Positions 1 to 64,000 of a stretch of 64,000 nucleotides of DNA are shown piece by piece. The notes under the pieces are model-generated. The model was not told the origin of the DNA and ran no database searches. It saw only the letters and a program-made list of their open reading frames with translations. Where the stretch lies: the sequence record KT919973.1; one strand, given 5' to 3'. Within the stretch, counting starts at the first letter, position 1. Every line of letters starts with the position of its first letter. A program made the position numbers and the translations under genes.

Positions 1-5
1 TTGAA

Positions 6-644
6 ATGATTTCAGCTCGTGGTAGACTTCAAATCGAACGTGCGCGTATTGAACTTGAAAAAGACGATACGAAAACAGAAGATGAGAAGAAAGAAATCAT
101 TGATAGTTTAATCGAACTGCAAGTTGACATGGTTAAATTTGATACGCAGTTCGAACGCTCAGAATGGTTGACTGAAACTCACCCGATTGTTGACATGAAA
201 GAAAACGATTTCGGTCAAAAGATTGCTGAAGCATATATCGGTGGTAAATGGACGTCTCGCTTCTTCTTGGCGAATAACCTTGAATTTATGCCTGCTATGA
301 CTTCTGGTCAATGTCACGACATGTGCGCGGACGCTGAACGTCTTCGTAAAATGGCAGACATCATCGAAGATCTACAACCAGATTGGTATTTTGAAGAATC
401 AGTTCAACTCAAAGTCGAGCGTACAACTCGTCTGACTCTACGCCGCGAAGACCTGCACGAGAAGTTCAGCGAATGGTATGACGAAGATGACCAAGAATAT
501 CAAGATTATCTTGCTGCCGTTGAATACATGAATGAACAAAGCAGCTTCACAGTCGGTGATAAGAACTGTAAAATGGCTCAATTCATCGAAGAATACGATG
601 TGCTACGTGATGTAGACGACGGTCAAGTAATTAATTTCAACTAA
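6..644 (+). CDS. hypothetical protein (may begin before the window)
   Basis: 212-aa acidic ORF, phage-like codon style, no recognisable motif. Confidence 0.75.
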   Translation: MISARGRLQIERARIELEKDDTKTEDEKKEIIDSLIELQVDMVKFDTQFERSEWLTETHPIVDMKENDFGQKIAEAYIGGKWTSRFFLANNLEFMPAMTSGQCHDMCADAERLRKMADIIEDLQPDWYFEESVQLKVERTTRLTLRREDLHEKFSEWYDEDDQEYQDYLAAVEYMNEQSSFTVGDKNCKMAQFIEEYDVLRDVDDGQVINFN

Positions 645-648
645 ATAG

Positions 649-677
649 TTGACAACAACGTTGAGTGGCTGTAATAT
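649..677 (+). promoter_or_regulatory. sigma70-type early promoter
   Basis: TTGACA-17bp-TAATAT upstream of RBS GAGAGA and ATG 709. Confidence 0.8.
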
Positions 678-708
678 GTCACTCAACAACTAACGAGAGA
701 ACAATATC

Positions 709-969
709 ATGAAAGATGAAGTAACTCTTCACATTAAAAATCATTGGCTACATCGACGCGCATATGTAGTGCTTCACCAAAAGCCAATGAAATTCAGAAA
801 GAAAGCATTAGCAGAGTGGGAAGAAAAACGCAGTGAATTCTGGTACGTTGTTCAGCGTCTTAACCCTGAATTTTTTGCTCAGTGTCCCGAAGGTATGCAA
901 CCGTACTTGACTTGCGTGCCACGAGGAACTAATGGCCCACAATACTTCTACATCAAATTTGACAAATAA
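709..969 (+). CDS. hypothetical early protein
   Basis: 86-aa ORF with RBS, downstream of promoter. Confidence 0.8.
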   Translation: MKDEVTLHIKNHWLHRRAYVVLHQKPMKFRKKALAEWEEKRSEFWYVVQRLNPEFFAQCPEGMQPYLTCVPRGTNGPQYFYIKFDK

Positions 970-980
970 GAGAGAACATC

Positions 981-1700
981 ATGAAAAAATTAATCGCAAT
1001 CGTAGCACTAGCAGCATCAGTAGCAATGACTGGTTGTACTGACACGATTGACACTGCATCAACAGATCGTTTAGACGCGGCAAAACCCGTGCTATCTCAA
1101 ACTGAAAAAGACATGCTGAACGTGTTTGCTGCGCCGAGTTTTCTAAGTCGTTATGATAACGTGTACGTTGAAATCGTTAAGAATCGAGTACATTTCGGTC
1201 AAGATCCAACGCCTCGTTCAGATGCTGAAGTACCGTTCTGTGATGTCATTGACTCTGTAATTGCAGCAGAGCGTGAGCATGGTATGCTCGAACGAGACTA
1301 CACGTTGAGCAATCAATGGAAACTGAAGTACGGCATCCCGTTGGTTGAGCAATGTAATAAATCTGACCGCGCTCGAATTGCAATGCAAATCAAACTTGCG
1401 AAAGAAGAAGCCGAAGAAATCAAAGATCGCGTCGTAATCGAAGAACAAGAATTCAGCAAGAAAGAAATCAAAGCTGAAAAAGTAATTGAAGAGTCTGTAG
1501 TGATTAATGACGATGTGCTTCTATCACCTGAGCTTGTTCGTGACCTACGTGGTTCAGTTAAAGACTGTAATCGAGCTAAGGTGAAACTAATGAGCGTAGT
1601 CGATGCTGGTGAACCACTAACAACCAAGCACTATGATGAAGTCAAAGGTCTAGTTCTACAGTGTGAAATGCTCAAGTTAGAAGTTGAAATCAACAAATAA
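981..1700 (+). CDS. putative lipoprotein
   Basis: N-terminal signal peptide with lipobox-like MTGC. Confidence 0.75.
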   Translation: MKKLIAIVALAASVAMTGCTDTIDTASTDRLDAAKPVLSQTEKDMLNVFAAPSFLSRYDNVYVEIVKNRVHFGQDPTPRSDAEVPFCDVIDSVIAAEREHGMLERDYTLSNQWKLKYGIPLVEQCNKSDRARIAMQIKLAKEEAEEIKDRVVIEEQEFSKKEIKAEKVIEESVVINDDVLLSPELVRDLRGSVKDCNRAKVKLMSVVDAGEPLTTKHYDEVKGLVLQCEMLKLEVEINK

Positions 1701-1716
1701 TGTGACTTGAATCACA
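1701..1716. promoter_or_regulatory. perfect CRP-type core site TGTGA-N6-TCACA
   Basis: TGTGA CTTGAA TCACA with A/T-rich flanks; centre about -81.5 from the inferred start of the 1755-1783 promoter. Confidence 0.4.
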
Positions 1717-1743
1717 AAAAGCCCCTTAATTGGGGCTTTTTTT
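1716..1743 (+). terminator. intrinsic terminator
   Basis: AAAAA GCCCC TTAATT GGGGC TTTTTTT. Confidence 0.9.
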
Positions 1744-1754
1744 CGTTTTAGTGG

Positions 1755-1783
1755 TTGCATGACAATCAATAAAACCCTATTAT
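1755..1783 (+). promoter_or_regulatory. sigma70-type promoter
   Basis: TTGCAT-17bp-TATTAT. Confidence 0.65.
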
Positions 1784-1829
1784 TACTACATCGAAACGAG
1801 ATTACATTTTAATAATTGGAGATTATATT

Positions 1830-2336
1830 ATGTTTTACAAATTTACTAACGAAAAGAAAGTAGTCACTAAAACTCGCCCACTACGTGTAAATGATAAAGT
1901 TTCAATCGTTTTTGAATCAGGTCGTGTAGACGAAAATATGATTAAAGTTCATAGTGACTCAACTTTAAATTCAGCCACGTTTGTCTCGACAGATACAGGT
2001 CATGCATTGTCTGTAGTTGACGGTCTTACTACTACAGGAGCAGAAGTCTCACATTATCTAACTGAGTGGGGTGGTCGTGAGTGCATTGTTGATAAAAACA
2101 CGCTTACGTTCGAATACGAAACTACTAAAAACACGCGAGTTAAAGTTCCCTTTCAATCAGGTGAATTTATCAAAGCATGGGTTAATGATGAATACGTTGA
2201 TATGCAAGTTCTATATGCATCAGATAAAAAGTTGGTAATCATTGATTTTGAATCTGAAGATGAAGATGTATATGAAATCGAACCAGACCATATGCCAAGC
2301 GGTTTTGAATTTGAATTTGAAGTAACGTATGAATAA
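1830..2336 (+). CDS. hypothetical protein
   Basis: 168-aa ORF with GGAG RBS. Confidence 0.8.
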   Translation: MFYKFTNEKKVVTKTRPLRVNDKVSIVFESGRVDENMIKVHSDSTLNSATFVSTDTGHALSVVDGLTTTGAEVSHYLTEWGGRECIVDKNTLTFEYETTKNTRVKVPFQSGEFIKAWVNDEYVDMQVLYASDKKLVIIDFESEDEDVYEIEPDHMPSGFEFEFEVTYE

Positions 2337-2362
2337 AAAAGGGAGCGATTAGCTCCCTTTTT
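2335..2362. terminator. bidirectional terminator
   Basis: A6 GGGAGC GATTA GCTCCC T5 between convergent ORFs. Confidence 0.85.
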
Positions 2363-2579
2363 CGTTCGTTTGCATTAAAGCATTCAGTGATTTTAATGAT
2401 TTGATTTCAGGTGCTTGAGGTCGTAAGTCTTCAAGAATATGAATAACTGACTCAAGTGGTAATTCGTGTTCGACTATTTCACGCGGTAGTACGTGCTTAT
2501 ACACGCAATCATCACCCCAATCAATGACAACAACCTGTTCCCATTTATCAATTGCGAGAATATTGAAATTTGCTTTCAT
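2349..2579 (-). CDS. hypothetical protein
   Basis: 76-aa ORF filling the intergenic gap and ending at the bidirectional terminator; weak RBS. Confidence 0.55.
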   Translation of the reverse strand: MKANFNILAIDKWEQVVVIDWGDDCVYKHVLPREIVEHELPLESVIHILEDLRPQAPEIKSLKSLNALMQTNEKGS

Positions 2580-2585
2580 AAAATG

Positions 2586-2614
2586 TTGACTCTCATTGTG
2601 TTATTGTGTAAAAT
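2586..2614 (+). promoter_or_regulatory. sigma70-type promoter
   Basis: TTGACT-17bp-TAAAAT. Confidence 0.7.
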
Positions 2615-2647
2615 GTATTTTATCGCAAGTAAGAAAGGTATTAAACA

Positions 2648-2851
2648 ATGCGTCTACTTTCACAAGACTTAGTGCGCTTGCGTGTTGAAGAACTTCCCTT
2701 TGTTAAATTAAGTGTTGAACAGCAGATTAAAATATGCGATTATCTCAACACGCTCGATGACGAGACTATCTATGCTTTAGAGAAGCACACTGAAACATCA
2801 GCAGGTGCTCGTAAACTATTAAAATTTCTTTTAAAGAAAATTGGAGATTAA
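2648..2851 (+). CDS. hypothetical protein
   Basis: 67-aa ORF with AAGG RBS. Confidence 0.75.
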   Translation: MRLLSQDLVRLRVEELPFVKLSVEQQIKICDYLNTLDDETIYALEKHTETSAGARKLLKFLLKKIGD

Positions 2852-2854
2852 ATT

Positions 2855-3331
2855 ATGCCATATGAATCAGTTTTTAACGGTACGAATCGTTACAAAGTTC
2901 TACGTGAAGGTCGTGAATACATCAACAAAGTTGCTCATCGACATGGTGCAGTAGACAAAGGTATTTACGTCACGATGGACTATCATGTGATTGATCGAAT
3001 CATGGATCACTCTTTCCCTGCACGTGTGTTTGAAATTATCGTAGGTCGATTGATTAAAAATCACCAAGATGAAATCTTAAAAATTGCTAACATGCCTGCA
3101 AGCGAAAGACCGAAGCATATCAACGTATACGGTAATAAGCCTGATTCACCGTACATGGTTGGCATTACAATCAATAAAGCTCAGACAGGTAAAGTTTATG
3201 TAAACTTGAGAACGTGTTATAAAGAACGTAACAGCAAATACCGTCAACGAATCATCGAAGCATACAAGATTCGAGTGAAATCATCTGAAGATCTTGAACA
3301 AGCTGAAAGTGAGGTTGATTCAGATCAATAA
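2855..3331 (+). CDS. hypothetical protein
   Basis: 158-aa ORF with GGAG RBS. Confidence 0.8.
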   Translation: MPYESVFNGTNRYKVLREGREYINKVAHRHGAVDKGIYVTMDYHVIDRIMDHSFPARVFEIIVGRLIKNHQDEILKIANMPASERPKHINVYGNKPDSPYMVGITINKAQTGKVYVNLRTCYKERNSKYRQRIIEAYKIRVKSSEDLEQAESEVDSDQ

Positions 3332-3360
3332 ATAGAAAACAATTAACAAACGAGGGAATT

Positions 3361-5589
3361 TTGATGCTTGTAGTGAAGTCTTCTGGCATTACAGAAGAAT
3401 TTGAAGAAAGTAAATTGATGCGTGTTTTATCAGATGCATGTGAAAACACCAAAATAAATCCACATCAATTACTTGACCGCGTTATAGCTCAACTTAGCGA
3501 CGGTATGACGAGCAAAGACATTCAAAAGGCAGCGATTAAGATCGCTGCCGATAGCATTTCAGTAGACGAGCCAGACTATCAATATGTCGCGGCTCGTCTT
3601 GCTATGTATGGTCTTCGCAAAGATGTATATGGTCAGTTCGACCCTATCCCATTCAAACAATTAATCGAACGAAACACTGCGATTGAAGTTTACGACTCTG
3701 AGATTCTTCAGAAATGGTCAGATGATGAACTTGAATATCTAGAATCGCAAGTGAAACATGAGCGCGACTTTGAATTTGCATACGCTGGCGTAATGCAGTT
3801 GAAAGAAAAGTACCTATGTAAAAACCGCGGTACTGGCGCAATCTATGAAACACCTCAGTATGCTTACATGCTCATTGCAATGTGTCTTCATCAAGAAGAG
3901 AAATATGACCGCATTAAGCACGTTGTTGACTTCTACAATGCAGTTTCGACTCACAAACTTTCATTACCGACACCGATTATGGCAGGCGTTCGTACCCCGA
4001 CACGCCAGTTTAGTTCGTGTGTTAAGATTGAATCAGGCGACTCTTTGCATTCAATCAATGAAGTGGCTAAATCAATTGTAAGTTACATTAGTAAGCGTGC
4101 AGGTATCGGTGTTAACGGCGGTGCGATTCGTGCTGAAGGGGCAGTCGTTCGTTCAGGTGAGATTCGTCACACTGGTGTGATTCCATTCTGGAAACACTTT
4201 CAAACTGCGGTTAAATCGTGTTCTCAAGGTGGTGTACGTGGTGGTGCTGCGACTCTAACTTACCCGATTTGGCACTTAGAAGTTGAAAAACTGTTAGTTC
4301 TGAAAAACAACAAAGGTGTTGAAGAAAACCGTATTCGTCATCTTGACTACAGTGTATCAATCAGTCGATTGATGCTTGAGCGTCTTGTGAATAACGATTA
4401 CATCACGCTATTCAGTCCTGACGAACGTCATGGTGCTCTATATGGTGAATATCACACAAACCCAGAGCAATTCGAAAAACTTTACCTAGAACTTGAAGCT
4501 GACCCGAATGTGCGTAAAAAGCGCATCAAAGCAACTGAGCTATTCAGTATGTTTGGTCAAGAGCGTAACGGCACTGGTCGTATCTACCCGATCTTTGTTG
4601 ATAACTTGAATGCTCAATCACCGTACATCGAAGCAATCAAGCAATCAAACTTGTGTATGGAAATCGCTCTTCCTACGTACCCGTTAGGTTCAGCAGATGA
4701 AGAGATTGCACTGTGTACGCTTGCTGCATACAACTTAGGTGCTATCGAATCACCTAGTGAGTTTGCTCATCTTGCACCGATCATCATTCGTGCGCTTGAT
4801 AATCTACTAGATTACCAAGATTACCCTGTGAAAGCAGCGGAAAAGGCGAAATATCGTCGTGCTCTAGGTGTTGGTATAACTAACTTTGCTTATTTCTTAG
4901 CGAAGAACTTTGTTGGTTACGATGATTCTGCTAAGTATCTCGTGCATGAGTGGATGGAAGCAATGTCTTACTACAACATTCAAGCATCGATGATGTTAGC
5001 GAAAGAACGAGGGCCAAACAAGTGGCATCGTAAGACTCGTTGGGCTCAAGGTAAATTACCGATTGACTGGTACAATAAAAATGTTGATAAGCTTGTCAAG
5101 CCGAATTATAATTTAGATTGGGAAGCACTTCGCGCTGACGTAATTCGTTACGGTATGCGAAATGACACCACTTCAGCTTTCATGCCTTGTGAAAGTAGTT
5201 CTCAGATTAGCAACAGCACAAACGGGATTGAACCGCCGCGTGCTCTAGTCTCGACTAAGCAATCAAAAGACGGTGTATTCAACCAAGTTGTACCTGAAGT
5301 TGATTTACTGAAAGATGAATACGGTCTAGCATGGAAAGCATGTGGTAAAGACAACTTCGGTTATTTGACTCTTGTAGCAATCATGCAGAAGTTCGTAGAC
5401 CAGAGTATTTCAGCGAATGAATACTACGACCCGTCCCAAGTTGCTAACGGTAAGATCGCAATGGAACGAATCTTCGAAGAGCTTGCGTTCTGTAGCCACT
5501 ACGGTATCAAAACGCTTTATTATTCTAACACTCGCGACGGTGCTGACGGCAACGAAGGCGATGAAGACTGTGATGGTTGTAAAGTTTAA
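3361..5589 (+). CDS. nrdA: class Ia ribonucleotide reductase alpha subunit
   Basis: N-terminal ATP cone, TPIMAGVRTPTRQFSSC, SNLCMEI, C-terminal CDGC. Confidence 0.98.
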   Translation: MMLVVKSSGITEEFEESKLMRVLSDACENTKINPHQLLDRVIAQLSDGMTSKDIQKAAIKIAADSISVDEPDYQYVAARLAMYGLRKDVYGQFDPIPFKQLIERNTAIEVYDSEILQKWSDDELEYLESQVKHERDFEFAYAGVMQLKEKYLCKNRGTGAIYETPQYAYMLIAMCLHQEEKYDRIKHVVDFYNAVSTHKLSLPTPIMAGVRTPTRQFSSCVKIESGDSLHSINEVAKSIVSYISKRAGIGVNGGAIRAEGAVVRSGEIRHTGVIPFWKHFQTAVKSCSQGGVRGGAATLTYPIWHLEVEKLLVLKNNKGVEENRIRHLDYSVSISRLMLERLVNNDYITLFSPDERHGALYGEYHTNPEQFEKLYLELEADPNVRKKRIKATELFSMFGQERNGTGRIYPIFVDNLNAQSPYIEAIKQSNLCMEIALPTYPLGSADEEIALCTLAAYNLGAIESPSEFAHLAPIIIRALDNLLDYQDYPVKAAEKAKYRRALGVGITNFAYFLAKNFVGYDDSAKYLVHEWMEAMSYYNIQASMMLAKERGPNKWHRKTRWAQGKLPIDWYNKNVDKLVKPNYNLDWEALRADVIRYGMRNDTTSAFMPCESSSQISNSTNGIEPPRALVSTKQSKDGVFNQVVPEVDLLKDEYGLAWKACGKDNFGYLTLVAIMQKFVDQSISANEYYDPSQVANGKIAMERIFEELAFCSHYGIKTLYYSNTRDGADGNEGDEDCDGCKV

Positions 5590-5598
5590 AGGTAGATA

Positions 5599-6723
5599 AT
5601 GTCTAAAACGATTTTTAATAAAAACCAGGTTGCTCATCTTGAGCAACCTCTTTTCTTGGGCGATGACCCGAATATTTCTCGTTTCGAAACTGTAAAACAT
5701 GCAGTATTCGATCAACTCACTGAAAAACAACTTAGTTTCTTTTGGCGACCAGAAGAAGTTGACTTGACTCGTGATTCACAAGATTTTGACCGTATGCCTG
5801 AGCATTGGAAGTTTGTCTTCACTCAAAATCTAAAATATCAATCTCTGCTTGACTCAGTTCAAGGTCGCGCACCTAATATCGCATTCTTGCCTATCTGTAG
5901 CGACAATGCTTTTGAAAACTGGGTAACGACATGGGATTTCAGTGAAACGATTCATAGTCGCTCTTACACGCATATTATGCGTAACTTGTATGCAAACCCA
6001 AGCGCGGTGTTTGACGAGATTGTTCTCGACGAATCTATCATGGCTCGTGCTAGTGCAGTTACAGAGCATTATGATAAACTCATCGCTGAAACACAGAAAT
6101 TGCAACAGCTCAAAGCAATGAATTGTACTTCGTACATCTTGAGTATTCAAGAAACCGCAGTAAAAGAAGCACTATATCTGTGTATGCACGCAGTAAACGC
6201 ACTTGAAGCAATTCGTTTCTATGTATCATTCGCATGTACTTTCAACTTTGCAGAGCAAGGTATCATGGAAGGCAACGCGAAAGTGATGAAACTCATTGCT
6301 CGTGATGAACAACTTCACTTGAAAGGTACACAAGCATTACTCAACATCTGGCATGCAGGTAAAGATGACCCTGAAATGCTTGAGATTGCTCGTCGTCTTC
6401 AACCTGAAGCTGAAAAAATCTTCATGCAAGTTGTTGAGCAAGAGAAAGAATGGGCACATTCTTTGTTCTCTAAAGGCACAGTTCCTGGTCTGAATGCTCA
6501 GATTCTATGTGAATACGTTGAATATCTTGCTGATAGTCGTATGCGTTCAGTTGGTTTAAACAGCCCATACCCTCGCCGTAAGCACCCATTACCGTGGATT
6601 CGCAAATGGCTAAATAGTGATTCAGTACAAGTAGCAGCACAAGAAGCTGAACTGAGTTCGTATCTTGTTGGTCAGATTGATTCAACTGTACGCGCTGAAT
6701 TCCTGAAAACGTTAGAGGTGTAA
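5599..6723 (+). CDS. nrdB: class Ia ribonucleotide reductase beta subunit
   Basis: FFWRPEEVDL, ETIHSRSY, NALEAIRFYVSF, RDEQLH di-iron ligands. Confidence 0.98.
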   Translation: MSKTIFNKNQVAHLEQPLFLGDDPNISRFETVKHAVFDQLTEKQLSFFWRPEEVDLTRDSQDFDRMPEHWKFVFTQNLKYQSLLDSVQGRAPNIAFLPICSDNAFENWVTTWDFSETIHSRSYTHIMRNLYANPSAVFDEIVLDESIMARASAVTEHYDKLIAETQKLQQLKAMNCTSYILSIQETAVKEALYLCMHAVNALEAIRFYVSFACTFNFAEQGIMEGNAKVMKLIARDEQLHLKGTQALLNIWHAGKDDPEMLEIARRLQPEAEKIFMQVVEQEKEWAHSLFSKGTVPGLNAQILCEYVEYLADSRMRSVGLNSPYPRRKHPLPWIRKWLNSDSVQVAAQEAELSSYLVGQIDSTVRAEFLKTLEV

Positions 6724-6724
6724 A

Positions 6725-7024
6725 TTGTTAGAAATATTTGGTTGGGACGAAAGCGATTTTCGCTGCGTTCCTTGCTTGAAAGCAAAACGACTAGCTGAAA
6801 CACGTGGTTTGATTTTCGATTTCATTCCGCTTGCAAAAGAAAAGGTTACAGACGCACATAAACATAACCGTGAAGAACTTGAAAGACGAATGCACGAACT
6901 TGGTCAAGAGTTAAAGACTCTACCTCAAGTGTTCTTTGATGGTGTTCATGTTGGTGGGTTTGATGACTTCAAGGCAAAAATTCATGCACTTGAAGAAGCG
7001 CGATGGGAAGCGCGTGCAAAATAA
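6725..7024 (+). CDS. nrdC: glutaredoxin (T4 NrdC-like)
   Basis: CVPC active site, TLPQVFFDGVHVGGFDD, follows nrdB. Confidence 0.9.
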   Translation: MLEIFGWDESDFRCVPCLKAKRLAETRGLIFDFIPLAKEKVTDAHKHNREELERRMHELGQELKTLPQVFFDGVHVGGFDDFKAKIHALEEARWEARAK

Positions 7025-7025
7025 T

Positions 7026-7067
7026 TAAAAAAAAGGGTTGACAGGTGTCAGCCCTTTTTTGTATCAT
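7026..7067 (+). promoter_or_regulatory. terminator hairpin with an embedded sigma70 promoter
   Basis: A-tract GGGTTGACA GG TGTCAGCCC T-tract; TTGACA (7038-7043) in the stem, TATCAT at 7062-7067. Confidence 0.65.
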
Positions 7068-7097
7068 TCGTGTGCTAAATCGACAAAGAGATCAAAT

Positions 7098-7670
7098 ATG
7101 AAGAAGTTATTTACGCTGCTTTTAGCAGTGTGTGCATTTAATGCAACTGCAAGCAATCAGTGTCACGTGAAATTTAAAGGTCAAGAACTGTCTGAAAAGC
7201 AATGGCATAATGTACGTGCAGTGTTTGTGAACGGTTGGTTTAATGATTTGAGCTGGTCTCTAGCAGCAATCGCAATTGTCGAATCAAGTGCGGGTGAGCA
7301 GATGATAAACCATAGAACGAAAGACTATGGTTTGATGCAAAACAACATCAAAACAGCAACAACGCGCTTGAAGCGATGGGAGAAAGCAGGTCGAGATTTC
7401 GGTCCGTATGACCTCAATAACCCTGAAGACGTGAAAACAATCTTGCTTACTGATCGTACCGTATCAGTGCAGCTTGCAATAGAAGAACTTGAATATTGGA
7501 AAAAGATTCGAGGTCATCACAATTGGCGTGAAGTGTATGCAAGCTACAACGGTGGTTTCTACAAAGGTAAACGTTGGGAACCTCGTGCTGAGAAGTATGC
7601 AAGTAAGATAATCAACACAATGCGCAAGTTAAAAGCTTGCAAACCACAATTAATGAGAGGTCTATACTAA
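7098..7670 (+). CDS. secreted SLT-type lytic transglycosylase (T4 Vs.1-like)
   Basis: signal peptide from ATG 7098; IVESS, YGLMQ, ASYNGG motifs; the ORF-track start at 7038 lies inside the promoter. Confidence 0.85.
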   Translation: MKKLFTLLLAVCAFNATASNQCHVKFKGQELSEKQWHNVRAVFVNGWFNDLSWSLAAIAIVESSAGEQMINHRTKDYGLMQNNIKTATTRLKRWEKAGRDFGPYDLNNPEDVKTILLTDRTVSVQLAIEELEYWKKIRGHHNWREVYASYNGGFYKGKRWEPRAEKYASKIINTMRKLKACKPQLMRGLY

Positions 7671-7855
7671 TGAACATGATTATATTTCTGGCAGCAGTTC
7701 TATTTTTTGTACTGCAAAACCCATGGCTGAAGAAAATCTTTTGTATGTTTGGTTGGCATACGTGGGAATACAAGAAAGGTAGCAAGCGAGTGTGTACACA
7801 TTGCAACAAGCGCCAAAGTTTAATTCGCGTCGGTAATGACACTGATTGGAAATAA
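7670..7855 (+). CDS. small membrane protein with C/H zinc-ribbon-like motif
   Basis: ATG overlaps the previous stop; TM helix then CxxGWH...CxxC. Confidence 0.7.
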   Translation: MNMIIFLAAVLFFVLQNPWLKKIFCMFGWHTWEYKKGSKRVCTHCNKRQSLIRVGNDTDWK

Positions 7856-7879
7856 ATTTAAAAAAAATGCAAAAAGTGG

Positions 7880-7907
7880 TTGCGTTGGTCTCAAAAATCA
7901 TTAATAT
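7880..7907 (+). promoter_or_regulatory. sigma70-type early promoter
   Basis: TTGCGT-16bp-TAATAT with upstream A-tracts; leader CAACTAAC..GAGAGAACA is shared with the 649 promoter. Confidence 0.6.
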
Positions 7908-7956
7908 AGACGGTGTTGAAGAGAACAACGCAACTAACTAAAAGAGAGAACATTAT

Positions 7957-8961
7957 ATGCAAGCTATCATCACAAACGGTCTTTTTCGTAAAACTGAAAT
8001 CAACGGCACTTACACTCTTATCGAACGAGTTTGGAATAGTTCAGATGCCGGTGAGAAAAACGGTCGTATGAAGATTATGCTTGATGGTGCAGTACGTACT
8101 ATTCGCGTAAACAAAGAAGACGTACAGTACGTAGACGAAGCTGACGCATCACAAACAGCAGTACCTGCACTTGCACCAGTCGTTGAAGCTGAAACTGAAG
8201 AACAAATTGCAGAGCGTATCACTGAAGCGTTCGAAGCGATGGACATCTTTACTGTCGGTGCAATCGCTGGTCACGTTAAATCGCTACTTATCTCAGGTGC
8301 AGCGGGTGTGGGTAAGACGTTCACGCTTGAACGCGAGTTAAATCAAGCTCAAGAACGCGGTGATATCACATTCAAGAAAGTTGCAGGTACATGTTCTGGT
8401 ATCGGTCTGTTCACAAAACTATGGGAATGCCGTCACCCTGATTCAGTTCTTCTTCTAGATGACGTAGACGTTTTCAAAGATGAAGATCAAATGAACGTTC
8501 TAAAAGCAGCACTAGACACTGGTGAAGAGCGTTGGGTTTCATGGGCGAAAGCAAGTTCTTACTTAGAAGAGCAAGGCATCGAACAAGAATTCTTGTTTGA
8601 AGGTACAGTAATCTTTATCTCAAACAAAGACTTTGACCGTGAACTTGAAGCGAATACTAAACTTTCACCGCACTTCAGCGCACTGATTTCACGTAGCATC
8701 TACCTTGACTTAGGTGTACATACAAAAGAAGAAATCATGGTTCGCATCAAGCAAGTTGTAGCAGCAACTACAATGCTAGAAGATCTAGGTCTAAACGCAG
8801 CACAAATCGCTGACATGATAGCTTGGATTGAGAAACACATGCTTGAACTACGTGCTCTATCGCTTCGTACATGTTTACACATTGCTGATATGATGCTAAC
8901 ATCACCGACTAAATGGGAAATGCTTGCTAAGATGACTATGCTATCTAAGAAGCGTAAATAA
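7957..8961 (+). CDS. AAA+ ATPase
   Basis: Walker A GAAGVGKT, Walker B LLLDDVD. Confidence 0.85.
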   Translation: MQAIITNGLFRKTEINGTYTLIERVWNSSDAGEKNGRMKIMLDGAVRTIRVNKEDVQYVDEADASQTAVPALAPVVEAETEEQIAERITEAFEAMDIFTVGAIAGHVKSLLISGAAGVGKTFTLERELNQAQERGDITFKKVAGTCSGIGLFTKLWECRHPDSVLLLDDVDVFKDEDQMNVLKAALDTGEERWVSWAKASSYLEEQGIEQEFLFEGTVIFISNKDFDRELEANTKLSPHFSALISRSIYLDLGVHTKEEIMVRIKQVVAATTMLEDLGLNAAQIADMIAWIEKHMLELRALSLRTCLHIADMMLTSPTKWEMLAKMTMLSKKRK

Positions 8962-8970
8962 ACTCTTTGA

Positions 8971-8992
8971 GGGGCTGTAAAGCCCCGTTTTT
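8971..8992 (+). terminator. intrinsic terminator
   Basis: GGGGCT GTAA AGCCCC GTTTTT. Confidence 0.8.
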
Positions 8993-9006
8993 CATACGAG
9001 GGAAAA

Positions 9007-10293
9007 ATGCAACGTACATTATCAAGTATTACAAATGATGAAGCGTTAGAATACGCAATGTATACAATCGAGAATCGAGCACTGGCTAATGGGATTGATG
9101 GTCTCAAGCCAGTGCATCGTTTTGTATTGTATAACGTCATCAAAGACGCTAGTACGTCTTTTGACAAGGTCGCAGCGTTGGGAAGCTCAGTATCAAAGAT
9201 TGGTTACAATCACGGCGAGACAGCAGCACAAGACGCTCTAGCGCGTATGGCAGCAGAGTGGACAAACAACGTACCGATTGTACAAGGTCGCGGTAACTTT
9301 GGTTCTCGCATGGTTAAAGTGTCTGCGTCTGCTCGTTACGTTTATGCAAAGCTACATGAAAACTTTGACAAATATTTCAAAGATATTCATCTATCACCTG
9401 AACATAAAGACGTTGAGCATGTACCACCTCAGTTCTATGTGCCTGTTGTCCCGATGGTTCTACTGAATGGTATTGAGGGTATTGCAACTGGTTTTGCGTG
9501 TAACATTCTACCGCATGACCCAGAATGGGTTAAGAAAGCAGTTGTTGAATATCTTTCGGGTAAAGAGATTAGCGAACCCGTTCTGAAGTTCCCTGAATTT
9601 CACGGCAAGATCGTTAAACTCGAACACAACAAATACGCTCAGATCGGCAACTTTGAAGTTAGCGGTTTGACGGTAGTTGTTACTGAAATCCCGACTGGTT
9701 TCGACCACACGAAATATATCAAAGAACTTGACAAGCTCGTAGAACAAGGTAAAATCAGTAGCTACGTTGATGAAACAGGTGAAACATTTCAGTTTCGTGT
9801 TCGATTCAAGCGCGGTGCAAAAATGACCGAAGACTTCGTAATCAAAACTCTGAAACTGCAAAGCACATTTACACAGAACATCAACGTCATCGACGAGAAT
9901 TATCAGATTCGTCATTTTGACGACGCACGAGAACTTGTGAAGTGGTTCGTTGACTTTCGTCTATCATTCTTACCTAAACGAATTAAAGACTCTTCAGAGC
10001 GCACAGAGAAGCGTTCATCACTAGCGATTGCTAAAGTTGAGTTCATCAAACGTGTTGTGTCTGGTAAAATTGTTCTATTCGGTAAGAAGCGTGCTGAAGT
10101 AGCAGCAGAGCTTAAAGCAGAAGACGCATTTAAAGAGCATGTCAACGAACTTCTAAATATGTCGGTTGATAAAATGACCGACGACGAGATTGCACGTCTT
10201 GAAAAAGATGCAGCAGCAGCACAAAAAGAACTCTTATATTGGAAGAAAACAACTCCACATAAAGAGTTTATCAAAGACTTAAAGGCAATATAA
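9007..10293 (+). CDS. 52: DNA topoisomerase II medium subunit (gp52)
   Basis: IDGLKPVHR, YNHGE, GRGNFGS, SARY active site, LLNGIEGIATGF. Confidence 0.96.
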   Translation: MQRTLSSITNDEALEYAMYTIENRALANGIDGLKPVHRFVLYNVIKDASTSFDKVAALGSSVSKIGYNHGETAAQDALARMAAEWTNNVPIVQGRGNFGSRMVKVSASARYVYAKLHENFDKYFKDIHLSPEHKDVEHVPPQFYVPVVPMVLLNGIEGIATGFACNILPHDPEWVKKAVVEYLSGKEISEPVLKFPEFHGKIVKLEHNKYAQIGNFEVSGLTVVVTEIPTGFDHTKYIKELDKLVEQGKISSYVDETGETFQFRVRFKRGAKMTEDFVIKTLKLQSTFTQNINVIDENYQIRHFDDARELVKWFVDFRLSFLPKRIKDSSERTEKRSSLAIAKVEFIKRVVSGKIVLFGKKRAEVAAELKAEDAFKEHVNELLNMSVDKMTDDEIARLEKDAAAAQKELLYWKKTTPHKEFIKDLKAI

Positions 10294-10535
10294 TGAACAT
10301 TATAGTCGAAAACGGCAACATTCAGCCGAACGACCAAGCGACATTATTTGCGGACGAAGAAGTTGTGAGAGTGCCTAGCACTTTCACACTTACTGACTTA
10401 GTTTGTCATCTTGGTCTATACAAATCAAAATCACAAGCCAGACAAGCGAAACGTGTTGGTGAAATCCCTCACGGTTACAATGAATTCAAAGGCAATAAGA
10501 AAACGCCTTTGTACGTCTGGAACCCAACAGAGTAA
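10293..10535 (+). CDS. small protein with S4-like RNA-binding signature
   Basis: LTDLVCHLGLYKSKSQARQA resembles the TyrRS C-terminal S4 motif. Confidence 0.5.
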   Translation: MNIIVENGNIQPNDQATLFADEEVVRVPSTFTLTDLVCHLGLYKSKSQARQAKRVGEIPHGYNEFKGNKKTPLYVWNPTE

Positions 10536-10543
10536 GGTAATAT

Positions 10544-11428
10544 ATGCAGGTACGATGGACAGAAATGTTTTACAGCGTTCAAGGTGAAGGCAAATACACT
10601 GGTCAAGCTAGTTTATTCTTTCGCTTCTGGGGTTGTAATTTAGAATGTCACGGCTTCGGTCAAGAAGACCCGACGAACAAAGACACATGGGTTTTAGATT
10701 TCAAAGATTACGACCCGAAAGCAAACAACGTGACTTCAGTTGAAGATCTACCTGTATGGACTCGTGGTTGTGACTCTTCATACACGTGGGCTAAAAAGTA
10801 TGCTCATCTTGCTTCTAAGTCTGAAGTACCAGACGTTTGCGAAGCAATGCTTGACAAACTGCCTAATCGAGAATGGGGAGAAATTCATTGGGTAATTACG
10901 GGCGGTGAGCCTATGATGAACCAATCACAGATCATCGAAATGATGAATTACTTCATCGAAATCGACAATTACCCAAAACATATCACGATTGAAACAAACG
11001 GTACGCGAGATCTCAAGCCCGAATTTTCAGAACGTTGGGCATTGATTCAATGGAAAGCTCGTTCTGAGAAACCACAGTTGAGCTTCAGTGTATCGTTTAA
11101 GTTATTCAACGTAACAGGTGAAGTTGCAGAAAAAGCAATTAAGCCTAAAGTTGTTAACAAATATGCACGCATCGCAGACGTTTGGTTGAAACCAGTTGTC
11201 GTAGACAAGGAAGCGTGTTGGGACGAGCTTGATACAACAATTGCGTTGTATAAAGTAGAAAACAACTTACACAATGTTCCAGTGTATATCATGCCATGTG
11301 GTGCTACTCAAGAAGAGCAAGAGCAAGATGGTTATATGGCTTCAATTGCAGGGAAAGCATTGGAGCGTGGTTACAACGTTTCTGTTCGTGTACACGTATG
11401 GATTTGGGGTAACGCGGTGGGCACATAA
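10544..11428 (+). CDS. queE: 7-carboxy-7-deazaguanine synthase (radical SAM)
   Basis: EMFYSVQGEG, CNLEC...CDS, ITGGEP, TIETNGT. Confidence 0.92.
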   Translation: MQVRWTEMFYSVQGEGKYTGQASLFFRFWGCNLECHGFGQEDPTNKDTWVLDFKDYDPKANNVTSVEDLPVWTRGCDSSYTWAKKYAHLASKSEVPDVCEAMLDKLPNREWGEIHWVITGGEPMMNQSQIIEMMNYFIEIDNYPKHITIETNGTRDLKPEFSERWALIQWKARSEKPQLSFSVSFKLFNVTGEVAEKAIKPKVVNKYARIADVWLKPVVVDKEACWDELDTTIALYKVENNLHNVPVYIMPCGATQEEQEQDGYMASIAGKALERGYNVSVRVHVWIWGNAVGT

Positions 11429-11439
11429 GTGCCCTTTTT
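11419..11439 (+). terminator. intrinsic terminator
   Basis: GGGCAC ATAA GTGCCC T5. Confidence 0.8.
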
Positions 11440-11466
11440 ATTCCCCTTTTAAAGTGAGAAAATAAT

Positions 11467-11721
11467 ATGATTCTTTTTGGTCACGTAGTTGGTACTATCG
11501 GTATGATTCTAATCTGTCTGGCATTCTGGATGGTGACGAGTGAGAAATATAAGCCTACTGATAATAAGTACTTGTGGACTAATATGTCGGGTGCTATACT
11601 ACTTACGATTAGTTTACTAATCAACTTCAACCTAGGTAGCTTCATGATTGAGCTATTCTGGATTTACATCAGTGGTACCGCACTGTATAAGAACTACAAA
11701 AAGACGAAAACAGCTAAATAG
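11467..11721 (+). CDS. small three-TM membrane protein (CBU_0592-like)
   Basis: three hydrophobic helices, N..GA.LL..SL...FN.GSF.IE.FW pattern. Confidence 0.7.
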   Translation: MILFGHVVGTIGMILICLAFWMVTSEKYKPTDNKYLWTNMSGAILLTISLLINFNLGSFMIELFWIYISGTALYKNYKKTKTAK

Positions 11722-11724
11722 TAG

Positions 11725-11752
11725 TTGATAAAAATGTCGATTCGTGTATAAT
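11725..11752 (+). promoter_or_regulatory. sigma70-type promoter flanked by an 11-bp inverted repeat
   Basis: TTGATA-16bp-TATAAT; ATGTCGATTCG (11734-44) / CGAATCGACAT (11759-69). Confidence 0.7.
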
Positions 11753-11786
11753 TAATTGCGAATCGACATATAAAATGGAGAATCTA

Positions 11787-11942
11787 ATGTCTAAAAATAA
11801 AGAGAACAACAAACCTCAAAACTTTGTTGCGAAGCACATGAACACTTTCAATCACGCTTCTGTTGAAGAAGATCGAAAGAAAAAATCGAAACGTTTGACT
11901 AAGCGCAAGATGAAACATAAAGGGAAAGCCTATGATGAATAA
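11787..11942 (+). CDS. small basic protein (not in ORF track)
   Basis: 51 aa MSKNKENNKPQNFVAKHMN...DRKKK...KHK with GGAG RBS. Confidence 0.8.
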   Translation: MSKNKENNKPQNFVAKHMNTFNHASVEEDRKKKSKRLTKRKMKHKGKAYDE

Positions 11943-12231
11943 TGTTTTAGCTGGTATACCCATGCCACCCCAAAAGCCTAAGTTTATACCCGAGTCTGAC
12001 GATCATCAATTCTTTCATGATTGTGAAGGGTTCGATTGGTATCATGAATTCAGTGATTCTCACTCGAAGTGGGAACAGGGACGAAAGAATTTGCGAATAT
12101 TGAAATCTAGAATTTGCAATGAACGTCGTAATGAAATCTTTGATGCGTGGTGTAAGTACATGTTCAGTGGACCGAATTTCGGTACTGAGCAACTACCTCG
12201 ACCAACTTGGGATGACTTTAAAGATGCATAA
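11932..12231 (+). CDS. hypothetical protein
   Basis: 99-aa ORF, translationally coupled. Confidence 0.75.
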   Translation: MMNNVLAGIPMPPQKPKFIPESDDHQFFHDCEGFDWYHEFSDSHSKWEQGRKNLRILKSRICNERRNEIFDAWCKYMFSGPNFGTEQLPRPTWDDFKDA

Positions 12232-12493
12232 AGATGTGCTCGGCAACGTTATTGAAATGAAAGATATTGTGTTTCGTCTTTCAAAAGAACGATTGTGCGT
12301 CGAGCCATGCATAGTCACGGGTTTTACGCAGTACAAAGTGCTGTTAAATGATGGTCTACAATGCGACCCAAATCGCGTCGTTGTTGTGACTGAACAGATT
12401 CAAAATAACGGTATCGACTTGTGGTCAAACACGCTCGAATACAAATATCGTGAATACATTATCAAAGGCTATAAACGCCTACAACAGAAGTGA
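12224..12493 (+). CDS. hypothetical protein
   Basis: start moved to ATG 12224, which overlaps the previous stop region. Confidence 0.7.
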   Translation: MHKDVLGNVIEMKDIVFRLSKERLCVEPCIVTGFTQYKVLLNDGLQCDPNRVVVVTEQIQNNGIDLWSNTLEYKYREYIIKGYKRLQQK

Positions 12494-12500
12494 GAAAAAC

Positions 12501-12773
12501 ATGACATTCTTTCAAAAACTAGTAGCAATCTTTACAAATACTCCACGTCCAACTGAAGACATTCTTGACGACATGAATCAAAAAGCAAATGAGCTTCGCG
12601 CACGTGCTCAGTTCGATCAAGAACAGATTGAAGCAAACGAAGCGGAAGAGCGTCGTGCCCGTGAAGAAGTTGAGCGCCGCGCACAAGAGCTTGCAGCACA
12701 GAACAACGTACATGCACAGTCTAAAGAACGCGCCGAACGAGTTGCGAAGCGAGTTGAAGAATTCACCTCGTAA
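12501..12773 (+). CDS. coiled-coil hypothetical protein
   Basis: ATG 12501 after GAGA; E/R/A-rich heptads. Confidence 0.75.
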   Translation: MTFFQKLVAIFTNTPRPTEDILDDMNQKANELRARAQFDQEQIEANEAEERRAREEVERRAQELAAQNNVHAQSKERAERVAKRVEEFTS

Positions 12774-12789
12774 ACGATGACAGTTTCAT

Positions 12790-12814
12790 AAAGCCCCTTA
12801 ATTGGGGCTTTTTT
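12790..12814 (+). terminator. intrinsic terminator
   Basis: same sequence as the terminator at 1718-1742. Confidence 0.9.
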
Positions 12815-12822
12815 GTGTCTGA

Positions 12823-12830
12823 CATAAATA
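12823..12830 (+). promoter_or_regulatory. T4-type late promoter variant
   Basis: CATAAATA upstream of GAGG RBS and ATG 12851. Confidence 0.6.
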
Positions 12831-12850
12831 CAAGTAAAATGAGGTATTGT

Positions 12851-13960
12851 ATGAAAAATCTAAAATCTTTTATGGAAGAACTTCAGTTAGTCACTGAGGT
12901 TTTTATTCGCGGCGGGCGACCACGAAACGGCTCAAAAGTACTTGCTAACGGTAAGAATATTTGGGTATGGAATAACGATAGAGAGTTTGAACGTCTAGTG
13001 CCATTCATCAATCGCGAGTTGGGAACTGACTTCGAGGAAGAATACGATCTAGACGATTGGTATAGAGAAGGCGCACAAGCGGTATACGCGACGATTGAGA
13101 ACGGCAGACTAGATATGTTCGGGGATTCTGCTTACCGACCGTCTGTAACGTCTGACACGCTTCGTAAGACGATCAAAGCACTTAATCTAAACGGTGTAAC
13201 TCGTCGCACGCAATCATTTAACCCTGATTACGATGAAGTTGAGCACGATTTCGAAACAGATCGATATGAATTCAACAAGAAACTGTCACAAAAGACGTTT
13301 TATCATGGCACATCGACAGCATACATCGAATCAATGTTGAAGTTTGGTCTGAAGCCGAACCCAGGCGAAACTCAATTTGATAATATTGAACATGCTGATA
13401 AAGTATTCATTACGACTGAACTTGATAAAGCAATGTTTCATGCGACACACTCAGCGAACCGAAACAACTCGTTCCCTGTGATAATCGAGATTCGTATACC
13501 AGACGAAAGCAAGCTTGTGTCTGATTATGACGTTGTAATTGATGTACTAGGTGCAAATTCAGAAGAAGCAAGCGAACTCGGTTATGCTGACATATTCTAT
13601 CAATTACCACATCAACGCGGAGACGGGACGAAGTATCACAAAGATGATATTGAAAGTCGATTCGGCAAACGTCTGGGTGGGTTGAGTACTCGCATAGGTG
13701 TATTCGGGTACAAAGGTCGAATTCCTGCAAGTCATTTCAATTTCATCTACGCTGACGGTGACGTAATTGAAGAATCAATGCCAGAAATGTATTGGGAAAT
13801 GGACGGCGAATTTGATATGGCAGAAATGCGCACTGAAACGGTAAACCATCGTTCGTTCGATTACTGGGACCAGTACAAGCCAGAGAAATTCATTGCTCAC
13901 TTTGAAGAACTGTGGGATGACCTCGCAGATGAATTCGAAGACGAAGATGACGACTACTAA
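12851..13960 (+). CDS. ADP-ribosyltransferase-fold protein, probably virion-packaged
   Basis: FYHGTS...GLKP...VFITT...PVIIEI ART signature; N-terminus MKNLKSFMEE resembles a T4 capsid-targeting sequence. Confidence 0.7.
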   Translation: MKNLKSFMEELQLVTEVFIRGGRPRNGSKVLANGKNIWVWNNDREFERLVPFINRELGTDFEEEYDLDDWYREGAQAVYATIENGRLDMFGDSAYRPSVTSDTLRKTIKALNLNGVTRRTQSFNPDYDEVEHDFETDRYEFNKKLSQKTFYHGTSTAYIESMLKFGLKPNPGETQFDNIEHADKVFITTELDKAMFHATHSANRNNSFPVIIEIRIPDESKLVSDYDVVIDVLGANSEEASELGYADIFYQLPHQRGDGTKYHKDDIESRFGKRLGGLSTRIGVFGYKGRIPASHFNFIYADGDVIEESMPEMYWEMDGEFDMAEMRTETVNHRSFDYWDQYKPEKFIAHFEELWDDLADEFEDEDDDY

Positions 13961-13966
13961 ATACTA

Positions 13967-13989
13967 GGGAGCAATAACGCTCCCTTTTT
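13967..13989 (+). terminator. intrinsic terminator
   Basis: GGGAGC AATAAC GCTCCC T5. Confidence 0.75.
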
Positions 13990-14000
13990 AGGACTGAATC

Positions 14001-14486
14001 ATGTATAAATGTAAACACTTTAAAATTCAAGAACTCGTGACACCTCAAATGTATAGAAATTGGGGTGAAAAATGTTGGACACTTTTTGATGACCGTCTAT
14101 TACGCACGCTAGACGCTCTCAGAGAACGATTCGGTCCCTGCACCATAAACGATTGGAGTTGGGGCGGTTCGTTTGATGACAGCGGTATGAGAGACGAGAA
14201 CTTCTATGGTTCCGCTCAAAAATATCTTGCTAGTCGTTCTCAGCACAAATACGGTCGTGCGGCTGATTGTAAATTCAGAGATATTGCTGCTCATGAAGTG
14301 CGTAAATACATCTTAGAGAACCCAGATGAATTCCCATACGTGAAATTCATTGAATGTGGACCGTTGAAGAGTGGTAATGCGATGACGTGGGTTCACATCG
14401 ACGTTCGAAACGGCACAGATGTATATTGTTGGTCACCGAAAGAAGGTGTGATTAGTCACAGCGAAGTCATTCGCCGTCAACTTTAG
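14001..14486 (+). CDS. endolysin, Zn peptidase M15 family
   Basis: SQHKYGRAAD and WVHIDVR Zn-ligand motifs; CTAAATA late promoter at 13957-13963. Confidence 0.88.
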   Translation: MYKCKHFKIQELVTPQMYRNWGEKCWTLFDDRLLRTLDALRERFGPCTINDWSWGGSFDDSGMRDENFYGSAQKYLASRSQHKYGRAADCKFRDIAAHEVRKYILENPDEFPYVKFIECGPLKSGNAMTWVHIDVRNGTDVYCWSPKEGVISHSEVIRRQL

Positions 14487-14548
14487 TTTAACATCTAGGT
14501 TATTGAAGTTACTATAAAATTGTCAACACACAACAAAAGGTCTACTAC

Positions 14549-15253
14549 ATGGGCAAAAAGAAAAAAGAAGAGCGCATTCAAGAACGTGTTACACTGAAAT
14601 CTTTCAATCAAGAGCAATATGCAGATGCGATTTGGGAAGAAGTCGGTGAAGACGGTTCGGGTGCGTTTGTATTTGCGATTGGGTCTGCGGGTACCGGTAA
14701 GACATGGCTTGCTACTACGTTAGGCGCAGACATGTATTCAGCATTCGAATACGCTCAATTCGTTATCTTGAAACCGACACTCTCATGCGGTGAAGAACTT
14801 GGTTACCTCCCGGGTACACTCGAAGAAAAAATGGAACCATGGATTCAAACAGTAACACAGCCTTTGAAAGACCGCCTAGGTGATGATAAGTTCAAGTGTG
14901 ATTGGGGTAAACGCATTCACGCAGAGCCGATTCAATTCGTGCGCGGTAAGACATTTGACAATTGTTTTATCATCGTTGATGAAGCTCAGAACTTAACAAA
15001 GACTGAAATTCAGACTATTATGACTCGTATCGGTGAGAATACGAAAATGATTTTCTGTGGCGACTTGAAACAAGACGATCACAAGATGATTTATCGCACC
15101 GGTCAGAAAGAACTCAGTGGTCTAGCGTGGATGGTTAATGAAATTCGTAACCAACAACGTTCAGGCATTGAAATCATCGAATTCACTAATAAAGACGTAG
15201 TACGTTCTGGCGCTTGTAAAATGGCACTAGATATTATCGACAAGGCTCAGTAA
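14549..15253 (+). CDS. phoH: PhoH-family ATPase
   Basis: GSAGTGKT, LGYLPGTLEEKMEPW, RGKTF, IVDEAQN, GDLKQ. Confidence 0.95.
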   Translation: MGKKKKEERIQERVTLKSFNQEQYADAIWEEVGEDGSGAFVFAIGSAGTGKTWLATTLGADMYSAFEYAQFVILKPTLSCGEELGYLPGTLEEKMEPWIQTVTQPLKDRLGDDKFKCDWGKRIHAEPIQFVRGKTFDNCFIIVDEAQNLTKTEIQTIMTRIGENTKMIFCGDLKQDDHKMIYRTGQKELSGLAWMVNEIRNQQRSGIEIIEFTNKDVVRSGACKMALDIIDKAQ

Positions 15254-15561
15254 TGGCAAAACTTATCGACAACCAAACGGTTAAAATAATCGATGTCGGT
15301 AACTTCAACATTCTAGTCAAGCAATGGTATGAACTTGAGACTAAAGAAATAACCGAAAGTCTTCAGCTCGAAGAAGGTGAGATTGTGAACATCAAGATCT
15401 ATGATGACGCCACAGTACCTGGTGGCGTGTATTCATTAGTCACTAAGACCTCAAAGCATTACACAACTGCTTTGGGTTCTATCATTCATGACCGCAACTC
15501 GCCTGACTATGATATGAAGAAAGACCGACATAGAGTTCAGATTACATCGAAACTCAATTAA
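15253..15561 (+). CDS. hypothetical protein
   Basis: TAATG coupling to phoH. Confidence 0.75.
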   Translation: MAKLIDNQTVKIIDVGNFNILVKQWYELETKEITESLQLEEGEIVNIKIYDDATVPGGVYSLVTKTSKHYTTALGSIIHDRNSPDYDMKKDRHRVQITSKLN

Positions 15562-15562
15562 C

Positions 15563-15587
15563 AAAGCGCCTTCGGGCGCTTTTTTTT
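15563..15587 (+). terminator. intrinsic terminator (UUCG loop)
   Basis: AGCGCC TTCG GGCGCT T7. Confidence 0.92.
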
Positions 15588-15635
15588 GTTTAGAACTCAG
15601 AGGTTTTGACATAAAATAGTTAGACGGAGGTGACG

Positions 15636-15836
15636 ATGAAAGAAAATCAACAATTGAAAGTTCGATGTTCAATTCAAATCGCAGAGCAGTTACAACAGTT
15701 GCCCGAATTTCGTGACATGTCAGTTACGAAAATTTTCCACACACTATCTACAAATTATCTCAACAAGAGTGCGTTTCAGCACATCGGGGCGATTAATGGA
15801 AAGAACAGAAATCATCATTCCTACGAAGAACGTTAG
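15636..15836 (+). CDS. small protein, possible ribbon-helix-helix fold
   Basis: strong GGAGGTG RBS before ATG 15636; QLKVRCSIQIAEQLQQL pattern; overlaps the next gene by 41 nt. Confidence 0.45.
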   Translation: MKENQQLKVRCSIQIAEQLQQLPEFRDMSVTKIFHTLSTNYLNKSAFQHIGAINGKNRNHHSYEER

Positions 15837-16527
15837 GAATGCGGGGTATGAGTTCGAAGTGATCGACACTAGCAAACTTGATCACTATCACGTACGCTGT
15901 GTAACAAACACATTGTACGACAATAGAATCAAAGGGTCGAAATTAGACGGGTTTCGTGCAGAGATAACATTAATGGACGCTGAATCACTCATCTTTTTAA
16001 ACTCGATGAATCTATATGCTAATTTCACTGAATCAAACAGAGCCAATAACGGCATGAAACGTATCAAATCAGCAAGATACGAGCATCATCATTATTATCA
16101 ACAGCAAGAAGATTGGTTTAAATCAATATTGCGACAGAACAAAATCAAAGTAAAGTACCCGAACGGAGATACACGTGATAAATTACCGACGTTTTACACG
16201 TGCGGTTTGCGTCTTTCGAATGTCCGACGTTCAGCCGATAGAGCATGTGCAATGCTAGTTCTCGACGAGAATCAAAAACCAAAGCTGTACGCATTTGCAA
16301 TCGGTAAGTTACGGTATGTAGTAGATGCCTATGACAAGACTCAAAACATCAACTGCCCTGCTCAGATCGGGAAGAAAACGGTTGACGTTATTGAGTGTTT
16401 AGACTATAATGATGAAGACGATTGGAATGACGAGAATGAACTCGAAGAAGTTCATAAAAAATGTGTTATTCCAGATGTATCTGATTTAGATAAAGTATTA
16501 ATGTCGCTAGACGAAGAAGAGTTTTAA
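15796..16527 (+). CDS. hypothetical protein
   Basis: likely start ATG 15796 (MERTEII); acidic C-terminus. Confidence 0.7.
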   Translation: MERTEIIIPTKNVRNAGYEFEVIDTSKLDHYHVRCVTNTLYDNRIKGSKLDGFRAEITLMDAESLIFLNSMNLYANFTESNRANNGMKRIKSARYEHHHYYQQQEDWFKSILRQNKIKVKYPNGDTRDKLPTFYTCGLRLSNVRRSADRACAMLVLDENQKPKLYAFAIGKLRYVVDAYDKTQNINCPAQIGKKTVDVIECLDYNDEDDWNDENELEEVHKKCVIPDVSDLDKVLMSLDEEEF

Positions 16528-16532
16528 TTATT

Positions 16533-16832
16533 ATGAATGAAGTATCAACAACAACTTACAAAAGCACAACACAACTAGCTCTTGACATTGCAGCATATGC
16601 ATCACTGTTAGTCAAGATGGGATTTGATGAGTGCGTCACAAATCAAAAACTCTTTGTAGAAATGTGTAACGAAGCTGGGTTTAGAACTACAACAGGTAAA
16701 GAATTCACACAGATGTCATTCAGACAGATGTTTGCTCGATTACCGCACGGTACTAAACGCGAAGTTCGCGAAACATTTTCATGGGGCAACATCCCTCAAG
16801 GTGAATCAATTTTAGAAAGTATCTACGTATAG
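16533..16832 (+). CDS. asiA: anti-sigma70 factor
   Basis: IAAYASLLVKMG...FVEMCNEAGFRT..GKEFTQMSFRQM aligns by eye with T4 AsiA. Confidence 0.85.
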   Translation: MNEVSTTTYKSTTQLALDIAAYASLLVKMGFDECVTNQKLFVEMCNEAGFRTTTGKEFTQMSFRQMFARLPHGTKREVRETFSWGNIPQGESILESIYV

Positions 16833-16843
16833 GGTAAAAAAAT

Positions 16844-17140
16844 ATGGATTTCGGAAATGCACTAATTTCTTTAAAAGCAGGTCGCAAGATTTCTCGCGAA
16901 GGTTGGAATGGTCAAGGTATGTTTATTGTGTTAATGCCAGCACTTTACTTACCGCCGTTTAACACTCAAGATACAATGCGAAAAGTCAATGATCGCACTG
17001 CTAAACATATCGGTGAAGATACACCGTTAGATAGTCAACCGTATATCGCAATGTTTACGGCTGAACAGAAATGGCAACCAGGGTGGGTAGCATCTCAAGC
17101 AGACATTTTAGCTGAAGATTGGGTCGTCCACGACGAATAA
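16844..17140 (+). CDS. DUF2829 family, Tad2-like anti-Thoeris sponge
   Basis: FGNAL..LKAG..ISR.GWNG.GMF...PYI...T......W.ASQ.D.LAEDW. Confidence 0.8.
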   Translation: MDFGNALISLKAGRKISREGWNGQGMFIVLMPALYLPPFNTQDTMRKVNDRTAKHIGEDTPLDSQPYIAMFTAEQKWQPGWVASQADILAEDWVVHDE

Positions 17141-17143
17141 ACG

Positions 17144-17171
17144 AAAGGAGAGCATTTGCTCTCCTTTTTTT
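17144..17171. terminator. bidirectional terminator
   Basis: AAA GGAGAGC ATTT GCTCTCC T7 between convergent blocks. Confidence 0.88.
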
Positions 17172-17173
17172 GG

Positions 17174-17749
17174 TCACTGTACTTTCTTAGTTCGTTTATC
17201 AATCTCGTCAACTTTAGTTTCAAGATTATCAATACGAGTGTTAAGCATATCACCGTCTTTACCAGTAAAGCGGTCAGACGAATCAATGTTTATTAATGTC
17301 TCGACTCTGGCTAAATCAGTCTCAATCTTGGAATAACGTGAATGGGTACCTTCTATCTTAGATAAAATATCAGTTTGTGAGTTTTTTAAACTGTTAACTG
17401 AATTCACTAGATTTTTGTCGCCCAATTCGGACGTATTCCTCAATGCTCTTACTTCGCTCTCAAGCCTACCATAGTTCACAAGCACTTCATCTTGCTTCTT
17501 AACCAAAAGGGCTTGTGACCCTTCTAAGCTAATCAACTGTTGCGCTTGTGTCGCGTTTGTTAGTTTGATGTCAGTTATTTCTTGCATGATCATCGCGTTT
17601 TGAGCTACAGCGGTTTTTCCTTGCTCTTGTACAACTTGTAATGCTTCCTGCATTCCGCCGTAGTTTGTCGCCACGCTCATTGAGGTGATAGCCAGAGGTA
17701 TAAGAATAGTACCGATAATAGCTAATAACACTTGTGCTATCTTGCTCAT
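17174..17749 (-). CDS. holin candidate (N-terminal TM plus coiled coil)
   Basis: single TM; position after the distal tail-fibre genes as for T4 gene t; perfect TATAAATA late promoter at 17796-17803 (-). Confidence 0.45.
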   Translation of the reverse strand: MSKIAQVLLAIIGTILIPLAITSMSVATNYGGMQEALQVVQEQGKTAVAQNAMIMQEITDIKLTNATQAQQLISLEGSQALLVKKQDEVLVNYGRLESEVRALRNTSELGDKNLVNSVNSLKNSQTDILSKIEGTHSRYSKIETDLARVETLINIDSSDRFTGKDGDMLNTRIDNLETKVDEIDKRTKKVQ

Positions 17750-17798
17750 AGTATTGGTTCCTATGTTGGTTGTCTTATTCTCTGACTGTCAGGTGTAT

Positions 17799-20700
17799 TT
17801 ATAAACGAAGCAACTTCTTCCACCATGGGCGTTTAAGTTCTTGTACTTCGTTCTGAAGTGAATCGACTTTCTCATTAAGCTCTTTAATAGCTTCAATCAA
17901 AAGACCGTTCATATTACCATACGCCACTGATAGAATATGATCTTCGTCACTTTCCATCACAGCTTCTGGTAGCACTTTTTGCACTTCTTGCGCGATTACA
18001 CCAGTTTCACGAGTAAACTCATCTGAGTCTAATGATGTGCGCTTATCATATGTATACCCGCTTAATTCACCTACTTTATTGAGTGCATTGTCAATAACCT
18101 TGACATTCTCTTTCAAACGTGCATCTGAGTAAGCTGTAACGTTACCTGTTGCAACTACACTACCACCATTTATCTCAACATACTTACTTCTACGGTTAGT
18201 GTAGAAACGCATACGACCTTCAGAATTTGATAGAATCTGAATACCCGAGCGAATATTACTACCGTTGTAATAAGAAGCAAATGCCCAGTGAGCACCCACA
18301 GTATCTGGGTTGTTTACGCTAAATGCAGCAGTTCCGTTACCTGCCCACGTCGAATCGTAAAAGTTAGATGCAACTCTAGCTGATTTATATGAACCAGACC
18401 AAGAACCTGAAGTGATTTGACCGTCTGTGCGTAGCAATGAATTACCACAATAAATTCCAGAAGTAAATGCACTTTCGTCATTTATTCTCAGCCACTGAGC
18501 ATCATAAGCTCTAATCGCATGTTTACCATTGAACTTAATACGACCACCTAACGCAATATCCACAGCCTTGGAAAGTAGCTCATTTCCGATATGTACACTT
18601 GCAGAACCGCGATATACACGTAATGCAATAGTGTCAACATCTGACTGACGAGTACCTAAACGAAACTCGTTTGCCCCGCCTTCATATTGAATATAAGCGC
18701 CATGATGCCCAGCATCTTCAGTCATACGAAAGATCGAATTAACGTTAGCGTCGGTGTCTAATGTCAATTCAGCATTACTCGTACCCGTGTAGATGTTATA
18801 CTTACCACCATCTAGCTTGAAATTCGTCGCAGCCCACGATGTGTATCGTCCTGATCTATCGAAGTATGCGAGCATATTAGCATTAGTTGGAGCTCCCAAC
18901 GGGTTTGAGATTCCCGCAGGGAACACAGAACCACCGAACGAGTAATCTGACGTATACACTTGAGCACGAGAGTTACTACGCAAATTTATACTCTGACCAC
19001 CACGAACGTAGATAACAACACCCGTGAATCCCTGAGTCCCTTCCCATAATGAATGTATGTTTGTTTCTGAATCAACATACTTCTGCATAATCAAGTCATA
19101 ATATGCATTGTGGTCTGACCAACCACCACCACGAGCAACACCAGTTAAAGTGTTGTTGTTATATGGTGAGCTGCCTTGTCCTGAACCAACAGACAGTGTG
19201 AATTCACACGTATAACCAGCAGTATTGTTTGCATCAAATACGACTGGATAGAACTTAGTAGCATCTAAACCAGCTAGGCTGATTACGTTATTGACTACAT
19301 CATTCGCAGTTGGTTTATTCGATTCATGGTAAATACTGCGTCTTGTAGAATCGTCCGGGGTACGAACATAAAGCGAATCAGCACCCGAGCCGTCCATCCC
19401 AATGTAACCATATTTACCAACATCTGTTTGGTCAAACACCAAGAACGGGTCAGTACCTTCAACTGTCAGACTCGTTGCACCAGAACCTTCTCTGCGAACA
19501 ACTGCTCCCGCGCTACCAACTTCGAACAATCGATTCGATGCTGTGGATAAGTCTGCATTTGTACCAATACCAAACCCGGCCCCGTTAGTGAACGAACCTG
19601 CATACCACGCCTCACCTAGTGCATTTCCGTCAGTACTCTTTCCTTGGAATCGAATATTAACGTTCGGGACTGAAGACTCTTCAACTCGATGTACAGAAAG
19701 CGGCGTCGATGATGATGCATTCAATGACATTACACCAGACGTGTTGAGCGATGCTGCAAAATCACTCGACGCGTTTGAATTAACACCAAGCGGACAGAAA
19801 TACATAGCACTTGCACCACTACCACCCAAGCGAGTAGTACCGCCACTGAACATTAACAATCCTTGTTCAGTGTTTGCATCATTTAACAATGTACTTGTAT
19901 GAATTTGATCAGTAAACACTGTACGATCTGAGTACATTGATATTATGTTTTCAGCCGTAGTTCCATCAGATCCGTTTAGTCTGAATTGTAACGATCCATC
20001 AACGCGATTCCAGTAAATGTTACCACGAGTTTCCCCTGTATCATTGTTCAACAGAATAGACGGGTTAGATTCGCCAACGCGATTGATGTTCAATACGTTG
20101 TCGATATGGTCAACCGATGCGTTTAGAGTAACATTCGAACTACCATCAATAGACACCGAACCGCTCAATTCATTACCAAGAGATAATGAACGTGCAGTTG
20201 TCCATTTGTCTGCATATGGGTGATAATCTGTGTGGTACATGTACACCCAGTCTTCCCATTCTCCACCATAACGAGTACGCATCGCCATTGTACCGACATG
20301 TCCAACTAGACCGTAAGGGTATGCAACTTGAGTAGTATTCGAAGTTGAACCATATGTCATGTTCTGAACATACCAGTAGCCAGTAAAGCCGCTTGGTCTA
20401 TTTGTACCTTGTGATAACTTGTAGTAGAATCCAGCTTGTGTCAACGTATCCCAATCAACTGTAGTGTCAACGCCTGCAACTGTTCGACCAGTTGCTAAGT
20501 AATTCGGCTGAGCTACGTGTATACCAACTTCAGCAAACGTCGGGTAGTTTGATAGTGACGGAACAGATGCATTCAACGTGACGTTTGAAGTCCCATCAAT
20601 TGAAACCGAACCTGTTAAATCACCGCCTAGTGTGATTGTACGAGCAGTAGTCCACTTATCAGCATTTGGGTGATATGCATCGTGGAACACACGTTGGTTT

Positions 20701-21812
20701 ACTTTGGCGAAAATTTCACCTTGTACTTCAAGACCCGCCACCGATGGCGTTGAACCATTATCACGAATGATCAACGCTTGACCGTTACCACCATCAGTAT
20801 TGATATCAACGTCACTAATTTCATGAATCAATTCAAGATTCTGATTCGCACCTGTAATCCAGTTAATACCTGAGTTTTCGGTTGCATATAGAGTCTCGTT
20901 AAAGCTTAAACGCGCACCTGCTTTGCTGATCGCAACGTTTCCAGTGAATGTATCGCCTGTAACATTTGCAAATCGTGCATCGGATTCTGCTTCAGTGTAG
21001 TATCTACCGTCATGCGTGTGTGAATCGTTCGCTACAGTCGCTGTAACAGTCACAGTCGCGTTAGCCGACCCATCAATAGTCATAGACGCAGAACCGCTTA
21101 CATCGCCCGTTAGAGTCGTTGTAAGAGTGCGTGCAGATGTCCATTTGTCTGCATTTGGGTGATATGCTTCAGTGAAGACGTTATTACCTTCATACGTGAA
21201 CGCAGAGCCGTTTACACTCAGAGTTGAACCATTGTTGCCGATTTGCAACGTTCCGTCTGTACGTAATAGAGAGCTTCCGTAATAAACCCCAGACGTAAAC
21301 TCATTCTGATCATTGATTCTCAACCAATCATCAAACCCACGCAATGCTGTTTTCATGTTGATATCAATACTATCAACAGAAAAGTCGGCAGCAGTAGCAT
21401 CAATTCTGAAGCGAGTAGTGACTACATCATTTTCTCGAATACTGAAACTATCAGTCGAGTTCATAATATACCAGTTTTTCGAGTTGTCGTTGTCGCGCAA
21501 CAACAGACGTGGCGATGCCCCGTTGATCTCAATTTCGTTTGCCGTGTTTGTCAATTTACCTGACATTGTATCGCCGGTTTTCTTCACGTAGCCGCCAGCA
21601 GCAATCGGAGCAAAACGACCATCAGATTCAGCTTTCGTGAATGCAGAAGTCGTCCCACCGTTACCTAATTCGCCTGGTAGTGGTGTATCATGTTCTGTAT
21701 AAATTTTGTGGCCTTGGTAGCGAATTGTCTCGCCTTGCGGGTCAAAGCGAAGATTCCCTCCGTGCCAAACTATGTTACCACCAATTGCGGTAGTTGATCT
21801 TAGTTCTGCCAT
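17799..21812 (-). CDS. long tail fibre / receptor-binding protein with C-terminal S74 chaperone
   Basis: YHPNADKW and SHTHDGRYYTE fibre repeats; SDARLKEN...GYTY...GVIAQEV intramolecular chaperone. Confidence 0.9.
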   Translation of the reverse strand: MAELRSTTAIGGNIVWHGGNLRFDPQGETIRYQGHKIYTEHDTPLPGELGNGGTTSAFTKAESDGRFAPIAAGGYVKKTGDTMSGKLTNTANEIEINGASPRLLLRDNDNSKNWYIMNSTDSFSIRENDVVTTRFRIDATAADFSVDSIDINMKTALRGFDDWLRINDQNEFTSGVYYGSSLLRTDGTLQIGNNGSTLSVNGSAFTYEGNNVFTEAYHPNADKWTSARTLTTTLTGDVSGSASMTIDGSANATVTVTATVANDSHTHDGRYYTEAESDARFANVTGDTFTGNVAISKAGARLSFNETLYATENSGINWITGANQNLELIHEISDVDINTDGGNGQALIIRDNGSTPSVAGLEVQGEIFAKVNQRVFHDAYHPNADKWTTARTITLGGDLTGSVSIDGTSNVTLNASVPSLSNYPTFAEVGIHVAQPNYLATGRTVAGVDTTVDWDTLTQAGFYYKLSQGTNRPSGFTGYWYVQNMTYGSTSNTTQVAYPYGLVGHVGTMAMRTRYGGEWEDWVYMYHTDYHPYADKWTTARSLSLGNELSGSVSIDGSSNVTLNASVDHIDNVLNINRVGESNPSILLNNDTGETRGNIYWNRVDGSLQFRLNGSDGTTAENIISMYSDRTVFTDQIHTSTLLNDANTEQGLLMFSGGTTRLGGSGASAMYFCPLGVNSNASSDFAASLNTSGVMSLNASSSTPLSVHRVEESSVPNVNIRFQGKSTDGNALGEAWYAGSFTNGAGFGIGTNADLSTASNRLFEVGSAGAVVRREGSGATSLTVEGTDPFLVFDQTDVGKYGYIGMDGSGADSLYVRTPDDSTRRSIYHESNKPTANDVVNNVISLAGLDATKFYPVVFDANNTAGYTCEFTLSVGSGQGSSPYNNNTLTGVARGGGWSDHNAYYDLIMQKYVDSETNIHSLWEGTQGFTGVVIYVRGGQSINLRSNSRAQVYTSDYSFGGSVFPAGISNPLGAPTNANMLAYFDRSGRYTSWAATNFKLDGGKYNIYTGTSNAELTLDTDANVNSIFRMTEDAGHHGAYIQYEGGANEFRLGTRQSDVDTIALRVYRGSASVHIGNELLSKAVDIALGGRIKFNGKHAIRAYDAQWLRINDESAFTSGIYCGNSLLRTDGQITSGSWSGSYKSARVASNFYDSTWAGNGTAAFSVNNPDTVGAHWAFASYYNGSNIRSGIQILSNSEGRMRFYTNRRSKYVEINGGSVVATGNVTAYSDARLKENVKVIDNALNKVGELSGYTYDKRTSLDSDEFTRETGVIAQEVQKVLPEAVMESDEDHILSVAYGNMNGLLIEAIKELNEKVDSLQNEVQELKRPWWKKLLRL

Positions 21813-23488
21813 GTTATTCTCTCATTGAGTATGTTTTATCATTTATTTATCATGTATAAAAAAAGCTCCCGAAGGAGCCCTTTTTAGTTAAGTAGTTTTT
21901 CTAGTTTTTCTAGACGTTTTTCAAGTTCTTCGCGTTTTCGTTTCTCTTCTTTAATACCTTCAATCAACAACCCAACCATGTTTCCGTATGAAACAGAATA
22001 CATGTTGTTTTGCTCAACAACTGCTTCTGGCAGAACTTCAATAACTTCTTGAGCAATCACACCAGTTTGACGAGGCCCGTCAATATCAGTACGCTCATAC
22101 GTATAACCATTCAGACTGTCAATTTTTTCAAGAGGGTTTAGAATGCGCTTGATATCAGTTTTTATTCTTATATCAGAATACGCAGTGATATTACCCGGCG
22201 CGGTAAAATCACCACCCGTAGATAATGTAAACGTCTTGCGACTGCCCCACGACTGAGCGTTAGTATACATGTAAAGCGTACTATCAGAGCCCAAGTGTAA
22301 GTTTTCACTCGTATTGCCAGCCGTAACAGCATTTGCCGCAGTCGTCTCACCCGATGCAATTACGGTGTTACCACCTGACGTTAAAATCAAGTTCGTGCCG
22401 TTCACACCACCATCTAATGCTTTAATCGACGCTCCAGCGTGTGAACCTGCTTTTAGTTTCAATTCACCTGTCATCGTATCGCCAGATTTATACACATATC
22501 TTGAGTTTGATTCTGATTCTGTGTAATAACGACCGTCATGCGTATGAGAATCGTTTTTAACCGCGACGCTTAACGTCACATTCGAACTACCGTTAATTGA
22601 AACCGAACCAGTTGCATCACCACTCAACGACAGCGTACGAGATGTAGTCCAACGATCTGCATTTGGGTGATAGTTATCTGCAAATACGCGATTCCCTTGC
22701 AGACGCATGATCGCAGTTCCGCTAACTCTGTCAAAGTTCACGCTACTAGACGATGTACTGACATTAATGTAATCAGACCCATCATACCAAGCATGTCGAA
22801 AGTTGCTAGTCGCACCCGTGTCAGTTCGACCATACCAATGCAATCTAGAGTAATTAGTATCATCGCTTCTAGCATCAGCCCGCTGTATAGCAGGAGTTGT
22901 ACCTACCCTCATCATTAATGCAGAGTTTATATAAACGTCGCCAGTGAACGTATCGCCTGATACATTTGCAAATCGCGCATCAGATTCATCTTCAGTATAA
23001 TATCTACCGTCATGCGTGTGTGAATCGTTGGCAACTGAAGCTGATAACGTGACATTAGAACTACCATCAATAGATACTGATCCACTCAAATCACCACTCA
23101 ATGTCAATGTTCGTGCATTAGTCCATTTGTCTGCATTTGGGTGATAGGCATCATTAAAAAGTTTATATGCACCCCCACCACCAATCCACTCAGGGTTGGT
23201 GCTTGTTGCTAATTGTAACCCTGCACGCCCAGTCGAGCCTAGATACGCAGAAGCCCCATTAACTTGTAGTAACGGTTTGCCATCTGAGCCGCCAATTGAC
23301 CCACTTAGAATATTATCGTTATACGGTTGTGTTTTACTAATATATTGAGTTTCGTGAGTATGTGAGTCGTCTGCTACTGTGACGTTTAATGTAACATCTG
23401 AGCTACCATCCCATGAGACGCTACCACTCGCGTCGCCGCTTAAATTCAACGTACGAGCGGTAGTCCATTTGTCTGCATTTGGGTGATA
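20208..23488. repeat. dispersed DNA repeats in tail-fibre genes
   Basis: GTCCATTTGTCTGCATTTGGGTGATA-like copies near 20208, 20650, 21140, 22650, 23122 and 23463; TATCTACCGTCATGCGTGTGTGAATCGTT identical at 21001 and 23001. Confidence 0.85.
21858..21878 (-). terminator. intrinsic terminator (UUCG loop)
   Basis: GCTCC TTCG GGAGC T7 on minus strand. Confidence 0.85.
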
Positions 23489-23614
23489 GGCATCATGAAA
23501 CACCTTTTGCATGTTCTGGGCAAAAAGTTCAGTATCAACAACTAGACTCCCAACCTTAGCGGTTGACGATACATTCAATGTACCGAAAACGTTAGTAGGA
23601 CCTAATTTTGCCAT
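21884..23614 (-). CDS. tail fibre protein with C-terminal S74 chaperone
   Basis: same fibre repeats; SDIRIKTDI...GVIAQEV; CATAAATA late promoter at 23642-23649 (-). Confidence 0.88.
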   Translation of the reverse strand: MAKLGPTNVFGTLNVSSTAKVGSLVVDTELFAQNMQKVFHDAYHPNADKWTTARTLNLSGDASGSVSWDGSSDVTLNVTVADDSHTHETQYISKTQPYNDNILSGSIGGSDGKPLLQVNGASAYLGSTGRAGLQLATSTNPEWIGGGGAYKLFNDAYHPNADKWTNARTLTLSGDLSGSVSIDGSSNVTLSASVANDSHTHDGRYYTEDESDARFANVSGDTFTGDVYINSALMMRVGTTPAIQRADARSDDTNYSRLHWYGRTDTGATSNFRHAWYDGSDYINVSTSSSSVNFDRVSGTAIMRLQGNRVFADNYHPNADRWTTSRTLSLSGDATGSVSINGSSNVTLSVAVKNDSHTHDGRYYTESESNSRYVYKSGDTMTGELKLKAGSHAGASIKALDGGVNGTNLILTSGGNTVIASGETTAANAVTAGNTSENLHLGSDSTLYMYTNAQSWGSRKTFTLSTGGDFTAPGNITAYSDIRIKTDIKRILNPLEKIDSLNGYTYERTDIDGPRQTGVIAQEVIEVLPEAVVEQNNMYSVSYGNMVGLLIEGIKEEKRKREELEKRLEKLEKLLN

Positions 23615-23644
23615 TTCATATTCCTATTAGTTGTTTTATAATAT

Positions 23645-26600
23645 TTATGATTCACTCAGTTCTACCACAGACACTGCACCATTTTTATTGAAACTAGCCG
23701 ACTCAAGAAACAGCTTGTGTTCGCGCTCAATTTCAATATTACTTAATGCCTTTGTATGCAATTTACCTTTATGAGTCACGCCATTAAATCGAAAATCTTC
23801 GCTCGTTGATGAACTATACCCGAATGAAATATCATGGTCAGATTTAAATTCTATGAAATCATCATCTAGTGTCGCAGTATCTAGTAATGAACCATTCACA
23901 TACAATCTAAACTCTTTAGCCTTTTTAACTAGAGATATGACAGTCATTTCGTTCACTGTATGCGGGATACCTGCAAGCGTATACCATCGATCACCCGATG
24001 TTTCTGATACTGAAATGCGAGCGTCATATCTACCGTTATTTGCAACGATACCAGTATGAAAACCCCTACTCGCCATGATTAACGCTTCGGTATCTTGAGT
24101 CTCAGATAGTGCAGTACACAGAACAGTCATCGTAAACTCACTCGTATCCCAATCTGCATCACTAAAGGTAACATCTAGTGAATTTTCAATCAGTACACCG
24201 CCATTAGCAGCTAATGTACCGTCAGTGTATAACCCACCTTTATCAATCAACGGGTTATTGAATTGAGTGATTGACGTTCTTGACATCGATTTGTCTGTAA
24301 ACGGCTCAACGTCAGTAAAATCAAGATATGCATATAGTGAATCGGTATTACCGACTTCATCAAACACACCTGCATACGTTGTACCATCTTTATTGACATT
24401 TGGTTTATTGAAACTACCGCGCAAGAAAGATGTACGAGTGTAGTTAATACGATCACCTCGTTCGTTGTATCGACGACCTTCCTTTTCTTCGAGTAGTTTC
24501 TGACCATTCTTGAAAGCAATCAATGACCATGTACCACGTGTAATGATTTCACTTGGTGCATAATCTGCACTGAAGTACGTTTTGAAGTACTCATCTAGCG
24601 TACCATCTTGCGCTGAAGATGCATCACACCGTGCAATACTCAATAACCACCCATCTTCCATTTTATCAATTGCGTGTTTGACCCAATTATGCGCGTCTTG
24701 TGCGTCTGTTACATCATCACCGTTTGATACATAAACCTCACCGTCAAATTCATAATACTGAGATACAACAGTACCAGCATAAGTGTCGAGATTACCAAAC
24801 CCACGCAGATTCATACCATGATCAAAGATACAGAAATTTAACCCGCGTCTTGATAACATGGCTCCTTGTTTAACACCATCAATGAACGTGGCTGTACCGT
24901 CATCAAATGACTCAGAACTCGAACGGATTTGAATCTCAGTTTCAGCAGAATCATCCCAACCCTCGACTAAACGCGAGCTATTAAGCTGACCTTTATTGTC
25001 GATGCTTGTTTTGATGTTCATTAACTCTTGAATTTCGGATTGTTCAAGTGCTTTCGCGTAAATCTTATAATCAGCAACGCCACCGTAATAAGCATCACCC
25101 GTGGTGTTTCGTGAAACTCCCGTATTGAGAACTTTAAGATACCCAACACCTAAACCAATGTCACGAGGCGTTCCGCTATGAGTTTTAGTCACAACGCCAT
25201 TTACGTACCATTTAGTGATACCAGTTTCACCATCGAACACTAGAGCACAATGACTCCATTCATTAACAGACCCAGGAAATCCAGCAGCACCGCCAGATGC
25301 AACACGCTCACCCGCAACACCTGCATAGTTCGAATCACGCCAACCATAGCCGATTTCAAACCCACTAGCTGTATCCCAACCATCGCCACATGACACTAGA
25401 ACTGAATCTCGTGCGCGTTGATTGCGTTTATTGATCCATGCCATCCACGTGAAGCTATCTTCTGGCGGAACGTACCCATCAACAACCCAAGCACCCGGTG
25501 AGCCTTGAGTCATATCGTAACCACTAGCATTATACCAAATAGCATCACTACCAGGTGCCCAATATACAGTGTGACCTACGGGAGATGGTTTGATATCTCT
25601 TTCATCAAAAACGTTATAAACTACTGGTTGTTTCGTGTTATTAATCGACATATGAGAGTAATAAACCGAATTGTAGTTTCTAGCTGCGACATCACCGTTA
25701 ATCAGATATTCAGCATCATGTTTGAACCCAGATGCATCATGTAGATCATACTGAGCAGGGTTGATGAAACGACCGGTAGTATCTGATACTTTGTAATCAT
25801 TTGCACGGTCAGTCATCAATTCAAGCTGAACATTCTTGAAGTATTTTGGTCCCGTCGGCCCGTAATGCCCGTAAAAGTAAATAGTCGCGCTTGAATTTGA
25901 TTCCCAGTCCCATTGAGCGTCGATTTCGAATTCAACTTGAATTCGTTCCCATGCGTTTGAGCGAGTTGGTCTTACGTACATACGCTTCGCAAACGAACGA
26001 TTGCCACCAATCACTGGTCTATATAACCCGATATCCCAATACGGAATACCGCTGCCAACATCTTCAGTATAAACGTCAAGTGATAAAATCATCTTACGAC
26101 CGATACGACGATCATCAGGCGAACCATTTGGGTCAGTTTCTAAACCAGGGTCTAGTAATTCATTATTAAGGGTCGTGTGTGTTAACCCAAGCCAACCACC
26201 ATCAATGTTATTCGCATACCCGACAGTTTCACCTTGAAACTCTTTAAAGTGTGCATGAATACGATTATTGTCGGGGTCTGAGCCACCGTTCCAACCACTA
26301 GACCAACCCGGTACGATTAGCGCGTCTTCATGCAAGTCGGGATTCCATCCGATGTTTGTATGCACTAACGGGTCAAACGGAACTGCACCTAACAATGAGC
26401 TATTCACAATACGGTTTTCAAATCCCGGTTCTAGATCGTCAAATGTATAATGCACCTGAAGACCACGTGCAAGTTCTTTGATTTCAGCAGTCGAAAGCGC
26501 GTGGTCATACACTCGAACATCATTCAGCTTACACGTCGGTCGATAATTACTCGCACCTAGGTATGTAGTAGACCATGCGAATAGAGCAATGTAATCTTCT

Positions 26601-27103
26601 TGATATGCCATGTCATACGAGAAAGTTCTCTCAACTACGCCATCAACCCATAGTGTCACAACACCATCAGTATATCTCATAACACAGTGATGCCATTTCA
26701 AGTGCATATTGGTTGTGCCGTAGTACGTGTGATATGTTCGTGACGTACCATTACCTGTATTACAACTCAATAAAGCAGAAGTGACACTATCACATTTAAG
26801 CGTCAACCCAGGTCCCGTATCATCTGAGTGACTATGCAGAGTAACTATACCATTCGCAGTTGAAAGATGATAATTCCCCATTGGTCTGATCCACGCTGCC
26901 AACGTGAAATCTTTGTTTAAATTAACCTTGCGCTCACTTCGTAGATGGTCAGTAGTATTGTAAACTGTGCGCTCTTGACACATACCCAATTTACCTTGAC
27001 TATCTACGATTGCACCGCTATCGTTATAAAGACTCAAGTGGTTTTCATTACCACTCCAGTCTTTAAGATCTTTATGTAAAGGGTACCATGCAATTAATGA
27101 CAT
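23645..27103 (-). CDS. tail-fibre-associated protein with LamG/ConA-like domains
   Basis: LIAWYPL, FTLAAWI, WHH.V......LWVDG, DVRVYDHALS repeats. Confidence 0.82.
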   Translation of the reverse strand: MSLIAWYPLHKDLKDWSGNENHLSLYNDSGAIVDSQGKLGMCQERTVYNTTDHLRSERKVNLNKDFTLAAWIRPMGNYHLSTANGIVTLHSHSDDTGPGLTLKCDSVTSALLSCNTGNGTSRTYHTYYGTTNMHLKWHHCVMRYTDGVVTLWVDGVVERTFSYDMAYQEDYIALFAWSTTYLGASNYRPTCKLNDVRVYDHALSTAEIKELARGLQVHYTFDDLEPGFENRIVNSSLLGAVPFDPLVHTNIGWNPDLHEDALIVPGWSSGWNGGSDPDNNRIHAHFKEFQGETVGYANNIDGGWLGLTHTTLNNELLDPGLETDPNGSPDDRRIGRKMILSLDVYTEDVGSGIPYWDIGLYRPVIGGNRSFAKRMYVRPTRSNAWERIQVEFEIDAQWDWESNSSATIYFYGHYGPTGPKYFKNVQLELMTDRANDYKVSDTTGRFINPAQYDLHDASGFKHDAEYLINGDVAARNYNSVYYSHMSINNTKQPVVYNVFDERDIKPSPVGHTVYWAPGSDAIWYNASGYDMTQGSPGAWVVDGYVPPEDSFTWMAWINKRNQRARDSVLVSCGDGWDTASGFEIGYGWRDSNYAGVAGERVASGGAAGFPGSVNEWSHCALVFDGETGITKWYVNGVVTKTHSGTPRDIGLGVGYLKVLNTGVSRNTTGDAYYGGVADYKIYAKALEQSEIQELMNIKTSIDNKGQLNSSRLVEGWDDSAETEIQIRSSSESFDDGTATFIDGVKQGAMLSRRGLNFCIFDHGMNLRGFGNLDTYAGTVVSQYYEFDGEVYVSNGDDVTDAQDAHNWVKHAIDKMEDGWLLSIARCDASSAQDGTLDEYFKTYFSADYAPSEIITRGTWSLIAFKNGQKLLEEKEGRRYNERGDRINYTRTSFLRGSFNKPNVNKDGTTYAGVFDEVGNTDSLYAYLDFTDVEPFTDKSMSRTSITQFNNPLIDKGGLYTDGTLAANGGVLIENSLDVTFSDADWDTSEFTMTVLCTALSETQDTEALIMASRGFHTGIVANNGRYDARISVSETSGDRWYTLAGIPHTVNEMTVISLVKKAKEFRLYVNGSLLDTATLDDDFIEFKSDHDISFGYSSSTSEDFRFNGVTHKGKLHTKALSNIEIEREHKLFLESASFNKNGAVSVVELSES

Positions 27104-27114
27104 ATAAATTCACC

Positions 27115-28650
27115 TTATGAGAAAATAAAGTCGATTGATTCACTCGTTGAGTTATACACAATCGACGCTGCACCGTCGTCGAATTTCATTTCACTTCGAC
27201 CATCGTGCTGAACTACGCTACCGTTATACGTTATATTGTCTGTATGCGTCGCAGCAGCGTTTGACTTGATTTTTAATATGTTAACACCCGCTTCTAAATT
27301 AACCGCTTCTACAGTGCTACTAGAGTCGGTATCCGCTGAAATAAACACGCTTGCAGGAGTAACAAGTTCAGTGTCACTACTTAACTTTAGATAGCGACTT
27401 GTAGATGAACCGTAGATGAGATTACCATTCATCGTCAAGTTACCCGTCATCGAATCACCTGCGGCGTTTACGTAACGACCGTCTAGATTCGTCGTGAAGT
27501 TTCCAGTGTGCAGTACAACGTTATCGTTGAATTTCAATGCGCTTGCACTGTTCTGAGAACCACCATCAATAGTCAACGAGTTTAACCCTGCAATCAAGTT
27601 CAAATGACGAGTTGTTTCGTTGTCGTTCGCGTCTGCTTCGATAGTAAGATCGCCAATTGATGACATGTGTATGTCAGTACTATTGAAATCTAAGAAATAT
27701 TCATTAGTTCGGCGAATACCAAATCCCACATCAAACAATAAATGCCCAGACATCGTATCACCTGATTTAAGTACACGAGTATTCGCGTTATCATTTGCTG
27801 TCTTAGCAGCAGTCGCAGATGCATATACAGTCGAGCTTGCTGTACTAACCGAGTCGGTGATGTTTCTGTTATTCGGGCTGAATACGCGATTGCCTCGCTC
27901 TCTCAATTCACGTTCAGCGTCTACATACGAATTTGCACCAACGCCAACAGTCAATGCAGTTATCTGACTACTATCTTCGATTTTGAATGCTTTGTCGGTA
28001 CTTTCACTTGAAAGATATAACACCGCCCCAGCACCGACACCGCGAGTCTGAAAGTTCCACGGTCTAGATGAAGGGAAACGAAGTTGTCTCGACCCCTCGT
28101 TAGTCTCAGGCGCAGTCAATGTATTAAAAATACCCGTCATCGAGTCACCCGATACATTCAAGTAGCGACCATCAAGTAAAGACTGATTTCCCGTATGCAG
28201 CATAGTTCGATGCGTTGAACCATCGTAATATTGCATATTACCGAGATGATCAAATGACCAGTATCTACCTTTATTAGATTCAATCATGAACTCGTTGCCG
28301 TCAGTCCCAGCCGATGTACCTCGATACCTCAAGTTCCAAGCATATGACGTATTACCGATTCGAATCCATGCATCGGCACCGCCTAAATTGTCACCCAACC
28401 CGTCGTCGGCACCGCCATCAATCCTCAACACTTCACCTATTGCATTGAGCTTTAGTCTACCTGACATTGAATCACCAGCACGCTTAACAACAGATTCGGT
28501 TAAATCAATATGCGGGTCTGGCTTGTCATGTTCTGTATAAATTTTGTAGCCGTTGTAAAGAACAGTTTCACCTTGTGGGTCAAATCGTAAATTACCTCCG
28601 TGCCAAACTAGTTTACCGCCGATTGCGGTAGTTGATCTTAATTCTGCCAT
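27115..28650 (-). CDS. tail fibre connector/hinge-type protein
   Basis: GDSMTG fibre repeats; N-terminus nearly identical to 17799-21812; CTAAATA late promoter at 28691-28697 (-). Confidence 0.85.
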   Translation of the reverse strand: MAELRSTTAIGGKLVWHGGNLRFDPQGETVLYNGYKIYTEHDKPDPHIDLTESVVKRAGDSMSGRLKLNAIGEVLRIDGGADDGLGDNLGGADAWIRIGNTSYAWNLRYRGTSAGTDGNEFMIESNKGRYWSFDHLGNMQYYDGSTHRTMLHTGNQSLLDGRYLNVSGDSMTGIFNTLTAPETNEGSRQLRFPSSRPWNFQTRGVGAGAVLYLSSESTDKAFKIEDSSQITALTVGVGANSYVDAERELRERGNRVFSPNNRNITDSVSTASSTVYASATAAKTANDNANTRVLKSGDTMSGHLLFDVGFGIRRTNEYFLDFNSTDIHMSSIGDLTIEADANDNETTRHLNLIAGLNSLTIDGGSQNSASALKFNDNVVLHTGNFTTNLDGRYVNAAGDSMTGNLTMNGNLIYGSSTSRYLKLSSDTELVTPASVFISADTDSSSTVEAVNLEAGVNILKIKSNAAATHTDNITYNGSVVQHDGRSEMKFDDGAASIVYNSTSESIDFIFS

Positions 28651-28706
28651 TAGCGTTATTCCATGTATGTGAAATTAGAATATATGACAGTATTTAGTAT
28701 AGCCGT

Positions 28707-28733
28707 AAAAAAGGGCGCTATTTGCGCCCTTTT
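28707..28733 (-). terminator. intrinsic terminator
   Basis: GGGCGC AAATA GCGCCC T6 (minus). Confidence 0.85.
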
Positions 28734-29248
28734 GTTTTTTGTTTCTTTGCTTTTCGTTTAGCTCGTCTAAGTTCTTTTCGTTTAGCGATTTTATCTGCTC
28801 TTCGAACTGCGTCGTAATCAGCAGCACAAGACGCAGCAAACGCATCAGGTTTGAACACGGGCTCTTGACCAACATATCCCAATATAGTACCTTTAGCTTC
28901 GTTATAGGCAACGTGAGATTTGTGTGTAGGGTCAGGGTTGATGTCAACGTGAACTTCAAAGCCTCTAGTACCGCACATTGGCTTAACCATTAGTGCAGTT
29001 TCACCCGCTTTGTATACTTCATTCATCAATCGACTTCTGATACCATCTTTACATGATAAGTATGCAGGTTCAGTCTCAACTGCTTTAAACACTTGAGCAC
29101 CTTTACTACCTTCAAGATGAATTATGATCACAGTCGCGTAACTAATCATGTCACTTTTACGCTTACTATCACACCCAACGTATATTGTGCTATTTGGATG
29201 ACTGTTATTGATAGCTGTTTCTATCGCTTCCCAATCGAACATTTTCAC
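28718..29248 (-). CDS. RNase H-like protein (YkuK/DUF458 family)
   Basis: IYVGCDS, RLMNEV, EVHVDIN, KPDAFAASCAAD. Confidence 0.85.
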   Translation of the reverse strand: MKMFDWEAIETAINNSHPNSTIYVGCDSKRKSDMISYATVIIIHLEGSKGAQVFKAVETEPAYLSCKDGIRSRLMNEVYKAGETALMVKPMCGTRGFEVHVDINPDPTHKSHVAYNEAKGTILGYVGQEPVFKPDAFAASCAADYDAVRRADKIAKRKELRRAKRKAKKQKTKGRK

Positions 29249-29255
29249 CTCTTAC

Positions 29256-29283
29256 AAAAAAGGGCAGCACAATGCCGCCCTTA
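29256..29283 (-). terminator. intrinsic terminator
   Basis: GGGCGGCA TTG TGCTGCCC T6 (minus). Confidence 0.8.
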
Positions 29284-29291
29284 TCACTTAT

Positions 29292-30728
29292 TTAAAAGCT
29301 GTAGCGTTCGACGCCTACAGTTTTCATCATGATCTTGACTGGCTCAAGCTCACCACCCAACAGTGAAGTCAAGATAGATGGGCTACAACCAGATACCAGT
29401 GCAGTACCCGCTTCGCCAGCTTTAACCGGAACGTTGCCAAGACGACCACGAATGTTCCAGAAGACCAGTTGTGGCATTTCATAACCAGCACGTGCGTACT
29501 TGGCTTTGATTGCATCGAAGTTCGCAGGTTCACCACGACCGTACCATCCACCACCAGTGTTTGCTTGATCGAATTCCATGTCACTCATGATAAGCAACTT
29601 GGTTGGCATATCTTCTTGTGAAAGATTTGCACGCTTCGCACGTTCTAACAGAACATCAAAGCACTTACCGATGTTCGTGCTCATGTCTTCGCCTGAACGA
29701 TTCATGTTATCAAGACGCTCTTTCAATGAAGAGCCGCGCAACTGGTGGAAGTGCGGGTCGCTTGAGAACGAAATGAACTGATCTTTGAAGATGCCTTCAT
29801 TGCGTTCAGCAACATAAATCCCAAGAGACATTGCAACTTGCTTACAAGTCACACCTGAACGGTCTGTACCTGCGTTAATTGGCGTGCTCATAGAGCCAGA
29901 CACGTCAACAACAGGGATGATGCGTTCATCAGAACCTTCCATGTAGTTTGGCAGAGCTTTCCATTGCTCGTTCGCTACAGACGCATTACCGTGACTAACG
30001 CTCTTAACGACATCGTATGGGAACAATGCGCCAGCGTTGATCTTCGCTTCACCTTTTTGAAGTGACTCGATGTAGTTTGTGTAACGTGTTGAAGCGTTAC
30101 GACCGAATGCTTGTTGATAACGAGCAGACGCTACAGAAGGCAACTTACCGAAGTCGATTGCATCCCATTTTTGCGCACACATCTTCTGCTCAACAGTGTC
30201 AGACAGAAGCGACAGAATCTTACGCCACTGCTTCGCAGTTACGCCAAGAGACTTGATTGTGCGCTTGAACACATGACCGTTTTTGCTGTTTTCACGTGGG
30301 AACCACTTCGCAGCAAGACCATTCTTGTCATTGACAATTGCGTTCGACCACATTGTAATCGCATCTTTTTCAAGACGTGTACCGAAAGCAGAAATCAAGT
30401 CATCGTAACGACCTAGTTCTGGAATTTTCGACATTACAGCACGAGCTACGTCAGGCTGTTCATTACAAAGTTTAGTGAATAGAGTACGGAAAGTACCACG
30501 TTCACCCGCACCACCGCGAACATCACGAGACCACAAAAGAATGCGTGTCGCTAGTTCTGGGTTTTCTGCAAACGCACGACCGAACAGAGTTTTAGACTGA
30601 TCGTTACCACGCATAGCAGCAATACCGAAGAACAAGTTTAGACACTCGTTACCTGAAGTGCTGTGAGTAACTGCACCGTTTGCTGTACGTGAATCGTTTG
30701 ATTGCATAGCTGACATAAATGCTGACAT
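29292..30728 (-). CDS. DUF2828 plus vWA protein (Ro60/TROVE-like RNA-binding protein)
   Basis: TANGA..H.TS, RDVRGGAGER, GRYDDL, AAKWFPRE, DVSGSMS MIDAS, SDMEFD, VFWN. Confidence 0.85.
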   Translation of the reverse strand: MSAFMSAMQSNDSRTANGAVTHSTSGNECLNLFFGIAAMRGNDQSKTLFGRAFAENPELATRILLWSRDVRGGAGERGTFRTLFTKLCNEQPDVARAVMSKIPELGRYDDLISAFGTRLEKDAITMWSNAIVNDKNGLAAKWFPRENSKNGHVFKRTIKSLGVTAKQWRKILSLLSDTVEQKMCAQKWDAIDFGKLPSVASARYQQAFGRNASTRYTNYIESLQKGEAKINAGALFPYDVVKSVSHGNASVANEQWKALPNYMEGSDERIIPVVDVSGSMSTPINAGTDRSGVTCKQVAMSLGIYVAERNEGIFKDQFISFSSDPHFHQLRGSSLKERLDNMNRSGEDMSTNIGKCFDVLLERAKRANLSQEDMPTKLLIMSDMEFDQANTGGGWYGRGEPANFDAIKAKYARAGYEMPQLVFWNIRGRLGNVPVKAGEAGTALVSGCSPSILTSLLGGELEPVKIMMKTVGVERYSF

Positions 30729-30763
30729 TGTTATTTCCTCATATTAAATTGCTGTAAAATGTC
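30724..30763 (-). promoter_or_regulatory. leader hairpin GACATT/AATGTC burying the ATG, with TACAGCAA motif in the loop
   Basis: minus strand GACATT TTACAGCAATTTAATATGAGGAAATAAC AATGTC; the ATG lies in the 3-prime arm. Confidence 0.7.
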
Positions 30764-30774
30764 GTTGATGTGAT

Positions 30775-30803
30775 GATTATACACGGATTATAACCCGTGT
30801 AAA
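30775..30803 (-). promoter_or_regulatory. T4-early-like promoter with palindromic spacer
   Basis: GTTTACA-CGGGTTATAATCCGTG-TATAAT; inverted repeat TACACGG/CCGTGTA at 30780-30801. Confidence 0.75.
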
Positions 30804-30816
30804 CAATTATTTTCAA

Positions 30817-31137
30817 TTATTTGTAATCGTGATGCCGAGTAATGTTCGTACCATTTTTGAATACTTCAACTGCCACATAACCACCAGTTTCATAGCAAGT
30901 GCGTAAATTTCGATATCCGTACTCTTCAAAGAACGCACGAATAAAACTAGAACCTTTCTTATCACAATCACTAATATGAATTGGTACTTTGATTTTAATC
31001 GGGAAAAAAGCCCCGTTTTCAATTGCATGAGTGAATTCTTTTTCACATTCAGCATTATAGTGTTCGCTAAGAACTTTACGAGCTACCTGCTCTCGTTCAT
31101 TAATTTGCTTTGAAAGTTCATCATGACTAAGCATCAT
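30817..31137 (-). CDS. hypothetical protein (paralogue of the next ORF)
   Basis: shares FPI.I.V...CD....I....G(Y/F).N with 31137-31469. Confidence 0.75.
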   Translation of the reverse strand: MMLSHDELSKQINEREQVARKVLSEHYNAECEKEFTHAIENGAFFPIKIKVPIHISDCDKKGSSFIRAFFEEYGYRNLRTCYETGGYVAVEVFKNGTNITRHHDYK

Positions 31138-31469
31138 TAAAACCCCGCTTGTTTATTTTCTCGAATTGTCAACTTCACAAACGAATATGAGTAGTCTCTC
31201 ATATCACGCGGGTCGCCAGAATAACGACCGAACTGCGCATCGAAATTGTGAAATCCCTCGCGTTTCATGACGCTTTTAATAAGAGTCATCATTTCATCAC
31301 AACACTCGTTATGCTCAAGATTCACTTGAATTGTAATCGGGAACTGAAATCCCGAAACACCACCGATCTTACGCTCAATTGATTTGCGCATTTCAACGAC
31401 GAACTGCTCTTCGCGTTTTGAACGATTCTGCTTGACTCGTTGAGTTAAAATATCATATAGATTGCTCAT
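31137..31469 (-). CDS. hypothetical protein
   Basis: 110-aa ORF, TAATG coupling. Confidence 0.75.
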   Translation of the reverse strand: MSNLYDILTQRVKQNRSKREEQFVVEMRKSIERKIGGVSGFQFPITIQVNLEHNECCDEMMTLIKSVMKREGFHNFDAQFGRYSGDPRDMRDYSYSFVKLTIRENKQAGF

Positions 31470-31834
31470 AGATATTCCTTAATATCTTTTGAAAAGTGAC
31501 GAATACATGAACTATCAAGACGTTTACGACCATCACCGTCAATATCAGGTAATGTGTACCCATCATTGAATGGCTGACCGCTTGATTTAGCGATTTCGTA
31601 TGCATCACTTCGATTGAAATATTCACCGCAGTAATTGATGAAACCTTGACCACGATCACCAAGCTCGTTACGATGCTCATATGTACAGCCAAGTTCTTTC
31701 AATAGCTTAAACACGCCTTGCATGTTTCGTCCGAAATGACAGCTATCTGCGACTACGATCTCTCGCTGCTCACCATTCGGCATAGTCACTCGAATCGCAT
31801 TAGCAGCACAAGAAATTACATTTACGTGCGACAT
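31466..31834 (-). CDS. conserved phage hypothetical protein
   Basis: H...QGFIN..GEYF.R.DAY.IAK.SGQ pattern common in phages. Confidence 0.75.
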   Translation of the reverse strand: MSHVNVISCAANAIRVTMPNGEQREIVVADSCHFGRNMQGVFKLLKELGCTYEHRNELGDRGQGFINYCGEYFNRSDAYEIAKSSGQPFNDGYTLPDIDGDGRKRLDSSCIRHFSKDIKEYL

Positions 31835-32184
31835 GTATCGTACCTCATAAAAATAGAACCAACACGTTTGTATTGATTAGAATACATTAACAGTTTTGTC
31901 ATTTTGTTGTGAGCAACAGGGTTGCTTGTTACAAGAACGACAGTTCGTGGGTAATTGCGTTGGTCGATGGCATGTGATAGAATATCATAACCCTCTCGAC
32001 CGACAGCATCACCTAAATCATTGTCCATGAAAAGTGTAATGTCAGTAAGATTCGTATACTTGACGAATTTCATGCCGTCGTCGAATGTACGAATCACACG
32101 CTTTTCATCGTCTAGAATATTTGGTTTAGTGAACTTATTAATGTCACGTAAGTCATCAATCATTACAAACATAGTATTTCTCAT
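31822..32184 (-). CDS. cyclic-phosphate-processing receiver domain protein
   Basis: MIDDLRD, LFMDNDLG, GYDIL, TSNPV receiver-like motifs. Confidence 0.8.
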   Translation of the reverse strand: MRNTMFVMIDDLRDINKFTKPNILDDEKRVIRTFDDGMKFVKYTNLTDITLFMDNDLGDAVGREGYDILSHAIDQRNYPRTVVLVTSNPVAHNKMTKLLMYSNQYKRVGSIFMRYDTCRT

Positions 32185-32222
32185 TAGTTATTAGTGCTAA
32201 ATACATCATACAGGTTTAATGA

Positions 32223-32606
32223 GTGGAAGTCAACATGAACGACGAAAAAATTATTTCTTTTGAAGAGTACCTAAATGAGGGATGGTTTGAAAGGCAATGG
32301 TCGCGATACAAAGCAGGTGCTGACTCGCGTAGTATTAAGAAACTAGCCAAGATGCACACTAAATTGTTGCATATCGAACAGAAAGCCAAGCAAAACAAAT
32401 ATCGATATGAAGCAGTGCGATATAATTACGAACACATCAAGATGAACGTGTTAGACGCGAAGAGGCTGATCAATAAGCTACGCTATAAGAAAGGTATTAG
32501 TGATGAACTAAGAATGGCAATGGACAAGTTAGATGTCGAGCTAGATAGGCTGAATGATTTTGCAGTTGAAGGTTTACATGAGCTAATGATTCAACATAAG
32601 CTATAA
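32223..32606 (+). CDS. putative late/internal head protein
   Basis: CTAAATA at 32197-32203; ISFEEYLNEG resembles a capsid-targeting sequence. Confidence 0.65.
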   Translation: MEVNMNDEKIISFEEYLNEGWFERQWSRYKAGADSRSIKKLAKMHTKLLHIEQKAKQNKYRYEAVRYNYEHIKMNVLDAKRLINKLRYKKGISDELRMAMDKLDVELDRLNDFAVEGLHELMIQHKL

Positions 32607-32610
32607 AAAT

Positions 32611-32636
32611 AAAAGCCCCAATTAAGGGGCTTTTTT
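32611..32636. terminator. bidirectional terminator
   Basis: reverse complement of the 1716/12790 terminator. Confidence 0.88.
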
Positions 32637-32637
32637 G

Positions 32638-32850
32638 TTAGTGTGAATGGCGTAACTTTTTTTCGATCATTCGATCTACAATCGTGGAGTACATAAGATG
32701 TTCTTTATAATATTTCTCATCAACTCGGTTACATTGAAAGTCTCGAAAATCTTTGCGCAGACGTGCAATAAATTTATTAAGCGTTTTGCGTACTTTGCAA
32801 ACTTCAGACAATTCCATGCTTTTTAGTGTTTCTTCAGAAAGTATTTCCAT
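32638..32850 (-). CDS. hypothetical protein
   Basis: 70-aa ORF with GAGG RBS. Confidence 0.75.
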   Translation of the reverse strand: MEILSEETLKSMELSEVCKVRKTLNKFIARLRKDFRDFQCNRVDEKYYKEHLMYSTIVDRMIEKKLRHSH

Positions 32851-32878
32851 GATTGCTCACCTCTTAGTTAATAGAATA

Positions 32879-32924
32879 CGGGAGACACAGGAATCGAACC
32901 TATTGCCTTGACCACATATCTCCC
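32879..32924 (-). ncRNA. anticodon-less mini-tRNA (acceptor stem, T arm and D-loop remnant)
   Basis: GGGAGAT/GTCTCCC 7 bp, ATAGG-TTCGATT-CCTGT T arm, linker ATGTGGTCAAGGCA. Confidence 0.6.
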
Positions 32925-32947
32925 ACTGAGAAGTTACGCCAATTGAA

Positions 32948-33181
32948 TTAATGCGCTATGCTTTGTAAACGGCGCATACGCTCACGCTGCGATAACTCAT
33001 CGAGATTGGGTTTATCAATCTCTTCGTCTTTCTCTGCGTCTTCAGTTTCTGCTTCCTTTTTAATCTTTTCAGCATTGGGACCAATGTTCTTCCAAAGAGG
33101 TGCATTGCGCCAATTTTCATTATACCCATTGCCAGAACCACGCCCTTCGCGAGCATGAGTCTTTTGATGAATGTTCTTCAT
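32948..33181 (-). CDS. hypothetical protein
   Basis: 77-aa ORF coupled to the upstream ORF. Confidence 0.7.
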   Translation of the reverse strand: MKNIHQKTHAREGRGSGNGYNENWRNAPLWKNIGPNAEKIKKEAETEDAEKDEEIDKPNLDELSQRERMRRLQSIAH

Positions 33182-33399
33182 TATTCGTTAGATTTCTTCG
33201 TTACTTGTGTTGCAAGACCTACCGCAGCAGCACTAGCGGCTACTTTAGCACCAGTTTTAGCAGCTTTACCTGCTTTCTTAGCACCTGACTTCACACGATC
33301 TTTAACAGAACGCTTCTTTTTCTTTTTGTCTTCAGGTTGCTGTTCTTGTAGTTCAGACATGAACTTGTCGAATGTTTTATCACTCATGGCTATCTCCAA
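33181..33399 (-). CDS. small basic K/A-rich protein
   Basis: TFDKFMSE capsid-targeting-like N-terminus; real start may be ATG at 33387. Confidence 0.7.
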   Translation of the reverse strand: MEIAMSDKTFDKFMSELQEQQPEDKKKKKRSVKDRVKSGAKKAGKAAKTGAKVAASAAAVGLATQVTKKSNE

Positions 33400-33419
33400 T
33401 TGTTTGAGTTCAACTGTAT

Positions 33420-33800
33420 TTAGAATAACCTAGAGTAAGCTATAGTCAACCCGATTTCTTTATCGAATACACATTGGTCATTTCCGTAAAGAACATCATC
33501 TAAACCGAATCGCTTACGTCGTCTATTACCCATGCTCATATAACGCGATAGAGCGTCTTGTGAGACGAATTCAAGTCTTTCACACATAGTATGCGGGTCA
33601 TCGGCTTGAGAACGGTCTACGACGGTTCTGTAAAGAAATAGACCATGAATCACGAAGGCTGTTAGCTTATTCGTAATCTTAACGCTGTTATTGTTCAAAT
33701 GCTCATACTGACTCATTTGAAAGAATACATCAGCATCAGGCTTTTGTGCGACACGTTTCATCTTGTAAATTGAAACTCGTTTTCTGTTTTTGTACATCAC
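33420..33800 (-). CDS. hypothetical protein
   Basis: 126-aa ORF with GGAG RBS. Confidence 0.7.
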   Translation of the reverse strand: MMYKNRKRVSIYKMKRVAQKPDADVFFQMSQYEHLNNNSVKITNKLTAFVIHGLFLYRTVVDRSQADDPHTMCERLEFVSQDALSRYMSMGNRRRKRFGLDDVLYGNDQCVFDKEIGLTIAYSRLF

Positions 33801-33868
33801 ATTGCTCCTATGTCATACGTTCACTCTATGATAATAAATAACAGAAGTAAACATAAAAGAGGTGTAAC

Positions 33869-34207
33869 ATGGCTTTCACTAAAGTTAACCTCCCTGAGAA
33901 GCGAAGTCGAAGAAGCATTTATATACCAGCAGGTCAGTATTATGCAGATCTAGACATGACTCACCCACAACAACGAGACGGGAACTATTTTTCAGTACTC
34001 GCGACATACGGTGACGTTCAAATTGCGTTTGGCGGGAGATGGTATGAAAAAACAAGACCAGAAGACCCAGAAGACCCGTTGCCGTTGTTTCCCGAAGATT
34101 TCATATTAGTTGCCAACAACGGACACTATGAGGCGCAAGGCAATCTATTCAACACTAACACTAGAATTTGGTTCAGTTCAATTTCTGGTTGCACATTAGT
34201 ATATTAA
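33869..34207 (+). CDS. hypothetical late protein
   Basis: ATAAATA at 33834-33840; GAGG RBS. Confidence 0.75.
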   Translation: MAFTKVNLPEKRSRRSIYIPAGQYYADLDMTHPQQRDGNYFSVLATYGDVQIAFGGRWYEKTRPEDPEDPLPLFPEDFILVANNGHYEAQGNLFNTNTRIWFSSISGCTLVY

Positions 34208-34216
34208 GGAAATATC

Positions 34217-35932
34217 ATGAGTTCGATTAATTTACCCGGCGGTGGGCAATCACTACCACAATATATCGAAGAAGCCCCTGTAAACGGATTACTATACGGG
34301 CGAAAGGATGAAGAATGGGAAATAATCCCAGAGGATTCATTAACCCCATTCCCACTTGGGATTACGCCAAATTCATTTGACGCAGGTACAGGAGACAGAG
34401 ACGCAGCAATAGCTCTAAGAGACGCTCATGCGTCATCAAACCCATCATGGGTTGCTTACTACGTCAATAACCCTACATCATCAATTGACCTCGTATATGA
34501 AGACGTTTCGCTCGGAGGTACAGTAGCAGAAAGACAAACATACACAGGAACGCAGTGGATTTCGCAGAGAATTGTCGAGGGAATACCGGGCCCAGTTGGC
34601 CCATCAGGCGAAGGTTCTATACCACCATTTGCGTCAATTGCAGAAAGAGACTTGTTCTTTTCTACTTCGGGGAATAAGTCGCTATTGAAAAATGGGCTAC
34701 CTGTATTCGTACAAGAGTTCGCAGGTCGTGCAAGCTCATACTATTGGCGCGGCGCAACCGACCCTGTAGCATATGACCCAAACAAATTCTCGTTAGCGGC
34801 TGTACAGTCGGGAAGCGGTGACTTATATCTTGCAAATGCACACAAGATATCATCATCAGGTCAAAACATCTCAGTCACAAATATAATTGACAATATAAGC
34901 TTTCATTCATTATGGCAAACGTATGACGAGGGCAACACTGGTACAGTTAGAGTTCGCTCAGGGGAAGTGGTTACTGAATATTCTGACAAATCAGGGCAAC
35001 TAACCAACCCACGATGGGAACTCGCGCAGATGGCAAACAATCGCACGCTATACTCAGTCATGGTTGATTTTGTCAATGCATACGATGAAATTGATGTTGT
35101 CGTTTATAAAAACACAGATGAATATTACCAAACTAAAATATTCGATATTACACCGGGCGAAGTTGATGTATTAATCGAACCACCGTTTGACATTCGTTCA
35201 ATGGACGTGCTTGAGCTTGAGTTGCGCAACCCGAACTTAGATGTTGTAGTATGGGGTAACTTATCAACAGGAATCCCATGGAATAAACCAACAACACGTG
35301 ATTTTACCGATGAGACTGTTGTGATTCAACCTGATTTAGATGCAGTCGAAACAAGAGTAAGTGACATCGAAGCAAACGCGATTGTCACCGGGGATAATGT
35401 TTCTGAACTGACAAATGACGCGGGATATATTAGCGACAAAGACATCATTTTCCAGAAGAGCAATAATACTGGAACTAACGTGTTAACGCTAAACGGGACA
35501 GGTGAGGAGGGTACTATCCCACTATCGCAAACCGATGAAAATGGTGTGTTATTCGAATACTCGTCAACTACTGATAATTTCAGACCACTTGAAGATAAAC
35601 CAATGCACATTAAACTTAGAATAAGTATTGATCGTTCTGGCGGAGGGTCAAACCCCGAGATCATAACGTGGGTTGAATCATCAGCGACGGACACAACAGT
35701 TCCTAATGCATTTACACAAGAAACATCAGCATTTCGAATGGATGACCTGCAAACAGACCGTACATTATTTTTAATCGATACGATTTTAAATATGGACTCA
35801 AGTCGTTATTATCGCATAAGACTTCGTAATTTAAACGGCGACGATTTTGATGTTGATACATTCGGCCCGTTTACAACAAGTTCGGGTAATGATATTTTTG
35901 CACCCGCAGTTGAGTTTATGCTTAGTCGATAA
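34217..35932 (+). CDS. putative trimeric virion fibre/decoration protein with N-terminal foldon-like motif
   Basis: QYIEEAPVNGLLYGRKDEEW vs fibritin foldon [20 protein letters not shown]; short GxP collagen-like stretch. Confidence 0.65.
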   Translation: MSSINLPGGGQSLPQYIEEAPVNGLLYGRKDEEWEIIPEDSLTPFPLGITPNSFDAGTGDRDAAIALRDAHASSNPSWVAYYVNNPTSSIDLVYEDVSLGGTVAERQTYTGTQWISQRIVEGIPGPVGPSGEGSIPPFASIAERDLFFSTSGNKSLLKNGLPVFVQEFAGRASSYYWRGATDPVAYDPNKFSLAAVQSGSGDLYLANAHKISSSGQNISVTNIIDNISFHSLWQTYDEGNTGTVRVRSGEVVTEYSDKSGQLTNPRWELAQMANNRTLYSVMVDFVNAYDEIDVVVYKNTDEYYQTKIFDITPGEVDVLIEPPFDIRSMDVLELELRNPNLDVVVWGNLSTGIPWNKPTTRDFTDETVVIQPDLDAVETRVSDIEANAIVTGDNVSELTNDAGYISDKDIIFQKSNNTGTNVLTLNGTGEEGTIPLSQTDENGVLFEYSSTTDNFRPLEDKPMHIKLRISIDRSGGGSNPEIITWVESSATDTTVPNAFTQETSAFRMDDLQTDRTLFLIDTILNMDSSRYYRIRLRNLNGDDFDVDTFGPFTTSSGNDIFAPAVEFMLSR

Positions 35933-35955
35933 AAGAGCCGAAAGGCTCTTTTTTT
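35931..35955. terminator. bidirectional terminator
   Basis: AAAAGAGCC GAAA GGCTCTTTTTTT. Confidence 0.88.
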
Positions 35956-35968
35956 ATTTTGAAGAAAC

Positions 35969-35992
35969 AAAAAACCTGCTCAAGGCAGGTTC
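35969..35992 (-). terminator. terminator closing the tRNA/ncRNA cluster
   Basis: AACCTGC CTTGA GCAGGTT T-tract (minus). Confidence 0.85.
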
Positions 35993-35998
35993 TAATGT

Positions 35999-36258
35999 GC
36001 AATACACAGACATTCGAGAAATGTTTTATCGTCTTTCCTTAAATCTCAATTGACTATAACGATGTTTCTCATCGGAAAAATACTCATGATTCGGCATGAG
36101 TCCTATTTCGTTTGACAGTACGAACACCGTCTTAATGGTCATTTCCTACCATGAGAATGCGACAGGCTCACGTCATCACTGAGAAAGCAGCTAGTGCGCC
36201 TCATTACTATTAAAGTTTGCTTTGATTTTGTAATGATTGCTGTACAATGTCTTATTGC
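35999..36258 (-). ncRNA. about 260-nt multi-hairpin RNA with GACATT-GTACAGCAAT motif
   Basis: closing stems GCAATA/TATTGC and GACATT/AATGTC; at least six internal hairpins; no ORF. Confidence 0.7.
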
Positions 36259-36263
36259 GAATT

Positions 36264-36352
36264 TGGCGGAAGCACTGGGAATCGAACCCAGAGAACGCTA
36301 TTAACGTCCGACACCTTAGCAGGGTGCTGTCATACCTTTAGACCATGCTTCC
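36264..36352 (-). tRNA. tRNA-Ser(GCT)
   Basis: cloverleaf, long variable arm, encoded CCA. Confidence 0.95.
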
Positions 36353-36391
36353 AACGTCTCATCAATTAATGGCATGCTGCTCTCATGCTCA

Positions 36392-36424
36392 GACACATAT
36401 TTGCTCTTATTGCTGACGTGTGCC
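36392..36424 (-). ncRNA. small hairpin with TCAGCAAT motif in the loop
   Basis: GGCACA/TGTGTC stem. Confidence 0.45.
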
Positions 36425-36511
36425 ACGCGCTTCGCAGATCCACTTTAGATAATTTAAAGACCTAGCGGGACTCTTAGCAGGTCTATTCACTCTCTTTCGA
36501 TTCGCGTTGCT
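36422..36511 (-). ncRNA. about 90-nt structured spacer RNA
   Basis: ACGCG/CGCGT closing stem, AGACCT/AGGTCT and CTTTA/TAAAG hairpins. Confidence 0.45.
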
Positions 36512-36520
36512 AAGTGAATT

Positions 36521-36597
36521 TGGTGCCCAACCCGAGATTCGAACTCGGAACTCCTAGTGTTTGAAACTAGTGCCTCTGCCAATTGGACTAGTTGGGC
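36521..36597 (-). tRNA. tRNA-Leu(CAA), short variable arm
   Basis: cloverleaf, CCA. Confidence 0.93.
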
Positions 36598-36608
36598 TTG
36601 AATAAACT

Positions 36609-36700
36609 GCCGCGACTCTTTAATCCCTAACACCTGTCAGCTTTCGCTCGGCTGAGACCGTTTTTCAACGGCGGTAGTCTAGCTTCGTATAGAACGCGGC
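36609..36700 (-). ncRNA. about 92-nt structured spacer RNA
   Basis: GCCGCG/CGCGGC closing stem; CCGTT-GAAA-AACGG and TCAGC/GCTGA hairpins. Confidence 0.5.
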
Positions 36701-36713
36701 TTATGCTAGAATT

Positions 36714-36790
36714 TGGTACGCACGGGCGGATTCGAACCGCCATCCCTGAGATTTTAAGCCTCATGCCTCTGCCAATTGGACCACGTGCGC
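36714..36790 (-). tRNA. tRNA-Leu(TAA), short variable arm
   Basis: cloverleaf, CCA. Confidence 0.93.
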
Positions 36791-36792
36791 AT

Positions 36793-36866
36793 TGGAGCTC
36801 GAACAGGGAATCGAACCCTGACCTGCGGATTTGCAATCCGTCATACTTCCATTATACGATTCGAGC
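36793..36866 (-). tRNA. tRNA-Cys(GCA)
   Basis: cloverleaf, U73, CCA. Confidence 0.94.
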
Positions 36867-36878
36867 ATAAATGTACTT

Positions 36879-36955
36879 TGGGGTGACAGACGGGGATCGA
36901 ACCCGCATCTTCCGGAATCACAACCCGGGGGTATTTCCACTTCACCCACTGCCAC
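36879..36955 (-). tRNA. tRNA-His(GTG)
   Basis: cloverleaf, C73, CCA; position -1 is T. Confidence 0.92.
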
Positions 36956-37107
36956 ACCAAAGTACACTTTAAAAGCTTGCATTATGTCTTGGAGAAATAG
37001 ATAAATCTACTAGCAACACCGCCGTCGCTACCTGCAATACTTTGGGACATATAACGTTTGTCAACCGGACTCATTTGCGTGTGTCATTCGGTCGGAGCAC
37101 TACTCCG

Positions 37108-37347
37108 TCATACAGTTTTCTTTAAGTAGATACTATCAGCCGATAGTTCTCTTGTAAACATATTTTTGAAATAAATTTCGATGTCTGCTTCGGTTGTTGA
37201 AGACTCAATCGACAATGCAAGCTCTAAAATCTTGCCACGTTTATACCCAGCACGCCAACAATCAAACATAAGTCTGTCCATTTGCTGTAGCTTTTCGATT
37301 TGGTTGTGGTTTACGTATTCATGAGTTTCAAGTAATGCAGGCGTCAT
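37108..37347 (-). CDS. hypothetical protein
   Basis: 79-aa ORF with GAGA RBS between tRNAs. Confidence 0.7.
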   Translation of the reverse strand: MTPALLETHEYVNHNQIEKLQQMDRLMFDCWRAGYKRGKILELALSIESSTTEADIEIYFKNMFTRELSADSIYLKKTV

Positions 37348-37370
37348 AATTTATTTCTCATCATAAAGAA

Positions 37371-37444
37371 TGGTAGTCCCTAGTGGAATCGAGCCACTTC
37401 TTTCTCTGTGTAAAAGAGACGTACTGCCATTATACTAAGGGACC
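37371..37444 (-). tRNA. tRNA-Val(TAC)
   Basis: cloverleaf, CCA. Confidence 0.93.
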
Positions 37445-37450
37445 AAAATT

Positions 37451-37524
37451 TGGAGCGGGTACACGGACTCGAACCGAGACGAACGACTTGGAAGGACGTC
37501 ATGCTACCATTACATCATACCCGC
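37451..37524 (-). tRNA. tRNA-Gly(TCC)
   Basis: cloverleaf, U73, CCA. Confidence 0.93.
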
Positions 37525-37713
37525 ATTGTTAATCTGAAGCGTCGAACAAATCACGTATTGCACGTAGATTCGTAAGCTCTACAGTAAGTGTTCTTATAAA
37601 GAACGGGTTGGTCTCATTCGCGAGACATTTTTCAACATATCGAATTTTATCGCGTATGTTGCCCTTGCTTAGTGTAAAGTAGTCATGCTTCGTAACCTCT
37701 TTGTTTTTGAATT

Positions 37714-37789
37714 TGGAGGTGACACCGATACTCGAAATCGGATCTTACGCCGTATGAAAGCGTTGCTCTGCCACTTGAGCTACATCACC
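37714..37789 (-). tRNA. tRNA-Met(CAT), elongator-like, atypical T53-A61 and U73
   Basis: cloverleaf, CCA. Confidence 0.85.
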
Positions 37790-37929
37790 AATTGCAGTAA
37801 TTAACTCATTTAATCGCACACTGGCTGACACCATATATTCATGGTCTGAGTGAGGAACCACATAGTGGGTACTGTTACCTCTGCTTAGTTTTGATTGTTT
37901 TACATGACGATGACTAGAAACGTTCATAA

Positions 37930-38300
37930 TAATGCCACGCGATACATCCTATATCGCTGCTAACATCTAAGTTAGCGTATCTTGCCTTTCGGCTACAGTG
38001 TCGTTTCCGACGAATTAAGTACAGACAATACCGAAGTGTTTTTTCGTCTTTTGCATAAATCGGAGTTGACTAGCTTATTGATTCTCAACAAGCAAATATC
38101 GTCTGTTTCAGCGACGCGCCTATCTGACTATTTCTAGACAGAGAGAATCTTTCCTTTCAAGCTGCGCCTAAGCAAGCTCAGGTTAAAATCAGCCCAGGTT
38201 AAGATCATCACTTCTTTTAAGTAATTTCAATTGTTTGCTGTATATTGTCTCTCTCACCATGCTCGTGATATGCCGAAGCAAAGTATCATTCGTCGCATGA
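37930..38300 (-). ncRNA. large structured RNA (230-370 nt) with ATACAGCAAA motif
   Basis: nested stems CGACGAAT/ATTCGTCG (38008-15/38288-95) and AGACAATA/TATTGTCT (38023-30/38243-50); motif immediately 3-prime of the inner stem. Confidence 0.6.
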
Positions 38301-38313
38301 TAAGAGCTTAATA

Positions 38314-38389
38314 TGGCACGCCGTATGAGATTCGAACTCATAACCCCATCCTTAGAAGGGACGTGCTCTTCCAATTGAGCTAACAGCGC
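38314..38389 (-). tRNA. tRNA-Arg(TCT)
   Basis: cloverleaf, CCA. Confidence 0.94.
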
Positions 38390-38463
38390 ATTGAAAAGAT
38401 TCGAACCATGAACTAGTGTAGACGATGGTAGTAAAGAGAGTCTACGCTCATGTGTTCGAAATT

Positions 38464-38538
38464 TGGTGGACACGCAGGGAGTCGAACCCTATCTTCCTCA
38501 TTGCAAGTGAGGCGCTTTCCCAATTAAGCTAACGGCCC
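38464..38538 (-). tRNA. tRNA-Ala(TGC), imperfect acceptor stem
   Basis: G3:U70 present; acceptor pairs fully only with a bulged U. Confidence 0.85.
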
Positions 38539-38545
38539 ATATTTT

Positions 38546-38755
38546 TTACAACTGTGTGATTGAAATATATTCCCAACCGTATAAACCTTCAAGTTCTTCA
38601 ATCGGCTCACTAACAATGTCAGAAATATATTCAGCAACTTTTGCTTCAACTTCTTCATTAGATAATTCTTCACTAACGGAAAAAACATCTTCGTTATTGT
38701 TGCCACCGAAATCCCCACCAATGTCATATTCACACCATACAGAAATATAGTTCAT
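38546..38755 (-). CDS. small acidic hypothetical protein
   Basis: start moved to ATG 38755 (MNYISVWCEY); the ORF-track start lies inside tRNA-Thr. Confidence 0.75.
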   Translation of the reverse strand: MNYISVWCEYDIGGDFGGNNNEDVFSVSEELSNEEVEAKVAEYISDIVSEPIEELEGLYGWEYISITQL

Positions 38756-38779
38756 GTTATTCTCGCAGTTGTTTGAAAA

Positions 38780-38855
38780 TGGTGCCCTGACACGGATTCG
38801 AACCGCGAACCTGCTCATTACAAGTGAGCTGCACTGCCAGTTGTGCTATCAGGGC
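38780..38855 (-). tRNA. tRNA-Thr(TGT)
   Basis: cloverleaf, CCA. Confidence 0.94.
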
Positions 38856-38861
38856 GTTACT

Positions 38862-38973
38862 GAGTGTTATTACTAGCGTCGTCCAGACCAGTGATACCAA
38901 CACTGAAAGGGAATCGAACCCTAAACATTTCTTTCCGATAAGAATATTAGTAAATTGTTTGCTGAAAACACTC
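38862..38973 (-). ncRNA. about 112-nt RNA with TTCAGCAAA motif and an internal T-arm mimic
   Basis: GAGTGTT/AACACTC stem, AGGG-TTCGATT-CCCT, CAGTG-TTGGTAT-CACTG. Confidence 0.65.
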
Positions 38974-38982
38974 TTCGGTATT

Positions 38983-39056
38983 TGGCTGGGGATAACAGAT
39001 TCGAACTGATACCAACGCATTCAAAGTACGTTATGCTGCCTTTACACCAATCCCCA
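38983..39056 (-). tRNA. tRNA-Gln(TTG)
   Basis: cloverleaf, U1:A72, G73. Confidence 0.94.
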
Positions 39057-39075
39057 ATTGTTCTTAAATTATCTT

Positions 39076-39151
39076 TGGCGGAACCGACGGGTTTCGAACC
39101 CGCTACCTTCTCCGTGACAGGGAGACATGCAACCACTTACACCTCGGCTCC
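39076..39151 (-). tRNA. tRNA-Asp(GTC)
   Basis: cloverleaf, CCA. Confidence 0.95.
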
Positions 39152-39219
39152 CCAAAGACAACTTAAAGTAGTTGCTTTGTTTTTCAAGTTCACACTTAAC
39201 GGTAGTGACTCTCCGAATT

Positions 39220-39295
39220 TGGCGGACCGCCCGAGACTCGAACTCGGAACTCCTCGCTTAACAGGCGAGCACTCTAACCATTGAGTTAGCGATCC
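39220..39295 (-). tRNA. tRNA-Asn(GTT)
   Basis: cloverleaf, CCA. Confidence 0.95.
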
Positions 39296-39307
39296 TAAAT
39301 TTAAAAC

Positions 39308-39365
39308 AGTAATCCTTTTTGCTTTTTCCAAATAAAAGTGCTGTATTGTTTGCTGTAAGATTACT
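39308..39365 (-). ncRNA. minimal 58-nt motif RNA
   Basis: AGTAATC/GATTACT stem followed by TTACAGCAAAC. Confidence 0.6.
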
Positions 39366-39370
39366 TAAAC

Positions 39371-39444
39371 TGGCAGGGGCATAGAGATTCGAACTCTAAC
39401 GAACGGGTTTGGAATCCGTCATGCTGCCTTTACATCATGCCCCT
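39371..39444 (-). tRNA. tRNA-Trp(CCA)
   Basis: cloverleaf, G73, CCA. Confidence 0.93.
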
Positions 39445-39450
39445 AAAATT

Positions 39451-39524
39451 TGGTAGTCCCTAAGAGAATCGAACTCTTACCAAGCGATTATCGGTCGCAC
39501 GCTCTACCGTTGAGCTAAGGGACT
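39451..39524 (-). tRNA. tRNA-Ile(GAT)
   Basis: cloverleaf, CCA. Confidence 0.92.
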
Positions 39525-39588
39525 AAAGTGAGCACATTTCAGTGCTCGTGTTAATCGGTTAAGTGACTAAACTTCCCGGTTAACTAAT

Positions 39589-39687
39589 TGGCGGAAGACT
39601 AGGGATTCGAACCCTAACATCACCTCCCGGTGACCGACGGTTTTCAAGACCGTTGCCGCTACCCAGAATCTCTCGGCTAAGCCTTCC
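39589..39687 (-). tRNA. tRNA-Ser(TGA) with enlarged 15-nt D loop
   Basis: GCCG-AGAGATTCTGGGTAG-CGGC D arm, long V arm, CCA. Confidence 0.9.
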
Positions 39688-39693
39688 AATTAA

Positions 39694-39936
39694 TTATTTG
39701 TGTCTACCCCACATCAGCTTATCAAACTGACTAAGATATTCTTCAACTGCATCAGCATTCGCTTGACTGACAACCCAAACATTATCTTGTGATTTTGATT
39801 TGGTGTCTCTAACAGCGCCAAGTTTTTGCATCATGTTTCGATGTCTCTCTCTATCCATTGCACCACTAAAAAGTGAGCCAGAAACTCCGAAAGTAACATC
39901 TTTCGACTCGGTAATGAATTCATCAAATGTTTTCAT
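39694..39936 (-). CDS. putative internal head protein (T4 IP-like targeting sequence)
   Basis: MKTFDEFITESK vs T4 IP consensus MKTYQEFIAE; CTAAATA late promoter at 39964-39970 (-). Confidence 0.75.
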   Translation of the reverse strand: MKTFDEFITESKDVTFGVSGSLFSGAMDRERHRNMMQKLGAVRDTKSKSQDNVWVVSQANADAVEEYLSQFDKLMWGRHK

Positions 39937-39982
39937 TGTAATTTTCCTTATTGCGTAAAACAATATTTAGTCGAAATAAATT

Positions 39983-40059
39983 TGGTTGCGTGGGGCTGGA
40001 TTCGAACCAGCGTTCTCCGGCTTATGAGACCGACGAGATGACCACTTCTCTACCCCGCA
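39983..40059 (-). tRNA. tRNA-fMet-like (CAT), bulged A in the acceptor
   Basis: TGCGGGG acceptor resembles initiator tRNA; the anticodon stem lacks the three G-C pairs. Confidence 0.85.
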
Positions 40060-40069
40060 ATTATTCAAC

Positions 40070-40156
40070 AGCTTGCGTTCTTTGGTCTGTTTATCGCTGT
40101 CTGAACTGAGTTCGCCGAGCGATCAATAGATTAAGTTAAATTGCAGTATGCAAGCT
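40070..40156 (-). ncRNA. 87-nt motif RNA
   Basis: AGCTTGC/GCAAGCT stem followed by ATACTGCAAT; internal ATCGCT/AGCGAT hairpin. Confidence 0.6.
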
Positions 40157-40161
40157 AAAAC

Positions 40162-40247
40162 TGGTGGAGCGTAGAGGAATCGAACCTCTCTACCCGTTAA
40201 GGGTCAGGGATTTACAGTCCCCTGTCTCACCTTGAGACGTACGCTCC
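40162..40247 (-). tRNA. tRNA-Tyr(GTA)
   Basis: cloverleaf, long V arm, CCA. Confidence 0.93.
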
Positions 40248-40253
40248 GTAATT

Positions 40254-40328
40254 TGGTTCTCCCGACGAGATTCGAACTCGCGCACTTCACCTTGAAAGGG
40301 TGATGACCTACCGTTAGTCCACGGGAGA
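40254..40328 (-). tRNA. tRNA-Glu(TTC)
   Basis: cloverleaf, CCA. Confidence 0.93.
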
Positions 40329-40391
40329 ATTAAATTGTATATTGATTTGCAAGCTATCTAACTTGCAAAGCGATACACAATGTATCTAATT

Positions 40392-40468
40392 TGGTACGCC
40401 GCCCTGGACTCGAACCAGACACCTGAGAGTTAAAAGCTCCCTGCTCTTCCATGATGAGCTACCGACGC
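40392..40468 (-). tRNA. tRNA-Lys(TTT)
   Basis: cloverleaf, CCA. Confidence 0.94.
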
Positions 40469-40479
40469 ATTATAAAATA

Positions 40480-40554
40480 TGGTGCACCCCCTCGGAATCG
40501 AACCGAGCACTGCGGGACTTCAATCCGCCGCTTTTCCTGATAAGCTAAGGGTGC
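40480..40554 (-). tRNA. tRNA-Phe(GAA)
   Basis: cloverleaf, CCA. Confidence 0.9.
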
Positions 40555-40555
40555 T

Positions 40556-40632
40556 TGGTACGCAAGAAGAGATTCGAACTCTTAACTTCTGGTTTCTAAG
40601 ACCAGTGCCTCTGCCAATTGGGCTACTTGCGC
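40556..40632 (-). tRNA. tRNA-Leu(TAG), short variable arm
   Basis: cloverleaf, CCA. Confidence 0.93.
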
Positions 40633-40650
40633 ATTAAATTTTGTAAACTT

Positions 40651-40780
40651 CTTTTCTTCATTGTACATGATGTTTTTATCGTTGTAAACATCTTTTTTGA
40701 AAAACTTTTCATTCGATTTTGAATGATGTTTCGCTTTTCTTCATTGTACACGATGTTTATATCGTTGTAAACATCTTTTT
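40651..40780 (-). promoter_or_regulatory. two tandem-duplicated T4-early-like promoters
   Basis: 47-bp direct repeats (40651-97, 40734-80) each reading GTTTACA-17bp-TACAAT on minus with an internal GATGTTT/AAACATC inverted repeat. Confidence 0.8.
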
Positions 40781-40818
40781 GAATTTATTTTGAAGAACTT
40801 AACGTTTTCATTTTCTAT

Positions 40819-40852
40819 GTGTTAATATTAACACTCGCTCAAGACATCATAA
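40819..40852 (-). promoter_or_regulatory. promoter whose -10 lies in a 16-bp perfect palindrome
   Basis: TTTATG-17bp-TAATAT; palindrome GTGTTAATATTAACAC at 40819-40834. Confidence 0.55.
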
Positions 40853-40986
40853 ACACTAATTTATGAAAAAGTTCGTTAAATTCTATCATCTCGACAGTAC
40901 TTAACGAGATACGGTCCTAAGCGTATCAATTCGTAGAAGCAGTTTCGGGAATGTGCGAAATCGAGCTTCAATCAAACAACACTAAC

Positions 40987-41062
40987 TGGCACCCAATACA
41001 AGATTCGAACTTGTAACCTTCGCCTTCGTAGGGCGCTGCTCTTCCAATTGAGCTAATCGGGC
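40987..41062 (-). tRNA. tRNA-Arg(ACG)
   Basis: cloverleaf, CCA. Confidence 0.94.
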
Positions 41063-41070
41063 ATTAAAAC

Positions 41071-41147
41071 TGGTCCGTGACAAGCGATTCGAACGCTTAA
41101 CTTCTCCGCCCCAAACGGAGTACTCTACCAGATTGAGCTAGTCACGG
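41071..41147 (-). tRNA. tRNA-Pro(TGG)
   Basis: cloverleaf, CCA. Confidence 0.93.
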
Positions 41148-41156
41148 ATTTTAAAT

Positions 41157-41230
41157 TGGTCGGGACGAAGAGACTCGAACTCTTACCACATGCTCCCAAA
41201 GCATGAACGCTACCTTTACGCCACGTCCCG
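41157..41230 (-). tRNA. tRNA-Pro(TGG), second divergent copy
   Basis: cloverleaf, CCA. Confidence 0.93.
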
Positions 41231-41307
41231 TTTGTTCTTTAACTTTGTTTATCATACTCTGTAATCAAAGTACGTTAAACAAAATTTCTTAACTTTCTTA
41301 CGCCCAT

Positions 41308-41331
41308 AAAAAAGGACGCTATTTGCGTCCT
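41308..41331 (-). terminator. intrinsic terminator
   Basis: GGACGC AAATA GCGTCC T6 (minus). Confidence 0.85.
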
Positions 41332-41334
41332 CAA

Positions 41335-41520
41335 GTATACTTCTATGTTATACTATCGGACTACAAGAGGGTATCCCACTTCTGGTTCGCAATCGGATTC
41401 GCTAGATACACGAATTCTGAGCGCAGAAAATCGCTGCGTAATGTCTCAGATGAATGTGTAAACGAATGCGTCATTGAATGCTCTCTTGAAATAAAAATTA
41501 AAATTTGTTTTGTTTCTTTA
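41335..41520 (-). ncRNA. stand-alone rod-shaped RNA with an internal bubble
   Basis: TGT-TATAAG(TA) promoter-like site at about 41524-41534, nested stems CAAGAG/CTCTTG, CGCA/TGCG, TACAC/GTGTA, TCTGAG/CTCAGA, CGCAG/CTGCG, own terminator. Confidence 0.55.
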
Positions 41521-41601
41521 TAGTACTTATAACACTAAATCTGACGATTTGCGGTATTTCGCAGAAAATTGAAAAAAAATTATCAATTTTCTGCGATTTT
41601 A

Positions 41602-41838
41602 TTAACCTAAGTGTTTTCGCTTGTTCATTTCAGCAAGAATTTCGTCGTTGTAGTGCTTATTAAGCTCAACGAATTTCTTGTGCTGATCTGAAGTCAATTC
41701 GTTTGTATCGTTCAGATGCTTCAAAAACCCAAGAGGCTTACGAAACGACTTGCGATATTCATTCAGACGCTCATCTGTTAGATTGCGCAATTGTTTCGGA
41801 GTCAGTAACGTTTTGTTGATATTAAATGTTCCGCTCAT
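41602..41838 (-). CDS. hypothetical protein
   Basis: start moved to ATG 41838 after GAGG. Confidence 0.75.
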   Translation of the reverse strand: MSGTFNINKTLLTPKQLRNLTDERLNEYRKSFRKPLGFLKHLNDTNELTSDQHKKFVELNKHYNDEILAEMNKRKHLG

Positions 41839-41864
41839 GTTATACCTCACTAGTTTATCAAAAA

Positions 41865-41980
41865 TGGTAGTCGGGGCTGGATTCGAACCAGCGACCACGT
41901 GCTTAACAGGCAATTGAAGGAGTGCTGGAGCGATACTTGTCAGTATCATTCTTCGTGCTCTACCACTGAGCTACCCGACT
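41865..41980 (-). ncRNA. tRNA-Asn(GTT)-derived RNA with a 41-nt insertion in the anticodon stem
   Basis: removing AAGAATGATACTGACAAGTATCGCTCCAGCACTCCTTCAAT restores a perfect 75-nt tRNA-Asn with CCA. Confidence 0.8.
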
Positions 41981-41985
41981 ATGAA

Positions 41986-42507
41986 TTATTTAACTTTGAA
42001 TTTCAAATTTCGATATTCAAAGTTTCGTTTGTCTTTTTTACTGTAATACGTATCCCAATCAATAGAAACAGGACAGTTCTTACTACCCACACGAGATAAG
42101 AAAACGTCGTGAGTGTCTTTGTAAGCTTCTCTGAGAGACTTTACTTGTTTCTCATGATGAGTTATGTACTCAGCACACGCTTTGTTGTACTCAGCTTTAG
42201 AGAAGCGTTCATCGCCCGTGAAATTACCGTTTAGATACGGTCGAATAACACGAACACGTTCTTTAGACCATCCCATACTAAAACTATTTTCAATTCGACC
42301 GATGATTTCACCAGTCTTTTTACATCGTGCAAGAATAACCCAGCAACGCTCTCTTCGAAAGTCTTTTCGAGTGAATATATTGATGTACTTATCAACATAC
42401 TCTTGATAGCGTTCGTTATATATTTTACGAAGTCTGCTACGTTCTTCAATCGTCATAGCAGCACGTTCTTCTTTAGAGAACGCTTCAACGAACTTCAATG
42501 GTTTCAT
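41986..42507 (-). CDS. basic hypothetical protein
   Basis: start moved to ATG 42507 (MKPLKFVEAF) after GAGG. Confidence 0.75.
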   Translation of the reverse strand: MKPLKFVEAFSKEERAAMTIEERSRLRKIYNERYQEYVDKYINIFTRKDFRRERCWVILARCKKTGEIIGRIENSFSMGWSKERVRVIRPYLNGNFTGDERFSKAEYNKACAEYITHHEKQVKSLREAYKDTHDVFLSRVGSKNCPVSIDWDTYYSKKDKRNFEYRNLKFKVK

Positions 42508-42520
42508 TATAATTTCCTCT

Positions 42521-42760
42521 TGGCGCCGCTCGTGTGAATCGAACACACGTCAAACACAACACCTCTTCAACCCAATTAGAGTTTCGAAGTAAGAGCTAAT
42601 CAGCATTTCAGAGCAGCCGAGCGTTATTTCTACATACAAGACTTCGACATCTCACATGCACTTTCTACTCGGTCCCAGTGATTCGGTACCAACGTAGGTT
42701 GCGAGCCTACGTCTGCACTAATGTTGGGAATACACTGTGTATTGTACGCCAGTTAGCGGC
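42521..42760 (-). ncRNA. 240-nt RNA with tRNA-like acceptor/T-arm ends and CCA
   Basis: GCCGCT/AGCGGC-G-CCA, CGTGTG-TTCGATT-CACACG, several internal hairpins. Confidence 0.7.
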
Positions 42761-42764
42761 ATTT

Positions 42765-42995
42765 TTAAAGATAGCTGTCAAAAACATCATCACTGACTTC
42801 TTCAATCTTGATGTCAGCGTAACATTCGTTCGCAACTGCTCGAATTTCATCTATTGAAACTGTACCCGAGTACAAAACAACAGAGTCGTTCGGAATCACA
42901 ACATCACACATGTATCTGTCAAACATTTCAGTTCTGAAATCGTAATCGACGTAGCAGCCGTGCATTGATGTGATAACTAGCAATTTATGTGACAT
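42765..42995 (-). CDS. hypothetical early protein
   Basis: GAGG RBS; promoter immediately upstream. Confidence 0.8.
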   Translation of the reverse strand: MSHKLLVITSMHGCYVDYDFRTEMFDRYMCDVVIPNDSVVLYSGTVSIDEIRAVANECYADIKIEEVSDDVFDSYL

Positions 42996-43025
42996 AATGT
43001 TTTCCTCGTGTAGTTGATAATGTGT

Positions 43026-43054
43026 ATACTACACGTTGATGAAACGTCTGTCAA
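43026..43054 (-). promoter_or_regulatory. sigma70-type early promoter
   Basis: TTGACA-17bp-TAGTAT; inverted repeat CGTGTAGT/ACTACACG at 43007-43035. Confidence 0.8.
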
Positions 43055-43073
43055 CAACTTTTTCAATTTATTT

Positions 43074-43151
43074 TGGTGACCCCAACAGGACTCGAACCTG
43101 TAACCTACCGATTATGAGTCGGTTGCTCTAACCAAGTTGAGCTATAGGGCC
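43074..43151 (-). tRNA. tRNA-Ile2(CAT)-like
   Basis: GGCCCTA acceptor and ACCGACTCATAATCGGT arm resemble ileX-type tRNA. Confidence 0.88.
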
Positions 43152-43152
43152 A

Positions 43153-43521
43153 TTATTTCTCTAGAAATCGACCTACTTTAGCAGCGAAGATGTTTGCTTC
43201 TTCTGTAATACGAGCAGTCGATTTGATTTGATGAAATGCGTCTTGTTGATGCAGCAAATCGAGCTTATCTGCACACTTCATTAAATCTTTTATCGTTTTC
43301 ATAATCTCAATGTTATCAAACTGACTTGTATCAGGATGATGGTTGAGATTATCTAATATCGGCAGAACTTGTTGATAACAACCCATACCAATGAAGTTTA
43401 TCATAAGTCTGTATTGAATTTCAACCGAAAATGTACAATATTTTCTAAGATTGCGTTTTACAATCTCACAACGATGTAAAGTACAATCTAATTCGTTGTT
43501 TATACTATCAAACTTACTCAT
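43153..43521 (-). CDS. hypothetical protein
   Basis: start moved to ATG 43521 (MSKFDS) after GAGGG. Confidence 0.75.
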   Translation of the reverse strand: MSKFDSINNELDCTLHRCEIVKRNLRKYCTFSVEIQYRLMINFIGMGCYQQVLPILDNLNHHPDTSQFDNIEIMKTIKDLMKCADKLDLLHQQDAFHQIKSTARITEEANIFAAKVGRFLEK

Positions 43522-43537
43522 AAAACCCTCGAAATTT

Positions 43538-43656
43538 GGGAGAGTACGGGATTTGAACCACGTGACCAAAAGATTTACCTAGTTAAGGGTTGCAGAATGA
43601 ATGCTTATCAGAATTCTTTAACATTCTTTTGCTCTACCAGACTGAGCTAACTCTCC
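43538..43656 (-). ncRNA. tRNA-like RNA C with about 50-nt anticodon-loop insertion carrying ATTCTGCAA
   Basis: GGAGAGT/ACTCTCC, GCTC-AGTCTGGTA-GAGC, AAAGA/TCTTT, TTCAAAT T loop; no standard N73-CCA. Confidence 0.7.
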
Positions 43657-43661
43657 GTTAT

Positions 43662-43764
43662 CTACTTTGTTTCGCTTGTCAGGGCGCCGAAACGCTACCT
43701 AACCAAGGATTCGAACCTTTTAACCAACACCTCGCGAAAATTATTTTTCTCGTTGGCAAAGTAG
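43662..43764 (-). ncRNA. 103-nt multi-branch RNA with a T-arm mimic
   Basis: CTACTTTG/CAAAGTAG, CCAAC/GTTGG, AAGG-TTCGAAT-CCTT, GTTTCG/CGAAAC. Confidence 0.6.
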
Positions 43765-43770
43765 TAAAAA

Positions 43771-43907
43771 CATATTGAGCAGGGTGCAGGATTCGAACCT
43801 GCGTCACGATCTTGGAAATGATATGCTAAATTGATTGCAGAATACAAACTTAACAGCTTGCGTTTATGCTACGTGTGCTAGCCACTACACCAACCCTGCT
43901 CAATATG
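43771..43907 (-). ncRNA. tRNA-like RNA B with anticodon-arm insertion carrying ATTCTGCAAT
   Basis: 15-bp extended acceptor CATATTGAGCAGGGT/ACCCTGCTCAATATG, D arm, GCAGG-TTCGAAT-CCTGC. Confidence 0.75.
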
Positions 43908-44146
43908 TTCTTGAGAGTGCTTGTGGTTAATCACAAGCACCAAAAATCCTCTAGTTTATTTTGCCTTAGCTAATCAACACAACCTGAAATCGTGCGCTTT
44001 ATTTACGGGATGAATGACCCGTTCGCATATGATTAGCGCAAAAGTATGAATGCGCACCTTTTCTTCTTCAATGTCCAAGGCAAAGAGGACGATGAATACT
44101 AGTGCGAGAAGATATACAATCAAATTGTTCACCTCGCTTGATAAGT

Positions 44147-44293
44147 GAGAGTACATTGGTCGAGTGTAACGGAATCGAACCGTTCCCACGATCTCCCTAT
44201 GATATGCGTAAATTGGTTGCTGAATATAATCATGTCTGATTACAGTATGCTACGTGTGCTGCCACTACACCAACACTCGACCAATATACTCTC
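44147..44293 (-). ncRNA. tRNA-like RNA A (mature about 44157-44279) with insertion carrying ATTCAGCAAC
   Basis: CGAGTGT/ACACTCG-A-CCA, D arm nearly identical to RNA B, AACGG-TTCGATT-CCGTT, 21-bp precursor stem. Confidence 0.78.
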
Positions 44294-44294
44294 G

Positions 44295-44445
44295 ATATTT
44301 TAAATGTGCGCTACTTGCACGCCGACTGAGCGAATTTTAACTCAGCTAGTTTTTGATTGAGAATTCGTCCGCTAAGAGTATCCCTGCACGCCAGAACGTA
44401 TACTGGCTCCATGTATTCATTGCGGCTAACGCACATTTAAAATAT
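44295..44445 (-). ncRNA. 151-nt RNA closed by a 16-bp perfect stem
   Basis: ATATTTTAAATGTGCG/CGCACATTTAAAATAT; internal GCCAG/CTGGC and CTGAG/CTCAG hairpins. Confidence 0.65.
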
Positions 44446-44551
44446 TACTCATCTTCAGAGAAGAGGCAGAAACGATGAGTTTAGTCTGCTTAATCAATAT
44501 TGTTCATCTTCAATAAGAGGCGAGAACGATGAACTTAGCTCGCTTAATCAA
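44443..44551 (-). ncRNA. two tandem 54/55-nt H-type pseudoknot repeats (type III antitoxin-like)
   Basis: unit 1 GCGAG/CTCGC plus GTTCATC/GATGAAC; unit 2 GCAGA/TCTGC plus ACTCATC/GATGAGT; compensatory changes in both stems. Confidence 0.8.
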
Positions 44552-44559
44552 CTGTGTTA

Positions 44560-44587
44560 ATCTTAACATCATTTCAGTGTAAGTCAA
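44560..44587 (-). promoter_or_regulatory. sigma70-type promoter for the pseudoknot/tRNA-like operon
   Basis: TTGACT-16bp-TAAGAT with TGn extension and upstream A-tract. Confidence 0.75.
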
Positions 44588-44600
44588 CAACTTTTTCAAA

Positions 44601-44650
44601 TATTTCATCGAGTTGAAAGTTTGTGTTCTGTCTCTCGACTCGATGAAATA
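44601..44650 (-). ncRNA. 50-nt hairpin RNA behind its own promoter
   Basis: 13-bp stem TATTTCATCGAGT/ACTCGATGAAATA. Confidence 0.5.
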
Positions 44651-44651
44651 C

Positions 44652-44679
44652 ATTCTACATGCTTTTCAGAATAAGTCAA
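44652..44679 (-). promoter_or_regulatory. sigma70-type promoter (paralogue of 44560-44587)
   Basis: AAAAAGTTGTTGACTTA shared; TTGACT-16bp-TAGAAT. Confidence 0.75.
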
Positions 44680-44696
44680 CAACTTTTTGAAAGTTT

Positions 44697-44951
44697 TTAT
44701 ACTGAAAGAATGATACCGCTTTCTGTCTCACCTCGTTCAAGCGCAGCGTGCTTGATTTGAAGCTGAGATACAGCTTGCTGAAGCTCAGTGATAGCTTTGT
44801 CGTAAAGTTTGTTGTTCTCTTTAAGTAAAGCAATCTGATCGGTCTGCATACCGATGATATACGTCAATAATACAACGTTCTCTTCAGTAGTTAGAGTTTC
44901 GGGAGCTTCATTGTACTTCTTTAATACTGCTTCAGTAGATAAATCAGTCAT
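44697..44951 (-). CDS. coiled-coil hypothetical protein
   Basis: ATG 44951 coupled to the 57B stop. Confidence 0.75.
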   Translation of the reverse strand: MTDLSTEAVLKKYNEAPETLTTEENVVLLTYIIGMQTDQIALLKENNKLYDKAITELQQAVSQLQIKHAALERGETESGIILSV

Positions 44952-45399
44952 TACTATCAACCCAATTTAAATCAAGTGGTTCAAGATATTCATCAACAAG
45001 CCGAACTTCAGCGTTGACGGGCATAGGTGTGATCGCGTCGTCATAAGACAACGTAACGTGAGGGGTATAGTCAGGGTAGTCGTGAGTACCACCGATAGAG
45101 ATAAGATCATCGTGACGTTCTACAAGTTCTGGACATACCATCTTAGCAACAACTGCATATTTGCCGTCTTGCGTTTTCCAACAGTCGATATGTTCAACAG
45201 TAGCAACGAAAGTGGTATCGACAACAGGTACATCAATTTGCTTACGACTATAAAGCACAGTCACGTGAAATTTATCTGGTTCTAACGGATTTTTTAGACG
45301 AAGCGTTTTCTGCAATCGAACTAACTCTTGCTTACTCGCCTCGTCTAATCTGATACCAACGTAAGTTCCCTGACTTTCAAGGAACTTAGATAGTTTCAT
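44944..45399 (-). CDS. 57B: gp57B / Acb1 anti-CBASS 2H phosphoesterase
   Basis: two HxT motifs (FHVTVLYSRK, YTPHVTLSY); T4 synteny 57B-57A-1-3. Confidence 0.9.
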   Translation of the reverse strand: MKLSKFLESQGTYVGIRLDEASKQELVRLQKTLRLKNPLEPDKFHVTVLYSRKQIDVPVVDTTFVATVEHIDCWKTQDGKYAVVAKMVCPELVERHDDLISIGGTHDYPDYTPHVTLSYDDAITPMPVNAEVRLVDEYLEPLDLNWVDSND

Positions 45400-45665
45400 T
45401 ATTCAGCGTCTTTTTCTTGTTCGCCGTCGCCTTCAGCAGGACGTTCAGCTTTACCGGTTAGAATTGCGATTTCGTCAACGTAGTTCTGTAGAGAACTTGC
45501 TTGCGTCTGATCGAAATCGAGTAGTTGAGCTAGTACACCCACGAACTGACCAAAAGAATTGCGCTCTTCTTGAAGAGTCTCTTGTAGGTCAAAGGTACGC
45601 ACTTTAAGATCTTTGATTTGTGCGTCTTTCTGTTCGATTACTTGTTCAGCAGTTTGTTGTGACAT
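45399..45665 (-). CDS. 57A: tail fibre assembly chaperone gp57A
   Basis: LKVRTFDLQE coiled coil; synteny. Confidence 0.8.
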   Translation of the reverse strand: MSQQTAEQVIEQKDAQIKDLKVRTFDLQETLQEERNSFGQFVGVLAQLLDFDQTQASSLQNYVDEIAILTGKAERPAEGDGEQEKDAE

Positions 45666-45669
45666 GTTT

Positions 45670-46314
45670 TCACCTTAAATTTAAATTATCAATTTGTTCA
45701 TACAGTTCTTCAAGAGAACCGTTATTGTCTATTTGAATAGCGTCTTCAATAAAACCCAATTCGGTATCGCTAATGTGATTAGATGCCAGAGAACCTTCTC
45801 GGTTAACTTGTAACATCGTGCCACCAAGCTCATATACTAAATTCATTTCGTTTTCAAAACGAACATCAGTAATTATAAAGAGCAAGTCGGGGTTGTTAAA
45901 CACTAACTGATTGTATTTATCACGTGCATAATTGATCCAATGCTGATCGTTAAGAGAACGTGCAACATCAGTACCTGTCATTTGTAAGAGATCTCGAATA
46001 CTAAAAAGACCAGTGTGTGGAAGTAGAGTAAAGTATACGTAATCATAGTCAGCATCTACGTTTGCGTAGTCACAGCACTTCAATACAAGTTCAATTGCTT
46101 CGTCTAACGTAAATACTGGAACTTCGCGGTCACAATCTGTTTGACCGTCTATGTCTGCATAATCATAGCCATATTCTTTTAACCCAATGAACAACCCTTC
46201 TTTAATCGGGTCGGCAAATTTGTAAATGTAAGTGCTATCACTATGAGATTTTTTAATGGCAGCAGCAAGGGTATCTTTCCCTGAACGCTTTTGTCCATTG
46301 ATTCCTATAATCAT
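45670..46314 (-). CDS. 1: deoxynucleoside monophosphate kinase gp1
   Basis: GINGQKRSGKDT, FADPIK, RDLLQMTGTD, ITDVRFENE. Confidence 0.95.
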   Translation of the reverse strand: MIIGINGQKRSGKDTLAAAIKKSHSDSTYIYKFADPIKEGLFIGLKEYGYDYADIDGQTDCDREVPVFTLDEAIELVLKCCDYANVDADYDYVYFTLLPHTGLFSIRDLLQMTGTDVARSLNDQHWINYARDKYNQLVFNNPDLLFIITDVRFENEMNLVYELGGTMLQVNREGSLASNHISDTELGFIEDAIQIDNNGSLEELYEQIDNLNLR

Positions 46315-46350
46315 AATGAGTTACCTATTAATAATGTGTTTCGTCTCACG

Positions 46351-46380
46351 ATTATACGACAGATCTGGTGATTTCTAAAC
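46351..46380 (-). promoter_or_regulatory. early-type promoter for gene 1
   Basis: GTTTAGA-17bp-TATAAT. Confidence 0.6.
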
Positions 46381-46402
46381 AATGCGACAAGGTGCCTATT
46401 CT

Positions 46403-46456
46403 CTAATATTACTAATACCTCTAACTTCACTAAAACTACTAATACTACTAAGATGA
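46403..46456. repeat. six tandem 9-bp units beginning CTAA
   Basis: CTAATATTA CTAATACCT CTAACTTCA CTAAAACTA CTAATACTA CTAAGATGA. Confidence 0.8.
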
Positions 46457-46512
46457 TGCCCAATTTTTGGGCCTCACACCAAATTCTGCCGCTTCGCTCT
46501 AGATTCAGATAC

Positions 46513-46534
46513 AAAAAAGCCCCGTAAGGGGCTT
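46513..46534 (-). terminator. intrinsic terminator
   Basis: GCCCC TTAC GGGGC T6 (minus). Confidence 0.88.
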
Positions 46535-46543
46535 AATTGCTTT

Positions 46544-47080
46544 CTATGAACCCATATAGGGTGTTATTACTTCTTCTTTGCCATCGACTTTATGAATCAT
46601 TTCAAAATATGAGTATTCAAATTCGACATCACAAGTTACGACTTCAACATCACCAGATTCAGTATAGTTCCATTCTACAGCACTGAGTGACTTTGGGAAT
46701 GCATTGACAAAACGATATGTTGCTACAATTTTATCTTTGTTGTTGTCTAGAACATGTAGAAGCATAGTAACTGGAACAATCCCGTCACTTGTACTAGCAC
46801 CTGTTGGGTTATTCATTGTGATCAACCATCTATACAGCTCGGCATACGTCCGCATTTCTTCATCGACTAGAAATTGAATCGAAAGATCGTCATATGATGT
46901 ACCAGAACCTGCAACATGGTTATTTGCTAGTTTGGCATACTTCGGACCACGAGTAATGCTTGCAATTTCCATCGTAACACCCGGGATAGTGGCAGTTTGT
47001 ATCTGCCACTGGAACGTTTGAGTTGCGTTATTATCAGGGATGTCGATTCGGAAATTATTCTTCATCGTTAAGTTTTTCAT
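46544..47080 (-). CDS. 3: tail tube terminator / tail completion protein gp3
   Basis: NFRIDIPD, IPG, YDDL.IQFLVDE.M..Y..LY.W; synteny. Confidence 0.85.
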   Translation of the reverse strand: MKNLTMKNNFRIDIPDNNATQTFQWQIQTATIPGVTMEIASITRGPKYAKLANNHVAGSGTSYDDLSIQFLVDEEMRTYAELYRWLITMNNPTGASTSDGIVPVTMLLHVLDNNKDKIVATYRFVNAFPKSLSAVEWNYTESGDVEVVTCDVEFEYSYFEMIHKVDGKEEVITPYMGS

Positions 47081-49053
47081 TAATTCACCGTTCTTCTATT
47101 TGGTGAAGGCACTTTCGCTTCACTGTTTACGCTTAACGGTCTATTGAAGTTCGTTGTATTCTGAACTGAATTGACCGCATTGTTCACGAAGTTAGTTCCA
47201 ACCTCTTTCGTTTGCTGTGCTGCTCGAAATGCTGCTTCTCGCGCTGCGACAGCTTCTAAGATGATTGAACGCTTAACTTCTTGCATTGGCTTAATGATCC
47301 CCTCGTTGATCATACGTTGACGTTCAGCCGCTACAATTGCGTCTTCTGCTATCTGCTTCTTCTCAACTTCAGCTTGCAGGAACTTGTCAAGAGATTCGGC
47401 AGACGTTGCTAAATTCTTAGCAGGGTCTTTGATAGCATCAGCAGCGTTCTTAGCACCGTCTATAACCGCTTGTGCTGTATTCTTAGCCCCATCAACGATC
47501 ATATCCCCAGCTTTGCCTAGATAGTCTGTTTGATAGCGCGCATTGAGTCTTTCACGAACTTCAGCTTTGTCAGCATCTATTTTCGCTCTTTTCCCTTCAA
47601 TATCAGCATCTGCTATGAACTTGTCCATGCCTTCTGAACGCATCCAGTCTGGTAATGCATTTAATGCATCAACTACAAATGATTTAACGTTTAACATCAA
47701 GTCATCTATTGCTAACATAAGCAATCTAAACGAATCGGGAATTGATAACCAACCAGCTATGATTTTGTTAATTGCATTAACGTACATTCTGAAAGCTTTC
47801 TTAACGAAAGATACCACTGCATCGAAGCCAGATACAATTCCATCAACTGCACCTTCTGGTACAGCGTCTTTGATGTTTTCGCCGACGATTCCAAACCATT
47901 CTCCGATACCTCGAACCATATCGCTAAACCAATTCGACACTATATTAAACAGCATTTCCCGTTTTTCGGGGTCGCTGAAAATACTTTTCAATGCAACGAA
48001 GATTCGGTCGATTTCTTCTTCAAATAGCTTGTAAATACCATAACCTGCAAGCATACCTGCTAGTGCGAGTGGGTTTAACATGATTGAAATCATACGACCT
48101 AGTCCTAAGAATGTTTGACGAACAACTGCCCACATCCATTTTTTGACCGTACCTCTCATGTCAGTTGCAAGGTCTTTGATGATTCCACCCGTCCCTTGAC
48201 TAAACTTACCAAACCCTAATAGAATACTTGAAGCAATACGACCTAGTCTACCGAATTTACTAGCCGTTGATGCAGCATCTGCCATAGATGTTGAAAACTT
48301 TACTAATTGACCGCCTAGCATTATTAGACCTACACCAACTAGTCTAAACAACTTGGCAATCCACCCTAGCTTTTCACCTGTTAGGTGATTCGCGATTCGA
48401 CGTAGATCACTCGCTTGATTGCGTTGCACTTTCATGTTTTCTTTGTAACGAAATTGCTCAGTTTTACGAGCACGGGTATCAGTAACGACTTGATATGCAA
48501 ATATCTTCTTGTATAACGCGCTTATAAAGCCCACAGTAAGCGGAGAGTTGTTACCCGCACCGTTCGTCAAGAAGCTATTTAAATCGTCGGCAGTCGTCTT
48601 CTGAAGCCCGATTATTCGCTTCATGTCGTTGACTCTGAAGATCAGTCGTTCAAACCATCGAGTAAACCCCTCCTGCATACGAGCAAACTGCATTTTTGCA
48701 GTCAATCGCATCTCTTGAATACCGCGATCAATTCTAGACAAGTGACCTTTGAAATCTAAAGTAGTTTTGATGATATCAGTTAGTGATATAATCGAAGCGC
48801 GGACTCTGTTTGATGTCTGTTCGAAGTTTTCAATGACGCGCTGGAATAGATTTTTTTGTTGTGCAACTGCCTTTTCGTTAGTTTTGAAGACCGATTGCAT
48901 TGTTTCGAGCATCGTTGACGTTGTTATATCAATGTTGTTGATATGACGAGCCACACGCTGCATCGTGTAAACTTCAGGTCGGTCTTCTTGTTGGAGAATC
49001 AAATGATCTAATCTTCCGATTATCTCATTCATCTTTTTTTCATCAGCCGCCAT
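47080..49053 (-). CDS. 29: tape measure / baseplate hub protein gp29
   Basis: 657-aa helical protein with central hydrophobic segments; position. Confidence 0.75.
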   Translation of the reverse strand: MAADEKKMNEIIGRLDHLILQQEDRPEVYTMQRVARHINNIDITTSTMLETMQSVFKTNEKAVAQQKNLFQRVIENFEQTSNRVRASIISLTDIIKTTLDFKGHLSRIDRGIQEMRLTAKMQFARMQEGFTRWFERLIFRVNDMKRIIGLQKTTADDLNSFLTNGAGNNSPLTVGFISALYKKIFAYQVVTDTRARKTEQFRYKENMKVQRNQASDLRRIANHLTGEKLGWIAKLFRLVGVGLIMLGGQLVKFSTSMADAASTASKFGRLGRIASSILLGFGKFSQGTGGIIKDLATDMRGTVKKWMWAVVRQTFLGLGRMISIMLNPLALAGMLAGYGIYKLFEEEIDRIFVALKSIFSDPEKREMLFNIVSNWFSDMVRGIGEWFGIVGENIKDAVPEGAVDGIVSGFDAVVSFVKKAFRMYVNAINKIIAGWLSIPDSFRLLMLAIDDLMLNVKSFVVDALNALPDWMRSEGMDKFIADADIEGKRAKIDADKAEVRERLNARYQTDYLGKAGDMIVDGAKNTAQAVIDGAKNAADAIKDPAKNLATSAESLDKFLQAEVEKKQIAEDAIVAAERQRMINEGIIKPMQEVKRSIILEAVAAREAAFRAAQQTKEVGTNFVNNAVNSVQNTTNFNRPLSVNSEAKVPSPNRRTVN

Positions 49054-49220
49054 TATTGTTGTTCCTTATTCTTTTCTTTGATGTGATGTATAAGCTGTGC
49101 GGCATAGATTTCGCGCTCGAATAGAACCATTGTCTCTAAATCGTATAGAGAAAAATTGCCATGAGTGATCATGGCAAAGTTTTCTTTGTAATACTCTTCG
49201 AGTGAGTATCTACCGAGCAT
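49053..49220 (-). CDS. 51: baseplate hub assembly protein (short gp51 type; not in ORF track)
   Basis: 55 aa MLGRYSLEEYYKENFAMITHGNFSLYDLETMVLFEREIY; coupled at both ends. Confidence 0.85.
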   Translation of the reverse strand: MLGRYSLEEYYKENFAMITHGNFSLYDLETMVLFEREIYAAQLIHHIKEKNKEQQ

Positions 49221-50068
49221 TATACGAAAAAATCTTCGATGCCTCGTAGAGTTACTTTCTCTGCGTTACCACACTTAGGACATTTAACGTCAACATAAGT
49301 GGTGATTCGCGGCACTGCATCGACGAAAGTTTGAACTTTCTTGAATGCAGCAGTGTCTAGTTCACCCATGATATTGATCAACTGACCTTGTGCTGCAAGC
49401 TCTTCTTTGCTGTACACAGTATCACCAACGTGAACTTCTTTGATTGATTCAACAGCAATATTGAACAGACCTTCAGGTGTGTTAGGGTCGTTGTTCTCAT
49501 ACACGCGAATATTCGGGTGTTGAAGTTTGATTAATACTTGTTTGTTAACACGAACTGTATCTTCACCAGTGAATGCAGGCACAAACGCAGCGTTTAGGTC
49601 TATATTTGCCGTGATTCGCTCACCACATAGACGCTTGTCAGGTGCGAATACCGCTTCGATTGCTTCTTCGTTTGATTGATTAACAATCTCTGCGAACAAG
49701 TCATCGGCAGATTTCTCAAGTTCAGCTTCTTCTTGTGCGTCTAGCTGCTTGAGTTCTTCTTCTGGCTTATCTGCACAGCAGTTGTATTCCGCTTGAATTT
49801 CAGTTACGCCATTGCTGTTCATATACATGTGCATGAACAAGTATTCAGCATCACCAACCGTTAGGTCTTCCATCTTGATGTCTGAAACAATACAGTTTTC
49901 AAGACATTGCTCGATTGCATCAACCTTTTCATCTGATTCGTTAGCGATCAACAGTGTTTTATGCTCTTTTGCAAGCATGGCACGTAACTTGATCTCTTCG
50001 CCAGTAGATGGTAGTTTTACAGTATATTGAGGCGCAGCAAGTACGCTCAAATCAAATGGTTTTGTCAT
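49220..50068 (-). CDS. 26: baseplate hub subunit (gp26-like)
   Basis: YTVKLPSTG..IKLRAMLAKEHKTLLIA, C-terminal CPKC...LRGIEDFF. Confidence 0.85.
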   Translation of the reverse strand: MTKPFDLSVLAAPQYTVKLPSTGEEIKLRAMLAKEHKTLLIANESDEKVDAIEQCLENCIVSDIKMEDLTVGDAEYLFMHMYMNSNGVTEIQAEYNCCADKPEEELKQLDAQEEAELEKSADDLFAEIVNQSNEEAIEAVFAPDKRLCGERITANIDLNAAFVPAFTGEDTVRVNKQVLIKLQHPNIRVYENNDPNTPEGLFNIAVESIKEVHVGDTVYSKEELAAQGQLINIMGELDTAAFKKVQTFVDAVPRITTYVDVKCPKCGNAEKVTLRGIEDFFV

Positions 50069-50080
50069 GATATTTTTGCC

Positions 50081-50827
50081 TTAAAATAAGTTTGGGAATG
50101 TTTCTGCCGCAGTATTGTAAATGCTGTTATATGTTTTTTCGAAATTCTGTGTTATATCTAACGTGTCTGCGATTGTGCTAGATAAATCTTCAGTCATGTA
50201 CGTTGCACTTTCGTAAACAAATTCAACCTCGAATTCGGCAACTGCATTGCTATTTTCATAGCCCAACTGAACTCCACCGACTCGAATAGGAAACGCATTT
50301 TTTAAACTGGTCATAGTAACCATGTTCGCGTTGCGGTCGTACGTGTAAATCTCGATAGTGCGTGCGTAATTCGAGAAGAACCCGACTTGTGCAGAGTCGT
50401 TTGAATAAATCTGTTTGAACCACCCCAATAGCATTTTACGCTCAGGGTGTGACGGTGAAAGATACAGCGACATCGTTACCGTTTCATCAGTTTTCGTTTT
50501 GATTACATGATGCGGACGTCTTCTCGATCTATCAATATCTGTTTCATATGATGACCCAGGTATATTTACTGATTTAACCATCATCCCGATGTTTCGCTCG
50601 AATTCAAACCCACTACCGAATAACGCAGCAGTCGAGGCTAATGCATCTTTAACCCCGATACCGTTTACTCTAGTCGATGCAGCATTCGAGAACGTTTCAC
50701 CAGTGTTCATTAACTGCTTTGCTGTATCTTGCAGCGATGCAAAACGCACCGCATACAAGTTTTGTCTTGCTAAATCGTTCTTATTGATCTGAGATAAGAA
50801 CTTTTTAACGTCAATACCGATTGCCAT
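50081..50827 (-). CDS. 54: baseplate tail tube initiator gp54
   Basis: NLYAVRF, KSVNIPG, AFPIRVGGVQLGY, F.VEFVY. Confidence 0.8.
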   Translation of the reverse strand: MAIGIDVKKFLSQINKNDLARQNLYAVRFASLQDTAKQLMNTGETFSNAASTRVNGIGVKDALASTAALFGSGFEFERNIGMMVKSVNIPGSSYETDIDRSRRRPHHVIKTKTDETVTMSLYLSPSHPERKMLLGWFKQIYSNDSAQVGFFSNYARTIEIYTYDRNANMVTMTSLKNAFPIRVGGVQLGYENSNAVAEFEVEFVYESATYMTEDLSSTIADTLDITQNFEKTYNSIYNTAAETFPNLF

Positions 50828-50830
50828 TCG

Positions 50831-51427
50831 TTATCTCCTTCTATAACGATCATCGTACGCACGAACAGCAGAAATGTTACGACCATTTTTAGCAACGAAT
50901 TGCTGTAGTGGCATGTGAATAACATTGTACCAATCATGTGGTTTGACTTCTTCAAGTGAACCTTTAATTCGCTTTAGAATGTACAATTTAACCATATGTT
51001 TACTGAACTTGATGTTTTTCACTCGACCCCAATCAACCGATAGTCGAGTTGTGTTACTTACTGTTTTTGTAGTTGCGTATCGTAGTAAAATTGTTAAAAA
51101 CTTCTCGCGATCTTTCGGTGGGATGTAGTGCAAGTTCAAGCCTAACATATATCCCTTTTCGACCCCGAGACAGATAATACACGGGAATTTATCCCAATAC
51201 GGAAGTTTGTCTTTGTGTTTAGCATCATATGCGAATACATACATGTTGCCTTTGTGTGGTCGCTGTACTTTTCGACTACGTATTGCATCATGAACACGCT
51301 TTTTGAACCATGCTAATGATTTGCGTTGATTCTTCGCGATTGGTTGTCGACCAAGCTCGTGCGTTTGAGCTTTGAAGCTATCAAGCAAACTTTCCTTTTT
51401 CTTCTTTGCTCGTTCTGGTCTAGCCAT
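50831..51427 (-). CDS. 2: DNA end protector gp2
   Basis: MY.F.YDAKHKDKLPYWDKFP, LGLNLHYIPP. Confidence 0.95.
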   Translation of the reverse strand: MARPERAKKKKESLLDSFKAQTHELGRQPIAKNQRKSLAWFKKRVHDAIRSRKVQRPHKGNMYVFAYDAKHKDKLPYWDKFPCIICLGVEKGYMLGLNLHYIPPKDREKFLTILLRYATTKTVSNTTRLSVDWGRVKNIKFSKHMVKLYILKRIKGSLEEVKPHDWYNVIHMPLQQFVAKNGRNISAVRAYDDRYRRR

Positions 51428-51428
51428 A

Positions 51429-51884
51429 TTACACTCTCAGTCCTATCAATTTTCTCAGTCCGTGTTCAGTCAAGACTTTGAATTGCCAACCTTTCTGCTT
51501 TGCGAATTTAATCGCAGCAGCCCATTTATCTTGATTCACTTGAAACGTATATACTTCTTTTAAAAGACGTTTCTTAGCCTTTTCAGTAAGCCTCTGTGGC
51601 TTCTCAGGCGGCATCGTTTCTTTGTGCGGTTTAATTTCAAATATGAATTCGCGCCCATCACTGAACTTCACGTAAAAGTCCATAAAATATCTACGTTTTT
51701 TCCCGCCGTCAGCCGAACTAACATATGGGATTACAATCTCTTCAGAATTCCAGCGAACTACGTGTGGGTTGTTGTCACACCAACGCATAAACGACAATTC
51801 CCATGAGCTTCTATACTCAATCTTTTGATAATTGCCTTTGTATTTTGACTTGTTCGACGGAACAAATTTTCCAGAATATGCCAT
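51429..51884 (-). CDS. 4: head completion nuclease gp4
   Basis: MAYSGKFVP.NKSKYKG, YRSSWE, RRYFMDF, EIKP. Confidence 0.95.
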   Translation of the reverse strand: MAYSGKFVPSNKSKYKGNYQKIEYRSSWELSFMRWCDNNPHVVRWNSEEIVIPYVSSADGGKKRRYFMDFYVKFSDGREFIFEIKPHKETMPPEKPQRLTEKAKKRLLKEVYTFQVNQDKWAAAIKFAKQKGWQFKVLTEHGLRKLIGLRV

Positions 51885-51902
51885 GTAGCGCCTCCTTTCA
51901 TA

Positions 51903-51924
51903 TATTTAGTATCGCATCTAAATA
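51903..51924. promoter_or_regulatory. divergent late promoters
   Basis: CTAAATA on minus (51903-09) and plus (51918-24) between genes 4 and 48. Confidence 0.7.
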
Positions 51925-51951
51925 CAGATATATATTTTTAAAAAGGAGATC

Positions 51952-53088
51952 ATGAAAATGAATCTTACTAGTACAATCGCTGCAAAAAGTAGCACTCTAG
52001 TAGAAACAATATCAGGAGGAGTTCAAAGTACTACACAAGAGCTTTCGACAGGTGAAGATGTTACTAAACTCGGTCGTGACTCGAATAATGTAGCATTGAC
52101 ATACCCGCTTAATTTAGGGGCTGAGTCTGGACACCCGAATTTCTTTATTTTTAGAGCGTATGACTTGGCACACACAACAAAACAACACTATACGGACATG
52201 CGTAGTTCGTTTACTGCCGCGCAAACTGAAAATGAACAATCTGGTGAAGTTCCTAGCGAACTGAAGGCTACACTTGCACTTTACGCGCCTAATATCGTTG
52301 AAGAAGTGTCTCACGAATATGATAAAACACCGACTTCAGTGTTAAATGACTTTCTTGCTAGTGCAGCTTCAGCAGCGGGCTCAGATACAGTGTCTGAGGG
52401 TGTTGATCGCGGTAAACGAGCAGTCGCGACAGCAGCAGGCGCAACACTGGCTCAGATTAAACGTTCATTCATTCAATCGAATGCAGCAGGACAGTTGGAG
52501 AAGAACAGCAGTGTCGTAACAGACAACGTGACTGTAACTGCGTATAAAGGTACAGCGCAGCGTACACAAACAATGGTATATCAATTCCACCCTAAGTCGT
52601 TAGATGAATTGAAAGTAGTTGCAGAGATTATAAAGACGTTCTATGGGCTATCGTTGCCAGTGAAAGGTCAGATTGATTCGCAGTTATTAGATACAGGGAC
52701 AGCAAATTTAGGCTCGGGTTTTGCAGCAGGTTTTGCGAAATACGCGACGTTATTGAAAACTCCGCCTGTATGGATGATTGAAGAAGTGTCAGACACAGAC
52801 GCGACGCGATACACACCTCGCTTTATTTTCGGGCCAGCTGGTATCACATCTGTGAAGTTGAATCGTACACCTGATCAGTACTGGCGCACATTTAGAGGTA
52901 CGGCTGGTGACCCAGCGGGTATTGAGCTTGAGATTACATTTAGCGAACTTATCCCACTTGATCGTGCTATGTATCAACGCGACCTTAACAGTAATGTTCG
53001 AGGTTATGACAGTGGAACGAAAACGGCTAGTGGTAGTAATACAAACTCTGGTTCGTTCTTTGGTGATATTGAGGGATTGATTAAATGA
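51952..53088 (+). CDS. 48: baseplate tail tube cap gp48
   Basis: LTYP, LYAPNI, YKG...RT.....F.PKS.DE, SVKLNRTPD, LEITFSEL. Confidence 0.85.
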   Translation: MKMNLTSTIAAKSSTLVETISGGVQSTTQELSTGEDVTKLGRDSNNVALTYPLNLGAESGHPNFFIFRAYDLAHTTKQHYTDMRSSFTAAQTENEQSGEVPSELKATLALYAPNIVEEVSHEYDKTPTSVLNDFLASAASAAGSDTVSEGVDRGKRAVATAAGATLAQIKRSFIQSNAAGQLEKNSSVVTDNVTVTAYKGTAQRTQTMVYQFHPKSLDELKVVAEIIKTFYGLSLPVKGQIDSQLLDTGTANLGSGFAAGFAKYATLLKTPPVWMIEEVSDTDATRYTPRFIFGPAGITSVKLNRTPDQYWRTFRGTAGDPAGIELEITFSELIPLDRAMYQRDLNSNVRGYDSGTKTASGSNTNSGSFFGDIEGLIK

Positions 53089-53663
53089 TTTTTTCGATAT
53101 TTGAAAAGACTGATTATCAAGGGGTTGAAACTGCGGACATATTCAAGAATTTGAATTATTATCATAAGCAGATCATCCCGTCGTTTACGACGATTCAGTA
53201 TAAAATCAGGGGTGATTATCGCCCTGAACAAATTGCATATGAATTGTACGGTGACACGTCGTTGTATTGGTTGATATTACTTCTCAATCAGCGCGTTGAC
53301 CCGTTTTATGATTGGGTTCAGCCCAATGAATCTGTAGCTGAGAATGCTATTTATCGTTATCAGTATATTGGTGGGAATGAGCAAGTTCATCATCACGTCG
53401 ATGAACAAGGTCGTTGGTGGTTTGATATGATTGAAGACCCTGAAAACCCGCGTAATTGGTATAACAAGTTCGACTGGGAAAATAATGTACCTGAAGAAGG
53501 TCAGGAAGATTTTCGAGAACTGTTGTATCACGGCGTTATGATTCCAGTATCAGTTGATGAGTTTGAGTTCAATAAGAATGAAACGAATCGCGTGATTAAC
53601 ATTCTTTCGCGTGACGATATTAGTACATACATCAGCACGTTTATGAAATTAGCAGGGGTATAA
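53085..53663 (+). CDS. 53: baseplate wedge subunit gp53
   Basis: RPEQIAYELYGD..LYWLILLLN..VDPFYDW. Confidence 0.92.
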   Translation: MIFSIFEKTDYQGVETADIFKNLNYYHKQIIPSFTTIQYKIRGDYRPEQIAYELYGDTSLYWLILLLNQRVDPFYDWVQPNESVAENAIYRYQYIGGNEQVHHHVDEQGRWWFDMIEDPENPRNWYNKFDWENNVPEEGQEDFRELLYHGVMIPVSVDEFEFNKNETNRVINILSRDDISTYISTFMKLAGV

Positions 53664-53664
53664 C

Positions 53665-54936
53665 ATGTTTGAAATGCGCTCCGCTAACCCAATTGAGAAC
53701 TTTGTGGTTAGCAAAATTCACATTCGTGGTGTTGATTTCGCCTCGGCTGTTGAAAATGAAATCACACACATGGAAATTTATGAGTCGCTTGACGGGTTAG
53801 TTTCGGGCATGTTCATGTTCACAGATTCAGTCGGAATCGTAGACACTGTTCGAATGACGGGGTTTGAAGCTATCGATGTTGATTTTGCTTCATATGTCGG
53901 GGAGCAAGCAAATAAGGTATATCGAAAAACGTTTCGTGCTACTGGCATATCAAGAATGCCGTCAACGACTGGTGGTTTCGAAACTATAATTGTTCGTTTT
54001 ACTAATAATCTATTGACATTGAATGATTACGTTAAACGCCCGTATGTGTTCAAGAAAACTAGTATATCGAACATAATCAAAACGATTTTAGACAATTTGG
54101 GTGATGAGAAGCCCGTGTATGAAATTGAATCTTCTCTTTATCAACGTGATTACGTGACCCAGATCGGTAAACCTTACGACATCATCAGCAGTCTTGTAGA
54201 CCATGCAAGTACTGACGTGAATAACAGTTGTAAGTTCATGTTTTACGAAGATCGGGACTCGGTTAAATTCACGTCTCTTGGTACGATCAGAAACAAAGAT
54301 TACGATTATATAATTCGTAAAGGTGCTGATACAGGTGACGGTAAATGGACATCTGGTCGCGGTAAAACAATCACAGCATTGCGCGTTGTGGTGAAAGAAC
54401 AGTCTAATATGCATGAGATTTCTAGTGGTTTATTCGGTTCTAGAACATATTCTCATAGTTTGATTCGCAAAAAGTTGACGACTAAAGATGTTCGTCGTGG
54501 TGATTATATTGAAAAGGTTGGGATTTTAAATGACAAAGCTCATATGTACACGAGTGAATCAGAATTTCCTAGTGAAGTTCCAGTAACCGAACAACCGTTG
54601 AATAGCATTCAATTGATATCAAACGACGGATTTTACGAGCATGACAATAAACACCCTTTGGGGTCTGTTCATGGCGTTTCATTAATGGAAGAAACGTACT
54701 TGAATGCAAAACAGATACTTGTAGAAATACCAGGTAATACGAACATTACAGTTGGTGATGTTGTGTTTCTTGACTATCACGCAGTAACTGGTGACAACCA
54801 TTCGAGTCTTGATGTGTCAGGGAAATGGATTGTTCATGAATTGAAGCATCGCGTTGAGCCTAATTCATTCATTACTACGCTTGAATTATCAAGTGATTCG
54901 TCGATGAATGTAGCAGTTGCGGGGAGCAAGAAATAA
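53665..54936 (+). CDS. 27: baseplate hub protein (gp27-like)
   Basis: IYESL...VSG.F.F.DS, FMFYED, PGNTNITVGD, SGKWIVHELKH. Confidence 0.8.
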   Translation: MFEMRSANPIENFVVSKIHIRGVDFASAVENEITHMEIYESLDGLVSGMFMFTDSVGIVDTVRMTGFEAIDVDFASYVGEQANKVYRKTFRATGISRMPSTTGGFETIIVRFTNNLLTLNDYVKRPYVFKKTSISNIIKTILDNLGDEKPVYEIESSLYQRDYVTQIGKPYDIISSLVDHASTDVNNSCKFMFYEDRDSVKFTSLGTIRNKDYDYIIRKGADTGDGKWTSGRGKTITALRVVVKEQSNMHEISSGLFGSRTYSHSLIRKKLTTKDVRRGDYIEKVGILNDKAHMYTSESEFPSEVPVTEQPLNSIQLISNDGFYEHDNKHPLGSVHGVSLMEETYLNAKQILVEIPGNTNITVGDVVFLDYHAVTGDNHSSLDVSGKWIVHELKHRVEPNSFITTLELSSDSSMNVAVAGSKK

Positions 54937-56153
54937 TGTTTATGGGATTAGATGGGTTTGATTGGTGGACTGGTGTTGTTGAAGATAGAACAAACGACCC
55001 ACTCAAACTCGGTAGAATTAAAGTCAGAATGATTGGGTTTCACCCCGAGAAGAAAAGTTCAAATCAAGGTATTCGAACTGAAGAACTTCTTTGGGTTCAC
55101 CCTATGCAGTCGCTTGATAACGCTGCAATGAACGGGCTTGGTAATACACCAATAGGGGTAGTTGAAGGTACATGGGTATTCGGCTTTTTCAGAGATAAGT
55201 TGCATCAAGATGCAATTGCGATGGGTGTTTTGCCTGGTATACCTGAAGAATTAGCTAACGGCAGTAAGGGGTTTAATGACCCAAACGAAAAATACCCGTT
55301 AGCTGATAAACTTAATGAGCCCGATACAAACCGTTTAGCTCGAAACGATGTAGATCCCGATGTGTATGATGAAAATCAATCTCAGAGCGATTTTGATAGT
55401 GGCGATGCGCCTTATGTGTATAGACCACATGAAATAATCGCTAGTAAACGCGCAGCCGAAGAGAAAGACATTCCGATTGCGGGATATAATCAAAACGGTC
55501 CCGTTTATAACGAGAAAGAGACGCCGTACGCAGCGCAGTACCCGTTCAATCATGTACACGAGTCTGAATCTGGGCACATCAGAGAGGTTGATGACACTGT
55601 GGGTGCAGAGCGTTTACATACGTATCATCGAACAGGTACATTTGAAGAAATTCATCCTGACGGCAGTAAAGTTACAAAGATTGTTGGTGATGATTTTGAG
55701 ATTGTTCAAAAAGATCAGAATGTCTTTATCAAAGGGAACTTGAATATAACCGTTGTCGGTGACGCGACGTTCTATTGCCAGCAAAATGTCACGCAGCAAG
55801 TTGATGGTGATTTGAAGCAGCATGTTAAGGGTAATGTTGATCAGCATGTTGAAATGAATGTTACTCAAACAGTTGATAAAGATGTTAGCCAGACAGTGCA
55901 TCAGAACGTCACACAGAACGTTGACGGGAATGTTAATCAAACTGTGGGCGGGAATGTTCAAAGTAACGTCACGGGCGATTACACGCAGAATATCAGCGGT
56001 AATTACACAATAACAGTCGGTGGCTCGATGTCAGAAAGCGTTAGTTCGTCTTATACACGTTCGGCGTCATCAATTAGTGATGACGGTGGTGGCGCAACGC
56101 TTAGTCTCGCAGGAGCTGCGGCATTAGACGGTTCAACAGTGAGCCTAGGGTAA
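54936..56153 (+). CDS. 5: baseplate central spike gp5, no lysozyme domain
   Basis: WWTGVVEDR.DPLKLGRIKVR OB fold, YPFNHV.ESESGH, 8-residue V.GN beta-helix repeats. Confidence 0.93.
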   Translation: MFMGLDGFDWWTGVVEDRTNDPLKLGRIKVRMIGFHPEKKSSNQGIRTEELLWVHPMQSLDNAAMNGLGNTPIGVVEGTWVFGFFRDKLHQDAIAMGVLPGIPEELANGSKGFNDPNEKYPLADKLNEPDTNRLARNDVDPDVYDENQSQSDFDSGDAPYVYRPHEIIASKRAAEEKDIPIAGYNQNGPVYNEKETPYAAQYPFNHVHESESGHIREVDDTVGAERLHTYHRTGTFEEIHPDGSKVTKIVGDDFEIVQKDQNVFIKGNLNITVVGDATFYCQQNVTQQVDGDLKQHVKGNVDQHVEMNVTQTVDKDVSQTVHQNVTQNVDGNVNQTVGGNVQSNVTGDYTQNISGNYTITVGGSMSESVSSSYTRSASSISDDGGGATLSLAGAAALDGSTVSLG

Positions 56154-56157
56154 TTGA

Positions 56158-56643
56158 ATGGCTAGTATTACACCAATCACTTTACCGATCATTACAGAAG
56201 CGGAGAACGTCGATGTGACGTTCTCCGCGGTTATGGACGAAGGTGAGACACTTGTTCAGATATCAATAACTGATCATCGAGCGAATGCGGGTATTAATGT
56301 CTCAGGCGCAAGATATTACGGTCAGTATCAAGATTCGTTTGATCTGGGACCTAGTGGTCTGAAATACAGAGATACACGAGACAATAGCTATCATGAAGTG
56401 AGTAGATTTAGCGATCTACCGAACAACCCTGAACATGGTCACGTGTATAGATTCGAAGCGCCGAGCGTGTTATCAACTGACTACACATATACAGTTACAG
56501 TTGATTACGAATACGAAGACCCGCTTGTACCGGGAGTAATTGAAGAGCGGCAGCTCGTTGAAACATTTACTCAGAACGTTAAAGGTAAGTGGGATACATG
56601 GGCGCAGCAACTTAGAGATTATATAGCAGCAGGAGGTAACTAA
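56158..56643 (+). CDS. gp5.1-like hypothetical protein
   Basis: position between gene 5 and the PAAR gene. Confidence 0.65.
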   Translation: MASITPITLPIITEAENVDVTFSAVMDEGETLVQISITDHRANAGINVSGARYYGQYQDSFDLGPSGLKYRDTRDNSYHEVSRFSDLPNNPEHGHVYRFEAPSVLSTDYTYTVTVDYEYEDPLVPGVIEERQLVETFTQNVKGKWDTWAQQLRDYIAAGGN

Positions 56644-56939
56644 TGCCAGCTTTAGCAGGTGCAGATGAACCAACAACAGGTCACGGGACATACCCGCCAA
56701 CAGTAGTAACGGGTGGGAGTGGGAAAGTAACAGTGCAAGGTAAACCTGCATTATCAAAAGATAACATGGTTCACGTAACGCACTGTAATACAGTTCCGAA
56801 CCACGATTGCCACGCAGGTAGCGCAACATCGTTCAGTCCGAAAGTGTTTATCGAGGGTAGCAATGCAATCCGTATCGGTGACACGTTAACATGTGGCGAT
56901 ACGGTTGCAGGAGGCGCAGGGAAGGTTACAAGTTCTTAG
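56643..56939 (+). CDS. 5.4: PAAR spike tip (gp5.4)
   Basis: GHG.YPP, H...H, RIGD.L.CGD. Confidence 0.9.
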   Translation: MPALAGADEPTTGHGTYPPTVVTGGSGKVTVQGKPALSKDNMVHVTHCNTVPNHDCHAGSATSFSPKVFIEGSNAIRIGDTLTCGDTVAGGAGKVTSS

Positions 56940-57285
56940 TGTGATTTTTGATACGCTCTTCGCTGTCTAGCGTAGTAACATCAACATCTTCAGCCTTGAA
57001 TGACTTGTCTTCAAGTACAGGTGCTTCAAGCTCAGTAAATTCGTCTACTTTGTACTTGGCTGTGTCGTTGACTGCTTCGTTCATTGTAGGACGAGTAATT
57101 GGCGATGTTGCAATTTTAAAACCACTCGCAGCAACTGTAAGTAGAAGCGCAGCAGTGATGATTTTACCGTAAGGTAGTTTGATGTCTAGCTTGAAAATCT
57201 TCGCCATGAAGAAAGACACTGCTAGAATTAGAAGTAAGATTACAAACATGCCAATAATTGGCAAAACAGGTAGAAGAAATTCCAT
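56926..57285 (-). CDS. membrane protein
   Basis: two TM helices. Confidence 0.75.
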   Translation of the reverse strand: MEFLLPVLPIIGMFVILLLILAVSFFMAKIFKLDIKLPYGKIITAALLLTVAASGFKIATSPITRPTMNEAVNDTAKYKVDEFTELEAPVLEDKSFKAEDVDVTTLDSEERIKNHTKNL

Positions 57286-57334
57286 TACGTTTCCTTTTTA
57301 AGAGAGGGCAGTGTTTCACTGCCCTTTGTGGTTA

Positions 57335-58210
57335 TTATTTGATTGGTGTTTGTACTGCGATATCATCAAGCATTTTCGTTGGTACGAACACTTTGTTATT
57401 CGACTTCGCAAGCTCACGTAGAGTTTTTTGCTCTTCGATGAATCGAACGTTAGAGTTCATCAGCTTGTCAGCTACTAGCTTTTTAGTTTCAGCTTCGTAC
57501 AGTTCGATTTCACGCTGACGCTTTGACACTTCTTCACGAGTTGTGATTTGTAGCAAGTCTAGCTTACGTTGTGCTTTAACTGTGTCTTCTTCTTGACGAC
57601 GTTCAGCAGATTTGATTTGTGCGTCTGTGATTGTCTTAGGGTAATCTACGTTAGTAACACCCACGACTTTAAGAACGAACGGCGTATCTTTCAGCTCTTG
57701 ATTCAAGCGATTAAGAACGAACGAGTTCAGTTTTTGACGTTCAGACGCAACCTGTTTGATGCTGTATTCAGCTACAATACTAGGTACAATCGTGTTTAGT
57801 TTAGCTTTCGCATAACGTTTAAACACGTCTTTCTGATCAATTACACCAAGCTGATCTGTCTGTGCTCGGAACGGTACTTTAGCGAATACGAAGTTGTACT
57901 TCGCAGGGTCAATCGCCATTGTCATTTCGACTGAGTAAGCAAGCATAAGCTCATCTTTTGGCATGAACGTGTTGAAGTTCATTTGGTAGAAGCTGTCAGA
58001 TACGTCAAGAAGTACTAGACGATCTGGGTAGCGCCATGCCCAATCGAGACGAAATTTAGACGGTTGTCGCGGCTCTGCTTCTAAATTGAAGCCATTAGGC
58101 GTTTGAATCTTACCGACGAAACCCGTTGGGATTTCAGCAGGTGTGCCACAGCCTACAAGTGCTAGACCTAGCGCAGATACTGATAATAGTTTTGCAAGTT
58201 TCTTAAACAT
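57335..58210 (-). CDS. SPFH/Band-7 family lipoprotein
   Basis: LVGC lipobox, IPTGFVG, V.NVDYPK.I..A, coiled-coil tail. Confidence 0.85.
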   Translation of the reverse strand: MFKKLAKLLSVSALGLALVGCGTPAEIPTGFVGKIQTPNGFNLEAEPRQPSKFRLDWAWRYPDRLVLLDVSDSFYQMNFNTFMPKDELMLAYSVEMTMAIDPAKYNFVFAKVPFRAQTDQLGVIDQKDVFKRYAKAKLNTIVPSIVAEYSIKQVASERQKLNSFVLNRLNQELKDTPFVLKVVGVTNVDYPKTITDAQIKSAERRQEEDTVKAQRKLDLLQITTREEVSKRQREIELYEAETKKLVADKLMNSNVRFIEEQKTLRELAKSNNKVFVPTKMLDDIAVQTPIK

Positions 58211-58284
58211 GTTTTGCTCTCTTAGTTAATGAAGTTAATATCACAATCTATTTTGTTTGTGCGCTTCGTTGCGCTGAGGAGTAC

Positions 58285-58313
58285 ATAATAGGTAAATAAG
58301 ATATGCCTGTCAA
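58285..58313 (-). promoter_or_regulatory. sigma70-type early promoter
   Basis: TTGACA-17bp-TATTAT. Confidence 0.8.
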
Positions 58314-58321
58314 CAATTTTC

Positions 58322-58329
58322 TATAAATA
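58322..58329 (+). promoter_or_regulatory. T4 late promoter
   Basis: perfect TATAAATA before gene 25. Confidence 0.85.
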
Positions 58330-58352
58330 AATTTAAAATCGGAGAAAAAACT

Positions 58353-58772
58353 ATGGCAATTGCAGAGTTGAACACGTTAAAACCAGGGAGTTTCTATTTC
58401 AGTGACATCCCTGCAAACTTTAATAAAAGTGTTGTAAACAATGACTTGAGCGCATCGTATGACTTAAAAGCAATACAAGAATCTATCGTAGGTATCGTGA
58501 GTACGAATAAAGGAGAACGACCGTTCAACCCTGAATTCGGCTGTGACATTAACAATCAATTGTTTGAGAATATTTCTCCAGCAAGCGCGTTCTCAATCAA
58601 ATATAGTATTGAAAACGCAATTTCAAGATGGGAACCTCGTGTTGCTATTCAGCGAATTGATGTCATCCCTGTATATGATGAAAACACGTATGACGTGTCT
58701 ATACAGTATCACTTGAAAACTAACTTCGATAGATTGTTTGCCTTGTCAACTAGACTAGTAAATCGTCTATAA
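58353..58772 (+). CDS. 25: baseplate wedge subunit gp25
   Basis: T.KGERPFNPEFGC, I..AI.RWEPRV. Confidence 0.95.
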   Translation: MAIAELNTLKPGSFYFSDIPANFNKSVVNNDLSASYDLKAIQESIVGIVSTNKGERPFNPEFGCDINNQLFENISPASAFSIKYSIENAISRWEPRVAIQRIDVIPVYDENTYDVSIQYHLKTNFDRLFALSTRLVNRL

Positions 58773-58777
58773 ACGAT

Positions 58778-58803
58778 AGCCCGCTCATTGAGTGGGCTTT
58801 TTT
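58778..58803 (+). terminator. intrinsic terminator
   Basis: AGCCCGCTCA T TGAGTGGGCT T5. Confidence 0.85.
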
Positions 58804-58857
58804 GTATATTAAATATAAGAAACGAAATTTACATAATTTTACCAACAGGGGAATAAC

Positions 58858-60816
58858 ATGACAACTAACTCGAATTTGCCTGTTAGTTCTGGCTCGTTTG
58901 AGACAATCAAGCAAGATCTTATTCAATATCTGAAAGGTCAAGACGAGTTCAAGGATTATGACTTCAAGGGAAGTCGTCTGAACGTACTAACAGATTTGCT
59001 TGCATACAGCACAATGTACATGCAGCACTACTCGAATGCAGCATTGTTCGAGAGTTTTATTCGCACTGCTCAAAAACACAGCAGTGTAGTTCAGCACGCT
59101 CAAGATATGGGTTACGCGCCTAGTTCTTTATCGGCAGCAACACATACAATCGGTATCAAAGCGTATCACGCTGAAAACCCAGTTGAAATTACGCTAGGTA
59201 CGGGTACTCGTTTCAGTGCTGACGTTGACGGGGTTGATTACTACAGCTACATCGTGTGGGAACCTCACATTCTAATCGGTGCAAAGCAGGACCCATTAGA
59301 CCCACAAAGCCCGCTTGTATATCAAGACCAGATAGACCTCGTTCAAGGCACTCTAGGTCGATATGAGGCGCTATTTAGTGAAACCGAATCGATTACGATC
59401 AAAGACCCAGATTTAGATCGAAACTATGTGCGTGTGTTCGTTGATAACACGGAATGGACTAACTGGACAGACAAATCGATAGTCAATGTAACAGGCGGTT
59501 CAAACGTATTCTATCTGCGTGAAACTGTAGATGGTTACACTGAGGTTTACTTCGGTGAAGGCGAACTAACTGACTTTGTAGAAAGTGGTGGTGCTTACGA
59601 CCCGGGTTATATCGGCGGTCTGCGTCCAATCGAAGGTCAGCGCATTCGTGTTCAATATGTGAAAACACAGGGACCAGTTGCGAACGGCTCAAAACGATTC
59701 ACATGGGCAGATGACATTCCTAACTTCCAGTTAGATGATAAAAACATCGACGATAACCCGAATAACGATGAAAACTTTGTTGGTTCGATTGGTGGTGGTT
59801 ATGCGGAAGGCACGGAGCGTATTCGCGAACTAGCCCCTATTTTCAGAGAGTCGCAGCGTCGTTGTGTTACTAAACTTGACTATGAAACATTTGTTTCTCA
59901 GAAGTTCGGTAACATCGTTCAGTCTGTTCAGGCGTTTGGAAGCTCAGATAAGCCAGGTTATGTGTTTATCTCGATTAAGCCGAAGAGCGGGTTGACACTT
60001 CCACAAGTAGCGCGACAAGACATCGAAGAATATTTGAAAGAATTCAATATTGTTACAGTGACACCTAAAGTTGTTGACCCAGATTACTTGTATGTAAAAC
60101 ACAATCTAAGAATCAACTACCGTACAGGTTCATTGGCTGAAGGTGCCGATTATTTGAAAGCTCAAATCATCAATGCGATTTCAGATTATTACTACAATGA
60201 TGTTGAGATCTTCAATGCATCGTTCCATGTTTCTAAGATGTTGAGCTATGTTGATGAAGCTCACCCGTCAATTCTAGGTTCTAGATGTGACATTAGTTTA
60301 ATTCGTGAATTAGCGAATTTTGCTCAAACGCCTATGAGTGGCTATAGTTTCTTAAACCCGATTACTGAGCGTTCTGTAAAATCAGAAGATATCATGTTCA
60401 CACCGGGCGGTTATGACGTGCAGATCAGAACGACAGCCGCACGAACTGCACCGACCGAAGAAGATATCGGTACGATGTTATTGGGTCCATTTGCACCCGG
60501 TGATATTACAAACCCGCTAGACCCAGAAACTGGCTTGCCTACGGGTGCTTATACTGATAACGACTTTGATCGTGAAGTAATCGGCTCGCGCAGCTTATAC
60601 TACCGAATCGGTACTATCAACTACGCATCAGGTATGATGGACTATGATTTCATCAACTTGGGAATAAACTCAGCAGATTGGGATGTGACTGGTAATTTGA
60701 TTGTATCAGCTTCACCTACTCGCTCTAATATATACACAGATGACGGTAGCTTGATCGTATATGAGAACGAGCTTCGTCCTCAATACACAGATATCGTTCT
60801 TGAGGGTATTTCTTAA
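58858..60816 (+). CDS. 6: baseplate wedge subunit gp6
   Basis: YLKGQDEFKDYDF.GS.L..L.DLLAY, QRRCVTKLDY. Confidence 0.95.
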   Translation: MTTNSNLPVSSGSFETIKQDLIQYLKGQDEFKDYDFKGSRLNVLTDLLAYSTMYMQHYSNAALFESFIRTAQKHSSVVQHAQDMGYAPSSLSAATHTIGIKAYHAENPVEITLGTGTRFSADVDGVDYYSYIVWEPHILIGAKQDPLDPQSPLVYQDQIDLVQGTLGRYEALFSETESITIKDPDLDRNYVRVFVDNTEWTNWTDKSIVNVTGGSNVFYLRETVDGYTEVYFGEGELTDFVESGGAYDPGYIGGLRPIEGQRIRVQYVKTQGPVANGSKRFTWADDIPNFQLDDKNIDDNPNNDENFVGSIGGGYAEGTERIRELAPIFRESQRRCVTKLDYETFVSQKFGNIVQSVQAFGSSDKPGYVFISIKPKSGLTLPQVARQDIEEYLKEFNIVTVTPKVVDPDYLYVKHNLRINYRTGSLAEGADYLKAQIINAISDYYYNDVEIFNASFHVSKMLSYVDEAHPSILGSRCDISLIRELANFAQTPMSGYSFLNPITERSVKSEDIMFTPGGYDVQIRTTAARTAPTEEDIGTMLLGPFAPGDITNPLDPETGLPTGAYTDNDFDREVIGSRSLYYRIGTINYASGMMDYDFINLGINSADWDVTGNLIVSASPTRSNIYTDDGSLIVYENELRPQYTDIVLEGIS

Positions 60817-63800
60817 TGGCAAACGTATTACAAGCACCTCCAATTATGGGGGTGTCTATTGACAAATTGACGCGAAACTATGCTGAACTTTCATGGTCAA
60901 CCGTGGGCGAAAACTTTCGCTACGAGATTCATGTTCGTTCGGCTGTTAGTGCAGAAATTCTTCTAACACAAAGTTTCACAGCGTTATACCCTAACCCGTT
61001 TACTAGCGAAACGAGACTGTTTACGAATATTAACAGTTCTGTTCGTTATTATCAATGGAGAATTCGTTCTGTTTACAAGGGTTTTGAACCGAGTGAGTGG
61101 GTCATATCTGATATCGGGTATACGTCGGACACAAACGATTACGACATCACGACTCAAGACGAATTCATTCCCGCATCTTCATTCATTGAAGAGCGTTTGA
61201 ATAACGACAACGACCAATACCTAAACAGTCGTAACAACCTACAAGCTACCCTAGTGCGACCAGGTTTTGAATTTGACCCTAATATGTTTAACGTCGATTC
61301 AGCGGCATATTGGTTTGTTACAAATCCCGGTTTTAGTGCAAATTATGGCAAAGTCCCAACTGTATGTCAGAACGTTGATCGCGTAATCCCTGTTGTTATA
61401 GACGATGTTATATATGCGTTCGAACGCTGGCAACAAGTTTGTAAAGTGTCTAACGACGGCGGTAGAACATGGCAGACATATAAAGCAACGAACTCAAGAC
61501 TAGGGAACCCAGTCTATGATTGCATCTGTAAGCAGTCTAACGCATTTAGTTACCTACTAGGGTATGATTACCTTATTCAAGGCGTACAATCGAATGACGT
61601 TGATTACTCGCACGATAATGGGCTTGAATATTCACATGCATCGGTTGATTTGACGTTCGATAAACTAGACTTCGACTTAGGGTTTGGGTTCGATGTTGAG
61701 CGTTTCAAAGATTTGGCTATATTACCACCACAAGTGCGTAACAAGGCAGACGCTTTCGGCGTTGATGATGTAATGTCCGTTGTAACATACGCAAACACCT
61801 ACGTGTGGCATAACAACAGAATCCCGCGCATTTTCGATAACGTATTATCAGAACTATATGGCGAACGTATTTTCGAAACAACGGGCGAATTAAACAACGA
61901 ACCTGTTTACTTTGAAGATAAGATTGTGAAAAACGACGCGAGTCGACCTAATTTTGATGAAAACACAGCAGATGTGTGTGTTAAGAAAATTCAGTACTTC
62001 GACGACCCAGAGCAAGGTCTCGATTATCAAGACGGAAATATGTTCGCGCTAGTCATAGGTGAGTGGGAGCATGACGAGAACGGTAAACGAATCGGTACAT
62101 CTGACCCGAATGAGATTCGCGGTGTTTATCGACTAAATCGCACAGCGACATTGAGAGATGGTATCGTTATTGGTTACACTGGCTTGACATGGGAACGTGT
62201 ATACGGAAACATTGAAGAAGAACGCGAACTTCTAAACGAACGTTCAGTTATTTCACGTGACAACACTCATTTGATTGTAGGTCACGATCTAACAAAGAAC
62301 TACGGTGAAGAAGGCAACCCAGCTTACGACAATCGTCAAGAGTCTAGCGGTGCACCTGGTAATTTCCACTCAACTGCGGGTGATAACTACGGTACAATAG
62401 ATGACCCGTATCTAGTTTCAGACAACGATGAAGTTGACGAAGCTGTTCGTATGTTCACTAAACCGTTCTTTACAACATACGTTAAGCCGATGACACAGAT
62501 TATCGCGACGAAAGACGGCGATGATTGGTACTACAAGCCGCAAGATTATTACGGATCCGCGCATTTCAACTGGATGCAGCGTGCTGAAACACGTGATTGG
62601 AAATCTTGGGCAAATGAAATCATGTACTACAAGAAAGAGTCAATTTTCAGAAGCGAATTTGAAGATCTAGACGAATATAAATGGAAAGAGACATTCGACG
62701 AAGGTGAATACAAACTGGAAGCTCCTAATCTATCGATTTTCGGGTTTAATGGTTATGCAGCAGGTGCGATCATTCACAGCGCGAACGACAACAAGGTAAT
62801 AGGTTACTACAAGTTTCCATACCGCGTTGATATCACAGCGCCAATTCGCTGGTCGCCTGAGCGTCGTGTAATCACGGCTAGTTTGTCTAATTATTCTCCA
62901 GTAATTATCGAGCCGCCTGAAGAAGACCCAACAAGTATGCTCGACCCGACTCTGACACCATTGATTTACAAGATGATGCCAGAGAATTATCTCGATGCAG
63001 ACGGGTTTTACAAGAGTTTTGCAAAGCACTACTTAGATTTCATCAGTAAAGGTGATGGTACGGCTTATAATAACGTGTATAACTTGCTTAACAGCAAAAA
63101 CCCACTTGACGACCATTACACTGAGTATCTACACAAATTAGTATACGAGCGAAATCGTATTCTAGAGCCAGAGAAACGTGATGCAGTTGTTAAATTTTTC
63201 TTGGCACGACGTGCAGATTTTTACAGCACTAAAGGTATTTTAGACTCATACAAGTTCTTGTTCAAGTTACTGTACAACGAAGATGTTGAAGTTGAAATAG
63301 AATCGCTTAACACGTTTGAATATTCAATCGTTGTTAACTCAAATGACGTAACCGATGATGTGGTAGGTCGTAGAATTTATTCAGAGACAGGCAACGCAGA
63401 CGTGACATATGTTGACCGTCATTACATTGAAGGTAAACGTTACTGGAAATTGACTTTGAACAACTTAATCGGTGAGTTGAACATCGGCGACACGTTAGAA
63501 ATCGACGGTCTGGAATTCACTGCAACTGCGATTACTCGCGTACAAGGTGAACGAATCGACTACGATTCAAATGAATTTCTTGATCGAAGCAAATCATACT
63601 ACGTTATGAAGATTCGTTCTGAGATTCAGCTTAGTCAGTACAAAGATGATGTAATTCGATTTGTACACCCAATTGGGTTTGGGTTCTTAGGTATTACGTT
63701 GCTGACAGTATTGATCAATCACGGTATCTCAGTCAACCACCACGAAACGATTGTAGATTCATACAGATTGATTCGCTATGACAACGGTATAGGGAATAAC

Positions 63801-64000
63801 TTCACTGAAGAAACTTCATTGCTTGATGGTAACGACGATAGAATTTACAACTCGTTCGGTGAACTTCAATTGAAGCCACACCCGTTAGCACTAGAAGACC
63901 CGCTTGACCATGCGATTCAAGATCGATTGACTAATACACAGGGTATTACAATCATCGACTACAACAACTACTGGGCTAATGATCGTGTGATTGCTTTAGA
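60816..64000 (+). CDS. 7: baseplate wedge initiator gp7 (partial, runs off the window)
   Basis: TAATG coupling to gene 6; N-terminus KLTRNYAELSWSTVGENFRY resembles T4 gp7; later DFYSTKG..DSYKFLFKLLYNEDV; absent from the ORF track, consistent with no stop before the window end. Confidence 0.88.
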   Translation, partial: MANVLQAPPIMGVSIDKLTRNYAELSWSTVGENFRYEIHVRSAVSAEILLTQSFTALYPNPFTSETRLFTNINSSVRYYQWRIRSVYKGFEPSEWVISDIGYTSDTNDYDITTQDEFIPASSFIEERLNNDNDQYLNSRNNLQATLVRPGFEFDPNMFNVDSAAYWFVTNPGFSANYGKVPTVCQNVDRVIPVVIDDVIYAFERWQQVCKVSNDGGRTWQTYKATNSRLGNPVYDCICKQSNAFSYLLGYDYLIQGVQSNDVDYSHDNGLEYSHASVDLTFDKLDFDLGFGFDVERFKDLAILPPQVRNKADAFGVDDVMSVVTYANTYVWHNNRIPRIFDNVLSELYGERIFETTGELNNEPVYFEDKIVKNDASRPNFDENTADVCVKKIQYFDDPEQGLDYQDGNMFALVIGEWEHDENGKRIGTSDPNEIRGVYRLNRTATLRDGIVIGYTGLTWERVYGNIEEERELLNERSVISRDNTHLIVGHDLTKNYGEEGNPAYDNRQESSGAPGNFHSTAGDNYGTIDDPYLVSDNDEVDEAVRMFTKPFFTTYVKPMTQIIATKDGDDWYYKPQDYYGSAHFNWMQRAETRDWKSWANEIMYYKKESIFRSEFEDLDEYKWKETFDEGEYKLEAPNLSIFGFNGYAAGAIIHSANDNKVIGYYKFPYRVDITAPIRWSPERRVITASLSNYSPVIIEPPEEDPTSMLDPTLTPLIYKMMPENYLDADGFYKSFAKHYLDFISKGDGTAYNNVYNLLNSKNPLDDHYTEYLHKLVYERNRILEPEKRDAVVKFFLARRADFYSTKGILDSYKFLFKLLYNEDVEVEIESLNTFEYSIVVNSNDVTDDVVGRRIYSETGNADVTYVDRHYIEGKRYWKLTLNNLIGELNIGDTLEIDGLEFTATAITRVQGERIDYDSNEFLDRSKSYYVMKIRSEIQLSQYKDDVIRFVHPIGFGFLGITLLTVLINHGISVNHHETIVDSYRLIRYDNGIGNNFTEETSLLDGNDDRIYNSFGELQLKPHPLALEDPLDHAIQDRLTNTQGITIIDYNNYWANDRVIAL

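What the first reader, a model, noticed from the sequence alone, without database searches (positions are those of the whole stretch)
41865..41980. tRNA-Asn with a 41-nt module inserted in the 5-prime strand of the anticodon stem
Seen: deleting the insert gives a perfect 75-nt tRNA-Asn(GTT) with CCA. The insert has its own hairpin (GATACT-GACA-AGTATC), a GAAG/CTTC stem and the motif variant TCCAGCAC, and the anticodon hairpin TGC-CTGTTAA-GCA stays intact. A normal tRNA-Asn exists at 39220, so this copy is free to do something else. The insert is far too short for a group I intron and is not at the usual 37/38 position. Inference: an evolutionary intermediate showing how the motif RNAs arise from tRNAs; possibly a decoy for GUN-specific anticodon nucleases.
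Basis: partly seen in the sequence, partly recalled or inferred. Interest (0 to 1): 0.72.

Follow-up and report, generated by a model that had tools for sequence, protein, structure and literature searches.

The report
tRNA-shaped partner RNA for phage Ro protein
The interrupted tRNA-Asn gene is real and strictly conserved, and it is probably neither a broken gene nor an ordinary intron: it looks like a tRNA-shaped non-coding RNA whose extra 41 bases form a docking module for the phage's own Ro60-like protein, a layout found in hundreds of phages and, with the classical Ro60 motif, in cyanobacteria.

Summary
Window 41865-41980 (- strand) is a 116-nt tRNA-like gene, and removing 41 nt (41913-41953) after position 28 of the anticodon stem leaves a perfect 75-nt tRNA-Asn(GTT)-CCA.

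The window is Vibrio phage phi-ST2, a KVP40-like phage. The element is 116/116 identical to its KVP40 copy, while the flanks are 83% identical and flanking third codon positions about 62%.

The same design occurs in more than 100 IMG/VR phage loci, in tRNA bodies with at least 12 different anticodons. The insert follows position 28 or 29, carries a covarying 7-bp hairpin and the single-stranded motif YC(A/U)GCAA, and leaves the anticodon hairpin intact.

These RNAs lie a median of about 0.3-0.5 kb from a DUF2828/DUF7788 protein gene, always on the same strand. The window encodes this protein at 29292-30728, and its AlphaFold model matches only Ro60 structures at full length.

In cyanobacteria, tRNAs interrupted at the same site carry the classical GNCGAA Ro60-binding motif and sit upstream of canonical Ro60 genes. 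A mycobacteriophage RNA is an exact circular permutation of this design and is laid out like a YrlA Y RNA.

Best reading: an unpermuted, tRNA-type Y RNA, a new variant of a known kind. Binding, splicing and function remain untested.

The parts
41865..41980 (-). Element A: a 116-nt tRNA-Asn(GTT)-like RNA with encoded CCA. KVP40 annotates it as 'tRNA-Pseudo-3'; phi-ST2 mis-annotates it as tRNA-Ile.
   Evidence: Rfam tRNA 49.8 bits. ARAGORN calls a perfect tRNA-Asn once the insert is removed. Annotations. It is 116/116 identical across 24 KVP40-like records.
41913..41953 (-). The 41-nt insert, lying between positions 28 and 29 of the 5' strand of the anticodon stem.
   Evidence: An insert occupies the same site in all orthologues (A1) and in about 78 unique IMG/VR sequences.
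41931..41948 (-). Insert hairpin: 7 bp (UGAUACU/AGUAUCG) capped by the tetraloop GACA (GUCA in nt-1, GAUA in 6E35.1a).
   Evidence: Alignment to model R1. The helix covaries across 40 family members, with 7 of 7 pairs changed on both sides and 89% of cells paired.
41922..41928 (-). Single-stranded motif CCAGCAC, the local variant of the family motif (A/Y)C(A/U)GCAA.
   Evidence: It aligns with ACAGCAA of model R1. The motif is invariant or nearly so in A4 and recurs next to Ro-like genes in 8 of 9 cultured phages.
41900..41912 (-). Intact inner anticodon hairpin UGC-CUGUUAA-GCA (anticodon GTT at 41905-41907). The outer pairs C27-G43 and G28-C42 flank the insert.
   Evidence: The split anticodon stem covaries: pairs 6-81, 7-80, 68-78 and 69-77 of A4 are 98-100% paired and all show changes on both sides.
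29292..30728 (-). Gene for a 478-aa Ro60-like protein (DUF2828 + DUF7788/vWA, with an invariant MIDAS DxSxS motif). It is the presumed protein partner of element A.
   Evidence: Pfam hits DUF7788 at 1.6e-46 and DUF2828 at 2.3e-29. AlphaFold model with pLDDT 80.4. The top 13 Foldseek PDB hits are all Ro60, with E from 1e-8 to 1e-5 and TM 0.5-0.59. D275, S277 and S279 are invariant.
43538..43656 (-). Element B: a tRNA-like RNA whose anticodon loop is expanded by the same module (AUGUUAA + hairpin + UUCUGCAAC). It is the orthologue of KVP40 'Pseudo-4'.
   Evidence: Rfam tRNA 49 bits. Model R1 gives 27.2 bits, E 0.002, although B was not in the seed alignment. Sequences.
43778..43899 (-). Element C: a tRNA-like RNA (acceptor, D and T arms) with the module hairpin plus AUUCUGCAAU in its central domain.
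   Evidence: Model R1 gives a weak hit (16.5 bits, E 0.39). phi-ST2 annotates it as a 122-nt 'tRNA-Cys'.
44160..44279 (-). Element D: a tRNA-like RNA with CCA, carrying the hairpin UAAUCA-GACA-UGAUUA plus UAUUCAGCAACC.
   Evidence: The module region (55 nt shown) is identical in KVP40, nt-1, VS1 and QD01. phi-ST2 annotates it as a pseudo-tRNA. Model R1 did not hit it.

Best explanation
Element A is a functional, tRNA-derived non-coding RNA of the Y RNA kind. The cluster transcript is presumably cut like any pre-tRNA, because the acceptor, D and T arms and the CCA are intact.

The RNA would fold into a tRNA L-shape whose anticodon stem carries a side arm at position 28/29. The side arm consists of an A-rich linker, a 7-bp hairpin, the single-stranded motif YC(A/U)GCA(A/C) and a U-rich spacer. 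I propose that this arm is the docking site for the phage's Ro60-like ring protein (window 29292-30728).

By analogy with Ro60-Y RNA particles, and with the tRNA-mimic YrlA in particular, the tRNA body with its anticodon hairpin would be the effector-binding half. It would tether or gate the Ro-like protein towards a factor that recognises tRNAs, such as a host defence or anticodon nuclease, an exoribonuclease, or the phage RNA-repair enzymes. The function would be in tRNA or RNA quality control or in counter-defence.

Shown here:
- the anatomy of the element;
- strong purifying selection on the insert;
- covariation of the hairpin and of the split anticodon stem;
- recurrence of the design in many tRNA bodies;
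- tight same-strand linkage to Ro-like or Ro60 genes;
- the Ro60 fold of the protein.

Inferred: physical binding, absence of splicing, and the downstream function.
For: 1. Selection. The insert is 41/41 and the element 116/116 identical between phi-ST2 and KVP40, although the flanks are 83% identical and third codon positions 62-63%. The insert is retained at the same site in nt-1, VS1, QD01 and 6E35.1a, and the acceptor stem shows compensatory changes.

2. Family. About 78 unique sequences have an insert after position 28 or 29 that leaves a perfect 5-bp stem and a 7-nt loop. Across those parses and the later model hits, at least 12 different anticodons are represented.

3. Structure. 92.8% of cells are paired, against 55% in shuffles and about 36% for slid partners. 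The covariation score is 0.908 against 0.24, and all 11 pairs have changes on both sides.

4. Linkage in phage contigs. 79 of 122 IMG/VR loci encode a DUF2828/DUF7788 protein. The median distance is 499 bp, the strand is the same in 71 of 71 pairs, and the RNA lies upstream in 58 of 71.

5. Linkage in bacterial genome contigs. There are 51 pairs, with a median distance of 264 bp and the same strand in 51 of 51.

6. The window encodes that protein, and its model matches only Ro60 structures over its full length.

7. Independent parallel. In Nostoc and other cyanobacteria, tRNAs interrupted at the same place carry the canonical Ro60 motif GNCGAA. They sit 143-926 bp upstream in 39 of the 41 pairs (the other two: 1525 bp upstream and 18 bp downstream), on the same strand (41 of 41), of canonical TROVE+vWA_Ro60 genes.

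8. Cultured phages. The motif ACAGCAA next to a helix recurs 2-6 times on the same strand beside the Ro-like gene in 8 of 9 cultured phages from different phyla.

9. Permutation. The Winky RNA is a circular permutation of an interrupted tRNA-Asn, and model R1 hits it at 28.5 bits, E 0.001. The Rfam YrlA consensus has the same junction nucleotides, UAUG and CUA.

10. Experiment in the literature. The Felixounavirus Ro60-like protein gp130 counters the Ppl defence system. The authors guessed that some of the phage's tRNA genes are Y RNAs (PMC11482910).
Against: - No binding or expression data exist for this phage.
- In KVP40-like phages the Ro-like gene is about 11 kb from element A, not adjacent, although it is on the same strand with the tRNA array lying between the two.
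- Element A's motif is a variant (CCAGCAC, or ACCGCAU in 6E35.1a) rather than ACAGCAA.
- Not every DUF2828 phage has interrupted tRNAs. Felixounavirus JN01 and Listeria P100 have only stand-alone motif copies, and an Erwinia jumbo phage has none.
- The perfectly preserved anticodon arm and the encoded CCA are not explained by a pure docking role, so decoding or splicing remain possible.
- Much of the IMG/VR support comes from one large metagenome (3300045988) and from searches that required CWGCAA, which biases the motif statistics.
Confidence: 0.62

Rival explanations
1. The insert is a true intron of a new, protein-dependent kind. The 41 nt would be cut out of the anticodon stem and the nicked duplex resealed by a phage or host RNA ligase (for example Rnl2 or RtcB), giving a functional tRNA-Asn. 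The conserved hairpin and motif would be the recognition element for the splicing machinery, which might include the Ro-like protein.
For: Removal restores a flawless tRNA with U33, R37 and CCA. The same holds for about 78 unique family members covering many anticodons, and 86 of 112 model hits have canonical 7-nt loops. In Listeria P100 the Ro-like gene lies in a block with an RtcB 'tRNA splicing ligase' and another RNA ligase. A break in a stem would leave a nicked duplex, which is the preferred substrate of Rnl2-type ligases (established knowledge, not tested here).
Against: - No splicing endonuclease is known in bacteria or phages, and the flanking ORFs have no recognisable domains.
- The insert is far too short for a group I intron, and no ribozyme family matches.
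- The same module occurs in RNAs that cannot be spliced into a tRNA: window elements B, C and D, the stand-alone stems in P100, 6ec and PBC2, and the permuted RNA in Winky.
- Some members carry an anticodon that does not fit the body, such as GCT in a class I body that coexists with a real tRNA-Ser. Otherwise near-identical RNAs differ only in the anticodon, GTT against TCT.
- 14 of 24 members in tRNA-rich loci duplicate a normal tRNA.
- Element A has A73, whereas E. coli tRNA-Asn identity uses G73 (recalled knowledge), and the normal phage tRNA-Asn has G73.
Confidence: 0.15
2. The RNA acts on its own, without the Ro-like protein, as a decoy or sponge. It would be an uncleavable or slowly released mimic of a tRNA anticodon arm that titrates a host anticodon nuclease or another tRNA-targeting defence.
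For: An intact anticodon hairpin is preserved, although a normal tRNA-Asn exists. The element lies in a counter-defence neighbourhood, with the Acb1 anti-CBASS gene at 44944-45399. Phage tRNA clusters are known to counter tRNA-targeting defences (literature cited in PMC11482910).
Against: This does not explain why the conserved parts are the hairpin and the YC(A/U)GCAA motif rather than the anticodon loop. It does not explain the tight same-strand linkage to Ro-like genes. It also does not explain why the same module occurs without any anticodon hairpin. The anticodons used are not restricted to GUN.
Confidence: 0.1
3. The element is a decaying pseudo-tRNA, a tRNA-Asn copy inactivated by a chance insertion or by recombination between tRNA genes, as the KVP40 annotation 'tRNA-Pseudo-3' implies.
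For: It is annotated as a pseudo-tRNA. A normal tRNA-Asn is present. Element B in phi-ST2 shows small defects, a bulge in the T stem and no CCA.
Against: It is 116/116 identical across phages whose neutral sites are about 38% diverged. The insert is retained with compensatory changes in distant relatives. The helix covaries, and the architecture recurs in hundreds of phage and bacterial loci.
Confidence: 0.02

Closest known systems
YrlA (Y RNA-like A; Rfam RF02553), the tRNA-mimicking Y RNA bound by bacterial Ro60/Rsr (Chen et al. 2014, PMC4201824; Wang et al. 2018, bioRxiv 10.1101/312249)
   Same: Both have two modules: a tRNA-like body with D and T arms, and a protein-binding arm that leaves the body through the anticodon stem. 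Both are encoded on the same strand near a Ro60-type gene, often in several copies. The junction nucleotides are shared: UAUG after the 5' strand of the anticodon stem and CUA after the arm. A mycobacteriophage RNA next to a Ro-like gene is an exact circular permutation of the interrupted tRNA-Asn design.
   Different: YrlA is circularly permuted. Its ends lie in the Ro-binding stem, its acceptor stem is closed by a loop, and it has no CCA and no anticodon loop. Element A has normal tRNA topology with a free CCA and a complete anticodon hairpin. Its arm is capped by a tetraloop and lacks the outer stem that carries GNCGAA. The conserved motif is YC(A/U)GCAA and occupies a different position. 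The Rfam YrlA model does not hit element A. The partner protein belongs to the DUF2828 family, not Pfam TROVE.
Ro60 and Y RNA particles of animals, Deinococcus and Thermus phage phiLo (PDB 1YVP, 2NVO, 9KOP, 9L5Y; PMC12135203)
   Same: The predicted partner protein has the Ro60 fold, a helical-repeat ring plus a vWA/MIDAS domain. Several small structured RNAs are encoded beside the gene, and a phage-encoded version already exists in phiLo.
   Different: Sequence similarity to Ro60 is undetectable by HMM searches. The known Y RNAs are stem-bulge-stem RNAs with a CGAA motif, not tRNAs carrying an insert.
Non-canonical tRNA introns of Archaea (bulge-helix-bulge introns at positions outside 37/38)
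   Same: Both are short inserts (tens of nucleotides) at a non-canonical position that includes the anticodon stem, and removal restores a perfect tRNA.
   Different: No bulge-helix-bulge can be formed here. No splicing endonuclease is known in bacteria or phages. The insert carries a conserved sequence motif and a covarying hairpin that are shared with RNAs that are not tRNAs.
Bacteriophage T4 stable RNAs C and D (species 1 and 2), encoded in the T4 tRNA cluster
   Same: Both are long-known stable RNAs of 119-139 nt with unknown function, encoded inside the tRNA cluster of a T4-like phage. They have tRNA-like parts, a T arm and a CCA-like end.
   Different: There is no detectable sequence or module similarity, and model R1 finds nothing in the T4 cluster. 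No hit to the Ro-like protein was found in the 5-kb T4 stretch examined, and the whole T4 genome was not checked.
Group I introns in bacterial and phage tRNA genes
   Same: Both interrupt a tRNA gene in the anticodon arm.
   Different: Group I introns are at least about 200 nt long, sit in the anticodon loop and have a conserved catalytic core. Here the insert is 41 nt, sits in the stem, and gives no Rfam intron hit.

Membership tests
Canonical elongator tRNA-Asn | Continuous cloverleaf of 73-77 nt, with a 5-bp anticodon stem directly closing a 7-nt loop | tested here: not met
   The gene is 116 nt and the stem is interrupted after position 28. ARAGORN in standard mode does not call it. Only the sequence with the insert removed is a canonical tRNA.
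Canonical elongator tRNA-Asn | Acceptor, D and T arms with conserved tertiary nucleotides, and a GUU anticodon in a U33/R37 loop | tested here: met
   Rfam tRNA 49.8 bits over model positions 1-71. The loop is CUGUUAA. The acceptor stem shows compensatory changes in 6E35.1a.
Canonical elongator tRNA-Asn | G73 discriminator, an AsnRS identity element in E. coli (recalled knowledge) | tested here: not met
   A73 in phi-ST2, KVP40 and nt-1; G73 in VS1 and QD01. The normal phage tRNA-Asn at 39220 has G73. Charging was not tested.
Group I intron in a tRNA gene | Self-splicing core (P3-P9, about 200 nt or more) inserted in the anticodon loop | tested here: not met
   The insert is 41 nt and lies in the stem. 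No intron or ribozyme family appears in Rfam at E up to 1.
Archaeal or eukaryal protein-spliced tRNA intron | Bulge-helix-bulge motif at the exon-intron junctions | tested here: not met
   [quoted passage not shown] No helix between the ends of the insert is supported beyond shuffled controls.
Archaeal or eukaryal protein-spliced tRNA intron | An EndA/Sen-type splicing endonuclease is present | not tested
   The flanking ORFs have no recognisable domain. The whole phage and host genomes were not screened.
YrlA (Rfam RF02553) | A match to the YrlA covariance model (permuted topology: Ro-binding stem - T arm - closed acceptor - D arm) | tested here: not met
   No YrlA hit falls on element A. The only hit in the window is a 21.4-bit chance match spanning three tRNAs.
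YrlA (Rfam RF02553) | GNCGAA(N)G Ro60-binding motif | tested here: not met
   The motif is absent from element A, whose motif is CCAGCAC. It is present in the cyanobacterial interrupted tRNAs.
YrlA (Rfam RF02553) | Encoded on the same strand within about 4 kb of a Ro60 orthologue (criterion of Chen et al. 2014) | tested here: inconclusive
   In the window the strand is the same but the distance is 11.1 kb (41865 against 30728). In other phages with the same RNA design the median distance is 264-499 bp and the strand is the same in 122 of 122 pairs.
Module-interrupted phage tRNAs defined here (model R1) | Insert after position 28 or 29 of the 5' strand of the anticodon stem, with both stem halves still complementary to the 3' strand | tested here: met
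   The split stem is 98-100% paired and covaries.
Module-interrupted phage tRNAs defined here (model R1) | A 6-8-bp hairpin followed 2-4 nt later by single-stranded YC(A/U)GCAA | tested here: met
   There is a 7-bp hairpin, then GCU, then CCAGCAC, which has one change in the last base of the motif. Element A and two of its orthologues were in the seed alignment, so their 55-60-bit scores are partly by construction. The architecture was recognised independently.
Module-interrupted phage tRNAs defined here (model R1) | The genome encodes a DUF2828/DUF7788 protein with the Ro60 fold | tested here: met
   Window 29292-30728. Model and Foldseek search.
Y RNA (functional definition) | Physically bound by a Ro60-type protein | not testable with these tools
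   This needs immunoprecipitation, gel-shift assays or a solved structure.

The most novel reading that the evidence does not exclude
The module-interrupted tRNAs may be conditional 'pro-tRNAs'. In this reading the Ro-like particle, together with phage or host RNA-repair enzymes, excises the side arm from the anticodon stem. An Rnl2- or RtcB-type ligase then seals the resulting nicked duplex and releases a working tRNA, for example when host tRNAs are under nuclease attack. That would be the first protein-dependent tRNA splicing pathway in the bacterial or phage world, and it would give RNA ligase 2 a natural substrate.
Probability: 0.08. Interest if true: 0.92.

Novelty: new variant of a known kind. 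Interest (0 to 1): 0.68.

Why it matters
Ro60 and its Y RNAs are conserved from bacteria to humans, yet their bacterial and phage functions are poorly understood. Many Ro60-encoding genomes also have no identified Y RNA.

If this reading is right, several things follow:
- 'Pseudo-tRNAs' and intron-like tRNAs in phage tRNA clusters, annotated as junk since the KVP40 genome, are the missing partner RNAs of a large Ro60-like protein family (DUF2828) found in over 700 sequenced phages.
- Cyanobacterial Ro60 has unpermuted tRNA-type Y RNAs that earlier permuted-model searches would have missed.
- YrlA-type tRNA mimics can be derived simply, by permuting tandem interrupted tRNAs, which bears on the origin of Y RNAs.
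- These RNAs keep a free CCA end and a real anticodon hairpin. That makes concrete experiments possible on what the tRNA half recognises.

A homologous phage protein already has a counter-defence phenotype (Ppl), so the system is directly testable in laboratory phage-host pairs. On the practical side, tRNA finders and annotators mislabel these genes (Ile, Val, Cys, pseudo).

Tried and rejected
- Motif TCCAGCAC alone: not enriched in the window.
- Self-cleaving ribozyme, group I intron or any other Rfam family in the insert: none found.
- tmRNA-like reading, with an invariant GCA as resume codon followed by a short frame. In-frame stops are seen in the B-type RNAs but are not consistent across types (inspection), and ARAGORN reports no tmRNA. 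Dropped.
- Anti-Shine-Dalgarno-like CUCCUU in element A: not conserved in the other members.
- Target-site duplication (TAGCATA repeats in C and D): it gives no tRNA when removed.
- Flanking ORFs 41986-42507 and 41602-41838 as candidate splicing enzymes: no Pfam domains, and only PHROGs of unknown function.
- Homology to T4 rnaC/rnaD: no similarity, and model R1 finds no hit.
- A closing helix of the GAAG/CTTC type between the two ends of the insert: not better than shuffled controls (a first attempt had a faulty pattern).
- Sequence-level link of DUF2828 to Ro60. Single-sequence and profile searches of the PDB gave nothing relevant: designed armadillo-repeat proteins and other chance-level hits, and S21/FlgF. 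Only the fold comparison worked. NCBIfam gave nothing.
- Literature searches for an existing description of tRNA genes interrupted in the anticodon stem in phages found none. The closest statement is a speculation in PMC11482910. One review (PMC10870794) could not be read.
- Anticodon redundancy as a test of decoding function: 14 of 24 duplicated, which is not decisive.
Full report
**What is there.** The window is 100% identical to Vibrio phage phi-ST2 (KT919973; window coordinate = record coordinate - 62000). This is a KVP40-like T4-type phage of the genus Schizotequatrovirus. On the - strand it carries a tRNA cluster from 36264 to 44279. ARAGORN tRNAs in the window, all in that span. The finding lies inside the cluster at 41865-41980 (-).

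Read 5' to 3', the element has a normal acceptor stem, D arm, T arm, discriminator and CCA. After C27-G28 of the anticodon stem come 41 extra nucleotides (window 41953 down to 41913). They are followed by UGC-CUGUUAA-GCA-CG, that is, the rest of the stem, a canonical Asn loop and the 3' strand. Removing the 41 nt yields a 75-nt sequence that ARAGORN draws as a flawless tRNA-Asn(GTT)-CCA.

The Rfam tRNA model matches the unspliced gene end to end at 49.8 bits with an internal gap. Annotators have called it tRNA-Ile, tRNA-Val or, in KVP40, 'tRNA-Pseudo-3'. A normal tRNA-Asn is at 39220-39295.

**It is not an accident.** The 116 nt are identical in the phi-ST2 and KVP40 lineages, although the surrounding 1.2 kb is 83-85% identical. 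Third codon positions of the two flanking ORFs are only 62-63% identical. At the flank rate, the chance of 41 unchanged bases is 4e-4, and of 116 unchanged bases 3e-10.

The more distant phages nt-1, VS1 and QD01 (97-98% identical) and 6E35.1a (about 86%) keep an insert at exactly the same site. In 6E35.1a the acceptor stem has changed by compensatory substitutions. The hairpin of the insert keeps pairing: C-G becomes U-G, and the loop changes among GACA, GUCA and GAUA.

**It is one member of a family inside the window.** Three further long tRNA-like genes lie upstream on the same strand: B at 43538-43656, C at 43778-43899 and D at 44160-44279. KVP40 has the corresponding 'Pseudo-4' and 'Pseudo-5'. 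All contain a hairpin followed by UUC(U/A)GCAA(Y)C. Element A has the variant CUCCAGCACUC.

**It is a widespread design.** A search of IMG/VR that required only element A's anticodon arm found unrelated phage contigs with different 51-55-nt inserts at the same site. A second search (GGTAGAGC ... CWGCAA ...

Parsing gave about 78 unique sequences. In each, an insert of 38-62 nt after position 28 or 29 of the 5' strand leaves a perfect 5-bp stem and a 7-nt loop with U33 and R37. The anticodons include GTT, GCT, TAC, TGT, TTT, GGT, GAT, TGG, TTG, TCT, GAA, TCC and CCT.

The inserts share this order of parts:
- an A-rich linker that often begins UAU or UAA;
- a 6-8-bp hairpin;
- 2-4 nt, often (C)UA;
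- the motif CAGCAA or CUGCAA;
- a U-rich spacer.

On a MAFFT alignment of 40 diverse members (A4), I counted the split anticodon stem plus a 7-bp insert hairpin:
- 92.8% of cells paired, against 54.9% in shuffles and 34-46% for slid partners;
- a covariation score of 0.908 against 0.24;
- all 11 pairs with changes on both sides.

A covariance model built from A4 (R1) recovers 112 matches in 100 IMG/VR loci, often two or three per locus. It also hits sequences that were not in the seed: window element B (27.2 bits) and the KVP40 and 6E35 copies of B, more weakly element C, and an RNA of mycobacteriophage Winky.

**The decisive context.** I clustered all ORFs of the 122 IMG/VR loci. The largest cluster is a protein of about 490 aa, present in 79 loci. 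It carries Pfam DUF2828 + DUF7788 and belongs to PHROG 850 'RNA-binding protein'. In mycobacteriophages it is annotated 'Ro-like RNA binding protein'.

It lies a median of 499 bp from the interrupted tRNA. The strand is the same in 71 of 71 pairs, and the RNA is upstream in 58 of 71. Most loci that lack it are short fragments. In all, 710 GenBank phage records encode it, including the KVP40-like phages. The window itself encodes it at 29292-30728 (-), just beyond the end of the tRNA array.

Sequence searches do not connect it to any solved structure. An AlphaFold model built from 25 homologues (pLDDT 80.4, pTM 0.77) has Ro60 proteins as its 13 best PDB matches. These are Thermus phage phiLo Ro60, Xenopus and human Ro60 and Deinococcus Rsr, with E from 1e-8 to 1e-5, TM 0.5-0.59 and about 510-580 aligned columns. 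Isolated vWA domains follow far behind. The MIDAS DxSxS motif is invariant. The protein therefore has the Ro60 fold, a helical-repeat ring plus a vWA domain.

**Independent parallels.** The same pattern run over bacterial and archaeal genomes gave two groups.

In 46 loci, mostly Lachnospiraceae MAGs and probably phage or prophage DNA, CAGCAA-module tRNAs sit next to DUF2828 genes. There are 51 pairs, with a median distance of 264 bp, the same strand in 51 of 51, and the RNA upstream in 47.

A second ORF cluster, found in 30 loci that are mainly Nostoc, Pseudanabaena and other cyanobacteria, is a canonical Ro60: in its representative, Pfam TROVE plus vWA_Ro60. There, tRNA-like genes are interrupted at the same place, after positions 27-29 of the anticodon stem, and keep an intact anticodon hairpin. 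Their insert contains G-N-C-G-A-A, the motif that Chen et al. (PMC4201824) identified as the probable Rsr-binding site of YrlA RNAs. They lie 143-926 bp upstream of the Ro60 gene in 39 of the 41 pairs (the other two: 1525 bp upstream and 18 bp downstream), on the same strand in 41 of 41, and often as tandem copies.

So two different Ro-type protein families each have, immediately upstream, tRNAs carrying a family-specific module at the same site.

**Link to known Y RNAs.** Next to the Ro-like gene of mycobacteriophage Winky lie three copies of a helix strand followed by (C)UAACAGCAA. The middle one reads GUGGACUCC-UACAGCAA-...-CCA-CUGUUAA-UGG-CG-variable loop-T arm-closed acceptor hairpin-UA-D arm-G-CG-UAUG...-GGAGUCCA.

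That is an interrupted tRNA-Asn(GUU) opened in the loop of the module hairpin and closed at the acceptor end. This is the circularly permuted layout described for YrlA.

The Rfam YrlA consensus shows the same junction nucleotides as the interrupted tRNAs. These are 'ggcg-uAuG' after the D arm and stem-'CUA' before the anticodon-like stem.

Stand-alone versions, with a helix strand followed by ACAGCAA, occur in 2-6 same-strand copies beside the Ro-like gene in 8 of 9 cultured phages from four bacterial phyla. These are Listeria P100, Bacillus PBC2, Staphylococcus 6ec, Enterococcus ZJGS2, Campylobacter CP81, Sinorhizobium phiM12, E. coli JN01 and Mycobacterium Winky. An Erwinia jumbo phage has none.

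**What it most likely does.** Taken together, the 41-nt insert is best read as the protein-binding half of a Y RNA grafted into the anticodon stem of an otherwise normal tRNA. Element A would be an unpermuted tRNA-type Y RNA for the phage's Ro60-like protein.

In known systems, Y RNAs gate the Ro60 cavity and tether Ro60 to effectors such as PNPase. The partner of YrlA's tRNA-like half is unknown. A Felixounavirus homologue of the protein, Bas63 gp130, is needed to overcome the Ppl defence system. Its authors speculated that some neighbouring 'tRNA genes' are Y RNAs (PMC11482910).

I therefore propose that the RNA is processed like a tRNA and docks the Ro-like ring through the hairpin and the YC(A/U)GCA(A/C) motif. 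Its tRNA body and anticodon hairpin would then engage a tRNA-recognising factor, in RNA quality control, RNA repair or counter-defence. Binding and function are inferred, not shown.

**Rivals.** A true splicing pathway would explain the perfectly restorable tRNA and the CCA, and I cannot exclude it, nor a combination of both roles. Several points argue against it:
- no bulge-helix-bulge can be drawn;
- no ribozyme or endonuclease was found;
- the same module occurs in RNAs that can never become tRNAs;
- some anticodons do not fit the body, and near-identical RNAs swap anticodons;
- many members duplicate a normal tRNA;
- the insert is as conserved as the exons.

A Ro-independent nuclease decoy does not explain what is conserved, nor the gene linkage. 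The pseudogene reading is refuted by the conservation.

**Caveats.**
- The IMG/VR and genome scans required CWGCAA and a particular D arm, so motif frequencies are biased.
- Many loci come from one metagenome.
- In KVP40-like phages the protein gene is 11 kb from element A rather than adjacent.
- No expression data were available.

**Verdict.** The ideas of a transient intermediate and of a GUN-nuclease decoy are not supported. The element is a new variant of a known kind, Y RNA or YrlA-type tRNA mimics. Interest is 0.68.

Noticed in passing
window 43538-43656, 43778-43899, 44160-44279 (- strand): Three more long tRNA-like genes (B, C, D) carry the same hairpin plus UUC(U/A)GCAA module. B has an AUGUUAA (Asn-like) loop start followed by the module. 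C and D have a different central domain that cannot be reduced to a tRNA. In phi-ST2, element B has a bulged T stem and no CCA, whereas the copies in KVP40, VS1 and 6E35 are intact.
   Followed up: partly
window 29292-30728 (-) and 30749-30755 (-): This is the Ro60-like gene (DUF2828/DUF7788). A copy of ACAGCAA lies about 20 nt upstream of its start codon, and Sinorhizobium phage phiM12 has the same arrangement (L254:2950). This may indicate autoregulation, or a leader RNA bound by the gene's own product.
   Followed up: partly
window 36243, 38965, 39356, 40147 (- strand), also 37288, 37798, 38241: AC(A/U)GCAA or UCAGCAA copies occur in the spacers of the tRNA cluster. Four of them lie 15-21 nt after a tRNA 3' end. 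For AC(A/T)GCAA there are 6 copies on the - strand against 1.74 expected (P about 0.009) and none on the + strand. Similar motifs in tRNA trailers occur in Bacillus phage PBC2 and E. coli phage JN01. The Ro-like protein may also recognise pre-tRNA trailers.
   Followed up: partly
window 44944-45399 (-): This gp57B homologue is an Acb1 anti-CBASS 2H phosphoesterase (Pfam Acb1, 8e-46). It lies next to the tRNA and Y-like RNA cluster, although the record annotates it only as a hypothetical T4-like protein (its KVP40 counterpart is called 'RNA ligase').
   Followed up: no
window 28718-29248 (-): The ORF immediately downstream of the Ro-like gene has an RNaseH_like domain (PF04308, 4e-17). It could be a functional partner of the Ro-like protein.
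   Followed up: no
window 38467-38538 (-): The Rfam tRNA model hits here (44.9 bits), but ARAGORN does not call it. phi-ST2 annotates it as a pseudo tRNA-OTHER.
   Followed up: no
window about 43680-43760 (-), between elements B and C: There is a remnant of a T arm (AAGGTTCGAATCCTT), followed by a hairpin GUUUCG...CGAAAC whose loop contains CUGACAAG. The same octamer spans the loop and adjoining stem bases of element A's module hairpin. This looks like a decayed further copy.
   Followed up: no
L130:3462-4013 (Listeria phage P100): A ROOL RNA match (86 bits, E 4e-16, below the Rfam gathering score of 99.1) lies between the tRNA array and the Ro-like gene. Downstream are RtcB, a phosphohydrolase and an RNA ligase. 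This is a possible link between large ornate phage RNAs and the Ro-like RNA-repair neighbourhood.
   Followed up: no
L134-L251, e.g. L139:3678-3772 with Ro60 gene at L139:4009-5607 (Nostoc): Cyanobacterial tRNA-like genes are interrupted after positions 27-29 of the anticodon stem by an insert of about 50 nt carrying the canonical Ro60 motif GNCGAA. They are often in tandem, 143-926 bp upstream of canonical TROVE/vWA_Ro60 genes in nearly all pairs, on the same strand in 41 of 41 pairs. They are probably unpermuted Y RNAs that searches with the permuted YrlA model miss.
   Followed up: partly
L010:4951-5029 versus L049:4062-4140: Two otherwise near-identical interrupted tRNAs from related phage contigs differ in the anticodon (GTT against TCT). 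Another group has a GCT anticodon in a class I (short variable arm) body, alongside a genuine tRNA-Ser(GCT). The anticodon seems to be free of the usual identity constraints.
   Followed up: partly
L132:6423-6790 (Mycobacterium phage Winky): Three motif RNAs lie downstream of the Ro-like gene. The middle one is a circularly permuted tRNA-Asn(GUU)-like RNA that the Rfam YrlA model did not report at E up to 0.01.
   Followed up: partly

What the first reader, a model, noticed from the sequence alone, without database searches (positions are those of the whole stretch)
43771..44293. Two paralogous tRNA-shaped RNAs (A and B) with large anticodon-arm insertions and very long precursor stems
Seen: both read TGGTGTAGTGGC(T)AGCACACGTAGCATA...ATTC(A/T)GCAA(C/T)CAATTTA(C)GCATATCAT...AGATCGTG, followed by a normal T arm. 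Their acceptor stems differ but are fully paired (covariation) and extend to 15-21 bp. A ends in A-CCA; B does not. The inserts keep anticodon-loop-like heptamers CTGTAAT (A) and CTGTTAA (B). Inference: aminoacylatable or elbow-mimicking scaffolds that carry the Ro-like binding motif. Standard tRNA finders would miss them or call them pseudogenes.
Basis: partly seen in the sequence, partly recalled or inferred. Interest (0 to 1): 0.75.

Follow-up and report, generated by a model that had tools for sequence, protein, structure and literature searches.

The report
Phage tRNA-shaped partners of Ro-like protein
Two conserved tRNA-shaped RNAs of a Vibrio phage carry a structured extra arm with a CNGCAA motif that recurs next to a Ro60-like ring-protein gene in unrelated phages, so they are probably this phage's version of Y RNAs.

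Summary
The window is Vibrio phage phi-ST2 (KVP40-like). A (44293..44147, minus strand) and B (43912..43766) are paralogous tRNA-shaped RNAs with covarying 21- and 20-bp terminal helices. A encodes ACCA; B does not.

The anatomy needs correcting. Both keep a canonical anticodon-like hairpin. A 49-nt insert splits the 5' strand of the anticodon stem between nt 28 and 29. It holds a covarying hairpin capped by a GNNA tetraloop, followed by an invariant CNGCAA.

My covariance model finds 81 distinct relatives, including window elements D (41980..41865) and, weakly, C (43656..43535). They occur in vibriophages, Aeromonas phages, a cyanophage and metagenomic viruses. A narrow subtype scan of 185,579 species genomes gave only two small MAG contigs.

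The window also encodes a DUF2828+vWA protein (29292..30728) whose model matches Ro60/TROVE structures. In at least five viral lineages these RNAs lie 0.1-1.3 kb from that gene, on the same strand. ACAGCAA beside a stem also flanks the gene in Felix O1, P100, CP30A and mycobacteriophage Lumos, where Rfam YrlA gives a sub-threshold hit.

Best explanation (0.5): tRNA-embedded, circularly permuted Y-RNA analogues that dock the phage Ro-like protein. No binding or expression was measured.

The parts
44147..44293 (-). Element A, whole: tRNA-Pro-like cloverleaf plus a 14-bp leader/trailer extension (21-bp terminal helix)
   Evidence: Covariance model R1 scores 125.9 bits. Annotated as a tRNA-OTHER pseudogene in phi-ST2.
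44157..44279 (-). A core (nt 1-76): acceptor C1-G72, D arm, split anticodon arm, 4-nt variable loop, T arm (44184..44168), ACCA (44160..44157)
44204..44252 (-). A insert (49 nt) between anticodon-stem nt 28 and 29: A-rich linker, hairpin 44244..44225 with a GACA tetraloop, then CAGCAA at 44222..44217
   Evidence: The hairpin covaries across the family.
44189..44203 (-). A anticodon-like hairpin, nt 29-43: 3-bp upper stem, 7-nt loop AUAGGGA (44200..44194), then C42 G43, which pair with C27 G28 at 44254..44253
43766..43912 (-). Element B, whole: tRNA-Gly-like cloverleaf (U73) plus a 13-bp extension (20-bp terminal helix); no CCA (UCAA)
   Evidence: R1 scores 127.2 bits. Annotated 'tRNA-Cys'.
43823..43871 (-). 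B insert (49 nt): hairpin 43861..43844 with a GUUA tetraloop, then CUGCAA at 43840..43835
43807..43822 (-). B anticodon-like hairpin with an 8-nt loop AUUUCCAA (43819..43812)
41865..41980 (-). Element D: third family member (GUU loop CUGUUAA, ACCA end, no extension); insert 41953..41913 with hairpin 41948..41931 and motif variant CAGCAC
   Evidence: R1 scores 75.2 bits. Rfam tRNA 49.8 bits with a 54-nt insert.
43535..43656 (-). Element C: divergent relative. The full 5-bp stem AAAGA/UCUUU encloses the module (motif CUGCAA at 43595..43590)
   Evidence: R1 scores 38.5 bits, close to ordinary tRNAs, which reach 36.6 bits. Rfam tRNA 49 bits with a 46-nt insert.
29292..30728 (-). Ro60-like protein gene (478 aa; DUF2828 + vWA/DUF7788), the proposed protein partner; an ACAGCAA lies 27 nt upstream of its start codon, at 30755..30749
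   Evidence: Pfam 2.3e-29 and 1.6e-46; PHROG 850 'RNA-binding protein' 5.8e-173. Foldseek top hits are TROVE/Ro60 structures.
44560..44679 (-). Two sigma-70-like promoters upstream of A (TTGACT-16-TAGAAT at 44679..44652; TTGACT-16-TAAGAT at 44587..44560)
   Evidence: These are consensus matches only.

Best explanation
A and B, with their window paralogues D and probably C, are stable tRNA-derived noncoding RNAs. They belong to a virus-restricted family in which a complete tRNA cloverleaf carries an extra structured arm. I propose that this arm is the docking site for the phage's own Ro60-like ring protein (ORF 29292..30728), which would make these RNAs the functional equivalent of bacterial YrlA-type Y RNAs.

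Shown:
- The fold, its covariation and the family's distribution.
- The Ro60-like fold of the protein (a moderate-confidence model).
- The genomic linkage between the RNA and the protein gene.
- The recurrence of the motif beside this gene family in unrelated phages.

Inferred:
- The RNAs are transcribed with the tRNA array from early-type promoters.
- The 20-21-bp leader/trailer helix of A and B is a processing or stabilising stalk. It is long enough for RNase III and it buries the 3' end.
- The Ro-like protein recognises CNGCAA lying directly 3' of a helix strand. This would parallel the way classical Ro60 uses GNCGAA in the Y RNA stem.
- The tRNA body then presents a tRNA-shaped handle to tRNA-handling enzymes or nucleases. 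The ribonucleoprotein would act in quality control, repair or protection of tRNAs during infection.

Read around the circle, the order is helix, motif, T arm, acceptor, D arm, helix. This order is the same in the YrlA-like RNA of mycobacteriophage Lumos and in A and B. The window RNAs are therefore circular permutations of a Y RNA. The Y RNA's terminal stem is closed by a tetraloop, the ends are opened at the acceptor, and an anticodon hairpin is retained.
For: Structure:
- In 63 of 81 distinct members a perfect 5-bp anticodon stem is split after nt 28 by a 38-58-nt insert.
- The insert hairpin and the cloverleaf covary strongly.
- Hairpin plus CNGCA occurs almost only in these tRNA-like contexts among 325 kb scanned.

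Protein:
- The window ORF matches DUF2828 + DUF7788.
- Its model's best whole-length PDB matches are a TROVE domain (E 2.6e-7), Thermus phage phiLo Ro60 (4e-7) and Xenopus Ro60.
- Homologues occur in 711 phage records, including 56 Vibrio. Some are annotated 'Ro-like RNA binding protein'.

Linkage:
- Family RNAs lie 0.1-1.3 kb from this gene on the same strand in cyanophage BUCT-ZZ01 and four further metagenomic lineages.
- The distance is 2.2 kb in Aeromonas phage PX29.

Motif:
- ACAGCAA directly after a stem strand recurs in noncoding DNA beside the gene in Felix O1 (4 copies), P100 (3), CP30A (2) and Lumos (3). About 0.1 is expected per locus.
- In Lumos it sits inside an Rfam YrlA match (39.3 bits, E 2.4e-5).

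Controls:
- The classical-TROVE phage Bxz1 has GNCGAA and no CNGCAA beside its Ro gene.
- The T4 tRNA region has no CNGCAA.

Precedent:
- Bacterial and phage Ro60 proteins pair with tRNA-like Y RNAs encoded within 4 kb on the same strand (PMC4201824).
- Phage phiLo Ro60 binds phage-encoded Y-like RNAs and host PNPase in vitro (PMC12135203).
Against: - No binding, expression or processing data exist for any member.
- In the window itself the Ro-like gene is 11-15 kb from A-D. It is on the same strand but not adjacent.
- The gene family is often next to tRNA arrays in general (Felix O1, P100, CP30A). Some of the linkage could therefore reflect shared residence in a tRNA island.
- No family member was found near the gene in Felix O1, P100, CP30A, Lumos or Serratia BF. 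Serratia BF shows no motif either.
- The protein model is only moderately confident (pLDDT 68, built from 6 sequences).
- CNGCAA never varies, so covariation cannot show what it contacts.
- The anticodon loops obey tRNA rules very well. G37 follows G36 in 18 of 18 loops and follows any other base in 0 of 27. UGG/AGG loops go with G72/A73. This hints at selection for genuine tRNA functions that the model does not require.
Confidence: 0.5

Rival explanations
1. They are working tRNAs. Either the extra arm is retained, for example to shield the anticodon stem from host tRNA nucleases, or the 49-nt insert is removed as a protein- or ribozyme-spliced intron to give ordinary tRNAs.
For: - The anticodon hairpin is canonical. 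Of 45 seven-nt loops, 41 have U33 and 43 have R37.
- G37 appears only after G36.
- Pro-type anticodons go with G72/A73. Several UCC loops go with U73 and several GUC loops with G73.
- 23 of 63 members encode CCA.
- C-type relatives carry the module at a position resembling the canonical 37/38 intron site.
- KVP40-type phages encode a CCA-adding enzyme (PMC3468402).
Against: - Close orthologues change the anticodon while keeping the same acceptor and discriminator. A is AGG or UAG. B is UUCC, UCAU, UCU or UCA.
- 16 of 63 members have 8-nt loops.
- No bulge-helix-bulge can form, because the exon strands flanking the insert are not contiguous (my reading of the sequence).
- The insert is far too short for a group I intron.
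- ARAGORN's intron mode gives mutually inconsistent, non-canonical solutions.
- In A and B the 3' end is paired in a 20-21-bp helix.
- The phage already has ordinary Pro, Gly and Asn tRNAs.
- The neighbouring 2H-phosphoesterase gene is Acb1 (anti-CBASS), not a tRNA ligase.
Confidence: 0.15
2. They are decoys or sponges for host tRNA-targeting defence nucleases or other tRNA-binding factors, and act independently of the Ro-like protein.
For: - The tRNA body is mimicked well, while the anticodon triplets are variable or non-cognate. Each phage carries several paralogues with different loops.
- Phage tRNAs are known to counter Septu and retron effectors that cut tRNA-Tyr (PMC13096335).
- The genes lie downstream of early-type promoters.
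Against: - It does not explain the invariant insert hairpin and CNGCAA.
- It does not explain their recurrence beside the Ro-like gene in unrelated phages.
- No nuclease target is known.
Confidence: 0.15
3. They are decaying tRNA pseudogenes disrupted by a small selfish insertion, as the KVP40 annotation implies.
For: - Annotated as tRNA pseudogenes in KVP40 and phi-ST2.
- The anticodons drift between orthologues.
Against: - Compensatory changes maintain every helix, including the insert hairpin and the 13-14-bp extensions, from vibriophages to cyanophages.
- A is 97-100% identical in 30 vibriophage records, while the 1.3-kb region around it is only 88-97% identical in many of the same phages.
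Confidence: 0.03

Closest known systems
YrlA-type bacterial and phage Y RNAs (Rfam RF02553), partners of Ro60/Rsr
   Same: - tRNA-like D and T arms form an elbow.
- They are encoded on the same strand near a Ro60-fold ring+vWA protein gene.
- A short conserved purine-rich motif sits beside a helix.
- Phages often carry several copies.
- The cyclic order of elements is the same.
   Different: - The ends are at a true acceptor stem, so the RNA is circularly permuted.
- A full anticodon hairpin is kept.
- The motif is CNGCAA, not GNCGAA.
- The protein belongs to the DUF2828 branch, not Pfam TROVE.
- The YrlA model does not match A or B.
Thermus phage phiLo Ro60 with Yrl1/Yrl2 (PMC12135203)
   Same: A phage-encoded Ro60-fold protein with phage-encoded small RNA partners next to the gene. 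It is the second-best structural match of the window protein's model.
   Different: - The phiLo RNAs are simple stem-bulge-stem RNAs with a CGAA motif.
- Binding has been shown for phiLo and not here.
Phage T4 stable RNAs rnaC and rnaD (species 1 and 2)
   Same: RNAs of 120-140 nt and unknown role, encoded within the tRNA cluster of a T4-type phage near genes 1, 3 and 57B. rnaC has a T arm and an acceptor-like stem.
   Different: - No detectable homology (R1 gives 14 bits, E 0.12).
- No canonical GG D loop was apparent on reading rnaC.
- No CNGCAA in the T4 tRNA region.
Intron-containing tRNAs (archaeal bulge-helix-bulge or bacterial group I)
   Same: An insertion interrupts the anticodon arm. 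Annotation software reports 'introns'.
   Different: - The insert lies at 28/29 in the stem.
- No bulge-helix-bulge can form.
- 49 nt is too short for a group I intron.
- The insert is conserved in sequence and structure across different tRNA bodies.

Membership tests
tRNA (RF00005) | Acceptor stem of 7 bp, D arm with a GG loop, T arm with a GTTCRA loop | tested here: met
   All are present and covary.
tRNA (RF00005) | Contiguous 5-bp anticodon stem with a 7-nt loop; the Rfam model scores at or above 29 bits | tested here: not met
   - The stem is split by a 49-nt insert, and B has an 8-nt loop.
- There is no RF00005 match for A or B even at E up to 10.
- ARAGORN's default mode misses them.
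tRNA (RF00005) | Anticodon conserved among orthologues and cognate with the acceptor identity | tested here: not met
   A is AGG or UAG. B is UUCC, UCAU, UCU or UCA. The discriminator is unchanged in each case.
YrlA / Y RNA | Encoded within a few kb of a Ro60-type gene on the same strand | tested here: inconclusive
   - Window: same strand, but 11-15 kb away.
- Relatives: 0.1-2.2 kb in at least six lineages.
YrlA / Y RNA | tRNA-like D and T arms | tested here: met
YrlA / Y RNA | GNCGAAN0-1G motif in the 5' strand of the terminal stem (PMC4201824) | tested here: not met
   - A has only GGUCGAG and B has none.
- The conserved motif is CNGCAA, which lies in the insert.
YrlA / Y RNA | Match to the Rfam YrlA or Y_RNA models | tested here: not met
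   The only hit is a chimeric 19.5-bit match spanning B's T arm and C's D arm.
YrlA / Y RNA | Physical binding to the Ro-type protein | not testable with these tools
   Needs gel shifts or immunoprecipitation.
Ro60/TROVE proteins (for ORF 29292..30728) | HEAT-repeat ring plus a C-terminal vWA domain | tested here: met
   Whole-length Foldseek matches to 9kop, 9l5y, 2i91 and 1yvr, TM 0.43-0.59. The model has pLDDT 68.
Ro60/TROVE proteins (for ORF 29292..30728) | Match to Pfam TROVE (PF05731) | tested here: not met
   It matches DUF2828 + DUF7788 instead. The Bxz1 Ro60 query finds nothing significant in the window.
Archaeal-type tRNA intron | Bulge-helix-bulge at both splice sites | tested here: not met
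   The exon strands flanking the insert are not contiguous, so the motif cannot form (my reading of the sequence). ARAGORN's intron calls are inconsistent.
T4 rnaC/rnaD | Sequence or structure homology | tested here: not met
   R1 gives 14.1 bits, E 0.12.

The most novel reading that the evidence does not exclude
A widespread and undescribed phage ribonucleoprotein system. DUF2828-type Ro60-like ring proteins, with homologues in 711 phage records from Proteobacteria, Firmicutes, Actinobacteria and Campylobacterota hosts, would recognise an ACAGCAA motif lying next to a helix.

Their RNA partners would range across three forms:
- minimal stem-motif RNAs (Felix O1, P100, CP30A);
- YrlA-like tRNA mimics (Lumos);
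- whole tRNAs with the motif arm grafted into the anticodon stem (KVP40-like and Aeh1-like phages, a cyanophage).

The motif might also mark pre-tRNA 3' trailers. That would tie the system to tRNA maturation, repair or counter-defence during infection.
Probability: 0.4. Interest if true: 0.85.

Novelty: new variant of a known kind. Interest (0 to 1): 0.78.

Why it matters
Y RNAs and Ro60 are a long-standing puzzle. The role of the tRNA-like domain of bacterial Y RNAs is unknown, and no RNA partner turned up in my literature searches for the DUF2828 branch of Ro-like proteins, although its homologues occur in 711 phage records.

If the proposal is right:
- The 'tRNA pseudogenes' of KVP40-type phages become a defined RNA family with a candidate protein partner and a six-base recognition motif that can be mutated.
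- The family gives a natural example of a functional RNA arm displayed on a tRNA scaffold.
- It gives a tractable phage system for asking what Ro-type ribonucleoproteins do to tRNAs during infection.
- It would improve annotation, because these genes are currently called tRNA-Cys, tRNA-Asn, tRNA-Ile, tRNA-Leu or pseudogenes.

Tried and rejected
- Rfam at the gathering and E-value thresholds found no family for A or B.
- ARAGORN's intron mode gave arbitrary calls: SeC for A, Trp for B, Tyr for C and Ile for D, at positions 33/34, 30/31, 34/35 and 37/38.
- I first read the insert hairpin loop as anticodon-like. I rejected this because the closing U-A pair swaps to A-U, the two middle bases vary freely between orthologues, and the stem register gives a tetraloop rather than a 7-nt loop.
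- Pairing of GUAGC with GCAAY was rejected. The motif stays constant while the 5' partner changes.
- A closing helix for the insert (GUAG/CUAC type) is visible in one clade. Overall it is no better than shuffled controls, with a mean best helix of 3.44 against 3.49.
- gp57B as a tRNA ligase was rejected. It is Acb1.
- A classical TROVE Ro60 query found only 1 Vibrio record among 356 phage hits.
- No scaffold closely matches a particular window tRNA.
- T4 rnaC and rnaD are not homologous.
- The KVP40 genome paper, the RNA-repair paper of Burroughs and Aravind, and the Y RNA review were not held in the library.
- My literature searches found no description of this RNA family.

Full report
**Identity of the window.** The 1.3 kb around the finding is 100% identical to Vibrio phage phi-ST2, a KVP40-like Schizotequatrovirus. 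About 50 vibriophage records are related. The minus strand carries a tRNA array: ARAGORN finds 26 tRNAs between 36.2 and 43.2 kb. Upstream of it lie homologues of T4 genes 3, 1 and 57B. In GenBank, element A is a 'tRNA-OTHER' pseudogene and B is 'tRNA-Cys'. Two further long genes are called tRNA-Asn (C, 43656..43535) and tRNA-Ile (D, 41980..41865). KVP40 lists the long tRNA-like genes of this region as tRNA pseudogenes.

**Checking the observation.**
- A has a 7-bp acceptor (C1-G72) continued by 14 more pairs between leader and trailer. That gives 21 bp, and the pairing includes the encoded ACCA.
- B has 7 + 13 = 20 bp and ends UCAA.
- Both fold far better than shuffles, with z-scores of -4.3 and -4.6.
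- The extension covaries between phages. In 81 relatives it is either 0-2 bp (67 cases) or 12-15 bp (14 cases: the vibriophage A/B clade and one metagenomic virus). It is therefore a discrete feature of that clade.
- ARAGORN's default mode and the Rfam tRNA model miss A and B.

**A family, not a pair.** BLAST finds A and B orthologues in KVP40-like and oyster-associated vibriophages, and a partial match in Synechococcus phage BUCT-ZZ01.
- Pattern scans of viral and metagenome contigs added many more.
- The same narrow subtype pattern, run over one genome from each of 185,579 prokaryotic species, gave only two small MAG contigs.
- A covariance model built from 18 sequences found 108 matches, 81 of them distinct.
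- The window holds four members: A at 125.9 bits, B at 127.2, D at 75.2 and C at 38.5. C is marginal, because ordinary tRNAs reach up to 36.6 bits.
- On the 81 sequences, 97% of structure cells are paired, against 61% in shuffles and 34-54% with slid partners. 24 of 25 pairs show changes on both sides. That alignment is fitted to the model, so the slid control is the fairer yardstick.

**Corrected anatomy.** The insert is not in the anticodon loop.
- After the D stem come N26 and C27 G28, then an insert of 38-58 nt (49 nt in A and B).
- After the insert come three bases, a 7- or 8-nt loop and three complementary bases. C42 G43 follow and pair with C27 G28. A 4-5-nt variable loop and the T arm complete the molecule.
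- 63 of the 81 sequences form this perfect split 5-bp stem.
- Compensatory variants of the 27-28/42-43 pairs exist (CC/GG).
- The loops obey tRNA rules. Of 45 seven-nt loops, 41 have U33 and 43 have a purine at 37. G37 follows G36 in 18 of 18 loops and follows any other base in 0 of 27.
- All 15 UGG or AGG loops have G72 or A72, and 14 of them have A73. G72 with A73 is the bacterial tRNA-Pro signature, from established knowledge.
- A is Pro-like (loop AUAGGGA, C1-G72, A73). B is Gly-like (loop AUUUCCAA, U73). D carries CUGUUAA.
- Close orthologues nevertheless change the triplet while keeping the acceptor. A is AGG or UAG. B is UUCC, UCAU, UCU or UCA. 16 of the 63 loops have 8 nt. Decoding therefore does not look conserved.

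**The insert.** It holds a hairpin of 5-8 bp whose stem covaries freely.
- Its top is conserved as C-U-GNNA-A-G.
- The U-A pair becomes A-U in A, and the two middle bases vary between orthologues. It is therefore a GNNA tetraloop and not an anticodon.
- Two to five bases after the hairpin comes an invariant C-N-G-C-A-A.
- Among 325 kb of collected loci, hairpin plus CNGCA occurred almost exclusively in these tRNA-like contexts.
- I could not establish a closing helix for the insert.
- C-type relatives keep a full 5-bp stem and carry the module inside it.
- ARAGORN's intron mode gives inconsistent answers. No bulge-helix-bulge is possible, by my reading of the sequence.

**The protein lead.** In cyanophage BUCT-ZZ01 the gene immediately upstream of two family members matches Pfam DUF2828 plus DUF7788, a vWA domain. 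The same is true in a metagenomic contig.
- The window encodes a homologue at 29292..30728 on the same strand (478 aa; DUF7788 1.6e-46, DUF2828 2.3e-29; PHROG 850 'RNA-binding protein').
- An AlphaFold model from a six-sequence alignment is only moderately confident (pLDDT 68). Even so, its best whole-length PDB matches are a TROVE domain (E 2.6e-7), Thermus phage phiLo Ro60 (4e-7) and Xenopus Ro60.
- Homologues occur in 711 phage records, 56 of them Vibrio, and some are annotated 'Ro-like RNA binding protein'.
- A classical TROVE Ro60 query (Bxz1 gp220) found only 1 Vibrio record among 356 phage hits, whereas about 50 KVP40-like records carry A.
- Neighbouring genes hint at RNA-end chemistry. 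In the window these are an RNase H-like protein (PF04308) and a cyclic-phosphate-processing receiver domain. In Listeria phage P100 an annotated tRNA splicing ligase lies 1.3 kb downstream. In Serratia phage BF an RNA ligase and a CCA-adding enzyme flank the gene.

**Linkage.** Family RNAs lie 0.1-1.3 kb from the Ro-like gene, on the same strand, in five lineages:
- BUCT-ZZ01;
- L161/L163/L200;
- L155/L189;
- L162/L176;
- L167.

In L162/L176 and L167 the RNA is the pattern match itself, a divergent member that did not reach the covariance-model cut-off. The distance is 2.2 kb in Aeromonas phage PX29, which has three tandem members, 8 kb in L181, and 11-15 kb in the window. PX29-type elements occur in 13 Aeromonas phage records. 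One caveat applies: the gene often sits beside tRNA arrays in any case (Felix O1, P100, CP30A).

**The motif beyond this family.** Mycobacteriophage Lumos has an Rfam YrlA match (39.3 bits, E 2.4e-5, below the gathering score) 130 nt downstream of its DUF2828 gene.
- That region holds three units, each a stem whose 5' strand is directly followed by ACAGCAA.
- The same arrangement appears four times downstream of the gene in Felix O1, three times upstream in P100 and twice upstream in CP30A. It appears once in the window, 27 nt before the Ro-like start codon. About 0.1 occurrence is expected per locus.
- Controls: Bxz1 has the canonical GNCGAA and no CNGCAA next to its classical Ro60 gene. The T4 tRNA region has no CNGCAA.
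- Read around the circle, Lumos YrlA-like RNA and A/B share the order helix, motif, T arm, acceptor, D arm, helix. A and B therefore look like circularly permuted Y RNAs with real tRNA ends.

**Interpretation.** The fold, the family and the Ro-like protein are shown by tool results. The partnership is inferred from linkage and from motif recurrence. It fits published precedent: tRNA-like Y RNAs are encoded beside Ro60 genes (PMC4201824), and phiLo Ro60 binds phage Y-like RNAs and host PNPase (PMC12135203).
- I put 0.5 on the Ro-partner model.
- I put 0.15 on working or spliced tRNAs.
- I put 0.15 on Ro-independent decoys.
- I put 0.03 on dead pseudogenes.
- The remainder is unassigned.

The long terminal helix of A and B is best read as a processing or stabilising stalk. 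That is inference only.

**Novelty.** Phage Y-like RNAs and Ro60 are known. My literature searches found no description of three things: the DUF2828 branch having RNA partners, a CNGCAA/ACAGCAA motif, and a tRNA-embedded permuted form. I therefore rate this a new variant of a known kind.

Noticed in passing
window 36242, 38964, 39355, 40146 (minus strand): Four of the 26 ordinary tRNAs have a CNGCAA motif 15-21 nt after their 3' CCA, where about 1 is expected. The flanks are similar (uaCAGCAAacaau). Felix O1 shows the same between its tRNAs. The motif may mark pre-tRNA trailers for the Ro-like protein.
   Followed up: partly
window 30749..30755 (minus strand): An ACAGCAA lies 27 nt upstream of the start codon of the Ro-like gene. 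This could be an autoregulatory site.
   Followed up: no
window 44944..45399 (minus strand): The gp57B homologue just upstream of A matches Pfam Acb1, the anti-CBASS 2H phosphodiesterase (E 8e-46). It is a counter-defence gene, not a tRNA ligase.
   Followed up: yes
window 28718..29248 and 31822..32184 (minus strand): Two genes flank the Ro-like gene: an RNase H-like protein (PF04308, 4e-17) and a cyclic-phosphate-processing receiver domain (PF20274, 2.8e-14). Together they may form an RNA-end-processing neighbourhood.
   Followed up: partly
window 43690..43745 (minus strand), between B and C: An isolated T-arm-like hairpin (GGUUCGAAUCC loop) sits here with no acceptor or D arm. It looks like a tRNA fragment.
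   Followed up: no
L213 (Aeromonas phage PX29) 6560..6662: Right after gp57B, at the position syntenic with A, lies a 103-nt tRNA-like gene. It has a leader/trailer extension but a different, long-hairpin insert without the CNGCAA module.
   Followed up: no
L214 (Listeria phage P100) 2489..3040: A ROOL RNA (Rfam, 86 bits, E 4.5e-16) lies 1 kb upstream of the DUF2828 Ro-like gene, among tRNAs and three ACAGCAA stem units.
   Followed up: no
L155 and L189, about 300 nt between the family RNA and the Ro-like gene: A conserved noncoding stretch is shared by two metagenomic contigs. It may be another structured RNA.
   Followed up: no
window 43977..44120 (minus strand), between A and B: A 47-codon GTG-initiated ORF encodes a hydrophobic peptide. 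A 9-bp hairpin follows at about 43920..43945, just before B. No Pfam match was found.
   Followed up: partly

Follow-up and report, generated by a model that had tools for sequence, protein, structure and literature searches.

What is a short RNA built of two pseudoknots doing at the edge of a tRNA gene cluster in a large vibriophage, and what kind of partner might it recognize? The RNA is encoded by Vibrio phage phi-ST2, a KVP40-like member of the Straboviridae, and lies in the window that we analysed (the whole stretch of 64,000 nucleotides taken from record KT919973.1, where record position equals window position plus 62,000). KVP40-like phages are model broad-host-range vibriophages, and this RNA has been unannotated or mis-annotated as small ORFs in them for twenty years. 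A first-pass annotation of this DNA had read the locus as a toxin-less array resembling a type III toxin-antitoxin (TA) antitoxin, and had proposed that it acts as a decoy against a host nuclease. To judge that proposal, it is useful to begin with the anatomy of the units. All elements of the RNA locus are on the minus strand, and the two units are composed as follows.

44496..44551, minus strand: pseudoknot unit 1, 56 nt with its tails (alignment, covariation and covariance model)
Unit 1, 5' half, minus strand: tail UUGAUUAA at 44551-44544; S1a at 44543-44539; L1 (CUAA) at 44538-44535; S2a at 44534-44528
Unit 1, 3' half, minus strand: L2 (GUU) at 44527-44525; S1b at 44524-44520; L3 at 44519-44509; S2b at 44508-44502; 3' tail at 44501-44496
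44441..44497, minus strand: pseudoknot unit 2, 57 nt with its tails (alignment and covariation; covariance model score 83.6 bits)
Unit 2, 5' half, minus strand: 5' tail at 44497-44490; S1a at 44489-44485; L1 at 44484-44481; S2a at 44480-44474
Unit 2, 3' half, minus strand: L2 at 44473-44471; S1b at 44470-44466; L3 at 44465-44454; S2b at 44453-44447; 3' tail at 44446-44441

Each unit conforms to the formula UUGAUUAA-S1a-CUAR-S2a-GUU-S1b-CUCUU(N2-3)UGAA-S2b, wherein S1 (5 bp) and S2 (7 bp) are interleaved to give an H-type pseudoknot. Tandem Repeats Finder assigns the units a period of 54 with 2.0 copies, 83% matches and a score of 148, and a repeat search aligns them at 76% identity over 50 nt. 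The first-pass annotation had described two repeats of 54/55 nt shortly after a strong promoter (44560-87), and this description is confirmed, with the array beginning about 8 nt after the promoter. The stems that it wrote out are likewise correct. Unit 1 has GCGAG/CTCGC as S1 and GTTCATC/GATGAAC as S2, and unit 2 has GCAGA/TCTGC and ACTCATC/GATGAGT, such that the two copies differ by five compensated pairs (three in S1, two in S2) with no pair broken; the larger alignment described below agrees. Two other statements need to be narrowed. GTT and the TCTT of CTCTT are indeed invariant and the linker does carry UUGAUUAA, but this is the only conserved part of the linker, as the 3-5 nt located 3' of S2b vary, and L1 is CUAR rather than CTAA (CUAG is in fact commoner than CUAA). 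Similarly, a tandem array of two units is characteristic of KVP40-like phages, but phage 1.081.O and certain marine contigs carry a single unit.

The predicted stem energies of unit 1 are -4.9 and -7.7 kcal/mol. Given that about 3-4.5% of shuffled units contain an H-type pseudoknot with stems of 5 and 7 bp by chance alone, it is covariation and not foldability that must carry the structural argument. When only nested folds are permitted, the units show no excess stability (z = 0.18), which is expected because the structure is a pseudoknot, and this type of null comparison is uninformative for such folds.

For the covariation test, the homologous region was taken from 11 further phages (78-91% identity) and aligned, and the resulting unit alignment holds 18 distinct units, drawn from 12 phages plus one marine contig. 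Standard pairs occupy all of its 213 pair cells (100%), compared to 84.8% in shuffles. Seven of the 12 pairs have changed on both sides in a compensatory manner and the other five never vary; the covariation score is 0.55 versus 0.225 in the shuffles, and none of 500 shuffles attained the former value. If the 3' partner is slid by 1-3 columns, pairing drops to 25-56%. The S1 variants are GCGAG/CUCGC, GCGAA/UUCGC, GCAGA/UCUGC, ACAGA/UCUGU, GCAGA/UCUGU and GCACA/UGUGC, and those of S2 are GUUCAUC/GAUGAAC, ACUCAUC/GAUGAGU, UCUUAUC/GAUAAGA and GAUUAUC/GAUAAUC. Among these, the S1 pairing GCAGA/UCUGU of phage 1.081.O includes a G-U pair that is compatible with the minus strand only. The 27 invariant columns fall in the 5' tail (UAA), L1 (CUA), the inner end of S2 (AUC/GAU), L2 (GUU) and L3 (UCUU and UGAA), and thus cluster in the loops and at the helix junction. 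Judged from this alignment, the H-type pseudoknot is real. It is also a family new to Rfam: no Rfam 15 family, whether ribozyme, riboswitch, sRNA or antitoxin, overlaps 44441-44556 at the gathering score or at E <= 10. Furthermore, indels of 1-2 nt between relatives break the frame across the units, which excludes a conserved reading frame. Short hypothetical ORFs have been annotated over this region in several genome records, and the genomes disagree as to the strand and position of these ORFs. The small ORFs annotated here include a 47-aa ORF at 44510-44653, as well as KVP40.0320 on the opposite strand.

The surroundings of the units provide the next set of clues. The RNA locus is flanked on one side by the gene 1 / 57A / 57B block and on the other by 26-28 clustered tRNA genes (36.2-43.2 kb), and the features near the units are as follows.

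44944..45399, minus strand: acb1 (gp57B), anti-CBASS phosphodiesterase, upstream neighbour (Pfam PF23474 Acb1, E = 8.1e-46)
44697..44960, minus strand: 87-aa ORF between acb1 and promoter P1 (Pfam match below threshold only)
44652..44679, minus strand: promoter P1, TTGACT-16-TAGAAT, a near-duplicate of P2 (10 of 12 consensus matches; kept in relatives)
44601..44650, minus strand: hairpin RNA directly 3' of P1, with a 17-19 bp stem and 12-nt loop (inverted repeat, 89% complementary)
44560..44587, minus strand: promoter P2, sigma-70-type, TTGACT-16 nt-TAAGAT with a TG-extended -10, directly preceding the units
44294..44446, minus strand: stem-A RNA, about 150 nt, with a 23-bp closing stem and three inner hairpins (inverted repeat; RNAalifold)
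44147..44293, minus strand: tRNA-like gene with a 21-bp extended acceptor stem and an inserted hairpin (inverted repeat, 95% complementary; annotated as tRNA-OTHER in phi-ST2)

P1 and P2 lie in a 37-nt direct repeat of 84% identity. The hexamers of P2 are unchanged in 11 of the 12 aligned relatives, the exception being 1.081.O, where the -10 element is TATCAT, and the P2 transcript should start about 5-8 nt before UUGAUUAA. Pairing in the hairpin that follows P1 is held in relatives through G-U changes. This hairpin also has the sequences TTCATCG/CGATGAA in common with S2 of the pseudoknot.

Downstream of P2, the order of elements is pseudoknot units, stem-A RNA, tRNA-like gene, a small ORF, further tRNA-like genes and then the tRNA cluster, which together amount to about 8 kb of mostly untranslated RNA genes. 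The closing stem of the stem-A RNA begins 1 nt after unit 2. RNAalifold, applied to 10 phages, predicts 42 pairs for this RNA, 22 of which have compensatory changes, and its invariant G-U pairs are compatible with the minus strand only. The tRNA-like gene at 44147..44293 is also conserved, and its inner hairpin covaries in the alignment of relatives. No terminator-like site is predicted on the minus strand from 44550 to 42090, a distance of 2.4 kb. From this arrangement, the units appear to be the first genes of a non-coding operon. The operon also has tRNA genes with insertions of about 46 nt.

Both the region and its two-unit arrangement are strongly conserved among relatives. The 1-kb region around the units is 88-99% identical to that of KVP40, nt-1, ValKK3, VH7D and about 45 other large T4-type vibriophages. 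BLAST with a 301-nt query finds the region in 50 records, all of Vibrio phages, and 49 of these cover at least 98% of the query. The motif is present in every relative, the copy number is two in all of the approximately 50 records that cover most of the region, and the phages that carry it span at least six Vibrio host species. The differing stems of the two units predate the divergence of the KVP40-like phages, and the single unit of 1.081.O displays a third stem combination.

Beyond these phages, the motif was found only in one uncultured marine lineage. Our pattern scans were anchored on the loops and then filtered for both stems, and the pattern was strict. In three such scans of IMG/VR, the only true matches are KVP40 and VH7D, and all others are without the stems. 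Among 185,579 bacterial and archaeal species represented by one genome each, one of 68 pattern matches has the stems, and this match is a phage-like marine contig. Two of 37 matches in JGI and ENA metagenomes are true, and these belong to the same marine lineage. Vibrio chromosomes carry no motif by this strict pattern with one genome per species, a sampling to be read with the fact that TA loci vary by strain, and BLAST against 72,556 plasmids found no unit. Within phi-ST2, a regular-expression search of the whole genome finds no units beyond the two, and neither the 64-kb window nor the marine loci yield extra copies with the covariance model. A search of the published literature found no paper on this tandem pseudoknot RNA.

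The three marine loci represent one uncultured lineage with mutual identities of 93-98%: two are Tara Oceans contigs, and the third, PBMB01000011.1, is 75 kb long and was binned as a Chloroflexota MAG. The 75-kb contig is phage-like. Its ORFs are small and co-oriented, and PHROGs and Pfam recognize a NinI-like phosphatase and a DUF4942 protein among them, the rest being unassigned. Its single unit has the same tail and loops as those of the vibriophages, along with stems that are new and fully compensated. It directly follows an RNA closed by a stem, precedes a canonical tRNA-Asn by 9 nt, and is about 190 nt from the nearest promoter-like repeat. Thus, in each context the units are found among tRNA or tRNA-like genes and are bounded by other discrete RNA genes. 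No proteins are common to the roughly 22 kb of marine contig around the motif and the whole phi-ST2 genome, and therefore a phage-encoded partner common to both lineages is not in view. The sole match in this protein search proved to be a translated RNA element, and so was dismissed as a common protein. On this comparative evidence, we consider the fold, strand, promoter, conservation and operon context of the RNA to be established.

What function would best account for these characteristics? We favour, with a probability of about 40%, the explanation that the units constitute a processed, trans-acting, protein-binding small RNA. The two units would be copies of one small RNA gene of about 55-60 nt each, and each would fold alone, with S1 stacked on S2 and the UUGAUUAA tail remaining single-stranded at the 5' end. 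Transcription would occur early from a strong host-type promoter, with the units first in a ‘stable RNA’ operon. We infer that the same host processing that releases the neighbouring RNAs would also release the units from the precursor, and that the sites cut would be the A/U-rich spacers, the long stems that flank the units and the 5' ends of tRNAs. The liberated units might then act in trans, with the invariant CUA, AUC-GUU and YUCUU..UGAA-GAU segments forming a binding surface for one conserved partner, which is most likely a protein. Such an RNA could serve as an aptamer-like decoy or inhibitor, in the way that type III antitoxins act.

We lean towards a trans-acting role because the unit is gene-like, in that its copy number is variable and it is bounded by other RNA genes everywhere, and because there is no space for a riboswitch expression platform and the invariant nucleotides form one junction cluster. 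The antitoxin-like layout, the conserved promoter and the absence of an Rfam match are counted toward the same reading, as is the proximity of acb1, which is the next gene but one and lies about 400 nt upstream of the units. Rather less than half of the weight that we give to this explanation goes to a partner that is a type III toxin or some related nuclease inhibited by RNA. Two observations weigh against a trans-acting role: the gap between unit 2 and stem-A is a single nucleotide, and unit 1 begins almost at the transcription start. Given this tight spacing on both sides, the units could instead be cis-acting parts of the precursor.

A cis-acting function is the alternative that fares best, although we consider it somewhat unlikely. 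In this case the units would be an element of the stable-RNA operon that acts on its own transcript, whether by antitermination in the manner of put RNAs or Nus factors, with RNA polymerase or termination factors bound by the pseudoknots, by guiding processing or by protecting the 5' end. The location is suggestive, since in 13 phages the motif comes first in the transcript, beginning 5-8 nt beyond the predicted start, and it precedes a long series of RNA genes in which no terminator is predicted for 2.4 kb. A universal partner such as the transcription machinery would also explain why unrelated phages have identical loops, and the constant linkage of the motif to tRNA or tRNA-like genes speaks for it too. 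The YUCUU core of BoxA (consensus from PMC5725501) is present in L3 as well. However, identity with BoxA as the NusB/NusE site was rejected, as the full consensus GYTCTTTAANA (PMC5725501) is unmatched in any unit at <= 1 mismatch. Furthermore, the marine motif is far from the nearest promoter-like repeat, is preceded by another RNA and sits directly before a tRNA. The 27 invariant positions are more than a simple 5' stabilizer needs, and the retention of two copies with different stems suggests that the dosage of a product matters.

The original proposal, which we now regard as rather improbable, holds that the array is a toxin-less mimic of a host antitoxin of the TenpI/CptI class. The host toxin would cut the spacer that contains UUGAUUAA and be inactivated, such that abortive infection fails. 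Much about the layout is in keeping with this idea. Type III antitoxin arrays (ToxI/CptI/TenpI) have 1.9-5.6 copies of a 31-62-nt unit, and TenpI arrays have 1.9-3.0 copies of 39-57 nt repeats with a mean of 50.9 (PMC3401426, Table 2). The enterobacterial TenpI is a 102-nt cassette with two non-identical H-type pseudoknot repeats and single-stranded tails (PMC13682666). The phage array, with two non-identical copies of 54-55 nt, single-stranded spacers and an H-type pseudoknot whose two stems both covary with 100% of cells paired, fits this description, and two other lineages have a single copy. Type III loci are also present in Vibrio: V. cholerae strains O395 and MZO-3 carry tenpIN (PMC3401426), and V. 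kanaloae has a ToxN homologue (PMC10853763). There is a precedent for a phage-borne antitoxin mimic in the pseudo-ToxI of phage phiTE (PMC3475682). The strong early-type promoter and the nearby acb1 gene would suit a counter-defence function as well. The first-pass annotation had stated that no toxin ORF follows, and this holds, as no toxin or defence family was matched by Pfam or PADLOC in the 10 neighbouring ORFs.

Unfortunately for the decoy proposal, the resemblance to TenpI/CptI antitoxins that the first-pass annotation had drawn extends to the stand-alone, non-identical, approximately 55-nt H-type repeats and their layout, but not to loop geometry or locus organization. TenpI and CptI have an L1 of 1 nt and a long A-rich loop that makes A-minor contacts with S1 (PMC13682666), whereas the phage units have an L1 (CUAR) of 4-5 nt, a GUU junction and the pyrimidine-rich loop CUCUU-N2-3-UGAA. 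Type III loci are ordered as promoter, repeats, Rho-independent terminator and toxin gene, whereas here structured RNA genes follow the array in place of a terminator. The expectation that host genomes would carry a similar RNA, as in the pseudo-ToxI example, was not borne out either: no similar sequence was found by the strict scan of 185,579 species (one genome each, with Vibrio hosts included) or by BLAST in the 72,556 plasmids, and no Rfam antitoxin family matches.

The pattern of conservation is similarly difficult to reconcile with a decoy. Type III antitoxins are diverse in sequence and specific to their toxins, and their loci are sporadic, whereas the phage RNA has invariant loops and a fixed copy number over at least six Vibrio host species, with the same loops present in an unrelated marine lineage. 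Repeat expansion of the phiTE type is seen in 0 of about 50 records, and the tRNA and tRNA-like setting is not predicted by this explanation. The invariant loops, fixed copy number, universal presence and marine copy therefore fit one conserved partner better than a set of diverse and sporadic toxins. The evolutionary pattern looks like that of a housekeeping RNA with one conserved partner, not that of an arms-race decoy.

It is decidedly unlikely that the units are self-cleaving ribozymes or processing ‘punctuation’ between the RNA genes of a precursor. A compact pseudoknot with many invariant unpaired nucleotides would be appropriate for such a function, and self-cleaving ribozymes are known beside phage tRNA genes. 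The units are placed exactly at RNA-gene boundaries in both lineages, and a conserved tail stands before each of them. However, none of the ribozyme families in Rfam 15 gives a match, the 5' end of the marine tRNA is already set by RNase P, and unit 1 is at the very start of the transcript, where there is nothing to remove.

The chance that the units form a tandem metabolite riboswitch, for example one that senses a 7-deazaguanine intermediate, seems quite remote. Several riboswitch classes typically fold as small H-type pseudoknots in which the junction nucleotides do not vary, and aptamers arranged in tandem are also known. The array is positioned directly after a promoter, and phi-ST2 encodes QueC, QueD, FolE and QueF for 7-deazaguanine synthesis. 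Against this, the 7-deazaguanine genes are about 130 kb away, no Rfam riboswitch family matches, and neither an expression platform nor a regulated ORF is evident. Specifically, the marine tRNA begins 9 nt after S2b, which leaves no space for an expression platform, and in phi-ST2 the stem-A RNA begins 1 nt after unit 2. Finally, it is scarcely credible that there is no functional RNA here at all, and that the units are a repeat that arose by chance, a repeat bound by protein at the level of DNA or, as the hypothetical annotations would have it, a segment of a small ORF. Compensatory changes are interleaved in the two stems and leave no pair broken, indels between relatives break the frame, the ORF annotations are discordant, and the half-sites of a DNA-binding protein would be conserved rather than covarying.

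Returning to a trans-acting small RNA, the constant association with tRNA and tRNA-like genes may indicate a role in tRNA biology rather than that of a decoy. We have also entertained a more elaborate version, which we think improbable, in which the pseudoknot, the tRNA-like ‘T-arm element’ and the tRNA-Asn-type genes together make a mobile, RNA-only counter-defence cassette that is distributed across unrelated marine phages. The pseudoknot, toxin-less and antitoxin-like, would inhibit a host nuclease that is regulated by RNA, and the tRNA-like members would be decoys or spare parts. If this is true, the cassette would be the first natural anti-defence module made of RNA to be widely conserved in a T4-type phage family.

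Regardless of which partner is eventually found, we consider this RNA to be among the best-supported new structured RNAs proposed from sequence alone, given that all pairs are kept, over half of them covary and the loops are invariant. A second novel RNA that covaries is encoded in the operon that it heads. Should the partner turn out to be a defence nuclease, RNA antitoxin mimicry would no longer be just a means of escape seen in the laboratory but would extend to a conserved strategy in nature. Should it instead be core host machinery, the units would represent a new RNA tool for host take-over or for stable-RNA expression. Either way, they offer a defined, small and tractable target for structural and expression studies.

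How, then, does this RNA compare with systems that are already known? Type III antitoxins are similar in having about two units of approximately 50-57 nt, an H-type pseudoknot, single-stranded tails and a location after a constitutive-type promoter, and the units are non-identical as they are in TenpI. By published descriptions, TenpI and CptI differ in having an L1 of 1 nt rather than 4-5 nt and an A-rich rather than pyrimidine-rich loop, and the 3-nt junction is a feature of the phage units. Here there is no terminator and no toxin gene, and the array is embedded in a tRNA/tRNA-like operon. Type III antitoxins are also very diverse in sequence, whereas the phage RNA is strongly conserved and no bacterial relative was found in our scans. 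The pseudo-ToxI of Pectobacterium phage phiTE is an analogue in that it is a phage-borne, toxin-less pseudoknot array that can potentially neutralize a nuclease (PMC3475682). However, pseudo-ToxI resembles the host ToxI in sequence and varies in copy number under selection, whereas the copy number here is fixed and the scans found no host counterpart.

The aptamers of preQ1-I, SAM-II, fluoride and guanidine-III riboswitches are comparable in size, in H-type topology, in their invariant junction nucleotides and in their occasional tandem arrangement, and the phage RNA differs from them by its lack of an Rfam match, an expression platform and a regulated coding gene. The HK022 put RNAs and the BoxA/Nus leaders are alike in being promoter-proximal structured RNAs that head a long transcript, and their counterpart here would have a universal machinery as its partner. 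However, put RNAs are two stem-loops and not pseudoknots, the marine copy of the pseudoknot is not promoter-proximal, and the BoxA consensus is unmatched. The last comparison is with the stable RNAs of the T4 tRNA gene cluster, C and D (also called species 1 and 2). The viral-contig scans found our motif in KVP40-like phages only. C and D are small stable non-tRNA RNAs, with no assigned function, that are encoded in the T4 tRNA operon and processed from it, and the pseudoknot units may be comparable to them as small non-tRNA RNAs encoded alongside the tRNA genes of a T4-type phage.

Downstream of the pseudoknot units lies what appears to be another structured RNA gene, also novel, with compensation at 22 of 42 pairs in a comparison of ten phages. 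A search of Rfam returned no match to this RNA, which we call stem-A RNA. Close by is a shorter element with a T-arm, which recurs in a marine contig from Tara Oceans.

44294-44446 (window), minus strand: stem-A RNA, ~150 nt, with a 23-bp closing stem and three inner hairpins
~43665-43760 (window), minus strand: T-arm element, ~100 nt, with T-arm GGTTCGAATCC
~9861-9959 (Tara Oceans contig), minus strand: marine copy of the T-arm element, ~100 nt

This contig is unrelated to phi-ST2. The two copies of the T-arm element are identical at 79 of 100 positions, share a fully identical 29-nt core, and both adjoin a tRNA-Asn. These observations suggest that RNA-only cassettes are exchanged between phage lineages. 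Among the relatives fetched, the element was seen in PVA8 only, and most of those loci reach just 1.5 kb beyond the match, possibly short of the position where it would lie.

The following features lie upstream of the pseudoknot in the phage and in the marine contigs.

44601-44679 (window), minus strand: second promoter followed by a 50-nt hairpin
44944-45399 (window), minus strand: gp57B, the Acb1 anti-CBASS phosphodiesterase (Pfam PF23474, 8e-46)
10500-10860 (Tara Oceans contig) and 1080-1400 (PBMB01000011.1), minus strand: direct copies of a ~180-nt module, 5' of the pseudoknot

The arms of the phage hairpin hold TTCATCG/CGATGAA, the core that pseudoknot stem S2 also has. This hairpin could be a site of processing, or else a degenerate relative. 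Several records label gp57B 'RNA ligase'. The marine contigs carry two to three direct copies of the module, which contains a promoter-like GTTGTATTATC...TATAAT and a hairpin.

Elsewhere in the phi-ST2 record (150184-151281, 221127-222272, 223910-224827, 249352-250359 and 238663-246345, record numbering; loci L162-L164) are genes for a CCA-adding enzyme, two RNA ligases, Pnkp and the 7-deazaguanine proteins QueF, FolE, QueD and QueC. The phage thus invests heavily in tRNA/RNA repair and modification, and these genes may be connected with the RNA operon.

Tandem repeats also occur in the window. One (40641-40779; period 41, 3.4 copies, 58% matches) sits inside the tRNA cluster, with tRNA-Leu on one side and tRNA-Arg on the other. 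Short ones, of 9, 18 and 27 nt, lie at 46399-46451, upstream of the gp3 region.

The minus strand also carries tRNA-like genes, 113-147 nt long, annotated in KVP40 as pseudo-tRNAs.

43538-43656, 43778-43899, 44147-44293 and 41868-41980 (window), all minus strand: tRNA-like genes

In the gene at 44293-44147 the acceptor stem is extended to 21 bp. On inspection of the sequence by eye, the insertions in these genes have in common the motif ATTCWGCAAYC and a covarying hairpin. The gene at 43656-43538 (tRNA score 49 bits) carries a 46-nt insertion after the anticodon-loop AUGUU (Asn GUU), and the insertion is close to the intron position of archaeal and eukaryotic tRNAs.
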